A stretch of DNA of 63,266 bases, filler included, from Lophium mytilinum (lineage: Eukaryota), in the NCBI GenBank assembly GCA_010093605.1. It is 14 parts of 4 records of this genome, joined end to end, with 100 filler letters (N's around TTAATTAATTAA, not from the genome) between each part and the next. Parts side by side here need not be neighbours in the genome. Positions count along the whole stretch, not along the records: positions 55,425 to 61,945 come from MU004190.1; 13 more parts are not named here. One strand, written 5' to 3'. Below are positions 1 to 63,266 of this stretch, one piece after another. Position 1 is the first letter of the stretch; each line of letters opens with the position of its first letter. The position numbers and the translations under genes were made by a program. The notes beneath the pieces were generated by a model. It was not told the DNA's origin. It saw only the letters and a program-made list of their open reading frames with translations, and did no database searches.

Positions 1-3000
1 TATTATTAACTATATAGAACTAAGCTAGTATATCTACTAGATTATTACCCTCTATATAGGTAAGAATAATACTATATATTCTATTAGACCTCTAGTTCTT
101 CTACTATACTTTAAATATAATCTATACTTTAAGGCTAGATATAGTCTATAGCTCTATAACTATTACGCACATATATTAAAAAGTAAAGTTAGAGCCTTCT
201 ACTCCTCTAGTCTTCTAGTTCGCAACTAGAATATTAATAGCTGCTAGATTATTTTAATTATGCTTAAAGCTAGTATTAAATTACTTCTATTACTTAACTA
301 TTAGTAATAAATATAACTATATAAGCTTTTTAGTTAGTATAGTCTTTATAATTATCTAGTATTAATTATATTAGTTTATTAGATAATAATTACTAATTAT
401 AGATAGAGATAGGTAGTAACTTATAATATAGATAACTAAATTAACTATAGGCTCCTTACTAATAATTAGTATCTTTTTCTTCTTAGCTTAAATATATTAA
501 ACTATACTTCTAATCTTCTTTAGCTTTTCTAAATTAGCTAGTAGGTTAGTATACTATTTAGTAAGGGTACTCTTTAAGTCTATATAATTTATCTAGCCTA
601 TATTTTTAATATCTTCTAGAGTAAAGATTAGATTACTTATTAAGCTAAGCTTTTTCTATTATATCTTTAACTTAGCTAGCCTAGAAATTAATATAAAAAT
701 CCGGGGTAGCCTTTCTTTACCTAAGCCTATTAGAAAGGCGCCTAGACTAAAGAAAGGCGGCGGCTTATTAATTACTACTCTATATCTTAGCTAACTTTTA
801 TACTCTTTTTTAAGGTCTATATATCTCTCTCTAATAACTATATAGTACTTCTTAATAAAGGGTTTAAAGTAGTTAAGTATACTAACTATTACCTACTATA
901 TAATATAGAGCGGTATATCCTCTAAGAAAAGGCTATCTAGGCTAAGGCTTATTAGTATTCTATAGATGCTTATAGCTATAATTATATCTAATACTCTCTA
1001 GAGACGCCTAGATAATTTAGAATTATTCTATAGTTACTACTCTTTCTCTATTTTTAAGGTATAGTAGTAACCTCTAGCCCCTATAAGGTCTCCTTAATTA
1101 ATATACTAGAGGGTAGAGCCTTAATAAAGAACGTTAAACTTATCTCCTTTATCTATATTCTCTTTCTCTAACTTCTTATCTAGAAGAGTATTATCTAGGT
1201 TATCTTTAATATTAGTATTTAAGTTAGTTAGGTTTACTATTTAAGTTAGTGTCTATAAACCTCTATATAGTATAACTATTAAATATAATAGAGTTTTAGG
1301 GCTGCGGAGAAAAAAAGTTCTACTATAGAATAAGCCTCTAGGGCAGCTATATAGATTAGTAGCCTTATTAAACCCTTCTAAGTTCTAGCCCTAATAAACC
1401 TAATTAAGCGCATAGTTAATATTTACCTATTTATATATAGTTAGATAGAATATATACTAATACTATATAGACTTAATATAGCTAAAAGCTATAATATATA
1501 GAGATATATTATTAAATTCTAGATAGAACTTATTAAAAAAAACGGCCCTATATATATATATAGGGGTTACTTTATTACTATATAATAGATTATAGAATAT
1601 TATAAAGGTCTCTAGTAAGTTTAAATTCTTATTATATTTTTTATTAAAGGTCTCCGCGCTTATAATAATAAGGTAGGTTTTTACTTTTAAATTTAGCTTA
1701 TACTATACCTAACTATTTATTTCTTAGTAGATAGGCCTAAGGTTCTTCTAGTTTTTAGGGGTAAGGTTACCCTTTATAATACTTCTATATATATGCTAGA
1801 TATAAAGTCTTCTACTAGAAACCTTAAAATTCTTATTCTTATATTTAATATTTAGCTAGTATTTTACCTTCTTATAGGTCTAATTTAGTAGACTCTTTTT
1901 AGTAAGCTAAATAATGCAGCCTTTAACGCTACTAGAATATAGAGTATTAGTACTAGCCTCTCTAGTATAAGTAGTAAATACTATTAATATTTATAAAGTT
2001 TTTTCTATCCTAGAAGAGTTTATAAGAATTAGCCTATACGCTCTACTAGTAAGACCTTAGATAATACTATATATCCCGGCTACCTAGTATAGAGCTATAT
2101 ATATTTTTAGGTTAGTAGTTATTTCTAGTAGCTTAAAGATTATATTACTAGAAAAATTCCTATATATTAGAGGTAAATTAAAAAACTATAGCACCTTCTT
2201 AAATACTACTACTAAGATATTCTTTATAGAGCTTAATATTAGGGCTATTATAGTAGTAATATTAATAGTATCTACCTTCTCTATATTAGCTATAATTATT
2301 TTATTTATATTTATAGAGAGTCTAGTCTTACTAAAACTATATATATTAAATTTAAGTATAGCTATAATATTAATACTACTAATTACTATATTCTCTATAA
2401 CTTAGGTATTACTAGAAATAGTCTAGCTACTCTCTATAGTAACTATAAGCGCATAGAGTTATTTTTAGATAGTTAAATACTAAGTAGTTCTAGGCCTAAG
2501 CGCTCTAAGCTACTATATAACCTTATTATAGATAATACTAGGCTAAATAGAATTATATATTAACTTAGTATATAGCTAGATAATATTAAGTATCTATTAA
2601 ATTAGTTATACTTTCTTCTTTATTTATAGCTTCTATACCTTTTTCTCTACTAGTAGTTTCTACTTTCTTTATTTCTTTTACTCTACTATTTCTTCTAGCT
2701 ATTTCTACCTCTTTACTTTCTCTTTAGTTATAGTTTTAGCTAGCTTTCTCTTCTTCTATTCTATCTACTTTTTAGCCTTTTCTACTATTACTATATCTAC
2801 TAGCTCTCTCTTCTTTATCTCTTTCTTCTTTATTTCTTTCTTCTTTCTTTCTTTCTCTACTTTTACTATTTCTACTAGTACTTTCTCTACTAGCACTTTT
2901 TCTACTAGCTCTTTCTCTACTAACTCTTTTTTCTTCTTTTCTTTCTCTTTCTTTTCTCTCTCTACTTTCGCTATTTCTACTAGCTCTTTCTTTTTTTTTT

Positions 3001-4387
3001 TTTTCTCTTCTTTTACTATATCTACTAGCTATTTCTACTTCTCCCCTTTATTCTACTCTATAGTAGAATTAACTCTATTTATATTAGCTATATATATATC
3101 TAGACTTATAGTTAAGTTAATAATTATTTTATTTAAAGTATTAGTAGTAGTAGGTTTAGGTAGACCCTTAGCTATAGCAGCCTTAAACTTACTATAGCGG
3201 GGGCGTTTCTTAGCCGGGCGGATACTAGGGGGCAGAGACTTAAGAAAGTACGGACCTAGCTATATATTAGTTAGTAGTAATATTTAATAATTAATAATAA
3301 TTAATATATATCTAGTCTTAAGTTTAAATATTATCTTTCTAATATTAAGGCCCTTTACTATAAAACTAAATACTATCTCTTTAGATATACTCTTTATTTC
3401 CTCTAATAGTATAGTTAAATAGAAGTTATTCTTTATTAACTTCTAGGTTCTATTAACTATAATAATATACTCTAGAGGGTTAAAGTTTATAAAAGTTCTA
3501 TTAATAGCTTCTAGAAACTTTATAAAGCTATAGTTTTCTAGCTCTAGGCCTTTACTACTAGACCTTATAAAATAGAAAGTAAAAAGGCGTCTAGTACTTT
3601 TTTACTATAGTAGCTAGTATATTATAGTAAGGACTGCGTATAATAGCTAGAGCTTAAATAGAGTATTTTAGGTAGTAATATCTAGGGATTTTATTAGAGA
3701 GCTAAGGCCTGCTAATATAACTAACTTTATAGATAAGACTAACTTAGACTACTTTTACTTTTTATTACTTTTAATAATACTACTCTATATTTTATATTTC
3801 TTATAGACTTTATACTAGATTAATATCTAATATACTTACTTCTACTTAGCTAATATAAGAGACTTCTTAAATATATAACTCTATATATCTATAAAAAGTA
3901 TATATATTTTAGACTAAGTATTTAAGTAGATATTATTCTTACTATAGTTATTTTAGCCTAGTTATAAAAAATATTTTATCTATAGGTATACTTTAGAGTT
4001 CTCTATTAGTATAAATAAGTTAGCTTCTATCTAGTACTATACCTTAGAAGCTAGACTTAAGCTAGCTATAATATTTATTTAACTTAAGTAGCCTTTAGAG
4101 TTCTTAGTAAAATTAGATACTACCTTACTCTATATAGATATATTATATAGTAGATCTACTAGAGATATTATAGCCTTTTTCTAAGTAGGTCTAGAGTATT
4201 AGTAGCTACTATAGGAAGGCTAGTAGCTATAGTAGTTATCTAGCTTATCTAGCTCTAAATTACTATTATAGTCTACTTAACTAGAGTCTATACTTAATAA
4301 CTATTTATCTAGGTTAAACTTCTTATTATTTTAATTATTAGAGAGGCGTTATTAGTAACTAGTATATTAACCTAATTCTTTAGCTAT
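1..4387 (-). pseudogene. SNF2-family ATPase gene relic (copy 1, runs off the window start)
   Basis: Reverse-complement match with no net indel to 57544-61930, where the helicase motifs were read. Confidence 0.85.
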
Positions 4388-5812
4388 ATTAGGTAAATAA
4401 GATAAGAAGTTAGAGTATAAAAAAGGTAGATAGAAGAAGGTAGAGTTAGTAGATAGAATAGCATTATATAGCAATATAGGTAAGAGCGGGCGGAAGGCTA
4501 ATAATATTAGATAAATAGTAATAGTAAGTAATAAGTAAGGTAGTTACTTACCTATAAAGTTATAATAGTAGACGCTACTTATAGTATAATTAACCTTAGA
4601 ATTACGCGCGTTAAAAAATAAGGCAACTATAGTAGAAAATATATAAATCTATATATACTAGTAATAGAAGTAGCTACTTTTAGTTATACTTTTAAATAGG
4701 TATAATATCTATTAAAGAAGTACTTATAGAGCGGTACTAGAAATATAGTAAGTATAGATAAGCCTAAGGTATAGAGAAGAAAGTTAGTATATAAGAAAGA
4801 AAGGAGAAAAAGAAGAGAAAGAGAGAAGAGAGAGATAGAGAAGGAGGAGGATAAGAAAGAGAAGATAGATAAGAATAGTAGATAAGAATTAGAATTAAAA
4901 GGCTAGATAGAAGGTAAAGTTTAAAGTAGTATATAATTAAGTATATAATTAGTAAATAGGCTATATTATAATATAATAGAAGTAAAGAGTTATATAGCTT
5001 AAAAAACTCTACTACCTAATAATTAGTAATAATCGGCCTCTATCTTAATATTTATCTATACCTATTAGCTTTTAGTAATACTTAATAGATTAGTAATAAC
5101 TTCTATTTAATATTACCTTCTACTTACCTAGGTTAGTTAATATAGAAAGAAAGGCTAATTTCTATATATAGGTGCCCCCCTCTATTATTTAAGTTAGCGT
5201 TATAAGCTTTACTAGATTAGCGGCTAATAGATTAAGGTTTTTAGAATAGAAAGAGAAGTTAGCTATAGCTATCTAAGAAGGTACTATACTACTTATTATT
5301 ACCTAAGCTACTATACACCTCTCTATCTTTAATAGTAGCTTATTATCTACTAAAGTTACGCCCTATAAGCTAGTAGATAGTAGTACTAATTTATATATCT
5401 TTTTACTATCTACTCTTTTTATAAGTATTACTAATTTAGCTTATACTATAGAATAGCTTACTTACCTACTTTCTTTCTTACTAAATAAGTACTTTTACTT
5501 TCTAGCCCCTCTATTAGCGCGTATACTACCTCTATATAGAGAACGCCTACTTTAACCTATTTAGAAAAACTAGTATTACCTATCTATATATTTATTATAC
5601 TTCTTATTTACTTACTTACCCCTACTAGTACTAGGCTAACTATAGTCTATATTTAACTAGCCTATATATCTTTCTCTCTTATAGCCCTCTACTACTCTAG
5701 GTAGTACTTTCTAGAGGCTCTACTTAGTAGTTTCTACTCTCTCTCTATCTCTTATAGCTCGCGCTCTAGTAACTAGGTTAGCGCACTTCTTCTTATAGAT
5801 TTAGTCTTTCTA

Positions 5813-6012
5813 TATTATAGCTATATAATTATGCATAATATATAACTAGAGGTTATATAATAGAGGCTCTATAGAATAGGTAAATATTACTCCACCCTTT
5901 AGGTTATTATAACGCCCGTTCTAGGAACCTCTTTCTCTTTTATATTTATCTTTTGTTAATATTAATACTATTTAATCTAATAATTCTAATATTTTAACCT
6001 TAAGCCCTAATA
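5813..6012 (+). repeat. 5' LTR of element A
   Basis: TATTATAG...CCCTAATA (RIP-altered TG...CA ends); direct repeat of 14255-14454. Confidence 0.95.
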
Positions 6013-6013
6013 T

Positions 6014-6023
6014 AAGATAAATA
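6014..6023 (+). promoter_or_regulatory. Primer-binding site of element A, self-priming type
   Basis: AAGATAAATA, 1 nt after the LTR, is the exact complement of TATTTATCTT at 5943-5952 inside the LTR. Confidence 0.6.
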
Positions 6024-6376
6024 CCCTCCTAGCTTCTAGAAGTAATAGAAGTAACCCCTAGAAAATTTTCTATAATAGAGTGCGCTCTTATAATAAGCTG
6101 TAGTATACTTATACCTTTAAATATAGTAACTATTAGTAGAGTTGCGGACCCCTAATAAAGACTATACTAATATAGTATTCTATTAGCAGCGCCGCGGGCC
6201 TCTAATAAAGCGATCTAACTATTATACGCAACATTAGATAATAGACCTTATAACTATAGTAGTACTTATAAGCCCCTATAATAGAGGGATAGTAATAGCA
6301 CTCTAGAAAGTTCTTACTAATTATATTAATTACTTTAATAGCTCTATAACTTCTTTTTCTATTTTACTATTACGCA

Positions 6377-6600
6377 TAGAGACTAACGCCCGGAAAGCTT
6401 AGTATTAGTAATAGCGTATACACGCGCCTAGTATTACTAATTAATTACTATTACTATATAGAGACTAACGCCCGGAAAGCTTAGTATTAATAACGGCTAG
6501 CCTATATGCACGCTTAGTATTATAGAATAAATATCTATAGACTACCTATTTTCTATATACTACCTATTTTCTATATACTACCCGTTTTATAAATAGACTA
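6377..6600 (+). repeat. 5' leader repeats of element A (82-bp-period duplication and 18-bp unit x3)
   Basis: TAGAGACTAACGCCCGGAAAGCTTAGTATTA at 6377 and 6459; ACTACCTATTTTCTATAT repeated from 6541. Confidence 0.85.
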
Positions 6601-6798
6601 CCTAATATTATTATTTACTATAACTCCCTAGGTAGTCCCGCGGCTATACGCAACTAGCACTACCCTCTTAAACCTTCCACGCGTCTAAGAACGCGTAGTA
6701 AATAATCTAAATTTAATAGGCCCTCGCATATAAATTTAACACCTTACTTCTTTAAGTTTTCTTTCTTCTATACTAACCTTTTTTCTCTACCTTCTTAT

Positions 6799-9438
6799 AT
6801 AGCTAACCCTAACTACTATACTTTTAACCGCGCTAAAGCCTTATAGTTTAGTAACTCTATCTCTAGTAGACGCCCTAAATGCCTATTTAGTAACGCTAAT
6901 AGTATTTCTATTAATCCCCGCCGTATTAGCATTATATTATATTAAGAAGGCGCCCTAAACCTATAGCACCTTCTTATAGAAGATAATAATAATAATATAA
7001 TATAGATTAATTACAGCCCGCAGCCTCTACTTATTTAGCTAGTAAACCTACCCTTCTAGGCAACTTAGTTCTAATCTTAAATACTAGCTACTACCTTATA
7101 GCTAGCTCTATCTATTAGACTAGTCCCCCCTATTACACCCGCCGAGCTCTAATATTATTAAACTAAGTTTAGTACTATAGATAAGCCCCTACTAGTTACT
7201 CTAGCTTCTTTAGTATAGACTATAGCAGGAGAGACTATTAGTAGCTATATACTAGGCACCTTCTATTTACCTACTAAACTTAATAATATAACTACTAGAC
7301 TTAATAATATAGCTATAGGACTTAAGAACACTGCCGCCTATAATAAGGACTCCTTCTCTAACTTTAATTCGGCCGATAAATACAACTATTAAGAGGAGGA
7401 ACGCCAGTTTAATAATAACGCAGATAATAAAGTTAATAAACTTAAGATAGCCTATTAAGGTATTACTATTAATACTTCTAATGCTATAGCCTACTATAAT
7501 ATAATTTATAAGCCTAACTATTAATCCCGCAACCCTAAGTATCTATAAATACTACCTATTTATAGTATTTCCTTCTCTAATATATTTCTATTATAATACT
7601 AATCTACCCGCGTTAAATCTATTACTAGACTTAATACTTCTAACCTAGCCTAGTAAGTAGCGGGTATAGGACGGAGTAATAGGCACTGCACTATAATACG
7701 CGCTAAGGATTATTAGTAGTTATATCTAGCTATTACGTAGCGCGTAAATAGCTCTATCTTTAAGATATACTATAGAGACGGCATTTACTAGTAATATAAA
7801 CTATAAGTTCTATAGAATCTTATTAAAGACATCTAACTAGTACTAGAATAGTAGTAGAACTATATTATACTAGCTTACTAAGATAGTAATAACTATAAGT
7901 ATAAAATAAATATTACTGTATAGAAATAAAACGCCGCTAATACTACTATTAAGAAACTAAATAAAAAGTATTTACTTACTAATAGCAAACTTAATAAGCT
8001 CCGGACGCAAGTCTGCACCCTTAACTATAAGCTTAAGTCTAAGTAGATAGAGTTAGCTTATATATAACGCCTATATAATAAAAAGTATACTAACTTCTAG
8101 GCCTAAACTCTTTAGCTTAATAACCTAGAAGCTAAATACTAATAGGCCTTAATGCAAATTACCTAGCTTAAAGCTTAAGTCTAATAGAATATATTAGTAG
8201 AATAACCTAATAATCTACACGTGGATAAATACCCTAATTATAATTCTACTAATAACGCTTCTTCTCTACTACTAGTAGGTCTATACACTCTTAACCTAGA
8301 TAACTTCTAATATAACCGCGTTCTAGGTTAATACTTTATAATAGCCGGAGGAGGAGGGGGTAACCTAGATTTAAGCTAACTAGAAGGTTTTACCTAGCTA
8401 TAAGTATACAGGCCTATCTATTCTTAATTTAGATAATAAGGCCCTCGCCCTAAATATATACATCTATAGGATTTTAAATCGGAAGCTTTAGCTTACGTAG
8501 CCTAGAAGAACTACTTAATTTACTTAGTTTAAGTAGACTAGTAGACTTACTCTATAGCTATAATCTAAATATAGCTTGCTATTAGCTACTATAAGAGGCG
8601 TGCATATAAGGTTATAGAAGACTGTAGTCTTCTTATATCTACTAACCCGTATTAATTACTTAAGGAACTTATCTAGAACCTAGACGCTATATTCTAAGAG
8701 AGTAACACTATTTATTATAATTGCCTTCTTAACTAGCTTAATAGTAAGGGTATAAAATAATAATATAATAAAAAGACGTCTAACTTTCTATAACGCCTTA
8801 ATATTATTCTTAACGGGCTTAAGTATAGTAAAATTAACAACGGCCTCGCTACTTAATACTATTACCTTAAGGAAACACTGCATATAGATCTCGCGGAACA
8901 TATTAATTTTAGCTTATTAACCTAGCACTAGGTTAAAGATAATATCCTATATAAGGACCGTTATTATATTTAACGCAAAAAATAAGCTAATAAAGAGCTT
9001 CTTACTATATAAATCTTAGTACGCCGCTTAAATAATATACACGCGCAGGATAGCCGTTATAATTTAAACCGCGCCCGGCGCAGTAAAGTATCTACTACTA
9101 AAACTAATAACTATATTATAATTAAGAAAACTACTACTATTCCGCTGCTAAGTGTTCTACTATACATCCGCCTGCGCCTTAGCAAGGAAGGACGTTGCTT
9201 TAGCTGCTTTAAGAAGAACTACTGCGCTAGTAACCCTAAGTGCACTATAGCCGGAAAGACTATATTAGAGGCTTAGCGTAATAAGTGCCTTACCGCCGCT
9301 AGCATTAATAGTATAGAACTTAATGCCTTTAACTATAGTAGTAACTAGAAGTATTAGTATAAATATAAATATAAGAATAAATAAGGATAAGATAATAATA
9401 ACTAAGGGGTTTACTCTAATAGTTTAGAAAACGCTTAA
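6799..9438 (+). pseudogene. gag: gag of element A (~880 codons, RIP-disrupted)
   Basis: Probable start ATA(ATG)GCT at 6799, in frame with the 3' end. Zinc knuckle GRCFSCFKKN(H)xASxPKC at about 9190-9243. Ends with TAA at 9436-9438. Confidence 0.8.
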
Positions 9439-12400
9439 TCTCTAATAAAAGTTATTATTAGAGATAGTTAAAAGACACGCTAGCTTAAGCTCTCGCATAT
9501 ATCTAGAAGCTTAAGCTACCTTCTCTAAAGCCCCCTAATATTAAACTCTTAGCTTACGCTATTAGACTTACCCTATTATTAAGCAAATAGATAGACTTTA
9601 ACTATAGAATTAAGACTTTAACTAGAATAGTTAAATCTATAGTTTTTATAGACTCTAGATGCGGTAGATTTATATTTATCTCTATAAGCTTTATAAGACA
9701 CTATAAGCTTAATATCTGCAAGGCTACTTTATAAAATATTAAACTACTAGACGGCTCTATATTAGTTATTAATAGAGTAGCTAAAGTTACTATATAGATT
9801 AAAGAATACTATAATAAGTTCTAGGCTCTTATCTATAACCTAAAGGGCTATAATATTATTCTTAGTATAGGCTAGCTTATAATGTATAATACTTATATAA
9901 AATTTAGTACCTAAATAATATAGCTAGATTTAGACTACTACTACTTTTAGTACCTAGTTAATTATAAACCTATCTATATCTAGTCTAAAGACCCTATTAC
10001 CTGCACTAGTAAGCGCCTCTTCTAGTAGAAGCTTAATACTTAGCTCGCCGCTTTTAAGGCGCTTAATATTAATACAGTATCCGGCGATAAATATTTATAC
10101 AACGCCTAGTAATTACTAGAGAAAGATACTATCTATATATAGCCTAAGTACTTTAAACTAGCCCTTATAGATAAGAAAGTAAAAGCCCTAGCGCACGCTA
10201 AAGAATAACTATATAAACCTAGTAACATTATTATAGACCTAGCTAACTTTACTAATAATTTAGTAGCTATTAGTCTCTATGCTATGTTTAAAGATAATTA
10301 ATAGAAATTCTTTAAGAAGATAGACTGCACTCCTATAACTTATAAAGAACTTAAGGCGCTTATACCTTAGAAATATTAGGGCTTCCTTAATATATAGAAC
10401 CTAAAGAAAGCTAATAAACTACTACCGCGTTATAAAGCTAAAGATAGTATAGATATTAATTACTATATTAACATTAAACCTAGTACTAAAGCTCTAGCTT
10501 AAAAAGTATATAGCCTCTTACGCAATAAAACGTTAGTAGTTAAAACCTTTATTAATAAAATATACGGGAAAGGCTATATTAGAAAAAGTAATAGCTAATA
10601 TACCGCCCCTATTATTATTATCCGTAAGCTAGAAGGAGGCCTTTGCATTTATATAGACTATTAAGGTCTTAACACTATTATAATTAAGGCCCGCAACATC
10701 TCTCTAGCTATAAAGAATACCTTAGCCTTACTTAAACACGCCTAATACTATACTAAGTTTAATATTATTACTACATTTAACGCTATTTAAATGTAAGAGG
10801 GTAATAAAAAGTATACAGCATTCCTTATAAGATACGGCCTATTTAAATTTACTGTTCTACCCTTTAGCTTATATAATGCCCTAGCAACGTTTTAAGCCTT
10901 TATTAATAATATCCTTCTAGAATACTTAGATAATTTCTATATAGCTTATCTTAATAACATTCTTATTTTTAGTAAGATATTAGAAGAATATATAGAATAC
11001 ATTAAAAAGGTCCTCTAGCAACTCTATAAGGCTAGTCTCTTCCTTAATATTACTAAGTACAAATTCTATAAGCAGGAAGTTAAGTATCTAGGCGTTATTA
11101 TTAGCGTTAACGGCCTTAAGATAGACCTAGCTAAGGTTAAGATAGTTATTAACTAGCTATAGCTATAGAACCTCTATAATGTATAAGCTTTTCTAGGCTT
11201 CTATAACTTCTACTAGCGGTTTATTATCGCCTACTCTAATATTGCAGGACTACTTATAAGACTTACTAGAGCAGAGGTCTATAAGTAGTTTACTTTTCTA
11301 TAGTAGAAAGGTAGCTTAGAAGACTTCTCTTTTAAATAAATAAAATAAGCATTTATTAACGCTTCTTAGATAGCTTACTTTAATCTAGATCTAGAGACGT
11401 AGGTAGAATATAATGCATCTAACACTATTACGGCTGCTATATTATCTTAGATATAGGCTAATAGTATTCTCTATTCTATCGCGTTTATATCCTATTAAAT
11501 AAGCGCAGCGCAGCTTAATTACTAAATTTATAATAAAGAACTCCTTATAATTATCTATACCTTTAAAGAATAGCGCATAGAACTTACTAGTTACGGGCAT
11601 AGTAACCTAATTAAAGTCCTTTTAGATTACTAGACCCTGTAATACTTTATAGAGACTAAATAGCTTAACTAATAATAGGCTAGATAGGCTAAATTCCTCT
11701 CTAAGTTTAACTTCCGGATTATATATAGACCAGGCAAGAATAATAGTAAGGCTAATCTACTAACTAGACGCCTAGGTAATATACTAGATAAAAATAATAA
11801 GCATTATAAGATTTAGTAATAGATAATTCTTAAAGATTATAACCTAGAACTAGAAATATAATACACTATTAAACTAGCTTATATTATAACTAATAGCGTT
11901 ACCTATAATATAGTCTCTCTAGCAGTAATAATATACAACCTTAGTAAAGTAGAACCTAATTAAGGGAAGTCTTAGAGTAATCTTAATAAAGATCTATAGA
12001 AGCTACTAATGCAGAAGGAGTTATAGAGTAACCCTACTAACGGTGCCGTAGAGTAAGATATAGTAGATTATATATAGAAGGCCCTTATTAATAATACTAT
12101 TAGTAATACTATTAAAGACGCTATTAGAGCTAAGCTACGCCGCCTACTAATAGATATTATTAAAAACTACGGCGTTAAGCTTAAGCTTTACGATTATATA
12201 ATCTATAACAGCCTTATCTTTATTTAAAAGAACCGCCTATACATTTCTACTAAGAAGAAACTCCGGTTAGCTATTATTAAGAGCCTTTATAAGCTACTAC
12301 TAGTTAGCTATAGAGAAACTATATCTATATATAATTACGTCTTAATATATTACTTCTAGCTATAAATAACTTCTAATATTAACCGCTATATTAAGGCCTA

Positions 12401-13721
12401 CTAGCCGTGCAATTAGATAAAGCACGCCCGTAACGCAAAATAAGGCTTTCTTAAACCCCTTTCTATTTCTAAATAATATTAGATAGATCTTACTATTAAT
12501 TTTATCGGCCCCCTACTAATTTACTTATAATTTAGACAAGACTACTAATATATTATAGTAGTTGTTAATAGACTCTCTAAGATATAGAAGTTTATTCTAA
12601 TAGTTACAATAAACGCTAAGAAAGTAGCCTAGGCCTTTCTTAAATAGATATGGCGCACTAAAGAATACCTATAGTCTATTATTTCTAACTAAGAAGTATA
12701 GTTTATCTTAACTTTCTAGTCTTACCTATATAAACGCGTTAGAATAAAACTAAAACTCTCTACTACTTTCTATCTAGAAATAGATAGTTAAATAGAAATT
12801 ACTAATATAGGCCTAAAGCAGTACCTTTATGCATATATTAACTACTAATAAGATAACTAGGTTAACTTTCTTACTATTACTAAATTTAAAGCTAACTTAT
12901 TAAAGAATACCTCTACTAGAGTAGCGCCCTTTATAGCTACTAAAGGCTATATTCCTAGTGCGGGCACCGCGCTAGCCGCGTAATTACCTAAGAACACGAA
13001 TATAAACGCACTAATAGTTTATCTTATAAAACTTGCGGATAAATTTATTAATAGAATAGATAAGTTGCGCGCGTTCCTCTATATAGAAATTAAATGGGCC
13101 TAAGCTAAGTAAAAGAAATATACTAATGTAGAATAACGCCTAGCTTATATATATTACCTAGGTAATTAAGTTATACTTAATAGATAATTTATTAAAATAA
13201 ACCGCCTAAATAAGAAACTTAACTTTAAAAAGCTAGGCCCCTTTAAGATCCTTAAAAGCTATAAAAATAGTAGTGCCTATAAACTTAACTTACCTAAAGG
13301 CATAGAGAATTTACACCCGGTATTCTATCCTTAGCTTCTTTATCTAGCTAACGCCGTTTCTATAAAAGAATAACGTAATTCTAAGCCTCTACCTATTTAA
13401 ACTACGCCTATATACTAGAAAGGGAACGCTAAGAAAGTTATTAATTACTGCCTAGATAGAAGACGCCTTAACCTAAGTACTAGTAAGAGAGGCATGCTAT
13501 AATATAAGATTAAGTTTATTAGATAGAATAATAAACCCTAATAGAATAACTATAATTACGCTAATAGTTATCTATACCTTATAGTAGACTTCTACTACTA
13601 ATACCTAAAGAAACTAGGTTCTTATTTCTTATTTAGACTACTATTAGACTAGAAGCTAACTTTAGCTACTATTCTTGCTGCTATAGACCTCCGCATAACT
13701 AACGCTGCAGAAGCTATGTAA
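9426..13721 (+). pseudogene. pol: pol of element A (protease, RT, RNase H, integrase, chromodomain), -1 frame to gag
   Basis: Protease D-S-(G) at 9651; PF(G)L(C)NA(P)ATF ~10860; YL(DD)ILIFS ~10947; Y(Q)IY(D)KELL ~11520; (D)FIGPL ~12500; F(HP)E(T)D(GQ) ~12770; GPFKI ~13235; chromodomain-like L(Q)YKIKF..(W) ~13500. Confidence 0.95.
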
Positions 13722-13910
13722 TTTAATTACTAGACCGGCGGTTAAATTAATTTATTAAGGAGGCCTAACCGCGGACGTGCGCAATAATTATATAATATAA
13801 TAGCGCAGATTATTATAAGCACCTAGTAGTAGAATAGTAGCTATAAAGGCTATACGGCTTCTTATAGCCCTATTATAGCTAGCCCTAGTTTAAATAAATA
13901 AGGCTACTCT

Positions 13911-14085
13911 TAGTAAGACTGCGCATAGTAAGACTATATATAGTAATACTACGCATAATAATACTATATATATAATACTACGTATAGTAACACTATATAT
14001 AGTAATACTACTATACTAAAATAGTAAGGCTATAGTAGGCTGTATAAAAATAGAAAGGCTGCAGTAGGCTATATAAAAATAGAAA
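13911..14085 (+). repeat. 3' UTR tandem repeats of element A (15-bp unit x~7; 29-bp unit x2)
   Basis: TAGTAAGACTGCGCA-like units from 13911; AAGGCT(A/G)(T/C)AGTAGGCT(G/A)TATAAAAATAGA twice at about 14026-14083. Confidence 0.8.
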
Positions 14086-14240
14086 AAATAAGTAATCCTT
14101 TATAAATTAATTTATTTTCTTTATTTACTTACGGCTAAAACACAACTTAGCACTTTATTTAATAGATATTTAAGCGGGTACGGATACTCTAGTATAGAAA
14201 GAACTCTCTCTTATAAAAGCTTTAATTAGGGGGCTTCTTT

Positions 14241-14252
14241 AGAGGGGGGAGA
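14241..14252 (+). promoter_or_regulatory. Polypurine tract of element A
   Basis: AGAGGGGGGAGA two bases upstream of the 3' LTR. Confidence 0.85.
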
Positions 14253-14254
14253 CG

Positions 14255-14454
14255 TATTATAGCTATATAATTACGCATAACACGTAACTAGAGGTTACGT
14301 AATAGAGGCTCTACAGAACGGGTAAACGTTGCTCCGCCCTTTAGGTTATTATAACGCCCGTTCTAGAAACCTCTTTCTTTCTTATATTTATCTTTTATTA
14401 ATATTAATACTATTTAATCTAATAATTCTAACGTTCCAACCTTAAGCCCTAATA
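14255..14454 (+). repeat. 3' LTR of element A
   Basis: 200-bp direct repeat of 5813-6012, followed by TSD TTCTA. Confidence 0.95.
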
Positions 14455-16206
14455 TTCTAGAAGTAATAGAATTATATAGTTATATTTTATAGGCTATATC
14501 TCTAGAATATATATAGATTAATAATATTTAGATTTACCTATTATAGTATACTATAAGGCTAACCCTTAAGTATAGCTTAAAATTAGTAGAGGTAGATTAA
14601 AAGTAAATAAGAAAGATAATAGGGCGATACTTAGATATTTAAAGGACTAATTAACTACTATATAGTACTTATATTCTACTAGGTAATTTAGCTATTAAAT
14701 ATATATTTAGATAAAAGCCTCTTAATATAACTAATATTTTACTAGATATAATAGTACTTAGTTCTAATCTAATTATTAGCCTAATATTATACCGGCCTTA
14801 ACTCTAACTCTTTAGAAGGTAGCTACTACTATAGTAACTTACGCCTTTTATAATAATAGCTAATATACTACTAGCGCATATTAGACTAAAGCTTTAAACT
14901 CTTTTAATAACCTACTTACTATTAAATTACAGCCTCTTTTTTAACCCTAACTATTTTATTTAGAATATAAGCGTATCTACCTATATTAATACTAACTAAC
15001 TATTTAAATATATTAGGCCTAATAGTAATATATAGTCTAGAATAGTAAAGGCTAATATACTTTAAATAGAAACTAAGTAGTAAGTCTAGCTTATATATAG
15101 TAGTACCTAGACTTAATAGACTAATCTATATATAGAGAGGTTACTACTAAGCTCTTCTTTTAACTCNNNNNNNNNNNNNNNNNNNNNNNNNNNNNNNNNN
15201 NNNNNNNNNNTTAATTAATTAANNNNNNNNNNNNNNNNNNNNNNNNNNNNNNNNNNNNNNNNNNNNCCCTACTACTATAATAGAGTAAATAGTAGTCTAC
15301 TAGAATAAACTAGTAGACCTTACTATTACTATCTATATTAATAGCTATATAGACTACTTTAAAGCGCTATATACTATATATAGTAGAAATAACCTAAAGA
15401 AAGCTACTATATTTTTCTAGCACCCTTAAAAAGATATTACTAACTTTAAGGTTAAATATAATATACTTATCTAGTCTATATATAAGTATTTACTATATCT
15501 AGTTTTAAGTTAAGAATTAGATAATATAAAGGGCGGCTAGTCTAATAAGCTAGAGATAAAAACTATACTAGAGGTAGTAAAGAAGGCCTATAGAAATAGC
15601 TTTAAAAGCTTCTTTATTAAGAATTAGGCCTATATAAGTCTATCTACTACTTCTCTATCTATATTTACTAACTATTTACTAGTATAAGAAGCTTATAGTA
15701 CCTGCGGTTCTAGATAAGAGTAGCTTTAAATACTCTAGAGGTAAAGAAGGTATAGTAGTATAGCTATATAAAAGCTATAGACTCTAAGTTAATATATCTA
15801 TAAATATACTTAATATTACTAGTAGCGTAGCACTAATTATATATATAAGCTATACTTTAATACCTACTCTACTAAGTATATTCTAATCTATAATTATTAA
15901 TATAGATATTAGAAAGACCTTCTACTACTACTAAGACCTAAAATATACGCCGCTACTATATATAAGAAGATTATATATTTACTAATCTATATTTAGTTCT
16001 CTTACTAATACATGCCTACTTTATTAACTCTAAAGATAGTTCTATATTTAAAGTTAGTCTTATAAACCTAATATTATTCTACTTAAATTACGCTACTTTA
16101 GGTAAGGCTATTAGCTGCTATATAGCTATATATAGAGAGAAAGGAAAGAAAGATAACTATAACCTTTAACTAGAAGTCTAAATTTATACTAAGTATATTC
16201 TTATAG

Positions 16207-16553
16207 TTAAGCTATAAATCTTAATATTCTAGAAGACTAAAAGTATATAAGTAGCGCTATTATTACTAGAGACCTATATCTTTATAGATAAGCTATATAT
16301 TAGGGCTTAAAGATAGAATATTAAATTAAATTAGATTAATATTTATAAAAGATAGATATAAGGAGAGAAGAGGTTTCTAGGGCCGACGTTATAATAGACC
16401 TAGGGTTAAAGCAATATTTACCCGGTCCGTAGAGCCTCTAGTATATAACCTCTAGTTACGTATTATAGTATAAATATATAGCTATAATACTATAGACCTT
16501 AATATACTAGAAGACTAGAGGTATATAAGAGGCGCTATTATTACTAGAGACCT
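16207..16553 (+). repeat. Two ~81-bp tandem units split by the solo LTR, possibly the leader of element C
   Basis: CTAGAAGACTA(A/G)A(A/G)GTATATAAG..GCGCTATTATTACTAGAGACCT at about 16229 and 16507; period is about 81 after removing the solo LTR and one TSD. Confidence 0.7.
16298..16489 (-). mobile_element. Solo LTR (192 bp) of a subfamily related to element A
   Basis: Reverse complement aligns with LTR A (TATTATAGCTATATA...GTAACTAGAGGTTA...AGAGGCTCTA...TAAGCCCTAATA). Flanked by TSD CTATA at 16293-16297 and 16490-16494. Confidence 0.9.
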
Positions 16554-16558
16554 TAGTA

Positions 16559-17353
16559 ATAGCTAAGGCTAAAGAGAAGAACTTAAGAATAGTAGTATTA
16601 GAATAAGAGACTTAAGGTATAACCTTAAAGAATAAATATAAAGCGCTACCTAATAAACTAGAGCCTATAGACTTTATAAAAGATAAAGATAAATTAGATA
16701 TATACTACTTTAATAATAAAAAGAACTAGATAGAGAAAGTTAACTAAAATAAAGAAAATACTATAGAGGAGGTATTATCTATAGAAGACCTAAATAGCTT
16801 AAAGGTAGTAGAGGCGGCCTTATATAAGGCTAAAATAGGCCTAATTATAGCTTAGACTAGTATTAAAGAGGCCTTAGAAATTATATATACTTATATAGTA
16901 AGGAATAAAAAAAAGAATACTAACTCTACTATTTTCTACTCTTCTAATATTATTTAAGAGACGCCTAAAAGTAAATATAGAAGGCGTATACGCTTAGTAT
17001 AGTAAGTACCTTCTTAAGAAATTACTAATTTTCTAGCGTATATATAGGTAGAAAGTAGCCTTAAATAGAACTATATAAGTCTATCTATATATACTTTCTA
17101 TATACCTTCTATACTCTTATACTACTACTAAGTTAACTTTTAATAGATATATAGTATATATATATACCTTATATTTTAGAGCCTACCTCTACTTTAAGCT
17201 CTAACTTAGAAACTACTTATCTACCTACTTTTAATATAAACCCTTTAAACTATATATGCTTAAAAATACTACTAGTCTTATAATACCTATTTAGAGATAT
17301 TCTATAGTTATAATACCTAGCGCGTTAAGCTATAATATAAGGGATTAAACCTA
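16559..17353 (+). pseudogene. Acidic ORF relic, probably the N-terminus of element C gag
   Basis: Frame starting ATA(ATG)GCTAAGGCT reads protein-like with RIP-type stops; lies upstream of the C pol fragment across a gap. No diagnostic motif seen. Confidence 0.4.
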
Positions 17354-17609
17354 NNNNNNNNNNNNNNNNNNNNNNNNNNNNNNNNNNNNNNNNNNNNTTA
17401 ATTAATTAANNNNNNNNNNNNNNNNNNNNNNNNNNNNNNNNNNNNNNNNNNNNAAGAGAAAGAATTAATAATTATAACTAATTACTACTTATTATAATAC
17501 CTATAAACTACTAAGAAAGCCTTACTAAGGCTTACTTAATAGATTAAGAATTTCTAGTAGTATAACCCTATAATATAGTATTACTTAAAAGCCCTTATAA
17601 TAGTGCTAG

Positions 17610-17795
17610 TATAAGAAATACAGCTATTAAGTACGTGCACGTCTCTAGCGTGTATATACCGGCTAGCACATGCGCACCCTATATAGTTTTATTATATAGA
17701 GCCTTATACTTAATACGCTTTATAATATAAACTTATCTTTAATAACTTAATGCGCCCGTGCCCTATATCTATACCGCACGCTCGCGTCCCTTATA
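17610..17795 (+). repeat. 5' LTR of element B
   Basis: TATAAG...GTCCCTTATA; direct repeat of 28478-28663, which still ends in intact CCCTTACA. Confidence 0.95.
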
Positions 17796-17797
17796 AT

Positions 17798-17805
17798 TAG
17801 TAGCC
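17798..17805 (+). promoter_or_regulatory. Possible tRNA-type primer-binding site of element B
   Basis: TAGTAGCC 2 nt after the LTR; reverting TA to TG gives TGGTAGC, as in tRNA-Met-primed elements. Short and RIP-altered. Confidence 0.35.
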
Positions 17806-17937
17806 AATTAGGCCAATTTAACTTCTCTAGCGACGGACGCCCCCATTTTCCTCTTTCTAATACTCTTATCCGCAATAACTAGATACTTATCTTAGTTGCT
17901 TTTCTAACGTCGACGTACTCTATACTAACGCCCGACC

Positions 17938-17966
17938 TTTCTCTCTCTCTTTCTCTCTCTCTCTCT
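17938..17966 (+). repeat. (CT)n microsatellite in the element B leader
   Basis: TTTCTCTCTCTCTTTCTCTCTCTCTCTCT. Confidence 0.8.
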
Positions 17967-18251
17967 AGTCTTTTCCTTTCTCTCCTATATAGAAGTTATA
18001 GACGTAAAGACGTTCTTATACTTATAACGCTATTATTAGCGACACTGCAAGTTACTTCTATATCTAACGGCAGCAGCATCGCTTATAGTAGAGCGGCTAC
18101 TATTAAATCTTAGTTAAAAGCGTAGAGCTATTAGCAACCGGGTTAGAATAGTAAGAGATAATAATATATTAATAAAATACTATCTCCTACTTACCCTTCT
18201 ATACCTACTTATCTACCTCTATCCTGCACTACTATAATATCTGCCTTATAG

Positions 18252-20940
18252 ATAGCTATAAATTATTAGCTGGCTATAACCTTAGGTAAATTAAGTACTA
18301 ATACCGGGCCCGACCTCCGGGTAATTCCGTCAACCCCGCACGTATAACCCCCTATTTTAGAGCGCGCTCTAGAAAGGCCTATTCTATAGCTAACTACAGG
18401 TCTATAGTACGCCTCGACCGGCATAAGATATAATTAACTATATTCCTATATCTAAAGTATAGTTATCTACGCCTAAGAAACTATAACTATATAGTTATAG
18501 CTAATTAGAATAGCTCTAACCCTATATAATAGTAAAAGACGTAGCTATATATATAGCTAGATTATTCTAATATAGCTATATACGTTACTATACTATTCTA
18601 ATATATAAATTAGTAATATAGCAGCTTTTAAAGCCTAGTAAGACGCCTCTATACTTAAGAATCTACCTAGAATAGCCCTTTAAAATATATACTATATTAT
18701 TATATAGAGGTAAGGTCTCTAACCTTCTCCCCTAGATAATAATCTTATAGACATCCTCGCCTAGATTATTAAGAAATATCTACCTACTTAAAAGGACCTT
18801 AAGCTTTCCCTAGACTAGAATATAGATAAGAATAGCATTTAAAACGCATTTCTTCTTAATATACTTAAAGCTATCTATACGCTTCTAGGCCTAAGTAATA
18901 CCTTTAATAATAACTAGAATAAGAGCAGCCTACTAACCGCTAATAGAATTAAGATTATTGCGCGGTATATTACTCTAGCTAAATTAGAACGTAAAGGAAA
19001 GGCACCCCAGCAAGACGCTACAGGCGCGGGCGTCGCGAAGGCCGGGAAAAGAAGGCCTAGGCGCTAGCTGTTAGCAACCCTAGCGGCCGGTAATAGTATT
19101 AAATATTATACTAAGAAGTAGTATAAGACTAATACTATCTTTATACGCTAGCTTCTATATAGCTAAGAATTCTACCCGATACTAGAGAGAGATTACGGAT
19201 ATAATAGCCGGTTAAGCTCGCGGCCTAGAGAAAATTATAATAAATTTAGAAAGGGCCAATTACATTAATAACTTACGTGCTATTTTTAACCCTATGTTAC
19301 CGGAATTCTTATTTCCTAATAATAAGATTACCGTTGCAAATATTAAATAAGTCGCAGCCCGTTTTAAGCAAGGACCGGGGGATAATAATAGCGGCGGCTT
19401 AGGCTTAAGTAACGACGACAAAAATAATAATAATAATGCCCCGAACACTAGCATTAGAAGGTCTACCTCTCTAATAGAAGATAGCGTATAATAAAGAATA
19501 GAGAATTACTTCTTTAGGGATAGCTCTAATCTAAATAAATATAACGCCTGTATATTCTAAGGATTTCTAGAATATATAGAAGGAATAGAGTAAATAGTCT
19601 AAGGCCTTCGCAAGTAGCTATAGCCCCGGCAGGCACCTATGCAGTAGATGACCGCGCAGTAGATAACCGCGTAGTAGTTATCCGCGCTAAGGGCACCCGT
19701 GCAGTAGGCGCCCGCATATTGCAGGCCGGAGTATATATAGAGTAGTTTTTTATAACCTAATTCTATAGGCCTATATTTTAATACTTAAACGCCTATATAG
19801 TTATTAGAATACCTCTATACTTTATATCTATATTAGAGTTATTACCTATAGTTAGTAGAAGGCGGATTAGTAGCTATAGTATAGTAGTATAGTCTTCCAG
19901 GTCGGAACTTTATAATAGCAACGCTACTAATATTACTACCTAAGCTTAGGCTAGTAGATATTATACTATTTAATTCTAATAAGAACTTAGTTAGTATCTT
20001 TATATAGCGCTTTAAGTAAATCGCGGCGCTATATAAAGATATACCTATTCTTTTATAGCTACCCTTATATATAATAGTAGATGCCCGTATCTAGTATATA
20101 TTATTGCCGCAAGCGGCGCAACTCTAGATAGATATAAGCTTAGCTTACTAGAAGGATTAGCTAACATAAGAGTACTAGAAAGCGCGCCACGTAGCCTAGT
20201 AGAAAGCTAATAATATAAAGTTCTCCTTCTAAAAGGCTAACTAGCTATCCCTATTCTAGTATATAATTAGAAAGGTTAATCTACTCTATAAAGCCGGTAT
20301 TAAGAATAAGTATAATATTATCTATAAGCTCTAGAATAGCCTAGACCCGGTCCTAATAAACTTAGTATAGATATATAAAGTAGGAGACACGTTATAGAAC
20401 TTCTAGTAACGCGTAAAGTAGTAGATGCCGGCGGCGGAGAAACTATAGTAGTAAAGTTACCTAAGGTATTTAATAAGTTTAGCGCTAACACCGGCGTATA
20501 AACTATACTTATTCTAGCGTAAAGCTATACTAAAGACGCCGTATTACTAACTAATAGAATAGCTTAGATAGGTGCTTATATAGGTTAGCAAGAAGTATAG
20601 AGATATAGCCGCCGGCAATAGAAGTAACTAGAAATAATAAGATAAACCTGCTAATAGGAAACTAGATAAATAGTACCCTATCTATGCGGCTAAAGAAAAA
20701 CTAAATAAGATGCATTTTATACATCTTTACCCCTACTACCTCCCGGCAGTAGAGTATAAGAAGAAAGTTGCAAAAGCCTATAATACCGCCGCAAGATTAG
20801 ATAATATTAAAAACGAAGACCTAGACGTCGCCATTAAGAATAAATATAAGGATAACAGCGATAGCGACAGCTTCTCCTAGATAATTAATAACCTTAAATT
20901 CCTTCTCCAGTCCTCGGAAAATAAGAACGCAAGATGTTAA
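18252..20940 (+). pseudogene. gag: gag of element B (RIP-disrupted; frame change near 19200-19265)
   Basis: Protein-like frames with RIP stops; Gln-rich 15-bp repeats at about 19630-19715; (C)PI(C)-x9-H-x4-(C) knuckle at about 20674-20730; stop TAA at 20938-20940. Confidence 0.7.
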
Positions 20941-23900
20941 CGCCGGGTTACGTCTTAATTATAGTGTTAAAATCCCCGGGCAATACCGTAACATCTTTAT
21001 TAATATATAATATCGCCGTTAAATACTATAAAGTTAGTTTAATAAAGTATATATAACCTGGGGAAAAATTCCTATAATATATTACTATATTAATTAACGC
21101 TATAATACTAGTAGGCAGGTAAGCCTATTTTAGCCTAGACTCGGGCAGTATTATTATGCTTATTAGTAATATATAGAGAAAATAATATTATCTAGACGCA
21201 GTAGTATTTAAAAGAAAGAAAAGTATTAAGATATTAAATATTAGTAAAAAACTAGTATGCTTATAGATATAGGCGTAATTTATATTACACCTTACTAATA
21301 CTAATAGAACTATTCTAGCCGTGCCTATTAAAGCCTATATTATTCTAAAGCTAGACTATAGTCTACTTCTAGAAATTAATAATTTACGGCCGGCAGGCCT
21401 TAGTATTATATAGGAAGATAAAGACAGCCTAGATAGACTTTAGGCGCAGTAATGCATGTTTCTACTAACTATCTTAGCTAAGAACCTGCCGCCTAAGATA
21501 AAACTACTAAAGGTAAAAGTATCTAGAGCCTTTCTTACTAGAGACGTTATTATAGAACTAGAATAAGGCCTTAATATCCCTATCTATAGTGTAAGTAGAG
21601 TTATAGGCCTATATTTATTTAAACCCTATATAGACTTTATTAATAAATATAAAGATATCTATAGCCTTAGGGTAAGAGCATTACTTCTAACTATAGATAG
21701 TAGTATACTATTTTCTAACTTTAGCACGCATGCGCTTATTCTTAAGAAAGAATAATAGCTAGAATACGTCTAGCTATATCGCAACAACGCTTCTATAGGA
21801 GACCTAAACGCAGGCGTGGACTTTATTAACGTTTTTAAAACTAGCGTTAAAGGTAATACGGGAAGCAGCAATACAAATGTATTAGACGCCGCCCCTAAGA
21901 ACGCTAATGTATTAGACGCCGACGTATCTAACGCCGCCGCCCAGGATGTAGACGTCTAGAACGCTGACGTCTAGAACGCCGGCTTAGGGAAAGAAGAAGC
22001 TATTAAGGAAGATACTAGTAAGAACGCCGCCGGCGCACCTATATAAGCTCTTAACGCTACTATAGATAAAGATAATAATAAAGGGGATATACCCTTTATT
22101 ATAAACCCTGTAGAGGGTAATATAGATCTCTTTAAAGCCTATATCTTAAACTATTTTAGGTAGGACTTTAGTAATAAGCTACACGCGCAGCTCTATAATT
22201 ACGCTAAACTCTTTAATAAATATCTAGGCCTTTTTAATAATAGTATAGAAATACCTATTCTATTTATAGATAAGACGGATATTAAGGGCTTAAAGTAAAG
22301 AGCCTATAGACTCTTAGAGCGGGATAAGCGCGCTATAGATAAGGTTCTAGATCCGCTTATAGAGTAAGGGCGCGTTAAAAAGGTTCCGCTAGGGTAACCT
22401 TTAGCAGCCGTATTACTAGCATTTATAGTCTAGAGAAATGGCAAACCGAGGGTTATTATTAATCTTAGGAAGATTAATATAAAACTATATCTAGATGCCT
22501 ACCCGCTACTATAGTAAGATAATATCTTTAATCTTTTAGGCGGCGCAGTTATCTTCTTATCTATAGATATAACTAAAGGCTTCTTCTAGTAGAGCATAAA
22601 GAAAGCTAATTACTAGAAGATAGGCTTTATAACTATATATAGAGGGTATAAATAGCTTATAGTCTCTATAATAGGCCTAGTAAATACGCCCGGCTTCTTT
22701 TAATACTATATAGAATCTCTATTTATACTATACCTATAGAAATTTATAGCCGTCTATATTAATAACGTTCTTATCTACTCTAGATTTAAAGAAGACTATC
22801 TATATTACCTTAATAAAGTTATAAATACTCTAAAAATAGCCGGCGTTACCCTTGCGCTAGCTAAATACTTCTTTAGATTCTCTAGCCTAGAAATACTAGG
22901 CTATTATGTATCTAGGCTAGGCCTTAGCACGTTAGATAAAAAGACGGAGGTAATTAAGAATATAAGGTTTCTAAAGACGCTCTATAAGCTTAAATCCGGG
23001 CTAGCCTTCTTTAGATAGTACCGCTAATATATTAAAAGATATAGCTACGTTATCGCGCCCTTATAAAAGCTAAAACTAGATAGCCTTAAGAATAGTCCTT
23101 AAAAAGGCCGCGCGCGAAAAAACTATATAACTGCGTAGAAGATTACTAATCCCCTAAAGGAGTACCTAGACGCCTAGAAAGTAGTAAAAGCAACGCTTTA
23201 TAGTAAGCTAGTGCTAGCCCTGCTAGACTATCTTAAACTATTTATTATCTACATTAATAGCTCTAAGAAGTATAGCTATAGATGCGCTATATATTAAATT
23301 AGATCTAACGGGATTAAATAGCTAGTTCTTTTTATTAGCTAATTACTAAAAAAGCATAAGCAAAATTACTAGGCCACGGAGTTAGAAGTAGGCGCCCTAG
23401 TTTAGGCGTTGCAGAAACTCTAATACTATCTAGACGGTAATAACTTTACTATATACGTAGACTATAAAGCCTTAAAATTGGCCTTATAAATAGGTAGTAA
23501 AAATAGGCAGTTAGCGCGCCTAAGAAAATAGGAGCTATATCTATCTATATTCCTGCTGCAGATAATAATTATCTATAAGCTAGAGAAATACTATAAGAAT
23601 GTAGATAGGCTTTTATAAATACCTACTATCTATAATAATATTATAGCTAAGGGCGTAGTAGACACCGCCGCCGCTAGCCTCGCTACTATAGTTATACGTA
23701 TTAAGGACACTTATAAGAAATAAATCTGCTTAAAGCTAAAGAAGAATAAAACCTTTAAAGTCGTCCTAGAACACCTTAGAATAAGAGTAAAATAAGGCAA
23801 TAAGACCCACTATTATAGGTTTTTCTTAGACAACAGCCTCTTATACCTAAAAGGCAGTAGTAATAAGTAATATCTATACTTACTAAGTAGCATAGTAGAT

Positions 23901-25160
23901 AACGCCGTTAAAAAGGCGCATAATAAAAGCGGCTATAATAGCGCTAACTAAGCCTACTATTATTTTAGGCATAAGATCTATACACCTAAACTATATTAGA
24001 AGATTAATAAATAGATACTAGCATGCCCAGCATATAAGACCTTAAAACTAAAAAATTAAAAGCCCTATAGATAGCTCTAGCTGGTATAGACACTAGATAG
24101 GCCTTTTATAACTCTTATAATTAACTTTATAGTAGTACTGCCCTCGTCTACTAATAGTAATAACGTAATTATAATAACTACTAATAAGTTCTCTAAGGCT
24201 ATACGCCTACTGCTAGAAAAGAAGATAGACACGGCCGAGACGTAGGCGCATTGCTTCTTTAATTAGATCTACTGTAATTAGGGCCTGCTAGAAGCAATTA
24301 TTAGCGACAGGGACCTAAAATTTATAAGCACCTTTTAGATAGAGCTATTTAGACGGTGCAAGGTAGACCTTTAGATAATAATATTATACTATCTATCTAT
24401 AGATAGGCAGGTAGAGAGAACTAACTAAATAGTAGAAATAACCTTATACTATCTGCTTATAGAATAGTATAAAATATAGTAGTAGAAGCTTCTACCGCAG
24501 GTAGAATATACTCTTAATATAGTAGTTAACGCCTTTAGCGGGTACATGCTATATAAGATTATATATAGTCTTATACTAAAAATATTCTATAGCACTAATA
24601 TAGATAATATCTCTATTCTAAGGGATAGAAAGGCACTATACTTTAATATAGTTAATACTCTTAAACTAGCCTAAGCTAAGATAGCAGCGTACTATAATAA
24701 GAACTATACGCCCCCGGACTTAAAAGATTCTATCTACCTTAAGGTTATTAGGGGCGTCTATTATAGCTATAGGCTCCCGGATAGTAGCTTACTATTACTA
24801 ATTTAAGTGGGCCTATTTAAGATTATAAAGCGTATTAGCCGCTTAGCCTATAAGCTTAAACTCCCTAAGAAATATAGATAAATCTACCCGGTTATTAGTG
24901 TCGCCTACCTAGAATAGGCGACCCTAGATTCTTTCTATAGGGAGCTTCTACCTCCGCAACTAATTATTATAGACGGCCACGATAAATACGTTATAGAGAA
25001 GATTATTAGGCGCAGAACTATAGAGGAAGGGGACGTCTATAATATTAAATAGAAAGGGTATAATAATAAGAAGGATATTATAGCGGAGCCAGTTAAATAA
25101 CTGCAGAAGAACGTTCTATAGATAGTGGAGAAGTTTAAGGCCTGCAGGCGCTCTTATTAG
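20916..25160 (+). pseudogene. pol: pol of element B (protease, dUTPase-like spacer, RT, RNase H, integrase, chromodomain), -1 frame to gag
   Basis: DSGS at 21138; PRV(V)I(D)LRKIN ~22446; DAYPL(P) ~22494; YI(DD)VLIYS ~22755; NY(W)ATELE ~23364; IISDRD(P)KF ~24297; G(P)FK ~24810; chromodomain YVIEKII...(V)K(W)KGY ~24985-25060. Confidence 0.95.
21870..21989 (+). repeat. 15-bp coding tandem repeat in B pol (D-A-D-V-x-like pentapeptide, ~8 units)
   Basis: In the pol frame: NTNVL DAAPK NANVL DADVS NAAAQ DVDV* NADV* NAGLG. Confidence 0.8.
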
Positions 25161-25287
25161 TAACGTAATTATAGTATTTTTAGTATTCTTAGCATTTATA
25201 GTAAAATATAGTTCCAGCATTACTAAGCTAAAAAGGCGGTAAATTACTAAAACTATAGATATTAAACCTACTATCTATAACTTTACT

Positions 25288-28200
25288 ATAATAAACTCTT
25301 TCTCTATAACGCAACTCTCTAATAATATTCGCTACAGCGCCACTATTATAGAGCTAAAATTCTAGCGCCCGGGCAATAGAGATAGCACTATCCTAGACAA
25401 CGTTGCGGAACGCCGGCGAAGCCACCCTAGTAAACCTATCCCGCTAGCTAAATATAACTTTGCGCTATATCTATTCTACTATCTAATTAACTAAATGTAT
25501 TTACCCCTATTATAAGTGCTGCTTGCAGACTAGTATATTAGAAAACTCCTAGCCTTACTTACCGCCGGCGATATTTCCCTCTATAAGCTTTATACTAACT
25601 AGCTAGCTACTTTTACTAAGGAAGGCAAGGTATTACTTATAAGAGAGCTAATAGGCCCACCTAGTGTAGAAGCTAACGGCAGGGTTTATATTACCTATAG
25701 TAAGGTTATTCTTCTTAGTGCCTATAGTATATAGAGGGGCCTTACCTATAAGATACTTAAGCTAATACTAGTATAAATAAAGGTTATTATTACACCCTCT
25801 AAGATAGTTATAGACTATCTTCTAGAGCTAGAATTAGTTATATACTTAGATCTAAATTACGCTAAGAATATTACTATTATAGCGCCTCTACTAGGTAATA
25901 TCTAACTAGAGTATAAGGTATACCTAGCGGGCGGCGCGTAGAATTATAACCTACGCACAGCGGCTGGCATTAATATTAGCGGCAACAACGTTAGCCAGCC
26001 GCATAATAGAGACGAGGGCCCTAAAGAAGCGGACGCTAAAGCTAAAGGCGTTAAAAGCTATAACCTCCCTAATAAAGTTAACCTAGCCGCTAATAGAAGC
26101 GCTAAAGAGAAGCTACCTCCCCCATTAGATAAAGTAGCTCTAGCTAAAGCGGAGAAACGCCGCCATAATAAATAATTTAAAGAAACGGGCTAAGTTCTAG
26201 ATAATGCGGGCAACCTAGATATATTTACTATGGAAATAGTAGAGAGAAGAGTAAAAGAGGCAGAGCTAGAAGCGCAGCTATTACTAACTCTATCCGGGCA
26301 GCCCCGATATAGGACGAACGCCTAGTAGGTAAAGCTCTAGGCGGTAGTTAATATACTGCTCGCACCCTTAATAATAGTGTCGCTTATACCCTTAATAATA
26401 GCGTCGCTCGCACCCTTAATAATAGCGTTACTTAAGACTAGAATTATCCCCTATACTCCCGCGCCTAGGCCGCCGCCGGAATTATTAGATATAATAGATG
26501 TAATAGGGGATTACGCAAAAGTATAGAAGCTTAATAGGGAGATAGATACTACTATTACGGCGCTTAAAGGCCGGGAAGAAGTTAATAGTAATAATAGCGC
26601 CGGCATAGTAAATATTACTAACTTAATTAACTTACCTAATAATATTATTCTAGAGTAAGGAAGCCGGTAGCGTATATATAAAAACGCGCCTACCCTAATT
26701 AGTAAAATAGTATATAGCACTAATAACGTCTTATACGCCTATAAATATAATAAATAATAGTAGAACGTAGTTTATAATAACTAGCAAGCTATAGTAGCTA
26801 CGGGCAAGTACGCCACGTTTACATATATAGTACTTAGAGAGGAGATAAAGATAAGAGATAAAGAGTACCTAAATACTCTAGACCGCAACACTTTTTCGGG
26901 AATATTAAAGCAGTAATTCTACTTTAAGTAGGACTAGAAGACTAAAGAGGAGAAAGGAAATAATATTAAACTTAGCGCGGTAATTAATAGAATTATTAAG
27001 TATAAGACTATTATTAACGCCTTTAATAGTAAATAGGCGCGCCTACTAGCTAAATAATATATTCTATTTTACTATTCTATCTAGGGCCTTAGATATAGCT
27101 ACTAGAAATATAAGGCCTAAACGGAAAGCTATAAGAACACTATTAAATCTCTTCGCGCAGAATTATATAAGATGCGCGTAGAGCTAGCAATAATAAAATA
27201 AGTGGCGAGAAAGACGTTCTTATCTATTATAGCTCTAGCGTAGACAACCCCCGCTAAAGCCTAGCCTATAGTAACGCAGCTAACCCCAGCGACGCTATTA
27301 TTAAAGCGAGCTGCAGTAATACTAGCGGGAACGGCGGCGTGTACTATCCACACTTAATCTAACTATAAGGAAGCCGCATAGTAATTAATAAAGACGTATA
27401 TAAGCCCTATCTAGAAGTAATTATTATAAACGCTATAGACGGCGGTAAACCTAGTAGTAATAGTAGATCTAAAGCTCTAATATAAGCTATAAATCTATAA
27501 TAAGTAGATATAGCTTCTATAAGATACTATAGGCACGCACGTAGGCTACTATAATATAGTGCATCTTAAGATAAGTTAGGCGGTGCAGGCGAGAGTAAAT
27601 AACCTCTATAGCTATAGGCGCGCTAGCAGTAACATAGCTATAGGCGCCGGTAGACTTAATATTATTACTATTAAGAACGCTATAGTAGATGCTATAGTTA
27701 GATTAATTACTAAGGTATACCTATATCTACTACTAGACTTCTTTTACTTTACTAAAGACTAATATACTACTACTTCTATATAAGGTATAGAGCTTATAGA
27801 CGCTAATACTATACTATAGACGCCGCTAAAGAGAAAAGGGAAGCCCCTACTAGTAATTCTTACAGCACTGGATAGATAGATTTATCTCTTACTAATAAAT
27901 AATAGCACCCGGTAAGCAAGTATACGCGCTGTAAAGGCAGTACCTATATCTATATTAGTAACTACTAAGATACCTATAGTATTCTTAGCGCTAATACCCT
28001 CTATACTATAAGCTAGCACGCTAACACTATTAAAGCCTGCTAAAGCTACTACGGCGCTAACGCCCTCTACACTATAAGCTAGCACGCTAACGCCGTTAAA
28101 ACCTACTAAAGCCACCGCGGCAACGCTACTAAAGATAATGCCGCCGGCTATAAGTATAAGAGGCACGGTAATGCTGCAACTAAAGTAAGATATGCCTACA

Positions 28201-28350
28201 CCCTTGCTAGCTAATATTAGACGCCGGTAGGCCCTTAAAGCTATAAATAAGAAGTGTAGAGCTATAGGCATCGCTAGTAATATTCTTAAGAAGCTAAAGC
28301 TAAGCTAATTGCCCCGGCTTAACCGCCTAGAGCTAGTTACTAAGGCTTAA
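25288..28350 (+). pseudogene. Extra ~1020-codon ORF3 of unknown function inside element B
   Basis: One + frame reads protein-like with RIP-type stops from about 25288 to TAA at 28348-28350. Contains a coiled-coil-like stretch (~27105-27200) and in-frame 24-bp x3 (26356-26427) and 66-bp x2 (27988-28119) repeats. Confidence 0.8.
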
Positions 28351-28477
28351 TTACTCTCTAATATATATATTCTTAATATACACATTCTATATATATACTT
28401 ATCTTAGTCTCTCTTTTTCTTCCCCTAGAAGCGGGTAGCATAGTTACTAAGATAGTAACTTCCTCTACGGGGGCTTC

Positions 28478-28663
28478 TATAAGGAATACAGCTATTAAGT
28501 ATATATACGTCTCTAGCGTGCACGTGCTAGCTAGCACGTGCGCACCCTATATAGTTTTATTATATAGAGCCTTATACTTAACACGCTTTATAATATAAAC
28601 TTATCTTTAATAACTTAATGCGCCTATACCCCGTGCCTATACTGCACGCTTACGTCCCTTACA
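28478..28663 (+). repeat. 3' LTR of element B
   Basis: 186-bp repeat of 17610-17795, followed by TSD GCTAG. Confidence 0.95.
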
Positions 28664-29730
28664 GCTAGATATAATTAGTAGGCGCCCTAATTTTACCTAA
28701 GAATACCTTATAGCCCTCTCTAAGTATAAAGATTCTAATATAGAGTATATTAAAGATTTAAAGAAGTTTCTTATAATAGGCCTTAAGCCTACTCTCTCTA
28801 AATAGCTATTAGAGGCTAAATTAAAATAATACTAGCTTTACTACTAAAGAATCTATCTATCTCTATATTAGAACTTTATAATTCTAAAAGAAGAACTATA
28901 CTATTACTTCTATAAACCTAATAGTAATCTAGATCTATATACTCTTAAGAATACTATACTATATATTATACCTTTCTATTATTAATAGGTCCTTAATAGG
29001 ACCTACTAGCTAGGCTACTTTATATACTATAGTATATAGAAGGCCCTATAAGTATATAGCTAGTAGCTAATAATAAGTTATAATACTAATAAATATACTT
29101 ATAAGTATACCTTATACTAGCTAGTATAGAAGGGAAAGATTATTTATAAACTAATATTTTATTAGGTTAAAGATTAAGATCTATTTAATAAATAGGGTAT
29201 TAATTTAATTAGTAGATTACTATAATTAATCTATAGGAATTACTAGATTATTACTACTATTAATTACGCTATAGGTTAGCCTAAAGCTGCAGCGCTTTTT
29301 AATACTTAAGCTAAAACTATAGTAATATTTATCTATAAAAGAATCTACTACTAGTATAGACCTCTAGTAGCGTTTACTTTTAATAATAGTTTAAACTTTT
29401 TTTCTAAAGTTATTATAGTACTATAAAAGCTTATTAAGACTTACTATAATATTATAATACTATATTACTCTTAGGCGAATAGTAAAATAGAGAGGCTTAA
29501 TAGAGTCTTAGAAAATATCCTTATAAAGCTAATAATTAATTAAGATATAGCTATATAGAATACCTAGTTACTAGCTATAGTATATATAATATATACCTAG
29601 AATACCTTCTATAGCTATACTCCCTACTACCTTATATATAGTAGACGTCCTTAAGTACCTAATAATACTTTAGTACTAGCTCTTAATAAGACTGCAGATA
29701 AAGAAGCTAAATTAGAGTATTATTTAGCCT
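28664..29730 (+). pseudogene. pol: Element C pol fragment (RNase H end to integrase core)
   Basis: (W)GI(D)LI(G)RL(P)...(D)YA(T)G(W)P(E)A at about 29190-29290; (SD)N(G)xNF ~29380; Y(HPQ)AN(G)KIERLN ~29465. Confidence 0.9.
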
Positions 29731-30722
29731 NNNNNNNNNNNNNNNNNNNNNNNNNNNNNNNNNNNNNNNNNNNNTTAATTAATTAANNNNNNNNNNNNNN
29801 NNNNNNNNNNNNNNNNNNNNNNNNNNNNNNAATTATAATTAGAATACTTAATATATTCTTAGATAGACTCTTACTATATTACTACTAAGACCTATTATTT
29901 AAGAGTTAGGCTATAGTATATAACTATCTATAAATAATAAAAAGTATATAACTATTCTACTACTAATATAAGCTCTAGCAGTAGTCTCTTATATCTATAT
30001 TATAGGATAGCCTCTAGTATTATAGCTATAACGCCACCGCCTCTATAGCTTCTTCTTTCTATTTACTTCTTCTATATCTCTTATTTCCCTCTATATTAGT
30101 ATACTTTACTTCTTCTATCTATATTTTAGGTTACTACTTCTCTATTTATAGTCTCTCCTATTATACTTCTAACCTTAGAAGTTAGAATACTATTATTTTA
30201 TAACCTAGCCTATAGTATACTTATACGCTAGAAGGTAATAAAAATATATACTCTCTATCTAGCGGGGCAGTTATAGAACCTAAAATATACTTAAAGAAAT
30301 AGGCTAGAGTCTCTTTTAAAATATAAGAATATAGAGGGTATACTATAATAATTATAGATAATTTTATATAATTCTAGATAATCTTATATAGTACTATAAG
30401 AAGAATTAGAAATATTAAAGTAGAGGTAGCTTTATTTTTTCTTTCTCTACCGCGTTATTATATAGTAGATAGTTATCTATTACTAGTATATATAAGGGCT
30501 AGGTTATCTCTATAATACTAGATTAAAGTATATCTAGCACTAGTAATAGAGTATATATTCTATCCGCCCGCTTATTTTCTAAGAAAAGTAGGGCTAGAGA
30601 AGTAGTAGTTAGAATAGAGTTAAAAGCTAGTAGGAAATATAGATATATAGTTATATATAGTAGTTAGAAAGATTAAGAGCTATATATATAAAAGATTATA
30701 CTAGAACTAAGGCGCTATTATA

Positions 30723-30866
30723 TAGAGTAGAGTAAAAGGAATAGAGAAACTTAGTAGAAAAAAAATTCTATAGAGTAGAGTAAGAGGAATAGAGAAACCT
30801 AGTAGATAAAAAAGCTTATAAAGTAGAGTAGAAGAAATAGAGAAGCTTAGTAGATAATATAAGCTA
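30723..30866. repeat. 48-bp tandem repeat x3
   Basis: TA(G/A)AGTAGAGTA...AATAGAGAA(A/G)C(T/C)TAGTAGA units start at 30723, 30771 and 30819. Confidence 0.85.
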
Positions 30867-32789
30867 GTAATACTAGAGTATATTACCTTTATCTAATATA
30901 GCTCTATAGAACTATACTAGTCTAACTACTAACCTAGATATTANNNNNNNNNNNNNNNNNNNNNNNNNNNNNNNNNNNNNNNNNNNNTTAATTAATTAAN
31001 NNNNNNNNNNNNNNNNNNNNNNNNNNNNNNNNNNNNNNNNNNNTAATTTAAGTAGAATAATATTAGGTTTATAAGGCTAACTTTAAATATAGAACTATCT
31101 TTAGGGTTAATAAAGTAGGTATATATTAGTAAGAGGACTAAATATAGATTAGTAAATATATAATCTTCTTATATATAGTAGTAGTGTATATTTTAGGTCT
31201 TAGTAGTAGTAGAAGGTCTTTCTAATATCTATATTAATAAGTATAGATTAGAATATACTTAGTAGAATAGGTATTAAAGTATAGCTTATATATATAATTA
31301 GTGCTACGCTACTAGTAATATTAAGTATATTTATAGATATATTAACTTAGAGTCTATAGCTCTTATATAGCTATACTACTATACCTTCTTTACCTCTAGA
31401 GTATTTAAAGCTGCTCTTATTTAGAACTGCGGGTACTATAAGCTTCTTATACTAGTAAATAGTTAGTAGATATAAATAGAAAAGTAGTAGATAGACTTAT
31501 ATAGGCCTAATTCTTAATAAAAAAGCTCTTAGAGCCCTCTCTATAGGCCTTCTTTACTACCTCTAGTATAGTCTTTATCTCTAGCTTATTAGACTAGCCA
31601 CCCTTTATATTACCTAATTCTTAACTTAAAACTAGATATAGTAAATACTTATATATAGACTAGATAAGTGCGTTATATTTAACCTTAAAGTCTATAATAT
31701 CTTTCTAAGGGCGCTAGAAAAATATAGTAGCTTTCTTTAGATTATCTCTACTATATATAGTATATAGCGCTTTAAAGTAGTTTATATAGCTATTAATATA
31801 GATAGTAATAGTAAAATCTACTAGTTTATTTTAGTAGACTACTATCTACTCTATTATAGTAGCAGGGTTATAGTAACTTAGGCTATTAAGCTATTAGTAA
31901 TATAGTAAGAAAGAGTATAGTAAGGCTTATATATAAGAGTAAGATTAGAGTTAGATTTTACTTACTAGCCTACTTAGTTATTAGTAGAGGAGGTAAAGGT
32001 TTTTACTAGCTATAATATAACACGCGCCTACTAGGTAAAGTAGATTTATAGCCTTAGCTTAGGTAATAGATAACACTATATAGCCTAAGGAGTTAGATAG
32101 TTAAGATAGACTTTATACTATTATAAGAGAGTAATAATCTCTAATTATAATTAATTATATTAAGTATTAGAGGTAATAGAGTAGAAGCTATAGGTAATAC
32201 TAAACTCTATAAAGGGCGGTCTTCTAGCATTAGGGCTTAAAGGTAAAGAATAATATATACTACTTTAGAATTAGAGGAAGAATTTAGGTCTATTAAATAG
32301 GGTAGTAGGTCTACTAATAGAATACCTCTTAATATTATTAGAAATGTAGCCCCTAATATTAGCCACCCTAGGTATTACTTTAAATAGTTTATAGGGCGTA
32401 AATCTTAACTAGTATAACTAACTTATATATACCTGCGCGGTGTTTAAATAAGTAGTAGCCCTGCTTAATAAGAAGGGGTGTAATAGAATTAAAACGGGTA
32501 AGATAATATAAGTAGCAGGCTAACTCTAATTATAAAAGGAAGATATATATAATCTCTAATTATAATTAATAATCTATAAAAGAGAAGAGTTAAGCGCATA
32601 GATAGTAAGAAAAATTAAATTACTAGTAATTAACTTATATATTAATATTTTTAAAACCCTATTATACCTTATACTTAAATATAGATACTATTATAGAATA
32701 AACTACTATATTTAGAGGTCTAGACTAACTATATATACCGCCTACTATATAACTTAAGTATACTTAAAAGAAGCCTTCTACCCGCTATC

Positions 32790-33900
32790 CTCTATCTCTA
32801 TATTATCTACCTCTATCTCTACTTTAGTATTATCTATCTTACCTACCTCTATCTCTATATCCTCCTTCTCTATATTATCTATATTAGACTTAAATTCTAA
32901 CTTAAACGCTTTACTTATCTTTAAATTAGTTCTATAGTTAGTAAGTTCTATTATATATAAATTAACTAAGTGCTAAAAGTCCTCTAGATTAAAAGGCTTT
33001 AGTAGGTTATAGTCTAACTATTATTTATAGTTAATAATATATTATATATAAATATTACTTAAGAGGTTTTAAAGTATTATTAACTAGTTAGCTGCGTTTA
33101 GTTAGAGTAGGTCTAGACTAGTACACTTATCTATAAGGCTAGTAGATCCGCAATCTATATATATTATAGCAGAAGATAATAGTTATAGGCTAAAGTATTT
33201 ATTAGTATTTAGGTCTATATAGTAGACGCAACTATATATATAAAAGAATTTTAAAAGAGTAAAGGTTAGTATCTTACCTAGTAACGCGTATATATAAGTA
33301 TTATAGATAATAGAGTCTTAATAGTATTATCTAAATAGCTAGAAAAGGAATATTATATTAGTAGGTATTTATAGAAAAGGGGGTGCTTACTTACCTCTTT
33401 AAGTAAGCTAATACTTACTAACTTTTCTAGATAATTTATCTTAGTATTATATCTTATAGTATAGAGCTATAAGAGAATTATATTCTAACTATATATAGAT
33501 AGGTGCAGCTTTAATTAATAAAATACTTATTCTATTAGCTTAGTATTATTAGCTAGAACGTTATATAGCTTATAGGTATTAGTTTAATAGAGCTAAAATA
33601 TAGAGTATTATTACTAATATACTTAAAGTTATAGAGATAGAAAATATCCCCCTCTTTAGATATATATACTCTAGTAAAGGTAGAGAGTATCTTATAGTTC
33701 TAACCTAGTTTAGAGAGAGATTTATCCGCGTTTAACTAGACTAGAATAGGTAAGTATAGTTTAAGTATATTAAGGTCTACACCTTACACCTCTATCTTAT
33801 AGTATTAACCTACTAGAAAGTAGTTTATAACTTAACTATAGCCTAAAACCTCTAGTATAGATAATATACTTACTATAGGCGCTATTTAGGGTTAATTACT
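32790..33900 (-). pseudogene. Intron-containing gene relic with an acidic C-terminal tract, downstream of the transposase; boundaries approximate
   Basis: Minus-strand GTAAGT...CTAAT...TAG intron at 33394-33339; D/E/M/V-rich tract at about 32910-32790. Confidence 0.4.
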
Positions 33901-34204
33901 ATAAAGTATTAAAAAAAGAAAGTAATTAGGGGGTAGTAAGTTTAAGTAGCTAGTAAATTTAATTAGGCAGCTATTATTAGTAAAGGGAAATAGGTAAAGG
34001 TAGTAATATATAATTTTAAAAAGTAAAGTAAGGTAGCGCTAGCGGGGTATACTAGTATTACCTAGTTTTATAGAAATTATATAGGAAAGTATATAGTTAT
34101 TATCTTATATTAATTAGCCTTAGAGGTTAATAAAGCTAAATAATACTTAATTATCTCTTAATAGTAGGGAAAAATTAAGAATATCTTTCCTTATAGCCTT
34201 ATTT

Positions 34205-36416
34205 CTATCTACGCTATTACTTACTAGTGCTATAGCCCCTCTTTACTATACTGCTTCTTAGTATTTACCGGCTTAGTTGCGGGAGAAAGGTATTAGTAAG
34301 TACTCTTACTCTTGCGCGCTTTACTAAAAACTCCACTATATCTTTAACTCTTGGGGTAGCTTTAATCTCTTTAGCGCAACCGCTAAGCTAGTACTACCTT
34401 ATTATCTTTTACGCCTTTATCTTCTAGTCTTCTATATAGAGTATATTATATTAATTCTAGTTAATATAGTTATTAATAAAAAAATAGGTAGAATCTAGGC
34501 TAGAGGTAGCTAGTATAATATATACACTTTAGAGGACTTATAGTAGTAGATAGAATTAATATACTTCTAGCTTTTATTAGCAGCGGCTATTATTAAAAGC
34601 CTAAAAAGCTACCTTTACTAGGCTATAGATATAATATAGCTTCCCGTTATTAATTAGCGCTAGAAGGTAAATAAAAACTCTAGAGTATACTACCTATAGA
34701 GTATCTTTACCCTTTAGAATAGGGTCTATAATAGTTACTATAAATTATAGCTACCTTACTAACCTTCTATTAGTAATACTAACGCGCATTTTTCTATTTT
34801 TAGTATAGTTTAAGCTATACTCTTATACCTATAGATAGTTATATTACTATTCTTAGTTTTACTACTTAGAGTTATACTATAGATTTTCTTTTATAAGGCT
34901 TTCTAGGTCCTTACTAGTACCTAATTACTTCTAATATAAAATACTAGCGTAGAACTTAAGCTAGAGGTAGCTAACCTAGAATAGATTAGGGTTTAATATA
35001 TCTAGACTACTAGGCTTAGTATATTAGCCTTAGATCTTACGCCTCTCTTNNNNNNNNNNNNNNNNNNNNNNNNNNNNNNNNNNNNNNNNNNNNTTAATTA
35101 ATTAANNNNNNNNNNNNNNNNNNNNNNNNNNNNNNNNNNNNNNNNNNNNCCTAAGAATATAGCCTAAAGAGCTATAGTATAGCTAATACTTTAGGTAGTC
35201 TTCTTTATCCGCTATACTTAGTATAAAGCCTAGTAGTAGAGTACTAGATAATATATTTAAGCGCTGTATAGTTCTATCTAGGTTACTAATAGTTAGATAG
35301 ACTAGCTATATACTCTTATTACTATAATATTAGGTAAGCTATATCTTATCTATAGAGAGTAAGATAGGTATTACTATAGCCCCTGCTAGAAGCTTTAACT
35401 AAGTCTACTACTACTAGTTTAATATATATAACTTAGTATATACCTACTAGCCTTCTATATTATAGACTTAAACTAGTATAAATATAAGATAATTATAGAA
35501 AGGGCAGTATCTAATTAGAAATAATATAGCTACTATTATATTAAAGTAGTATACTAGATACTACTCTCTACTTAAGCTTTATTTTTTACTTAGAAAATAT
35601 AGCATCTCTACTATATAGTTAGTATTACTAACGCTATATCTAATTTCCTCTAGTTTACTATTCTATAAATTGCCTAATATAAATATAAGGGAGTTAGAGA
35701 ATATGCTCTTAAGGTAGATATTATTAAATAGTAGGTTAATATTATTCTTAGTATAGCTAATCTACTAAAGCTATAATATAAAAGTATAGTTAAATACTAA
35801 TTAAAATAGATAGAAGGGGGATTAGTCTCTATAATAGAGTAACTAGTTAGTAAGCTCTAATGCCGCCTTTATAGGCGGGGGGAATAGCGGTCCCTAATAA
35901 TACTTATATCTACTATCTAGCATTAGCCTATCTAATAGATGCCCCTGCAGGCATGCCTAATTTAGTAGAGAAATATACTTTCTCTTATAGTAATAATATA
36001 GATAATATTATTAGTTAGCCTTATTAGTGCGGAATATAGAATTTAGTAGCCTCTAGTAGGTTATTATATATTAAGCTTATAGGGCCTCTATTTATAAAAG
36101 GCGGACTCTAGTACTTTTTTAGTTTACTAGAGATATATAGCTCTATTCTATTTATCTTATACTCTATCTTATTATAGAAGTTAGCTAGTAGAGGTAGATT
36201 TACTAGTAGTAATCTAGGCGTTCTAAATAATATTTTATCTATTATCTAAATAACGCGGAGTATATAAAACTAGATTATAGATCTAATAGTTTTAGTATTA
36301 GTAAGTAGGACCCGCTATAGTATTTTAAGGAGCTTTTTATAGCATAGTATATATTTATTTAGGGCGCTAAGTATTTAGAATAACTTATAGTAGTGTCTAT
36401 ATTTAGTAGAAGGTAT
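34205..36416 (-). pseudogene. Plavaka-type transposase with N-terminal C2H2 zinc finger (middle lost in gap 35050-35149)
   Basis: RIP-reverted minus-strand reading: K(C)xH(C)xKxFxxLSALNK(H)xLx(H) at about 36400-36340; (R)VYT(E)Lxxx(DWWW)xT(Q)xKL(P)AGA(T)VIPILLSxDK(TQ)LT...(WP)VYLTI(G)NL at 35450-35279; LLLGFx(P); C-terminal FxNNYI(DWDQ)YN at about 34480-34445. Confidence 0.88.
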
Positions 36417-39400
36417 ATACTTTATTTCTAGTTAAATTTAGTTAGCCCTATATAGAAACTTATAGATTATAAGTAATTATTATAGATTATATTAAATTAT
36501 AAGCTAGTATATAGTACTTATTATTCTTTAATAGCACGCAATATATTCTAATAGAGGGCGGGCTATTTTATTAGCCTAGAATCTTAATATATTTACGCGT
36601 TAAAGACTATAGCTTACTTTTTTAAACCGCGACTCTAAAGCCTATATATAATTATTTCTATTATTTCTATATTCTTTATAGCTAGTATAAATCTTTATAG
36701 TAGGTATAGTTTTAAGCGCGTACTAGTAGTTATATCTAGTTTTCCTAGTTCTAATAGCACGGCGTATATTAAAAGTAAGTATTACCTCTTACTAATTTCT
36801 AGTATCTAACTTTCTACTATAGTTACTAGCTATAGTAAAGAACTCTTAACTCTAGGTAAGTACTATCTAGGTAATATAAAAGAAGATACTAAGTCTAAGC
36901 GCGTTACTTTCTTCTATAAGGCGAGCGCTAGGCAGTAATATATTACTAGTCTAGTAGAATAGAGTTAATAGGCATCTACTAAGAATGCTAGCGTTATTAA
37001 AAAGATAGCTGCTAGGGTAAGTACTAGTTATAGAATAGCTATAAGATAGTAATATTAGATGCGCATTAAGTAGCCTAGGTTAAACTCCGCGTCTCTCTTA
37101 GCCGGCGTAAAATTAAATAATAGCTAGGAGGCGCTAGTTAGGTAGAGAGTTTTATAATATTACTAATTTAGCCGCTTAAGCCTCTTATATATAGTAGAAT
37201 TAGCGGTATATATATTAGTAATAACTACGCTTAATAAGAATAAGGTAGATAGAGAGTAGATAACTTATAAGAACTAGTAAGTAGTAAGGGTAGAGAACTA
37301 TCTTCTTATAGATTATAAGAGTACTTAAGTCTTCCTTTAATAGTCTATACCGCGCCGTTAGAAGTAGATTAAGTTCTTTAGCTACTTTTATAATAATACT
37401 CTAGTAAAACTCTAGGCCCTATTCTATACTAGGTTNNNNNNNNNNNNNNNNNNNNNNNNNNNNNNNNNNNNNNNNNNNNTTAATTAATTAANNNNNNNNN
37501 NNNNNNNNNNNNNNNNNNNNNNNNNNNNNNNNNNNGTTGCGTTAGTATTATATCTAATTATCCGGCCTTTAAATAAGGGTGGTAGATATTCTTCTAGAAT
37601 CTTAAGAACCTTAAGGGTGCCCTTAATAGTAAGGTTATAGTAGTACTTAAGCTTATTTATAGAGGCTACCTTTTATAGTTTATATATATCTAGATTAAAA
37701 TAATAAGAGTAAGTATACTATTATATACCTAGTATATTAGTAGGTAGACTAGGGCGTATCTAAGTAGAGATCCTAAATTAGCACTTAATTATAACTTACT
37801 TTAGTAGCTTTTAGTTTTATAGCGCCTTAGTAAGCTTTACTATATAGGTAGTATTAGGCATAGTTATTAAAATAATAGTAAGGGCGTAGGTATCTATTAC
37901 CTCTATTTAGCCTTTTAAGATTAGAATATTTACTATAGAATTAAGTTAGTATTTAGCATATCTCTAGTACTTTTAAAGGTTACTATATTTATCTTTAAAG
38001 GTTACTATAGATTTAGACCTATTAGTAGACTATATTATAGTTATTTAAGTAGTAAGTATTTTCTTAAGTTCTACTCCCTATAGTTTATTTAATTTATTTC
38101 TTATAACTAAGATTTTGCGTATACTATATAGAAGATTAAAGAATTAGTTAGTGCCCTTAGAGTAGAGTTAGAAGAAGGGCTTAGTAGTAACCTCTCTATA
38201 TATAGATTAGTTTATTAAGTCTAGGTACTACTGCGCATAAGCTAGACTTACTACTTAGTCTCTATCTAAAGTATATTAGCCTTTACTATTCTAGACTATA
38301 TATTACTATTAGGCCTAATATATTTAAATAGTTAGTTAGTATTAGTATAGGTAGATACGCTTATATTTTAAATAAAATAGTTAGAGTTAGAAGAGAGGCT
38401 ATAATTTAATAGTAAGTAGGTTATTAAAAGAGTTTAGGGCTTTAGTCTAATATGCGCTAGTAGTATATTAGCTATTATTATAGAAAGTATAAGTTACTAT
38501 AGTAGTAGCTATCTTCTAGAGGGTTAGAGTTAAGGCTAGTATAATATTAGGCTAATAATTAAATTAGAACTAAGTACTATTACGTCTAGTAAGATATTAG
38601 TTATATTAAAAGGCTTTTATCTAAACGCGCATCTAATAGCTAAATTATCTAGTAGAATATAGGTACTATATAGTAGTTAATTAGTTCCCTAAATATCTAA
38701 GTATTACCCTATTATCTTTCTTATCTACTTTTAACCTACCTCTACTAATTTTAAGCTATACTTAAGGGTTAGCCTTATAGTATACTATAATAAGTAAACC
38801 TAAGTATTACTAACCTATATATATTTTAAAGGTGTAGCCTATAAAATATAACTATATAATTCTACTACTTCTAGAAAGGCTAAATCTATAAAAAGAAGCG
38901 CACTAACCTAGTTATTAGAGCGCAAGCTGTAAGAGATAGAGAGAGAGCGGAAACTACTAAGTAGAGCCTCTAGAAAGCGCCGCCTAGAGTAGTAGAGAGC
39001 TATAAGAGAGAGAAATATATAGGCTAGTTAAATATAGACTATAGTTAGCCTAGCGCTAGTAGGGGTAAATAAGTAGATAAGAAGTATAATAAATATATAG
39101 ATAGATAACGCTAGTCTTTTTAGGTAGATTAAAGTAGGTGTTCTCTATATAGAGGCGGTGTGCGCGCTAGTAAAGAGGCTAGAGGGCGAGGGTACTTATT
39201 TAGTAAGAAAGAAAGTAGGTAAGTAAGCTATTTTATAGTATAAGCTAAATTAGTAATACTTATAAAAAGAGTAGATAGTAAGAAGATATATAAATTAGTG
39301 CTACTATCTACTAGCTTATAGGGCGTAACTTTAGTAGATAATAAGCTACTATTAGAGGTAGAGAGGCGTATAGTAGCTTAGGTAATAATAAGTAGTATAG

Positions 39401-40060
39401 TACCTTCTTAGGTAGCTATAGCTAACTTCTCTTTCTATTCTAAGAATCTTAACTTATTAGCTGCTAATTTAGTAGAGCTTATAACGCTAATTTAAATAAT
39501 AGAGGGGGGCACCTATATATAGAAATTAGCCTTTCTTTCTATATTAACTAACCTAGGTAAGTAGAAGGTAATATTAGATAGAAGTTATTACTAATCTATT
39601 AAGTATTACTAAAAGCTAATAGGTATAGATAAATATTAAGGTAGAGGCTAATTATTACTAATTATTAGGTAGTAGAGTTTTTTAAGCTATATAACTCTTT
39701 ACTTCTATTATATTATAATATAGCCTATTTACTAATTACGCACTTAATTATATACTACTTTAAACTTTACCTTCTATCTAGCCTTTTAATTCTAATTCTT
39801 ATCTACTATTCTTACCTATCTTTTCTTTTTTATTCTTCTTCTCCTCTATCTCTCTCTTCCCTCTCTCTCTTTTTCTTCTCCTCTTTTTCTTATATACTAA
39901 CTTTCTTCTCTATACCTTAGGCTTACCTATACTTACTATATTTCTAGTACCGCTCTATAAGTACTTCTTTAATAGATATTATACCTATTTAAAAGTATAA
40001 CTAAAANNNNNNNNNNATCTACCTTTCTTATACCCTAACTTCTTATTTTATTTACCTAAT

Positions 40061-41762
40061 ATAGCTAAAGAATTAGGTTAATGCACTAGTTACTAATAAC
40101 GCCTTCCTAATAATTAAAATAATAAGGAGTTTAACCCGGATAAATAGTTATTAAGTATAGACTCTAGTTAAGTAGACTATAATAGTAATTTAGAGCTAGA
40201 TAAGCTAGATAACTACTATAGCTGCTAGCCTCCCTATAGTAGCTGCTAATACTCTAGACCTACTTAGAGAAAGGCTATAATACTTCTAGTAGACCTACTA
40301 TATAATATATCTATATAGAGTAAGGTAGTATTTAATTTTACTAAGAACTCTAAAGGCTACTTAAGTTAAATAAATATTATAGCTAGCTTAGGTCTAGCTT
40401 CTAAGGTATAGCACTAAATAGAAGCTAACTTATTTATACTAATAGAGAACTCTAAAGTATATTTATAGGTAAAATATCTCTTATAACTAGGCTAAAATAA
40501 CTATAGTAAGAATAACGCCTACTTAAATATTTAGTTTAAAATATATATACTTTTTATAGATATATAGAGTTATATATTTAAGAAGTCTTTTATATTAGCT
40601 AAATAGAAGTAAGTATATTAGATATTAATCTAGTATAAAGTCTATAAGAAATATAAAATATAGAGTAGTATTATTAAAAGTAATAAGAAGTAGAAGTAGT
40701 TTAAGTTAGCCTTATCTATAAAGTTAGTTATATTAGTAGGCCTTAGCTCTCTAATAAAATCCTTAAATATTACTACCTAAAATACTCTATTTAAGCTCTA
40801 GCTATTATATATAGTCCTTGCTATAATATACTAGCTACTATAGTAGAAAAGTACTAGACGCCTTTTTACTCTTTATCTTATAAGGTCTAGTAGTAAAGGC
40901 CTAGAGCTAGAAGACTATAGCTTTATAAAGTTTCTAGAAGCTATTAATAGAACTTTTATAGACTTTAACCCTCTAAAGTATATTATTATAGTTAATAGAA
41001 CCTAGAAGTTAATAGAGAATAACTTTTATCTAACTATACTATTAGAGGAAATAAAAAGTATACCTAAAGAGATAGTACTTAGTTTTATAGTAAAGGGCCT
41101 TAATATTAAAAAGGTAATATCTAAACTTAAGACTAGATATATATTAATTATTATTAATTATTAAATATTACTACTAACTAATATATAGCTAGGTCTATAC
41201 TTTCTTAAGTTTCCGCCTTCTAGTATCCGCCCGGCTAAGAAACGCCCCCGCTATAGTAAGCCTAAGGCTGCTGCGGCTAAGGGTCTATCTAAACCTACCG
41301 CTGCTAATACTCTAAATAAAATAATTATTAACTTAACTATAAGTCTAGATATATATATAGCTAATATAGATAGAATTAATTCTATAGTAGAGTAGAATAA
41401 AGGAAAGAAGTAGAAATAGCTAGTAGATATAGTAAAAAAAGAGAAAGAAAAAAAAAAGAAAGAGCTAGTAGAAATAGTAAAAGTAGAAAAAGAAAAGAAA
41501 GAGAAAGAAAAGAAGAAGAAAGAGTTAGTAGAGAAAGAGCTAGTAGAGAAAGCGCTAGTAGAGAAAGCGCTAGCAGAAATAGTAAAAGTAGAAAAAGAAA
41601 AAAAAAAGAAAGAGATAAAGAAGAAAGAAATAAAAGAGAGAGAGCTAGTAGATATAGTAATAGCAGAGAAGGCTAAGAAGTAGATAGAATAGAAGAAGAG
41701 AGAGCTAGCTAAAACTATAACTAAAGAGAAAGTAAAGAGGTAGAAATAGCTAGAAAAGATAG
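40061..41762 (+). pseudogene. SNF2-family ATPase gene relic, 5' part (copy 2)
   Basis: Collinear with 57544 to about 59245. Confidence 0.85.
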
Positions 41763-42479
41763 NNNNNNNNNNNNNNNNNNNNNNNNNNNNNNNNNNNNNN
41801 NNNNNNTTAATTAATTAANNNNNNNNNNNNNNNNNNNNNNNNNNNNNNNNNNNNNNNNNNNNTATATCTAAGTTGCTAGAGAAAGTATATATTCCTAGTC
41901 CTAGCTATTATATAAATTAAATAAGAGTATTCTAAAATAGGCGTATAGGCCTATACTTTTATAATATTAGTATCTCTATACTATATATAATTAGCTAAAG
42001 CCCTAAAGCATTATAATAGCGCCCTATAATAACATTAATAATTATAAAAAAAAAAGTACCGCCTAAGTATATATTTAGATAAATAAACCGGGCCGTTATA
42101 TAGTAATAGTTAATAATAGAGTATTATTTATAATTATCTCTAATACTTAAGTGTATAAATATATTAGGCAGTAGTATAAAATATAGAATTTTTAGCCTAA
42201 TACTAAACTATCTAGATCTTACACTAATAACTTAATAAATGCTAGGTTACTATTAATATAAAGGGGCTTTAGTTCCTTCTTAAAAGAAGAGGTAGTATAG
42301 ATATCCTATTAATTACTATAAAATAGTTACTACTAAAGTAGCTAATTTAGTTACGCAGACATAATAAAAGTCTAGTCTTAGCACCCTATTATCTAAACAC
42401 GTATATAAACTAACTCTAACTTTACCTTTTCTACTTCTTCTATACTCTAAGAATTATTAAACTATTATATTATTAGATA

Positions 42480-43230
42480 AATAAGGCTAGTCCCTAATAC
42501 CTAATAATCTTAAGCTAAACTCTAGAAGTAAGCTTATATAGGGCCTTAATATTAGCGCCTATAAATATAATACGCTATATACTATAATAGAGACTAAAAT
42601 AAGGTTAGTAGACCTACTAGGCGGATTTCTCTACTTAAAGATAATTAGGGGGATAGTATAATCTATAATAATAGATATTATAAAGAAGTTTTCTAAAATA
42701 CTTTTACGCGTTCTACTTAAAGAAGAATATAAGTAGATGTTAAAACTCGCATAGTAATATAACTATAATAAGAAAAAATAAGATTATATTAACGCGTCTT
42801 ATTATTCTAATTCTATAGATACTCTACCTACTAAATAAAATAGAACTTTACCGTACTTTAAATGCTACTATAGTTTAGCGCATATAGGAATAAAGTTAAT
42901 ATTAGTAAAGTAGCTAGGTAGTAAGGCCGCCCGTATTATACTAGTATATAAACTTGCACTACCTATACTACTAAAGAGTATACTAGTAATACTAGCCCCT
43001 AAATTTAGTATACTTATTACTAGGTTAAATATAATATTTAGTCTTAATATAGAACGCGAAACTATATATTACTATATTATAGATAATCTTAAGTTTCTAG
43101 TTAAGAATAAGATAGACTAGTATATAGTAATAGTATATTAGAGTTTATTAAAAGAACTAGACTATATTACTCTAATTATTAAGCCTTAGCTAAATAGTAT
43201 ATTAAATATATATAATAATTTTAATTAATA
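42480..43230 (+). pseudogene. Unidentified ORF relic in the arm downstream of SNF2; boundaries approximate
   Basis: One frame (...LNISAYKYNTLYTIIETKIRLVDLLGGFLY...) has noticeably fewer stops than the other two + frames; no motif recognised. Confidence 0.35.
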
Positions 43231-46200
43231 TAGCTAATATAGATAGATAATACCCCTGCATCTATCTACTCTAGCTAGTACTATACTATTCTTCTACCTA
43301 TACCTATATTAGCCTCTACTAGTTATAAACGCCTGCATAATAAGATAAATAAGTAAGAGATTAAAGCTATAGAAAAAGTTAAAAAGAATATAAGAGTTAT
43401 ATAAGAGATAAGAGTATAGAACTATAAAAGATAGAGAACTTAGATAGTATAAAAGTCTATATACCTAGCTAACCTAATTTATAATTAGACTATTCTATAG
43501 CCTACCTTACTAAGAGAACTAGACTAGAACTATACTACTTTAAGGCGGGGCCTTATTATAACCTTATACTATTTTACTAGACTAGAATATAGATAGCTTA
43601 ATATCCTTATATATAGGCAGTATAGAGTTATCTAAACTATAGCTATTATTAGAACTAGAAGTATAGCTATATAGCTAAATATTCTAACTAGGTATATAGA
43701 TTCTATAGGGGGGGGAATTTACTACTAGTAGACTACCCTTCTATTCTTCTATCTAGAGATTTCTCTACTATAGAGGAGTACCCTATAATATAGTATATAA
43801 CTACTTATAGCGTAGTAACTAATAGAAAGCTAGAATTATAGAAAGAAGGCCTAAATAGTAGTAAAGAGAGTGTTTTAGGCTAAGAAAGAGAAGAATATAA
43901 TAGCTTAAGGTTATATAATTTAGTTAGTAAAGATAGAGGCGTTTATTATAGATAATATAGAAAAGGGATATATACTATAGCTAGAGGAGATAGCTAGTAG
44001 GTTATTTACGCCTAAGTAGGTTACCTAACTAGAAATAAAGTTAGTAATAAGGGGATAGCTACGCGTTATAATATTAATACCTCTATTAGGGCCTCTAACT
44101 TAGCTAGCTATCTATCTAATAATATAGAATGTAAAGTCTATAATCTCTTAACTAACTACTATTCTAATAGCGTAGAAGATGCTATCTAGAAATAATAGCA
44201 GGAGGTAGTAGCGCGCATATAGTAATTAGTAGAAGTTAATATAAGTATATAAGTATAAGCTCTAGTCTAAGGTAATATAATAGAAGAGGTAATTATATAG
44301 ATAGAAGTATTTAATTATATAGAATAATAGGGCTTTATTAAGAGGGGGATAAAGAAAAGGTATATAACTAGCTAAAAATACTAAGTTAACGCATATAGAC
44401 TGCATCTAGCTAGCTCTATTATATTCTATTATAATAAACGCGTAACTTACTCCCTCTTTATTTTCTTCTCTCTATACTACTTAATTATAATCTACTTTAC
44501 TTCTCTTTATAGTTATTATTCTTATACTCTACCTTAAGAAATAAAATGTTTTTTTACTATACGCCCCCTATCTATTATTTAGTAAGGCTTAATATTACCT
44601 ACTTAAATATAGTAAAAGGTAATATAAAACTATCTTTCTCTACCCTAAATAGGGACTTACTATATAACTTAAATATACTATATTATATACCCTATCTATA
44701 GTATATATTAATATATATATAGCTAACGCGTATAACTATAGATAGTAAAGAAGTAAAAATGCGCTGCCTTAAAACTAATTAATATAGTAACGCGCCTAGC
44801 TCTCTTAACTCTAATGCCTACTAACTAATAATAAATATATAGAACTTAATAAGTAAAAGAGAATATACTACTAGAATATTCTAAGATNNNNNNNNNNNNN
44901 NNNNNNNNNNNNNNNNNNNNNNNNNNNNNNNTTAATTAATTAANNNNNNNNNNNNNNNNNNNNNNNNNNNNNNNNNNNNNNNNNNNNAATTAGTAAATAG
45001 AGTATAAGTAGGCTCTATCTTACGCTTAGTATTATCTTTCTATTTTATAATATATATACTATAATTAGATGCATTCTAAATTACTATATAGTCTACTATC
45101 TAACGCGTAATATATATATCGCGTACTATTCCCTAGCCTAGATATCTAGCGCACGCGTTACTAGCTCTAATAGTCTACTAGGATATTAAAATTATTAAGG
45201 TTAGTAATAGTTATACAATTCTTAGAAATATATATAGGCATTACTATTTATATAATATATAAAGTTTATAATATATATAAAGTTACTATAGACTATAAAG
45301 CCCTAGTAGAGATAGTAAGAAGAAATAACTAGATATACTAGTATAACTTTAAATTTTCTACTATATATAATAATTATGTATTTAGTATATAAGGCTCTAT
45401 CTATATTATTATCTATCTATCTATAACCTAGGCGGATTAGGCAGTTTTAGAAGGTTAGATAGAGGAGGTAGATAGCTATATTTATAAGGACTATAAAGTA
45501 GTTATTAACTATAATAATTACCTATAATACTAGATTATCTATAATTAAGAATTATCTACGTAGCCTGCGTATAAATTTTATATAAGAAGTAGGTAAACTT
45601 TTATAGAGTAGTATAAAGCCCGCGGAGTAGTAAAATATATAGTCTTCTAGAAGATTATATAAGTAACTAGTATTCTCCGCGCGTTTCTTAATTTAGAAAT
45701 TTCTAATATATATTAGTACCTAATACTATACTTTTAAGTATCTAGTATTTTATTTATTCTTCTACTACTATATATTTTACCTTTATAGTTAGTACTTTAG
45801 CATGCCTATTTATACTATTCTATATTTAAATTATTTTACTATATTATTTTATACTAAGGGAGCTAATATAGTTATAGATAGGTGTATCTCTATCTATACC
45901 TAAGAAGCGGCTAGTAAAAGAGAAGAATAGTAGACTACTTAATATAAAGATATTAGACCTAGTTATTTAGTTAATAGCCCTATAGGCTTCTATTCTAGCC
46001 GCTATTTTATCTTAGACTATAGCGGCACTTTAATAGGTATTTATTAGTATATACTACTTAGTAGAGTAGCCGTAATATATATATAAGCTAATTTTATACT
46101 TAAAGTCTATTTATATATAGAAGTTAGTATTACTAGATTAAAAAATAGGCGTATACCTATTCTTATTCTCTATACCGCGTTTTCTCTTTCTAGTAAGAGA

Positions 46201-47672
46201 TAAGGTACGGCTGGACAGCTAAAATAATATAGTATTACTATCTTAGAATATTCTAGTAGTATATTCTCTTTTACTTATTAAGTTCTATATATTTATTATT
46301 AGTTAGTAGGCGTTAAAGTTAAGAAAGCTAGGCGCGTTACTATATTAATTAGTTTTAAGGCAGCATATTTTTACTTCTTTACTATTTATAGTTATACGCG
46401 TTAGCTATATATATATTAATATATACTATAGATAGGGTATATAGTATAGTATATTTAAGTTATATAGTAAGTTTCTATTTAGAGTAGAGAGAGATAGTTC
46501 TATATTACCTTTTACTATATTTAAGTAGATAATATTAAGCCTTACTAAATAATAAATAGGGGGCGTATAGTAAAAGAATATTCTATTTCTTAAGGTAGAG
46601 TATAAAAATAATAACTATAAAGGGAAGTAAAGTAGATTATAATTAAGTAGTATAAAGAGAAGAAAATAAAAGAGAAGTAAGTTGCGCATTTATTATAATA
46701 GAATATAATAGAGCTAGCTAGATATAGTCTATATATATTAACTTAGCATCTTTAGCTAGTTATATACCTCTTCTCTATCCCCCCCTTAATAAAGCCCTAT
46801 TATTCTATATAATTAAATACTTCTATCTATATAATTACCTCTTCTATTATATTACCTTAGACTAGAGCTTATATTTATATACTTATATTAACTTCTACTA
46901 ATTACTATACATGCGCTACTACCTCCCGCTATTATTTCTAGATAGTATCTCCTACGCTATTAAAATAGTAGTTAGTTAAGAGATTATAGACTTTATATTC
47001 TATATTATTAGATAGATAGCTAGCTAAGTTAAAGGCTCTAATAGAGGTATTAATATTATAATGCGCAGCTATCCTCTTATTACTAACTTTATCTCTAGTT
47101 AGGCAACCTACTTAGCCGTAAATAACTTACTAGCTATCTTCTCTAGCTATAGTATATATCCCTCTTCTATATTATCTATAATAAACGCCTCTATTTTTAC
47201 TAACTAAATTACATAACTTTAAGCTATTATATTCTTCTCTCTTTTAGCCTAAAACACTCTCTTTACTACTATTTAGGCCTTCTTTCTATAATTCTAGCCC
47301 TCTATTAGTTACTACGCTATAAGTAGTTATATACTATATTATAGGGTACTTCTCTATAGTAGAGAGGTCTCTAAATAGAAAAATAGAAAAGTAGTCTACT
47401 AGTAGTAAATTTCCCCCCTATAGAATTTATATACCTAGTTAAAATATTTAGCTATATAGCTATATTTCTAGTTTTAATAATAGCTATAGTTTAGATAACT
47501 CTATACTACCTATATATAGAGATATTAAGCTATTTATATTCTAGTCTAGTAAGATAGTATAAGGTTATAATANNNNNNNNNNNNNNNNNNNNNNNNNNNN
47601 NNNNNNNNNNNNNNNNTTAATTAATTAANNNNNNNNNNNNNNNNNNNNNNNNNNNNNNNNNNNNNNNNNNNN

Positions 47673-50600
47673 AATAAATATAACTATATAAGCTTTTTAG
47701 TTAGTATAGTCTTTATAATTATCTAGTATTAATTATATTAGTTTATTAGATAATAATTACTAATTATAGATAGAGATAGGTAGTAACTTATAATATAGAT
47801 AACTAAATTAACTATAGGCTCCTTACTAATAATTAGTATCTTCTTTTTCTTAGCTTAAATATATTAAACTATACTTCTAATCTTCTTTAGCTTTCCTAAA
47901 TTAGCTAGTAGGTTAGTATACTATTTAGTAAGGGTACTCTTTAAGTCTATATAATCTATCTAGCCTATATTTTTAATATCTTCTAGAGTAAAGATTAAAT
48001 TACTTATTAAGCTAAGCTCTTTCTATTATATCTTTAACTTAGCTAGCCTAGAAATTAATATAAAAATCTAGGGTAGCCTTTTCTTACCTAAGCCTATTAG
48101 GAAGGCGCCTAGGCTAAAGAAAGGTAGTAGCTTATTAATTACTACTTTATACCTTAGCTATTCTTTATACTTTTTTTTAAGGTCTATATATCTCTCTCTA
48201 ATAACTATATAGTACTTCTTAATAAAGGGTTTAAAGTAGTTAGGTATACTAACTATTACCTGCTATATAATATAGAGCGGTATATCCCCTAAAAGAAGGC
48301 TATTTAGACTAAGGCTTATTAGTATTCTATAGATACTTATAGCTATAATTATATCTAATACTCTCTAGAAACGCCTAGATAATTTAGAATTATTCTATAG
48401 TTACTACTCTTTCTCTATTTTTAAAGTATAGTAGTAACCTCTAGCCTTTATAAGGTCTTCTTAATTAATATACTAGAGGGTAGAGCCTTAATAAAGAATA
48501 TTAAACTTATCCCCTTTATCTATATTCTTTTTCTCTAACTTCTTATCTAGAAGAGTATTATCTAGATTATCTTTAATATTAGTATTTAAGTTAGTTAGAT
48601 CTACTATCTAAGTTAGCGTCTATAAACCTCTATATAGTATAACTATTAGATATAATAGAGTTTTAGGGCCGTAGAGAAAAAAAGTTCTACTATAGAATAA
48701 GCCTCTAGAGTAGCTATATAGATTAGCAGCCTTATTAAACTCTTTTAAGTTCTAGCCCTAATAAACCTAATTAAGCGCACAGTTAATATTTACCTATTTA
48801 TATATAGTTAGGCGGAATATATATTAATACTATATAGACTTAATATAGCTAAAAGCTATAATATATAGAGATATATTATTAAATTCTAGGTAGAACTTAT
48901 TAAAAAAAACAGCCCTATATATATATATAGGGGTTACTTTATTACTATATAATAGGTTATAGAATATTATAAAAATCTCTAGTAAGTTTAAATTCTTATT
49001 ATATTTTTTATTAAAGGTCTCTACACTTATAATAATAAGGTAGGTTTTTACTCTTAAATTTAGCTTATACTATACCCGACTATTTATTTCTTAGTAGATA
49101 GGCCTAAGGTTCTTCTAGTCTTTAGAAGTAAGATTACTCTTTATAATACTTCTATATATACGCTAGATATAAAGTCTTCTACTAGAAACCTTAAAATTCT
49201 TATTCTTATATTTAATATCTAGCTAGTATTTTACCTTCTTATAGGTCTAATTTAGTAGACTCTTCTTAGTAAGCTAAATAATATAGCCTTTAATACTACT
49301 AGAATATAGAGTATTAGTACTAGCCTCTCTAGTATAAGTAGTAAATACTATTAATATTTATAGAGTTTTTTCTATTCTAGAGAAGTTTATAAAAATTAGC
49401 CTATATACTCTACTAGTAAGACCTTAAATAATACTATATATTCCGGCTATCTAGTATAGAGCTATATATATCTTTAGGTTAGTAGTTATTTCTAGTAGCT
49501 TAAAAGTTATATTACTAGAAAAATTTCTATATATTAGAGGTAAACTAAAAAACTATAGTATCTTTTTAAATACTACTACTAAAATATTCTTTATAGAGCT
49601 TAATATTAGGGCTATTATAGTAGTAATATTAATAGTATCTACCTTCTTTATATTAGCTATAATTATCTTATTTATATTTATAGAGGGTCTAGTCTTACTA
49701 AAACTATATATATTAAATTTAAGTGTGGCTATAATATTAATACTACTAATTACTATATCCCCCGCGACTTAAATATTACTAGAAATAGTTTAGCCGCTCT
49801 CTATAGTAACTATAAGCGCATAAAGTTATTTTTAGGTAGTTAAATACTAAGTAGTTCTAGGCCTAAGTACTTTAAGCTACTATATAATCTTATTATAGAT
49901 AATACTAGGCTAAATAGAATTATATATTAACTTAGTATATAGCTAGATAATATTAAGTATCTATTAGATTAGTTATACTTTCTTTTCTATTTATAGCTTC
50001 TATATCTTCTTTTCTACTAGTAGTTTCTACTTTCTTTATTTCTCTTACTCCGCTATCTTTTCTAGCTATTTCTACCTCTTTACTTTCTCTTTAGTTATAG
50101 TTTTAGCTAGCTCTCTCTTCTTCTATTCTATCTACTTCTTAGCCTTCTCTGCTATTACTATATCTACTAGCTCTCTCTCTTTTATTTCTTTCTTCTTTAT
50201 CTCTTTCTTTTTTTTTTCTTTTTCTACTTTTACTATTTCTGCTAGCGCTTTCTCTACTAGCGCTTTCTCTACTAGCTCTTTCTCTACTAACTCTTTCTTC
50301 TTCTTTTCTTTCTCTTTCTTTTCTTTTTCTACTTTTACTATTTCTACTAGCTCTTTCTTCTTTTTTTCTTTCTCTTTTTTTACTATATCTACTAGCTATT
50401 TCTACTTCTTTCCTTTATTCTACTCTACTATAGAATTAACTCTATCTATATTAGCTATATATATATCTAGACTTATAATTAAGTTAATAATTATTTTATC
50501 TAGAGTATTAGCGGCGGTAGGTTTAAATAGACCCTTAGCCGCAGCAGCCTTAGGCTTACTATAGCGGGGGCGTTTCTTAGCCGGGCGGATACTAGAAGGC

Positions 50601-50750
50601 GGAAACTTAAGAAAGTATAGACCTAGCTATATATTAGTTAGTAGTAATATTTAATAATTAATAATAATTAATATATATCTAGTCTTAAGTTTAGATATTA
50701 CCTTTTTAATATTAAGGCCCTTTACTATAAAACTAAGTACTATCTCTTTA
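47673..50750 (-). pseudogene. SNF2-family ATPase gene relic, internal part (copy 3)
   Basis: Direct repeat of about 308-3381. Confidence 0.85.
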
Positions 50751-52339
50751 NNNNNNNNNNNNNNNNNNNNNNNNNNNNNNNNNNNNNNNNNNNNTTAATT
50801 AATTAANNNNNNNNNNNNNNNNNNNNNNNNNNNNNNNNNNNNNNNNNNNNATAATTAAGTATATAATTAGTAAATAGGCTATATTATAATATAATAGAAG
50901 TAAAGAGTTATATAGCTTAAAAAACTCTACTATCTAATAATTAGTAATAATTAGCCTCTATTTTAATATTTATCTATACCTATTAGCTTTTAGTAATACT
51001 TAATAGATTAGTAATAACTTCTATCTAATATTATCTTCTACTTGCCTAGATTAGTTAATATAGGGAGAAAGACTAATTTCTATATATAGGTGCCCCCCTT
51101 TATTATTTAAGTTAGCGTTATAAGCTCTACTAAATTAGCAGCTAATAGGTTAAGATTCTTAGAATAGAAAGAGAAGTTAGCTATAGCTATCTAAGAAGGT
51201 ACTATACTACTTATTATTACCTAAGCTACTACGCGCCTCTTTACTTTTAATAGTAGCTTATTATCTACTAAAGTTACACCCTATAAGCTAATAGGTAGTA
51301 GTACTAATTTATATATCTTCTTACTATCTACCCTTTTTATAAGTATTACTAATTTAGCTTATACTATAGAATAGCTTACTTATTTACTTTCTTTCTTACT
51401 AAATAAGTACTTTTACCCTCTAGCCCCTCTACTAGCGCGCATACTACCTCTATATAGAGAACGCCTACTTTAATCTATCTAGAAAAACTAGTATTATCTA
51501 CCTATATATTTATTATACTTCTTATCTACTTACTTACTTCTACTAGTGCTAGGCTAACTATAGTCTATATTTAACTAGCCTATATATCTCTCTCTTTTAT
51601 AGCCCTTTACTACTCTAAATAGCGCTTTCTAGAGGCTCTACTTAGTAGTTTCCGCTCTCTCTCTATCTTTTATAGCTTGCGCTCTAATAACTAGGTTAGT
51701 ACGCTTCTTCTTGCGGATTTAGCTTTTCTAGAAGTAGTAGAATTATATAGTTATATTTTATAGGCTATACCTCTAGAATATATATAGATTAGTAATACTT
51801 AGGTTTACCTATTATAGTATACTATAAGGCTAACTTTTAAGTATAGCTTAAAATTAGTAGAGGTAGATTAAAAGTAGATAAAAAAGATAATAGGGTAATA
51901 CTTAAATATTTAGGGAACTAATTACTAACTACTATATAGTACCTATATTCTACTAGGTAATTTAGCTATTAAATGCGCGTTTAAATAAAAGCCTCTTAAT
52001 ATAACTAATATCTTACTAGATATAATAGTACTTAGTTCTAATCTAATTATTAGCCTAATATTATACTAGCCTTAACTCTAACCCTCTAGAAGGTAGCTAC
52101 TACTATAGTAACTTATACCTTCTATAATAATAGCTAATATACTACTAGCGTATATTAGACTAAAGCTCTAAACTCTTTTAATAACCTACTTACTATTAAA
52201 TTATAGCCTCTTCTCTAACTCTAACTATTTTATTTAGAATATAAGCATATCTACCTATACTAATACTAACTAACTATTTAAATATATTAGGCCTAATAGT
52301 AATATATAGTCTAGAATAGTAAAGGCTAATATACTTTAG

Positions 52340-53493
52340 ATAGAGACTAAGTAGTAAGTCTAGCTTATACGCGGTAGTATCTAGACTTAATAGACTAATT
52401 TATATATAGAAAGGTTACTACTAAGCCCTTTTTCTAACTCTACTTTAAAAGTACTAACTAATTCTTTAATCTTCTATATAGTATACGCAAAATTTTAGTT
52501 ATAAGAAATAAATTAAATAAACTATAGGGAGCAGAACTTAAGAAAATACTTACTACTTAAATAACTATAATATAGTCTACTAATAGGTTTAAGTCTATAG
52601 TAACCTTTAAAGAGAAATATAGTAACCTTTAAAAGTGCTAGAAATATACTAAATACTAACTTAATTCTATAGTAAATATTCTAATCTTAAAAGGCTAAAT
52701 AGGGGTAATAAATATCTATACCCTTACTATTATTCTAATAACTATACCTAATACTACCTATATAGTAAAGCTTACTAAGACACTATAAGACTAAGAGCTA
52801 CTAAAGTAAGTTATAATTAAGTACTAATTTAGGATCTCTACTTAAATGCGCCCTAGCCTACCTACTAATATACCGGGTATATAATAGTATACTTACTTTT
52901 ATTATTTTAATCTAGATATATATAAACTATAAAAAGTAGCCTCTATAAATAAGCCTAAGTACTACTATAACCTTACTATTAAGGGCACTCTTAAGGTTCT
53001 TAAGATTCTAGAAAAATACCTACCGCCCTTATTTAGAGGCTAGATAATTAGGTATAATACTAACGCAACCGCTAGTAAAGAGCTAGTAGAGGTCTCTATC
53101 TTTCTTACTATTATTCTAACCTAACTAGCTACCCCTACTAAGCTAGTAGAACTCTATAAGAGGTTAATATAGAATGCTATTTACTATATAAAAGTTTAAG
53201 ATAAGTATAAGTCTTATATTAGTCTATCTTAGAATTTATATTTTAAATAGTATATATCTATTATCTTATATATAATCTATAGAGAATTAGCTAATAGAAG
53301 TCTAGCCTTATAAATATAGCTTATATTTATAGTTCTAGTATTTAGATTACTATATACTAATAAGCTATACTAGATTATATTCTATAGCTAAGTAGACTCT
53401 CTACTTAATACTATCTATACTAATAAGAAGTTTAAGGCTATAATAATAGATAGTTTTACCTAGATATACCTAGTTATATCTATACTAGATACT
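52340..53493 (+). pseudogene. Unidentified intron-containing ORF relic upstream of and co-oriented with the transposase; start approximate
   Basis: Protein-like frame (...TIKGTLKVLKILEKYLPPLFRG...) with a frame-preserving GT...CTAAC...TAG intron at 52622-52672; runs into a gap. Confidence 0.45.
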
Positions 53494-53593
53494 NNNNNNN
53501 NNNNNNNNNNNNNNNNNNNNNNNNNNNNNNNNNNNNNTTAATTAATTAANNNNNNNNNNNNNNNNNNNNNNNNNNNNNNNNNNNNNNNNNNNN

Positions 53594-55324
53594 TAAAGAC
53601 CTAGAGACTAAATATACTATAAGGTTTTACTACTTAACTATTATTTAGATTAAATAGTAATATAATAATAAAGAGCATTTAAAACTTCTACTAAATAAAG
53701 CGCTATATAATATAGAGGCTATAGAGCTTAATATAGAGTTATATATATATTCTATAAATAACTTTACCTAGAAATACCTCTATACTAATATCTACTAGAT
53801 AATAATAATAGATATTCTATACTAACTATTTATAGGCGTTATTTATAACCTTATTAAATAGGTTTAGCTACTAGTAGCAGAGGTCTATACCCTAGTAATT
53901 AGAAGAAAAGATGCCCGTGTCCTAATAGAAAATAAGAGTAGCTTAACCTAGCTAGATAAGTAATTTAAGAATATACCGCCTTTTCTAGGTCTATCTATAT
54001 TTAATAAGAAGAATTTTAGTAAACTTTTATAGTATACTAGCTCTAAATAAAAGTCTATAGCCCGCTAGCTTATAGTAGTAGTAGCACTACTACTAGAAGT
54101 AAAAGCGCTAAACGCGCTCTAGTTTATCTATATAATGCTTAATTTTACTATTCTAGCATAGTATAAAATATATAATAAGGCTATACTAGAGTATATAGAG
54201 CTAGTAATAGCTTAAATTAATATATATAAGTTAGAATTTAGAATATTTAGACCTAGAAATAAGAATAGAAACTATACCTTCTACTACCTAAAATTCTATA
54301 TTATGCAGCACTATATTAATTTTATATAGAAATTTAGCGCCATTAATAGCTATAATACTAGCTTAAATAGCGAAGTAAAATACTAATATCTAGTTAAATT
54401 ATAGTATTAGTTAATAAACTATAAGGACTTTCTACTCTAGATCTACTAATTAAACTAAAGACTTATAAATAACTAGGCTATAAATAATATACTAAACTAC
54501 TAATATTACTATTCTTAACTAGCAGTAATAAGAGATATACTAATGCAATAGACAACAGTATTAGGAAGTATTAATATCTTAAACTTTAAATAGCCTAGAT
54601 ATAATAATTCCTATAAAGGCTAAATAGTATACTATTTAAAAGTAAGTATTAAGTATATAGCTAATATAAGCTAGAAGCTAGACTTTATAGCCGCCGCCGC
54701 TATATTTATTTAAGAAGAGAGGCGTAAGATCTAAGGCTAATATACTAAGCCTAGTAGCCTAGATATATTAAACCCTAATCTATTCTAGGTTAGCTACCTC
54801 TAGCTTAAGTTCCACGCTAGTATTTTATATTAGAAGTAATTAGGTACTAGTAAGAACCTAGAAAGCCTTATAAAAGAAAATCTATAGTATAACTCTAAGT
54901 AGTAAAACTAAAAATAGTAATATAACTATCTATAGGTATAAGAGTATAGCTTAGACTATACTAAAAATAGAAAAACACGCGTTAGTATTACTAATAGAAG
55001 GTTAATAGAGTAGCTATAATTTATAGTAACTATTATAGACTCTATTTTAAAAAGTAAAGATACTCTATAGATAGCATACTCTAGAGTTTTTATTTACTTT
55101 CTAGCGCTAATTAATAATAGAAAGCTATATTATATTTATAGCCTAGTAGAGGTAGCTTTTTAGGCTTTTAATAATAGCTACTACTAATAAAAGCTAGAAG
55201 TATATTAATTCTATTTACTACTATAAGTTCTCTAAAGTATATATATTATACTAGCTACCTCTAGCCTAGACTCTACCTATTTTTTTATTAATAACTATAT
55301 TAACTAGAATTAATATAATATACT
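53594..55324 (+). pseudogene. Plavaka-type transposase, C-terminal half (copy 3)
   Basis: DIL(HQ)LFIGVI ~53810; LDK(R)FKNxPPF(P)GL ~53950; L(D)FTILA(Q)Y ~54140; (P)KF(H)xMQHYxxFI(R)KF(G)AI(DG)Y ~54290-54355; NNYI(DWDQ)YN ~55290. Confidence 0.88.
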
Positions 55325-57543
55325 NNNNNNNNNNNNNNNNNNNNNNNNNNNNNNNNNNNNNNNNNNNNTTAATTAATTAANNNNNNNNNNNNNNNNNNNN
55401 NNNNNNNNNNNNNNNNNNNNNNNNGGCTTAGTAGTAACCTCTCTATATATAGATTAGTCTATTAAGTCTAGGTACTACCGCATATAAGCTAGACTTACTA
55501 CTTAGTCTCTATCTAAAGTATATTAGCCTTTACTATTCTAGACTATATATTACTATTAGGCCTAATATATTTAAATAGTTAGTTAGTATTAGTATAAATA
55601 GATACGCTTATATTCTAAATAAAATAGTTAGGGTTAGAGAAGAGGCTATAATTTAATAGTAAGTAGATTATTAAAAGAGTTTAGAGCTTTAGTCTAATAT
55701 ACGCTAGTAGTATATTAGCTATTATTATAGAAGGCGTAAGTTACTATAGTAGTAGCTATCTTCTAGAGGGTTAGAGTTAAGGCCGGTATAATATTAGGCT
55801 AATAATTAGATTAGAACTAAGTACTATTATATTTAGTAAGATATTAGTTATATTAAGAGGCTTTTATTTAAACGCGCATTTAATAGCTAAATTATCTAGT
55901 AGAATATAGGTACTATATAGTAGTTAATTAGTCCCCTAAATATTTAAGTATTACCCTATTATCTTTCTTATTTACTTCTAATCTATCTCTACTAATTTTA
56001 AGCTATACTTAAGGGTTAGCCTTATAGTATACTATAATAGATAAACCTAAGCATTACTAATCTATATATATTCTAGAGGTATAGCCTATAAAATATAACT
56101 ATATAATTCTACTACTTCTAGAAAGGCTAAATCCGCAAGAAAGAGCGCGCTAACCTAGTTATTAGAGCGCAAGCTATAAGAGATAGAAAGAGAGTAGAAA
56201 CTACTAAGTAGAGCCTCTAGAAAGCGCTACTTAGAGTAGTAGAGGGCTATAAAAGAGAGAGATATATAGGCTAGTTAAATATAGACTATAATTAGCCTAG
56301 CGCTAGTAAAGGTAAGTAAGTAGATAAGAAGTATAATAAATATATAGATAGGTAATACTAGTCTTTCTAGATAGATTAAAGTAGGCGTTCTCTATATAAA
56401 GGCGGTATACGCGCTAGTAGAGGGGCTAGAGGGTAAAAGTACTTATTTAGTAAGGGAGAAAGTAGGTAAGTAAGCTATTCTATAGTATAAGCTAAATTAG
56501 TAATACCTATAAAAAGGGTAAATAGTAAAAAGATATATAAATTAGTACTACTATCTACTAGCTTATAGGGCGCAACTTTAGTAGATAATAAGCTACTATT
56601 AGAGGTAGAGAGGCGCGTAGTAGCTTAGGCAATAATAAGTAGTATAGTACCTTCTTAGGTAGCTATAGCTAACTTTTCTTTCTATTCTAAGAACCTTAAC
56701 CTATTAGCTACTAATCTAGTAGAGCTTATAATACTAACTTAAATAATAGAGGAGGGCACCTATATATAGAAATTAGCCTTCCTTTCTATATTAACTAATC
56801 TAGGTAAGTAGAAGGTAATATTAGGTAGAAGTTATTACTAATCTATTAAGTATTACTAAAAGCTAATAGATATAGATAAATATTAAGGTAAAGGCTAATT
56901 ATTACTAATTATTAAATAGTAGAGTTTTTTAAGCTATATAACTCTTTACTTCTATTATATTATAATATAGCCCGTTTACTAATTATATACTTAATTATGC
57001 GCTACTTTAAACTTTACCTTCTATCTAGCCTTTTAATTCTAATTCTTATCTACTATTCTTACCTATCTTCTCTTTCTTATCCTCCTCCTCCTCTATCTCT
57101 CTCTTTTCTCTCTCTTTTCTTCTTCTCCTTTCTTTCTTATATACTAACTTTCTTTTCTATACTTTAGACTTACCTACGCTTACTATATTTCTAGTACCGC
57201 TCTATAAGTACTTCTTTAATAGATATTATACCTATTTAAAAGTATAACTAAGAGTAGCTACTTCTATTACTAGTATATGCAGATTTATATATCTTCTACT
57301 ATAGTCGCCTTATTTTTTAACGCGCGTAATTCTAAAGTTAATTATACTATAAGTAGCGTCTACTATTATAACTTTATAGGTAAGTAACTACCTTACTTAT
57401 TACTTACTATTACTATTTATCTAATATTATTAGCCTTCCGCCCGCTCTTACCTATATTACTATATAATACTATTCTATCTACTAACTCTACTCTCTTCTA
57501 TCTATCTTTCTTATACTCTAACTTTTTATCTTATTTACCCGAC

Positions 57544-60500
57544 ATGGCTAAAGGATTAGGTTAACGCACTAGTTACTAATAACGCCTCCCCGATAATTAA
57601 AATAATAAGAAGTTTAACCTAGATAAATAGTTATTAAGTATAGACTCTAGTTAAGTAAACTATAATAGTAATTTAGAGCTAGATAAGCTAGATAACTACT
57701 ATAGCTGCTAGCCTTTTTATAGTAGCTACTAATACTCTAGACCTGCTTAGAGAAAGACTATAATATTTCTAGTAGACCTACTATATAATATATCTATATA
57801 GAGTAAAGTAGTATTTAATTTTACTAAGAACTCTAAAGGCTACTTAAGTTAAATAAATATTATAGCTAGCTTAGGTCTAGCTTCTAAGGTATAGTACTAG
57901 ATAGAAGCTAACTTATTTATACTAATAGAGAACTCTAAAGTATACCTATAGGTAAAATATCTTTTATAACTAGGCTAAAATAACTATAGTAAGAATAATA
58001 TCTACTTAAATACTTAGTCTAAAATATATACGCTTTTTATAGATATATAGAGTTATATATTTAAAAAGTCTTCTATATTAGCTAAGTAGAAGTAAGTATA
58101 TTAAATATTAATCTAGTATAAAGTCTATAAGAAATATAAGATGCGGGGTAGTATTATTAAAAGTAATAAAAAGTAGAAGTAGTTTAAGTTAGCCTTATCT
58201 ATAAAGTTAGTTATATTAGTAGGCCTTAGCTCTCTAATAAAATCCCTAGATATTACTACCTAAAATGCCCTATTTAAGCCCTAGCTATTACACGCAGTCC
58301 TTACTATAATATACTAGCTACTATAGTAAAAAAGCACTAGATGCCTTTTTACTTTCTATTTTATAAGGTCTAGTAGTAAAGGCCTAGAGCTAGAAAACTA
58401 TAGCTTTATAAAGTTTCTAGAAGCTATTAATAGAACTTTTATAAACTTTAACCCTCTAGAGCATATTATTATAGTTAATAGAACCTAGAAGTTAATAGAG
58501 AATAATTTCTATCTAACTATACTATTAGAGGAAATAAAGAGTATATCTAAAAAGATAGTACTTAGTTTTATAGTAAAGGGCCTTAATATTAAAAAGGTAA
58601 TATTTAAACTTAAAACTAGATATATATTAATTATTATTAATTATTAAATATTACTACTAACTAATATATAGCTAGGTCTATACTTTCTTAAGTTTCCGCC
58701 CTCTAGTATCCGCCCGGCTAAGAAACGCCCCCGCTGTAGTAAGCCTAAGGCTGCCGCGGCTAAGGGTCTATTTAAATCTACTACCGCTAATACTCTAGAT
58801 AAAATAATTATTAACTTAACTATAAGTCTAGATATATACGCAGCTAATATAGATAGAGTTAATTCTACTATAGAGTAGAATAAAGAGGAGAAGTAGAAAT
58901 AGCTAGTAGATATAGTAAAAGAAGAGAAAGAAAAAAAGAAGAAAGAGCTAGTAGAAATAGCAAAAGTAGAGAGAGAAAAGAAAGAGAAAGAGAAAAAAAA
59001 GAAAGAGTTAGTAGAGAAAGAGCTGGCGGAGAAAGTGCTAGTAGAGAAAGCGCTAGTAGAAATAGTAAAAGTAGAGAAAGAAAGAAAGAAAAAAGAGATA
59101 AAGAAGAAAGAGATAAAGAAGAGAGAGCTAGTAGATATAGTAATAGCGGAGAAGGCTAAAAAGTAAATAGAATAGAAGAAGAGAGAGCTAGCTAAGACTA
59201 TAACTAAAGAGAAAGTAAAGAGATAGAAATAGCTAGAAGAAATAGTAGAGTAAGAGGAATAAAGAAAGTAGAAACTACTAGTAGAGAAGAAGGTATAAAA
59301 GCTATAAATAGAGAAGAAAGTATAACTAATCTAATAGATACTTAATATTATCTAGCTATATACTAAGTTAATATATAATTCTATTTAGCCTAGTATTATC
59401 TATAATAAGGTTATATAGTAGCTTAAGGCACTTAGGCCTAGAACTACTTAGTATTTAACTACCTAAAAATAACTTTATGCGCTTATAGTTACTATAGAGA
59501 GTAGCTAGACTATTTCTAGTAATATCTAAGTTGCGGGGGATATAGTAATTAGTAGTATTAATATTATAGCTACGCTTAAATTTAATATATATAGTCTTAG
59601 TAAGACTAGACCCTCTATAAATATAAATAAGATAATTATAGCTAACGCGGAGAAGATAGATACTATTAATATTACTACTATAATAGCCCTAATATTAAGC
59701 TCTATAAAGAATATCTTAGTAGTAGCATTTAAGAAGATACTATAGTTTTTTAGTTTACCTCTAATATATAGGAATTTTTCTAGTAATATAACTATTAAGC
59801 TACTAGAAATAACTACTAACCTAAAGATGCATGCGGCCCTATACTAGGTAGCCGGGATATATAGTATTATTTAAGGTCTTACTAGTAGAGCGCGTAGGCT
59901 AATTCTTATAGACCTTTCTAGAATAGAAAAAACTCTATAAATATTAATAGTATTTACTACTTATACTAGAAAGGCTAGTACTAATACTCTATATTCTAGT
60001 AGCGTTAAAGGCTATATTATTTAGCTTACTAAGAAGAGTCTACTAAATTAGACCTATAAGAAGGTAAAATACTAGCTAGATATTAAATATAAGAATAAGA
60101 ATTTTAAGGTCTCTAGTAGAAAACTTTATATCTAGTGTATATATAGAAGTATTATAGAGGGTAACCTTACTTCTAAAGACTAGAAGAACCTTAGGCCTAT
60201 CTACTAAGAAATAAATAGTTAGGTGTAGTATAAGCTAAATCTAAAAGTAAAAACCTACCTTATTATTATAAGCGCGGAGACCTTTAATAAAAAATATAAT
60301 AAGAATTTAAACTTACTAGAGACCTTTATAATATTCTATAACCTATTATATAGTAATAAAGTAACCCCTATATATATATATAGGGCCGTTTTTTTTAATA
60401 AGTTCTATCTAGAATTTAATAATATATTTCTATATATTATAGCTTTTAGCTATATTAAGTCTATATAGTATTAGTATATATTCCGCCTAACTATATATAA

Positions 60501-61945
60501 ATAGGTAAATATTAACTATGCGCTTAATTAGGTTTATTAGGGCTAGAACTTAGAAGAGTTTAATAAGGCTGCTAATCTATATAGCTGCCCCGGAGGCTTA
60601 TTCTATAGTAGAACTTCTTTTCTCCGCGGCTCTAAAACTCTATTATATTTAATAGTTATGCTATATAGAGGTTTATAGATACTAACTTAAATAGTAGATC
60701 TAACTAACTTAGATACTAATATTAAAGATAATCTAGATAACACTCTTCTAGATAAGGAGTTAGAGGAAGAGAATATAGATAAAGGGGATAAGTTTAATAT
60801 TTTTTATTAAGGCTCTACCCTCCGGCGTATTAATTAAGGAGACCTTATAGGGGCTAGAGGTTACTACCGCGCCTTAAAAATAGAGAAAAAGCGGCAACTA
60901 TAGAATAATTCTAAATTATCTAGGCGTCTCTAGAGAGTATTAGATATAATTACAGCTATAAGTATCTATAGAATGCTAATAAGCCTTAGCCTAGATAGCC
61001 TTCTTTTAGGGGATATACTACTCTATATTATATAGTAGGTAATAGTTAGTATACTTAACTACTTTAAACCCTTTATTAAGAAGTACTATATAGTTATTAG
61101 AAAGAAATACGTAGACCTTAAAGAAGAGTATAAAGAATAGCTAAGGTATAGAGTAGTAATTAATAAGCCGCCGCCTTTCTTTAGCCTAGGCGCCTTTCTA
61201 ATAGGCTTAGATAAGAGGAGGCTGCCCTAGATTTTTATATTAATTCCTAGGCTAGCTAAGTTAAAGATATAATAGGAAAAGCTTAGCTTAATAAGTAATT
61301 TAACTTTTACTCTAGAAGATATTAAAAATGCGGGCTAGATAGATTATATAGACTTAAAGAGTACCCTTACTAAATAGTATACTAATCTACTAGCTAATTT
61401 AGAGAAGCTAAAGAAGATTAGAAGTATAGTTTAATATATTTAAGCTAAGAAGAAGAAGATACTAATTATCGGCGAGGAGCCTATAGTTAATTTAGTTATC
61501 TATATTATAAGTTACTACCTATCTCTATCTATAATTAGTAATTATTATCTAATAAACTAATATAATTAACTCTAGATAATTATAAAGACTATACTAACTA
61601 AAAAGCTTATATAATTATATTTATTGCTAATAGTTAAGTAACGGAAGCAATTTAATACTAGCTTTAAGCGTAATTAAGATAATCTAGTAGCTATTAATAT
61701 TCTAGTTGTAAACTAGAAGACTAGAGAAGTAGAAGGCTCTAACTTTACTTTTTAATGCACGTGCATAATAGTTATAGAGCTATAAACTATATCTAGCCTT
61801 AAAATATAAATTATATCTAGAGTGTAGTAAAAGAACTAGAGGTCTAATAGAATATATAGTATTATTCTTGCCTATATAGGGGGTAATAACCTAGTAGATG
61901 CGCTAGCTTAGTTTTATATAGTTAATAATAATAAGTTTATATATA
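57544..61945 (+). pseudogene. SNF2-family (SF2) ATPase gene relic, best-preserved copy, >=1400 codons, two probable introns, 3' end in gap
   Basis: Intact ATG at 57544 and one frame throughout. (P)Y(Q)VAG 59839; motif I LIL(A)DL(PG)x(G)KTL(Q) 59899-59940; motif II VFF(DE)F(H) 60388-60408; motif III-like LYL(T)V(TP) 60643-60663; EGSN 61732; motif VI (Q)IxSRVx(R)KN(Q) 61807-61839. Probable introns 58597-58671 and 61507-61575. Confidence 0.8.
58880..59330 (+). repeat. A/G-rich low-complexity tract encoding a Lys/Glu-rich coiled coil in the SNF2 relic
   Basis: EKELVE/EKKEKE-type repeats; same tract at 2600-3050 (-), 41395-41762 (+) and 49970-50420 (-). Confidence 0.8.
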
Positions 61946-63266
61946 NNNNNNNNNNNNNNNNNNNNNNNNNNNNNNNNNNNNNNNNNNNNTTAATTAATTA
62001 ANNNNNNNNNNNNNNNNNNNNNNNNNNNNNNNNNNNNNNNNNNNNACTATTTTTAGTAACGCTTTATTTCTAATTATTATATTTAATCTTTATAATTTTA
62101 TATAGAAGGGACTATTATTCTATTTTTAAGTTTCTATAGCTAGATCTATAATATTAAATAGCGGCTAAACTTAATTAATCTAGTATCTAGTTAAGTGCCT
62201 TAAATAATTTATATTACTATTTCTAGCTATATTCTATATATAGGCGTAGCTTACTATAAGTCTTAACTTTCTATATAGCTTTATAAGTATATTAGAATAA
62301 AGCGTAACTATAGATCTATATAGAATACTCTTAAGAAATTAGTTATATAGTTCTTTACTCTTCTATTATATTTTAGTATTTCTATCTTTTTCTATATACT
62401 ATCTACTTAGAAGCTTATATATATTAGTATAGTATACTTTAATAATAAGCGTAGCTACCTTACCTATCTATAGCGGTGCTAATTACTAATCTTTTTATAC
62501 TCTAGTTCTATTTTTATATTAAATAGCTAGTATATACTATACTATAATACTATACTATAGATACTATATCTCTATATTCTTTTTAGTAAGAGATATCTAG
62601 ATTTAAGCTTTAGTAAATATAGCTTAGAATTAATTTCTAAGGCTAGCTTATAGTTAATTAACGCCTTAAGAGCTAAGTTATAGAAGCGTTATTATCTAAT
62701 CTAAGTACTCTAACTTTAGCTAAGCTATACTATACTTCTTAAGGGAGTTTAATAATCTAAGGCTATATAAGGTTATAGAATTCTAGAGGTCTTTTTAATT
62801 TATCTACTCTTTTTTCTATAGTATAGATAATTAAGTAGAATTACTATATCTAGTAGTAATTTATATAAGGCGGATATAAAAAAATACTAAATAACTATTT
62901 ACTAGCTATTTATCTAGTATTACTATATACCTAGTATTACGCCCGGGGGTAACCTAAAGAGATAGTACCTAAAAAAGAAATACCTAGTAATTAAGATTTA
63001 TAATAGTAAAGGTATTAACTTCTTCTATAGAAAGAACCTAGTAGGGGTAATAAGGCTTACTACTATTATCTAGCCTACTCTTTATAGTAAATTTAGGACT
63101 TACGCTTTCTTTAAGTTACTTAAGTATAGTAAGAAGTACTTAGAACTTAGTTTAAACTCTATAGAATAAGTATCTATCTCTCTAGAGTATAGTATAGTAG
63201 TATTAGAGAATAGTAGTAAGACTATTCTAAAGCTATTTTCTTTTTAATAATTCTCTAGAGCTACCT

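Follow-up and report, generated by a model that had tools for sequence, protein, structure and literature searches.

Known systems with an extra 3' ORF

By the usual description, fungal Gypsy elements encode gag and pol only (PMC3248453 and PMC2864245), and the preliminary description of the locus treated here applied this rule to fungal chromoviruses. As the usual description it stands, but it is not exclusive: the legend of Fig. 3 in PMC2864245 already draws an extra ORF of unknown function in fungal Ty3/Gypsy elements, with lengths in the same source reaching over 13 kb. The Boty-like (BcGypsy1) elements of Botrytis and Sclerotinia carry brtn, in antisense, between pol and the 3' LTR (excerpts of PMC8365987 and PMC7264820). 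Plant Ty3/Gypsy elements have sense aORFs (aORF-3S, “env-like”) that are found in most copies, have no cellular source gene, and have been proposed to act in movement or as chaperones (PMC7264820, in the same excerpt). LTR retrotransposons of bdelloid rotifers have a variable ORF3, including a GDSL esterase and a DEDDy exonuclease (PMC5408684, in the portion available).

Here, we describe a large sense ORF, ORF3, in an element of Lophium mytilinum (GCA_010093605.1). The window, that is, the whole stretch of DNA analyzed, is 63,266 nt long, and its positions 17,454-29,730 come from MU004189.1. Judged by the legend description, the element of PMC2864245 is similar in being a fungal Ty3/Gypsy with an extra ORF. 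brtn, as described in the excerpts, shares the slot between pol and the 3' LTR, but is antisense, whereas ORF3 is sense and ∼1000 codons long. The plant aORF-3S, in the excerpted account, agrees with ORF3 in position and orientation, in its presence in most copies, and in having no cellular source; it differs in host kingdom and RT lineage, and often has transmembrane domains, whereas no such domain can be seen in the un-RIPed parts of ORF3. The bdelloid slot, from the portion available, resembles that of the fungal RT clade in being exchangeable and in holding different, partly non-env genes, although these ORF3s of an animal host are recognizable enzymes or env, whereas the window ORF3 matches no family.

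The element in the window

The element is a Ty3/Gypsy LTR retrotransposon, as its paired LTRs, target-site duplication (TSD), and pol domain order (RT, RNase H, integrase, by Pfam, as in other members of that group) make plain. Its parts are as follows.

17605..17609, no strand: left TSD, GCTAG
17610..17795, + strand: 5' LTR, 186 bp
17798..17804, + strand: PBS-like motif in RIP-altered form; TGGTAGC at the same place in the intact relative L059
18901..20960, + strand: gag-like frame, bounds approximate
21000..25160, + strand: pol, start approximate
22440-22907, + strand: RT (RVT_1), within pol
23169-23543, + strand: RNase H (RT_RNaseH), within pol
23898-24041, + strand: integrase zinc finger (Integrase_H2C2), a weak match, E 0.2
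24804-24914, + strand: Tf2-type SH3 (SH3_Tf2-1)
about 24990-25140, + strand: chromodomain-like pol end, by alignment to the PF00385 domain of L059
25161..25287, + strand: short spacer between pol and ORF3, which are in unlike frames
25288..28350, + strand: ORF3, ∼1020 codons, RIP-inactivated, 55 internal TAA/TAG
28469..28473, + strand: G run directly 5' of the 3' LTR, a weak polypurine-tract candidate
28478..28663, + strand: 3' LTR, 186 bp, ending in CA
28664..28668, no strand: right TSD, GCTAG

The TGGTAGC motif of L059 presumably matches the 3' end of initiator tRNA-Met. Residues 344-501 of the gag translation align with the gag of L059 (29%, E 3e-11). The RIP'd pol of the window has no Pfam Chromo match, yet its end aligns with PF00385 of L059. 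The 5' LTR of the C6 copy starts with TG, and the 3' LTR of the window ends with CA. As had been noted earlier, ORF3 lies inside matched LTRs, 186 bp each, with GCTAG at both flanks. The two LTRs differ at 24 positions, 24/24 by transitions, and the window copy is dead, inactivated by RIP.

Evidence for a third, sense gene

The pol frame stops at TAG 25158-25160, from where 3317 bp lead to the 3' LTR. This gap had been read as mostly one sense frame with RIP-type stops, and so it is: the ORF3 frame (position mod 3 = 1) spans 25243-28350 without frameshift and, over 25288-28347, includes 55 stops among its 1020 codons, each of them TAA or TAG and never TGA; the remaining + frames have 138 and 136. 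Under a Markov-1 null, 104±11 stops per frame are expected, and across 500 simulations the minimum over six frames never fell below 69. Because the pol and ORF3 frames differ, ORF3 is not a tail of pol. The first in-frame ATG is at 25495, none is left near the 5' end, and the true start codon is unrecoverable; at about 28311, two other copies lack 1 nt, which makes the C-terminal end variable among copies.

On the antisense strand, one frame holds just 50 stops, but this is the TA-sharing shadow frame, which is low in pol as well (87 vs. 73). We assign ORF3 to the sense strand because un-RIPed relics of it in the genome are open there with a coding GC pattern: they have 1 stop in 326 sense codons against 5 in the shadow frame, and their sense-strand GC reaches its minimum at codon position 2. 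The antisense, brtn-type orientation was accordingly not found. Where relic codons face window stops, 31/31 are sense and 28/31 encode Trp, Gln, or Arg, and the transversions that separate window from relics number 20/23/44 at codon positions 1/2/3 (p = 0.0007).

Looking for the segment in other B-family copies, as proposed earlier, we found ORF3 in every copy that extends that far (4/4; a fifth locus ends within RT). The preliminary description would have counted a consensus that is not open against the gene. Here it is no such argument, because RIP struck the same codons in all copies: 49/55 window stops are common to the three other B copies. Between B copies, 5/5 internal indels have lengths divisible by 3, whereas 3/5 in the 5' region do not. 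Transversions between B copies by codon position are 9/8/15 in ORF3, a weak third-position excess, versus 3/3/19 in pol. As a separate observation, with the window as reference, most of the differences listed in a DNA read run are C>T or G>A.

Layout of the ORF3 product

From its N-terminus, the product would consist of a folded domain, a basic low-complexity linker, a helical domain that runs out into a coiled coil, another helical block, and a tail of variable repeats, laid out as follows.

25381..25752, + strand: conserved N-terminal domain, in families C and D, relic L018, and the metagenome homologues P0003 and P0004
25990..26178, + strand: charged, Lys-rich, low-complexity linker, Lys-rich in family C too
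26358..26428, + strand: 24-bp tandem repeat x3 (8 codons)
26698..27117, + strand: conserved central domain, predicted helical, in C, D, relic L019, and the end of P0003
27112..27210, + strand: coiled-coil-like heptad segment, longer in family C, found in D
27325..27612, + strand: third helical block, weakly conserved; relics L022 and L018 open in the ORF3 frame
27922..28200, + strand: Pro/Thr/Ser/Ala-rich tail, non-homologous between families

In un-RIPed relatives, the N-terminal domain has D-W-H and W-[PS]-A-T-F motifs at constant spacing. The 24-bp repeat differs in copy number among copies, in frame every time. Two features seen in the preliminary description are borne out, namely the coiled-coil-like segment, with 8/9 a/d positions hydrophobic in the best register at 27112-27210, and the repetitive C-terminus, where Pro/Thr/Ser/Ala make up 46% of 27922-28200 versus 25% across ORF3 and a 66-bp x1.9 repeat occupies 27988-28112. 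For the C-terminal 230 codons, RIP'd sequence alone is available.

Families, inheritance, and selection

Homologous ORF3s stand at the same position in three diverged Gypsy families of the genome (B, C, and D), whose elements are 10.8-11.3 kb long, with LTR pairs and TSDs on full-length members. A profile made from B and the relics only scored 68.5 bits with C and 22.1 bits with D, versus ≤4.3 bits for 60 shuffles. The suggested linkage to one RT clade was also found: B, C, and D form one branch (UFBoot 93) in a RIP-blind purine/pyrimidine tree of 24/25 candidate sequences, drawn from the elements of this genome and two metagenome loci only. These families make up a single sub-clade of fungal Gypsy elements with a chromodomain, to which ORF3 belongs. 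Among 1.84 billion representatives, we found the un-RIPed metagenome homologues P0003 (E 2.7e-21) and P0004 (E 2.2e-4), each known from a single JGI/IMG contig of about 3 kb and only putatively linked to retrotransposons.

Between families, purine/pyrimidine divergence of the N-terminal domain is 0.19-0.22 at first, 0.16-0.24 at second, and 0.38-0.49 at third codon positions, as counted on a protein-guided alignment, which favors positions 1 and 2; the third block and tail have little or no codon-position signal. With third positions of the N-terminal domain near saturation, the inheritance of ORF3 with the RT has very probably been long. We regard it as nearly certain that ORF3 is a real, separate, sense third gene, which is inherited with the RT, is kept by selection at the protein level, and evolves faster than pol.

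An exchangeable slot behind the chromodomain

A metagenome RT-motif scan gave six loci, of which L058 (a fragment), L059 (intact), and L061 (short) are RT relatives; the other 3/6 had no RT match, and an ORF3 homologue was found in 0/6. L059 (contig Ga0335072_10000474) is an intact 12.5-kb element with LTRs 99% identical, and its RT is 42% identical to the RIP'd RT of the window, the best of 97 genome matches. It is like the window element in its close RT, chromodomain, PBS-like motif, short LTRs, and large sense ORF3, but that ORF3 (1335 aa) is a zinc-knuckle and UPF1-like SF1 helicase protein (zf-CCHC with AAA_11/AAA_12). The helicase ORF is unrelated to the window ORF3 (hhalign probability 0.2%), and P0005, an ORF3 of the L059 type, matches no B, C, or D locus. 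The more distant element C21a has no gene in the slot. The neighboring clade puts a nucleic-acid-acting enzyme where ORF3 stands, and the slot behind the chromodomain is exchangeable across the wider RT clade.

Searches for known families and folds

Pfam returned no match for P0001, P0003/P0004, or the C, D, and E frames, and no accepted match for the 11 members of A3, whose single hit (NET2A_C, E 0.054) was discarded. The best PHROGs match had E 0.11, and searching PDB with the A3 profile at E 10 returned 0 sequences. Two AlphaFold models were of low confidence (mean pLDDT 40.6 and 39.1). The first, which at a pLDDT of about 40 is uninformative on fold, gave nothing at E 0.001 with Foldseek against PDB and BFVD, and a best VIA-align Z of 3.8.

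A phage portal call on the central relic (Atlas 0.97) was set aside as noise, recognition being 1559, below the 2300 mark, and PHROGs silent. The N-terminal domain scored Atlas 0.88 against DUF8286, which is a lead only. D-W-H can presumably be read as a metallophosphoesterase motif; this candidate was dropped, because P0003 shows no sign of the remaining motifs and Pfam gives no match.

Word-index searches for longer proteins with L019 and P0003 yielded 0/37 and 0/4565 candidates, which is weak evidence. The N-terminal-domain pattern was confirmed in 0/162 metagenome and 0/19 viral stretches on contigs, and RT scans of viral contigs gave 0/71, 0 matches, and 0/11 confirmed. Genome matches to PF05721 (PhyH) overlap a B, C, or D ORF3 in 0/20 cases, although RIP'd sequence would escape the profile. 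CfT-1 reportedly has a third ORF, for which the literature search found no confirmation. That search, with thin coverage of subscription journals and Repbase, found neither the ORF3 protein nor a fungal sense-ORF3 clade, and the accessible parts of PMC4210507, PMC13159263, and PMC5576322 hold nothing on such an ORF. Extra 3' ORFs are already published as a class; the ORF3 protein matches no known family and is probably an undescribed helper.

What ORF3 may do

We put at about an even chance that ORF3 encodes a soluble coiled-coil accessory protein that serves the element, probably against host defense. Such a product would be made from its own start or from a spliced or subgenomic RNA, would oligomerize through its coiled coil, and would most likely bind element RNA, cDNA, or chromatin and so shield it from host silencing or decay. 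The helicase ORF supports counter-defense by analogy only, because it is unrelated to ORF3. A more specific proposal, that the slot exchanges the ORF3 family, the helicase, or a further 3.5-kb region, and that ORF3 is a new-fold suppressor of genome defense (RNA silencing, decay, or RIP-linked heterochromatin), is tentative, and we consider it the lesser prospect.

It is rather unlikely that ORF3 is a structural or transport helper, either a soluble coiled-coil scaffold in the virus-like particle or a factor that moves the particle between nuclei or hyphal compartments, as a membrane-free version of the env role. The env position, the size, the all-helical central part with its coiled coil, and the lack of a recognized enzyme motif fit this, as do the movement and chaperone roles proposed for plant sense aORFs (PMC7264820, in excerpt). 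However, close RT relatives hold unrelated genes in the slot and C21a has none, so no fixed structural need is apparent.

We think it improbable that ORF3 is a selfish fitness gene, toxin-antidote or meiotic-drive-like, that favors nuclei or spores bearing the element. Spok genes are meiotic-drive-like and are carried on fungal mobile DNA, and a large multidomain coiled-coil protein on a fungal mobile element, fast-evolving yet selected, would suit the part; but nuclease, kinase, and other enzyme families are unmatched in the un-RIPed pieces.

That ORF3 encodes an envelope-like membrane fusion glycoprotein, one of the functions first suggested, is very improbable. Its sense orientation and position between pol and the 3' LTR are env-like traits, and the RIP'd translation has 54 hydropathy windows above 1.6 (maximum 2.82). 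RIP raises hydrophobicity, however, as 8 such windows in pol also show; the most hydrophobic stretch coincides in part with the 24-bp repeat, occurs in varying copy number, and corresponds to an alignment gap in C and D; and the hydrophobic windows of the RIP'd tail are Pro/Thr/Ser/Ala repeats, with C at codon position 2 in ≤13/19 codons. P0003, which runs from the start to the central domain, has an acidic N-terminus, a maximum 19-residue hydropathy of 0.88, and no signal-peptide-like segment, as checked by hydropathy on this homologue only. No window exceeds 1.6 in P0003 or the three relics, and P0004 has one marginal case (1.69). The product is very likely a soluble intracellular protein.

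A recently transduced host gene, riding as a passive passenger, had also been suggested and is largely refuted. In its favor are un-RIPed, GC-rich ORF3 look-alikes in gene-rich DNA (L018, L019, and L022). Each of these is <400 bp; L019 is joined to an inverted pol fragment, and L018 consists of two separate ORF3 pieces in opposite orientation. Because they are short, rearranged, and, in L019, fused to pol, we read them as element debris rather than a parent gene. None of the 12 and 6 genome matches is an intact cellular copy, and selection acts across three families. Finally, the readings in which ORF3 is not a gene of its own on the sense strand (base composition left by RIP, a gene on the opposite strand, or an extended tail of pol) are refuted despite the equally stop-poor antisense frame (50 vs. 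55), by the null minimum of 69, the sense-open relics, and the end of the pol frame at 25158.

Implications

The copy in the window is dead, which limits its interest; the relics together with P0003 and P0004 are natural unmutated queries for intact members of the ORF3 family. A selected 3-kb gene in three families, with enzyme-bearing relatives, suggests that these elements have accessory functions, as retroviruses do. If any gene in this slot counters RNA silencing or RIP, the expansion of LTR retrotransposons in RIP-competent fungi would become testable.

The extra frame of the window element

The window is repeat DNA that has been heavily hit by RIP (GC 21-38%, composite RIP index 1.3-2). 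Its main features are as follows.

17610-28663, + strand: family B Gypsy element, with paired LTRs and a TSD
25158-25160: stop codon of its pol
25243-28350: ORF3, a second sense frame, differing from the pol frame, with 0 frameshifts
5813-14455: a second, unrelated Gypsy element of 8.6 kb, LTRs 201 bp and 90% alike
1-5812, 37500-41760, 47670-52430 and 55400-61930: copies of another RIP'd repeat, 93-99% alike, some inverted

The preliminary description placed a sense ORF of ~1000 codons at the env position, inside matched LTRs with a TSD, and our analysis agrees. The LTRs of the family B element are 186 bp each, all 24 differences between them are transitions, and GCTAG flanks the element on either side. 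The Pfam domains of pol are RT, RNase H, integrase and SH3, arranged as in Gypsy elements, and its 3' end can be aligned to the chromodomain of L059, an intact relative from a metagenome. ORF3 carries 55 internal stops in 1020 codons, only TAA or TAG, against 138 and 136 in the remaining sense frames; a dinucleotide model predicts 104±11, and the minimum for any frame over 500 simulations was 69. This copy of ORF3 is dead. The coiled-coil-like segment noted earlier has hydrophobic residues at 8/9 a/d positions, and the repetitive C-terminus is indeed rich in Pro/Thr/Ser/Ala (46% vs 25%).

The Gypsy element at 5813-14455 carries ~4 kb before its RT region and lacks an ORF3 homologue. The other RIP'd repeat contains charged repeats of 15-bp period, and its copies are set apart by assembly gaps, with a TTAATTAATTAA spacer between N runs.

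Strand, frame and origin of the stops

One antisense frame over ORF3, the shadow, has as few stops (50) as the sense frame, and such a shadow is seen in pol too. The strand is settled by relics that escaped RIP. A search of the genome with the ORF3 protein gave 12 matches, including three GC-rich loci in gene-rich DNA that hold short gene pieces.

L019:1280-1913: ORF3 piece joined to an inverted pol fragment
L018:1326-1794: two distant ORF3 pieces, in opposite orientations
L022:1540-1815: third un-RIPed relic

Given the fusion in L019 and the opposed pieces in L018, these relics are element debris and no parental host gene. Their make-up suggests pieces of retroelement cDNA that were taken up during break repair, and they would stem from additional, now missing sister families.

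Five gap-free blocks (326 codons) could be compared with the window. They hold one stop in the sense frame against five in the shadow, and in each block codon position 2 is the poorest in GC. Transversions from the window number 20/23/44 by codon position (p=0.0007), and 240/286 transitions are G>A or C>T in the direction of the window. Opposite window stops the relics have 31 codons, every one a sense codon; 28 encode Trp, Gln or Arg. The strand and frame of ORF3 are therefore fixed, and the window stops are products of RIP, as had been proposed.

Copies, sister families and homologues

A DNA search of the genome with family B returned five matches that make up four copies: that in the window, a full-length one on contig C6 that has a TSD of its own, and one each on C23 and C1. 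The C1 copy (L011, G000:C1:3833500-3843000) is split inside ORF3 by a 7.9-kb insertion, an element whose terminal repeats are 167 bp long. Absence of ORF3 from other copies would have counted against it; the region is present in 4/4, a count that leaves aside a fifth B-type locus (C20) ending within RT.

All five internal ORF3 indels between copies are multiples of three (24, 15, 48, 30, 24), and a 1-nt length difference sits 13 codons before the end; in the 5' region, 3/5 indels are out of frame. Transversions by codon position are 9/8/15 in ORF3, a weaker signal than the 3/3/19 of pol. An open consensus had also been suggested as a test, and this is not valid here: at 49 of the 55 stops in the window copy, all three other copies have a stop too. 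The same codons were struck repeatedly by RIP, so the test would fail even on a true gene.

The genome holds two more Gypsy families built like B, namely C (C22, full length at 11.25 kb; C5; C17) and D (C2 and C8, 10.8 kb; C11, 3' part). Their pol is 48-58% alike to that of B (translated with X), and both have a stop-poor sense frame of >1000 codons ahead of the 3' LTR. A profile built from family B and the relics only scored 68.5 bits for C and 22.1 bits for D, with two domains each (60 shuffles, ≤4.3 bits; reversed sequences, <0). With bases coded only as purine or pyrimidine, so that RIP leaves no trace, the N-terminal domain diverges between families by ~0.21, 0.21 and 0.44 (codon positions 1 to 3), in a protein-guided alignment that itself favours low values at positions 1 and 2. 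The third-position excess is weaker in the central domain and not clear in the third block. Upstream of the N-terminal domain, C copies differ by frameshifts among themselves, as do D copies; the gene start is thus bracketed and ORF3 is separate from pol.

When 1.84 billion representatives from outside the genome were searched with a profile, two hypothetical proteins came up, each on a single JGI/IMG contig of ~3 kb: P0003 (383 aa, E 2.7e-21) and P0004 (106 aa, E 2.2e-4). P0003 has the N-terminal domain followed by the beginning of the central one, as in ORF3.

The RT clade and the slot after pol

A metagenome scan with the RT motif of families B, C and D gave six loci, three of them RT relatives. 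Among these, L059 is intact.

L059:2113-14636, minus strand: 12.5-kb chromovirus, 148-bp LTRs 99% identical
gag and pol: frames of 919 and 1472 codons
ORF3: 1335 codons, sense; three CCHC zinc knuckles, a UPF1-like SF1 helicase (AAA_11/AAA_12) and a repeat tail

By profile-profile comparison this ORF3 is unrelated to that of the window. The window RT is the best of 97 genome matches to the L059 RT. A tree was built for 24 sequences from the first and second positions of 356 RT-RNase H codons, coded as purine/pyrimidine (one of 25 candidates was too short and was dropped; L058 was left out). B, C and D share one branch in it (UFBoot 93), which supports the linkage of ORF3 with one RT clade that had been suggested as a test. 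Family E, L059 and L061 adjoin this branch, in a branching order of low support (39-41), and all remaining elements fall on two long branches.

Family E (L104+L105, G000:C18, ~821600-832100; L106+L107, G000:C11) is 10.5 kb long, has the TSD AAAGG and an RT close to B/C/D, and carries ~3.5 kb after pol, where neither ORF3 homology (profile score <0) nor a Pfam match was found. A more distant 8.2-kb Gypsy element (L108+L109, G000:C21, ~248400-256600) is without the extra 3' region. The pattern is that of an exchangeable accessory site after pol, with this ORF3 fixed in the B/C/D sub-clade.

The C21 element has a GC of 54% (little RIP) and long G runs at either end, and its contig carries many RTs with light RIP.

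What might ORF3 do?

The ORF3 product has no match in Pfam, PHROG or PDB. Structure models of low confidence (pLDDT ~40) point to helices and strands together in the N-terminal domain and to helices only in the centre. The function we infer, with belief about evenly divided, is that of a soluble oligomer serving the element. The protein would self-assemble through its coiled coil and stay soluble, and would most likely bind the element's nucleic acid or chromatin and so weaken silencing or decay by the host. This last step is drawn from the basic linker, the anatomy and, by analogy, the helicase that L059 carries at this site.

A scaffold for particles or for transport is an unlikely alternative, and a drive-like fitness gene is improbable. 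An envelope protein, one of the functions first proposed, is very improbable: P0003 lacks a signal-like start, and the most hydrophobic stretch of ORF3 in the window coincides in part with a 24-bp repeat of variable copy number, falls in an alignment gap in C and D, and has its hydrophobicity raised by RIP. The earlier finding of no signal peptide or transmembrane segment is borne out in P0003, which has an acidic start and no hydrophobic window (maximum 0.88); the last 230 codons of ORF3 may still hold a membrane anchor. Passive cargo or a captured host gene, also proposed before, is slightly less probable still, since the GC-rich relics are debris with no parent gene. Set beside the stop counts and the relics, an artefact is scarcely credible.

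Relation to known elements

Additional ORFs at the 3' end are already a class in print: sense and antisense aORFs in plants (PMC7264820), varied ORF3s in rotifer elements (PMC5408684), gene capture downstream of pol (PMC6431247) and the antisense brtn of Botrytis (cited in PMC8365987). That fungal chromoviruses encode only gag and pol is right as a rule, in that two ORFs are usual in fungal Gypsy elements (PMC3248453), and too strict in that an 'add. ORF' of function not known is in print (PMC2864245). The figure and structural table of that paper may bear on the novelty of ORF3. A literature search, with most subscription journals outside it, gave no account of the ORF3 protein family or the B/C/D clade. 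ORF3 is an accessory gene, undescribed, vertically inherited and probably non-env, of one clade of fungal Gypsy elements that are probably chromoviruses. The boldest reading, which we regard as possible and doubtful, is that it is a suppressor of fungal genome defence; if true, such a suppressor would sit in an exchangeable slot.

Follow-up and report, generated by a model that had tools for sequence, protein, structure and literature searches.

Results

Positions 58330-61944 (plus strand) of a 63,266-nucleotide stretch of Lophium mytilinum DNA, referred to throughout as the window, carry one frame that was formerly coding. Judged from its sequence, this frame is probably what is left of a defunct gene that encoded a DNA-dependent ATPase of the Swi2/Snf2 type (superfamily 2). 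It lies on a repeat of which a self-comparison of the window found four copies, 92-94% identical to one another (Table 1); the gene had been reported as present four times in a first-pass annotation, and all four of these copies are partial. The motor region is complete in copies A and D only; in copy C a spacer at 47573-47672 cuts off block V-VI. Each copy is bounded by a spacer, the window edge or an insertion, and the repeat is at least 6.5-7.2 kb long. The approximately 2.9 kb of shared upstream sequence contains no recognisable domain, Pfam being empty on the three plus-strand frames of 55425-57403, and no transposase signal was found in it.

Table 1. Coordinates of the repeat copies and of the features of the relic reading frame. 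Motif strings are those observed in copy D.
Feature	Position	Strand	Description	Evidence
Repeat copy A	1-5832	-	Whole motor region (2-2602); cut by window start	Self-comparison
Repeat copy B	37536-41762	+	Upstream sequence and N-terminal part up to the charged repeat only	Self-comparison
Repeat copy C	47673-53069	-	Without block V-VI	Self-comparison
Repeat copy D (copy under study)	55425-61945	+	About 2.9 kb of shared upstream sequence, then reading frame	Self-comparison
Relic reading frame (frame of base 57001)	58330-61944	+	1205 codons, 75 in-frame TAG/TAA stops	Stop density, periodicity, stop types
Basic patch RPAKKRPR (NLS-like)	58711-58734	+	Locally G+C-rich, little-mutated stretch	Sequence and translation
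K/E-rich charged region	58877-59330	+	Purine-rich tandem repeats, periods 15-105 bases	Tandem Repeats Finder, translation
Q-motif block	59836-59859	+	A-L-Y-stop-V-A-G-I; profile ..YQ..G.	Best position in 872 codons; reached by 3/300 shuffles
Motif I/Walker A	59902-59943	+	I-L-I-D-L-S-R-I-E-K-T-L-stop-I; profile lLADEMGLGKT.Q.	17.6 bits; reached by 0/300 shuffles
Candidate motif Ia (W..E block)	60016-60090	+	Right place; not significant alone	Block's best position, reached by 174/300 shuffles; 11.4-bit sub-block in chain
Candidate motif II	60397-60408	+	N-K-F-Y, RIP-compatible with D-E-x-H; weak	5-column core ranks 3rd of 868, 14-column block 16th of 859
Block IV	61399-61479	+	L-E-K-L-K-K-I-R-S-I-V-stop-Y-I-stop-A-K-K-K-K-I-L-I...; profile s.Kl..l...l.e......kvlvFsqf	Reached by 13/300 shuffles
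Candidate motif V	61693-61734	+	I-N-I-L-V-V-N-stop-K-T-R-E-V-E; not significant alone	11.5 bits in chain; ungapped block ranks 15th of 857
Block V-VI	61762-61842	+	...I-E-L-stop-T-I-S-S-L-K-I-stop-I-I-S-R-V-stop-stop-K-N-stop; profile Vi..d..Wnpa...Qa.dRahRiGq	13.7 bits; reached by 1/300 shuffles

Stops number 112 in frame 0, whereas the other two plus-strand frames have 225 and 243, and no segment of 58330-61944 lacks three-base periodicity (p between 7e-3 and 1e-17). The gene had previously been taken to start at 57544; an in-frame ATG is present there, but 57544-58329 shows no periodicity (p = 0.41). The assembly spacer at 61946 truncates the frame at its 3′ end. Plus-strand ORFs in this interval are at most 91 aa long, which agrees with the earlier remark that the ORF track misses the gene. 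The basic patch pointed out in the same annotation is present and is a putative nuclear-targeting signal, whereas the stretch there called a coiled coil is a purine-rich tandem repeat (periods 15, 45, 60, 75 and 105 bases) that encodes a five-residue charged repeat.

The repeat has been mutated by RIP, and the gene within it was hit because it was repeated. Divergence among the copies consists almost entirely of transitions (C/T or G/A in 648 of the 659 alignment columns that vary), CpA and TpG are depleted while TpA is in excess (TpA/ApT = 1.87; (CpA+TpG)/(ApC+GpT) = 0.107), and the stops within 58330-61944 comprise 46 TAG and 29 TAA with no TGA, all of which bears out the original suggestion of a gene hidden by RIP. 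Nine codon columns differ between stop and sense among the copies: the sense codon is CGG in five and CAA or CAG in three, and we read the ninth (58501, AAT versus TAA) as an alignment-edge artefact. The in-frame stops are RIP products of CGG, CAA and CAG codons. CpA sites are saturated in all copies, and a G/C-preferring consensus of the four, the check proposed at first reading, recovers little, with GC reaching only 31%.

Standard searches of the translated frame were empty. At E ≤ 1, Pfam named no family, and hence neither SNF2-rel_dom nor Helicase_C, in X-read translations of copy D frame 0 and of all three copy A frames. A three-copy profile searched with HMMER against 1.84 billion proteins gave no match at E ≤ 0.001 and, against PDB sequences, none at E ≤ 10; a word-indexed protein search yielded 0 of 7998 and 0 of 8000 candidates. 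When a purpose-built SNF2 profile was run with hmmsearch on a de-RIP translation it reached only E = 1.2-1.6, the tiles concerned being the sole ones with E < 10 among 561. The SNF2 identity is therefore confirmed by no curated or standard tool.

Evidence for this identity comes from a RIP-aware profile alignment, a purpose-written scoring scheme used with a reference SNF2 profile of 72 prokaryotic cores. Members of the profile were picked by an exact motif I pattern, and six of six that were sampled are PF00176 plus PF00271. The jump cost was set, and the decision to exclude the charged repeat taken, after first looks at the data; the repeat was left out of the main test because it raised profile scores of all kinds (with it included, SNF2 z = 4.2-5.7 and reversed profiles up to z 2.2-3.0). 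For 59329-61944 the chain score was 69.8 bits, compared with a shuffle mean of 37.5 (sd 4.6, maximum 54.0), and none of 2000 codon shuffles reached it (extrapolated p ~6e-5). The SNF2 z was 7.4-7.7 for copy D, 7.6-7.7 for copy A and 4.6 for copy C, which lacks block V-VI, and it stayed at 7.2-9.9 across five RIP-rate settings; the reversed SNF2 profile gave z ~0. Restoring G/C at 71 polymorphic sites raised the score to 73.2, and the A/T alleles took it down to 69.1. In a six-frame scan of the whole window (600 tiles) the top six tiles all belonged to this frame in copy D or C, and copy A supplied the seventh, with scores of 66.5-71.8 for repeat-copy tiles against 56.6 for the best unrelated one. 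On a model-based de-RIP translation, hhalign gave P = 0.0015 for SNF2 and 0.1-0.3 for six other families.

Nine non-SNF2 helicase-family profiles scored z -1.2 to 3.3 overall. For copies D and A, respectively, the values were 3.1 and 1.5 for DEAD, 3.0 and 2.7 for HsdR, 2.2 and 1.0 for DinG-like, 2.0 and 1.7 for Lhr (C-terminal part only), 0.4 and 1.1 for HrpA, 0.2 and 0.8 for RecQ, -0.4 and 0.1 for XPB, -0.7 and -0.9 for RecG, and -1.2 and 0.6 for Mfd; 20 reversed-profile decoys gave z -1.2 to 1.9. SNF2 is accordingly the best of ten helicase-family profiles, in a panel that is prokaryotic and incomplete, and this agrees with the divergent SNF2-family ATPase first proposed. Simulated RIP of true family members left z = 54-92, and cross-family superfamily-2 matches gave z = 2.6-9. 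E. coli RapA, a divergent SNF2 protein, showed the same pattern after simulated RIP (SNF2 z 13-18.5, other families -1.2 to 8.4). Given the simulated cross-family range, z = 7.5 on its own is no better than a cross-family echo; the case for SNF2 rests on the best-of-panel rank, the matched blocks and the fact that Pfam sees no other family.

The blocks are labelled Q, I, Ia and II-VI after SF2 nomenclature, and the consensus strings are those of the purpose-built profile. Superfamily-2 motifs had been described as lying in the correct order in this frame. That holds for the Q block, motif I and block V-VI, which are supported and in order together with block IV; motifs II, III and V do not reach significance by themselves. 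The Q block stands 22 codons ahead of motif I, compared with 21 profile columns. Motif I codons are RIP-compatible with G-x-G-K-T, and the strings from which motifs I and VI had been read do exist in copy D as D-L-S-R-I-E-K-T and S-R-V-stop-stop-K-N-stop, the former beginning N-S-S-R and N-F-S-R in copies A and C. In a G/C-preferring reading the aspartate of motif I is followed by P and then by S or P, where the profile has E-M; the s.Kl part of block IV contains G in copy C and E in copy D. Such deviating readings cannot carry a phylogenetic claim, such as that of the element-specific SNF2 clade proposed at first reading in place of a captured host gene, because they come from one to three RIP-damaged copies. 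For motif III (profile LtGTP..N) the best candidate, L-T-I-Y-K-stop-V-N at 60487, ranks only 60th of 864, and its codons at the G, T and P positions are not RIP-compatible with those residues. Between motif I and block IV there are ~500 codons, as against 270 profile columns, and a large insert between the lobes of the motor is implied. A long distance here is a feature of Rad5/Rad16-type enzymes.

As to neighbouring transposases, which the first-pass annotation had proposed looking for, a Plavaka transposase fragment (PF18759, E = 1.9e-8, 34.3 bits) lies at ~35219-35587 on the minus strand of the contig to the left of copy B, the beginning of the copy B reading frame being ~5.3 kb away in scaffold coordinates. 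This link crosses artificial spacers at 35050-35149 and 37436-37535, and the orientation of the contig is not secure; the contig itself is single-copy in the window. Scans of the sequence beside copy D, in its plus-strand frames, and of that to the right of copy B gave no transposase.

Discussion

The relic described here is in our view probably that of an SNF2-type motor, an identity that is not proven, and two origins of the repeat that carries it can be compared. The repeat might be an amplified host-gene block like X3X3R8 of Stagonospora nodorum and not the cargo of a transposon, an explanation that we find possible but somewhat doubtful. The passages of the S. nodorum study on this repeat describe a RIP-degraded repeat with Rad5/SNF2-like helicases (PMC3017866). 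Neither terminal inverted repeats nor target-site duplications were seen at the copies, which end as described above, and their shared upstream sequence is devoid of any transposase signal. The spacing of motif I and block IV is also as long as in Rad5/Rad16-type enzymes. Set against this, Pfam finds no Rad6/UBC or other domain in the shared parts, no RING-like cysteine pattern was seen by eye in 60500-61390, and the Plavaka fragment is located in the contig next to copy B. The other origin is a large Plavaka-type (CACTA/EnSpm-like) ascomycete DNA transposon carrying an SNF2-type chromatin motor as an accessory gene, which we consider unlikely. Under such an arrangement the motor may have served transposition by opening chromatin, or may have counteracted silencing by heterochromatin.

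Turning to the identity of the gene itself, the relic could derive from a superfamily-2 helicase of a non-SNF2 family, the SNF2 profile catching the shared motor motifs only. The observed z of 7.4-7.7 falls inside the simulated cross-family range, motifs II and III find no support, and Ski2-like (Ski2/Hel308), RIG-I-like, viral NS3-like and SF1 (Pif1) helicases lie outside the panel. The generic form of motif VI is Q..GR..R, and by codon reading the string observed here is RIP-compatible with that form too. Nevertheless, we regard this explanation as improbable. None of the nine other profiles exceeds z 3.3, and RecQ, the usual repeat-borne fungal helicase, scores 0.2-0.8. In the simulations a cross-family z of 8 accompanies an own-family z > 50, that is, a well-preserved sequence, which Pfam would name, and Pfam names nothing; moreover, the Q block at profile spacing and block IV are unmatched by the other profiles. 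That this is an old reading frame of unknown kind, its likeness to a helicase arising from chance and the analyst's freedom, is very unlikely. In its favour, many motifs can be read in once RIP reversal permits C for T and G for A, none of the standard searches gave a match, the scoring scheme and region were adjusted along the way, and only four blocks are individually significant. Against it, the shuffles and reversed-profile decoys had equal freedom and fell short, comparable scores occur in no other frame or region of the window, the order of the four blocks is correct and the distance from Q to I agrees with that of the profile, and hhalign, an independent tool, puts SNF2 first by about two orders of magnitude.

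On the SNF2 reading, the intact protein would have had a basic nuclear-targeting patch and a region of charged pentapeptide repeats followed by a two-lobed motor. SNF2 enzymes are driven by ATP to move along double-stranded DNA and weaken its contacts with proteins, and by analogy the intact enzyme would have done the same. The copies in the window are pseudogenes and therefore have no present function, whichever origin is correct.

Because RIP can hide a gene from all standard searches, AT-rich blocks of fungal genomes are usually dismissed as unclassifiable. Here, a probable gene for an SNF2-type motor, unseen by Pfam and by the search of 1.84 billion proteins, came to light through an explicit RIP model and its matched controls. 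The find is nonetheless modest, since comparable cases are already in print.

Compared with intact Swi2/Snf2 ATPases (PF00176 SNF2-rel_dom plus PF00271 Helicase_C), the relic shares a colinear Q block, motif I, block IV and block V-VI. It differs in that it is a dead gene without a Pfam match, in which the residues of motif I deviate, motifs II, III and V are unsupported alone and motif I and block IV lie much further apart. It shares with the RecQ-type telomere-linked helicase repeats of fungi, of which X26 is an example in the repeat descriptions of PMC3017866, a helicase gene that was multiplied in a repeat and degraded by RIP, and differs from them in its low RecQ score; no telomere repeat was matched in the window when up to three mismatches in three units were allowed. 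The relevant passages of two reports describe large Plavaka elements with additional genes, TET/JBP in mushrooms and three accessory genes in red algae (PMC12730594; bioRxiv 10.1101/2025.02.11.637652). The transposase fragment near copy B recalls these elements, while SNF2 is not named in those passages among their cargo. In the literature searched, likewise, no SNF2 gene is described as Plavaka cargo, and the single paper in which both Plavaka and SNF2 occur mentions SNF2 in an unrelated setting. Were the relic Plavaka cargo after all, a chromatin motor would join the short list of transposon accessory genes that possibly counter host silencing.

The other comparison is with X3X3R8 of Stagonospora (Parastagonospora) nodorum, and it is one of descriptions only. 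According to the account of that repeat, Rad5/SNF2-like helicase genes, a Rad6-like gene encoding a ubiquitin-conjugating enzyme and unknown ORFs were multiplied and then subjected to RIP, which its authors read as an endogenous gene cluster (Hane and Oliver, 2010; PMC3017866). In the shared parts of our repeat, neither a Rad6-like UBC domain nor a second helicase was found by Pfam or by the SNF2 scan, although RIP may hide them, and a Plavaka fragment lies nearby. As described, both are multi-copy, RIP-degraded fungal repeats in which an SNF2-like helicase gene is the chief feature that can be recognised, and this only after in-silico reversal of RIP; should the repeat of L. mytilinum prove to be an amplified host block, it would be one more case like that of S. 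nodorum.

The relic frame and its RIP damage

Copy D, one of four partial copies (A to D) of a RIP-damaged repeat in the window, holds the remains of a reading frame. Between 57001 and 61944 the frame of base 57001 (frame 0) contains 112 stops; the other two plus-strand frames have 225 and 243. Three-base composition periodicity is significant in every segment of 58330-61944 (p 7e-3 to 1e-17) and absent from 57544-58329 (p = 0.41), from sequence further upstream and from the contig past the spacer; we therefore place the relic frame at 58330-61944, which comprises 1205 codons with an open 3′ end. The first-pass annotation had started the gene at 57544, where an in-frame ATG is indeed present but is followed by no sign of coding. 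It was correct that the ORF list lacks the gene, and the basic patch RPAKKRPR that it noted is present at 58711-58734. What it took for a coiled coil is a charged 5-residue repeat, rich in K and E and made up of purine-rich tandem repeats whose periods are multiples of 15 bases. An imperfect palindrome at 60351-60400, whose 26-base arms are 73% complementary around a central TATATATA run, sits in the relic frame just ahead of the candidate DExH motif; neither a hairpin family nor a 40-base palindrome family was found in 55425-61945.

The damage bears the signature of RIP, the C-to-T (G-to-A) mutation of fungal repeats: 648 of the 659 variable columns in the four-copy alignment are C/T or G/A, and the RIP indices are 1.87 for TpA/ApT and 0.107 for (CpA+TpG)/(ApC+GpT). 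Frame 0 holds 75 stops in 58330-61944 (46 TAG, 29 TAA and 0 TGA). Nine codon columns are polymorphic between stop and sense, the sense codon being CGG in five and CAA/CAG in three; the ninth (58501, AAT vs TAA) is read as an alignment-edge artefact. Since the alternatives in eight of nine columns are CGG or CAA/CAG, the stops are RIP products. A G/C-preferring consensus of the four copies, proposed earlier as a check, could be built but recovers little: its frame stops in 59329-61944 fall only from 59 to 56, CpA sites are mutated in every copy, and its GC content is just 31%, so that most sites must have been hit in all copies and four copies are insufficient to reverse the damage.

Locations of the repeat copies, matched SNF2 blocks and transposase fragment
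Feature	Position	Strand	Remarks
Copy A	1-5832	-	partial; covers entire region at issue
Extra short piece of the repeat's upstream part	14455-15166		
Plavaka transposase fragment	~35219-35587	-	Pfam; contig left of copy B
Copy B	37536-41762	+	partial; N-terminal third only
Copy C	47673-53069	-	partial; spacer cuts it before last blocks
Copy D	55425-61945	+	partial; stretch of the first-pass finding; covers entire region at issue
Q block	59836-59859	+	3/300 shuffles reach score
Block I	59902-59943	+	0/300 shuffles reach score
Block IV	61399-61479	+	13/300 shuffles reach score
Block V-VI	61762-61842	+	1/300 shuffles reach score

A RIP-aware comparison with SNF2

Judged by standard searches, the stretch holds no SNF2 gene. 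With stops in raw translations read as X, Pfam gave no match for copy D or for copy A in any of its frames. Nor did a profile built from D, A and C find anything at E <= 0.001 among 1.84 billion protein representatives or at E <= 10 among PDB sequences, and in a word-indexed protein search none of 7998 candidates of near length and none of 8000 of shorter length matched. De-RIP translations, in which RIP is reversed in silico, gave no significant hmmsearch result, whether whole-frame or tiled; with an SNF2 profile only 3 of 561 tiles had E < 10, all from copies A and D, and these reached E = 1.2-1.6.

Because the original claim of an SNF2-family ATPase hidden by RIP concerns the sequence before RIP, we modelled RIP explicitly. 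Each codon was given a posterior over ancestral amino acids that allows a T to derive from C and an A from G (weight 0.92 at TpA, 0.25 elsewhere), with codon priors from background amino-acid frequencies. These posteriors were scored against profile HMM columns, the score in this custom scheme being that of the best chain of colinear, ungapped blocks, each jump costing 8 bits. The SNF2 profile comprised 72 prokaryotic SNF2 cores collected by a DNA pattern for motif I; all six sampled cores were PF00176 plus PF00271. First runs over 58330-61944 gave SNF2 z of 4.2-5.7 against codon shuffles, and reversed profiles gave z of 2.2-3.0. The charged repeat (58877-59330), where a spurious 12-bit block opened the chain in those runs, was dropped, leaving 59329-61944 (872 codons) as the main test region.

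In that region copy D scores 69.8 bits (shuffle mean 37.5, sd 4.6, max 54.0). None of 2000 shuffles matches this, and Gumbel extrapolation gives p ~6e-5, a nominal value weakened by the choice of jump cost and region after the results had been seen. The reversed SNF2 profile scores 35.9 bits (z ~0). Copy A reaches z 7.6-7.7 and copy C, whose last blocks are missing, 4.6; z is 7.2-9.9 across five RIP-rate settings and 2.6 for the raw translation. With G/C restored at the 71 polymorphic sites the score climbs from 69.8 to 73.2, and with the A/T alleles it is 69.1. When the window was scanned in six frames (600 tiles, charged repeat included), the top six tiles were copies D and C in the relic frame (66.5-71.8) and the seventh was copy A (60.1), with the best unrelated tile at 56.6, the 95th percentile at 50.7 and the median at 40.1. 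Two variants were abandoned: sharper profiles with less entropy weighting, for which z fell to 1.1-4.5, and gapped local alignment, which recovered the Q-plus-motif-I segment only.

Nine other helicase-family profiles were made in the same way, leaving out loci of two genomes flagged as unpublished; Ski2/Hel308, RIG-I-like and SF1 Pif1 helicases lie outside this panel.

RIP-aware z scores by helicase family
Family	Copy D	Copy A	Remarks
SNF2	7.4	7.6	
DEAD-box	3.1	1.5	
HsdR	3.0	2.7	
DinG-like	2.2	1.0	
Lhr	2.0	1.7	second lobe and later domains only; weak control
HrpA	0.4	1.1	
RecQ	0.2	0.8	
XPB	-0.4	0.1	
RecG	-0.7	-0.9	
Mfd	-1.2	0.6	

Twenty reversed-profile decoys gave z of -1.2 to 1.9. With hhalign, SNF2 received P = 0.0015 on the most probable three-copy de-RIP translation and six other families 0.1-0.3; on the raw translation all seven fell within 0.17-0.84. 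A different helicase gene might nonetheless echo in the SNF2 profile: DEAD-box and RecQ genes put through simulated RIP score z 2.6-8.0 against it, so that a z of 7.5 alone would be no more than such an echo, and held-out bacterial SNF2 genes treated likewise have own-family z of 54-92. SNF2 is nevertheless favoured as the gene's own family, because it is the sole one of the ten to stand out, and because in the simulations a cross-family z of 8 accompanies an own-family z above 50, in a gene preserved well enough for Pfam to name it, and Pfam is silent here. E. coli RapA, a divergent SNF2 protein outside the profile, shows the same pattern on a similar scale after simulated RIP (SNF2 z 13-18.5; others -1.2 to 8.4), and the matched blocks include Q at the family spacing as well as block IV, both of which argue for the same reading. 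The RIP-hidden SNF2 ATPase thus finds support in a custom RIP-aware test with controls but not in Pfam, hmmsearch or protein searches; on the former we consider an SNF2 identity of the relic probable, and no curated tool confirms it.

Individual motifs

Blocks were labelled on the SNF2 profile consensus after SF2 nomenclature, and each was placed where it scored best within the 872 codons and compared with 300 shuffles. The ordered series of motifs described in the first-pass annotation stands in part: Q, I, IV and V-VI are significant and in the right order, but II, III and V, like Ia, are not significant alone. The distance from Q to I is 22 codons, where the profile has 21 columns. For the DExH candidate, N-K-F-Y at 60397-60408, the core ranks 3rd of 868 and the block 16th of 859; the motif V candidate ranks 15th of 857, and that for motif III ranks 60th of 864 and is RIP-incompatible with the profile's G, T and P. 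Motif I had been read as ADLPG, but the codon after the aspartate is CTT in copy D, TCT in copy A and TTT in copy C, and a G/C-preferring comparison of these gives P rather than L. Motif I and block IV are separated by ~500 codons, compared with 270 profile columns, and a large insert therefore appears to lie between the motor lobes. Large inter-lobe inserts occur in Rad5/Rad16- and Ino80-type enzymes; on visual inspection of 60500-61390, no RING-like pattern was conspicuous.

Repeat copies and their surroundings

Pairwise identity among copies A-D is 92-94%, and only A and D span the entire region at issue. All copies end at a spacer, the window edge or an insertion. Homology in copy A breaks at 5832 and resumes in the extra short piece, the two junctions overlapping by ~29 bases in copy D coordinates; ~8.6 kb of other RIP-type sequence (5833-14454) seems to have been inserted there. 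Identity between copies B and C reaches 99.1% along 698 bases (41065-41762 and 50053-50750, which form inverted arms), against 93.7% in their upstream parts, and 43554-44887 matches 47572-46240 in inverted orientation. The high-identity arms could stem from recent gene conversion, from a late inverted duplication or from an assembly mix-up.

All results refer to the 63-kb window only, which is AT-rich throughout (GC 24-37% per 2-kb windows). Thirteen artificial spacers (44 N, TTAATTAATTAA, 44 N) join short contigs across it and there is one 10-N gap (40007-40016); the contig order, orientation and gap sizes of the scaffold should not be trusted. The stretch 18000-29000 has a GC content of 33-37%, against 24-31% in the remainder, and is probably a separate, less mutated repeat; the SNF2 scan found no match in it. 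Another repeat family forms an inverted pair at 15267-16090 and 31044-31867 (824 bases, 94.8% identical). Telomere repeats were not found in the window.

The sole Pfam match among the scanned parts of the window is the Plavaka transposase fragment (PF18759, E = 1.9e-8, 34.3 bits against a cut-off of 26.3, profile positions 35-162 of 325). In scaffold coordinates copy B's frame starts ~5.3 kb away, beyond two artificial spacers, and the fragment's contig (35150-37435) is single-copy in the window. Pfam was empty in six frames of 37536-40006 and 41863-44887, on the plus strand of 53594-55324 and 55425-57403, and on the minus strand of 33998-35049. A 610-base piece at 34440-35049, adjoining the Plavaka contig, recurs inverted at 54715-55324 (95% identical), between the upstream ends of copies C and D, in the contig that follows copy C upstream and adjoins that of copy D; each abuts a contig end on one side.

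Discussion

The first-pass observation is, overall, partly confirmed. It is possible that the SNF2 relic is linked, across artificial spacers, to a Plavaka element. Transposon accessory genes are called rare in the relevant passages of a preprint on a red alga, which describe giant Plavaka elements that carry three accessory genes, SNF2 not among them (10.1101/2025.02.11.637652); in the literature searched, supplements aside, this preprint alone mentions both Plavaka and SNF2, the latter in an unrelated context. Plavaka families with TET/JBP cargo are also described, in passages that leave SNF2 unmentioned (Kojima, 2025, PMC12730594), and SNF2_N is listed, where domains of host-transposon fusion genes are given, among these and not as transposon cargo (PMC10799480). 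The relic is dead DNA, and such relics have been reported before, in at least one fungus. Among the repeats of S. nodorum, the sections concerned present X26 as a RecQ-bearing subtelomeric repeat and X3X3R8 as a RIP-degraded repeat with Rad5/SNF2-like helicase genes and a Rad6-like gene, which the authors interpret as an endogenous gene cluster that was amplified (Hane and Oliver, 2010, PMC3017866).
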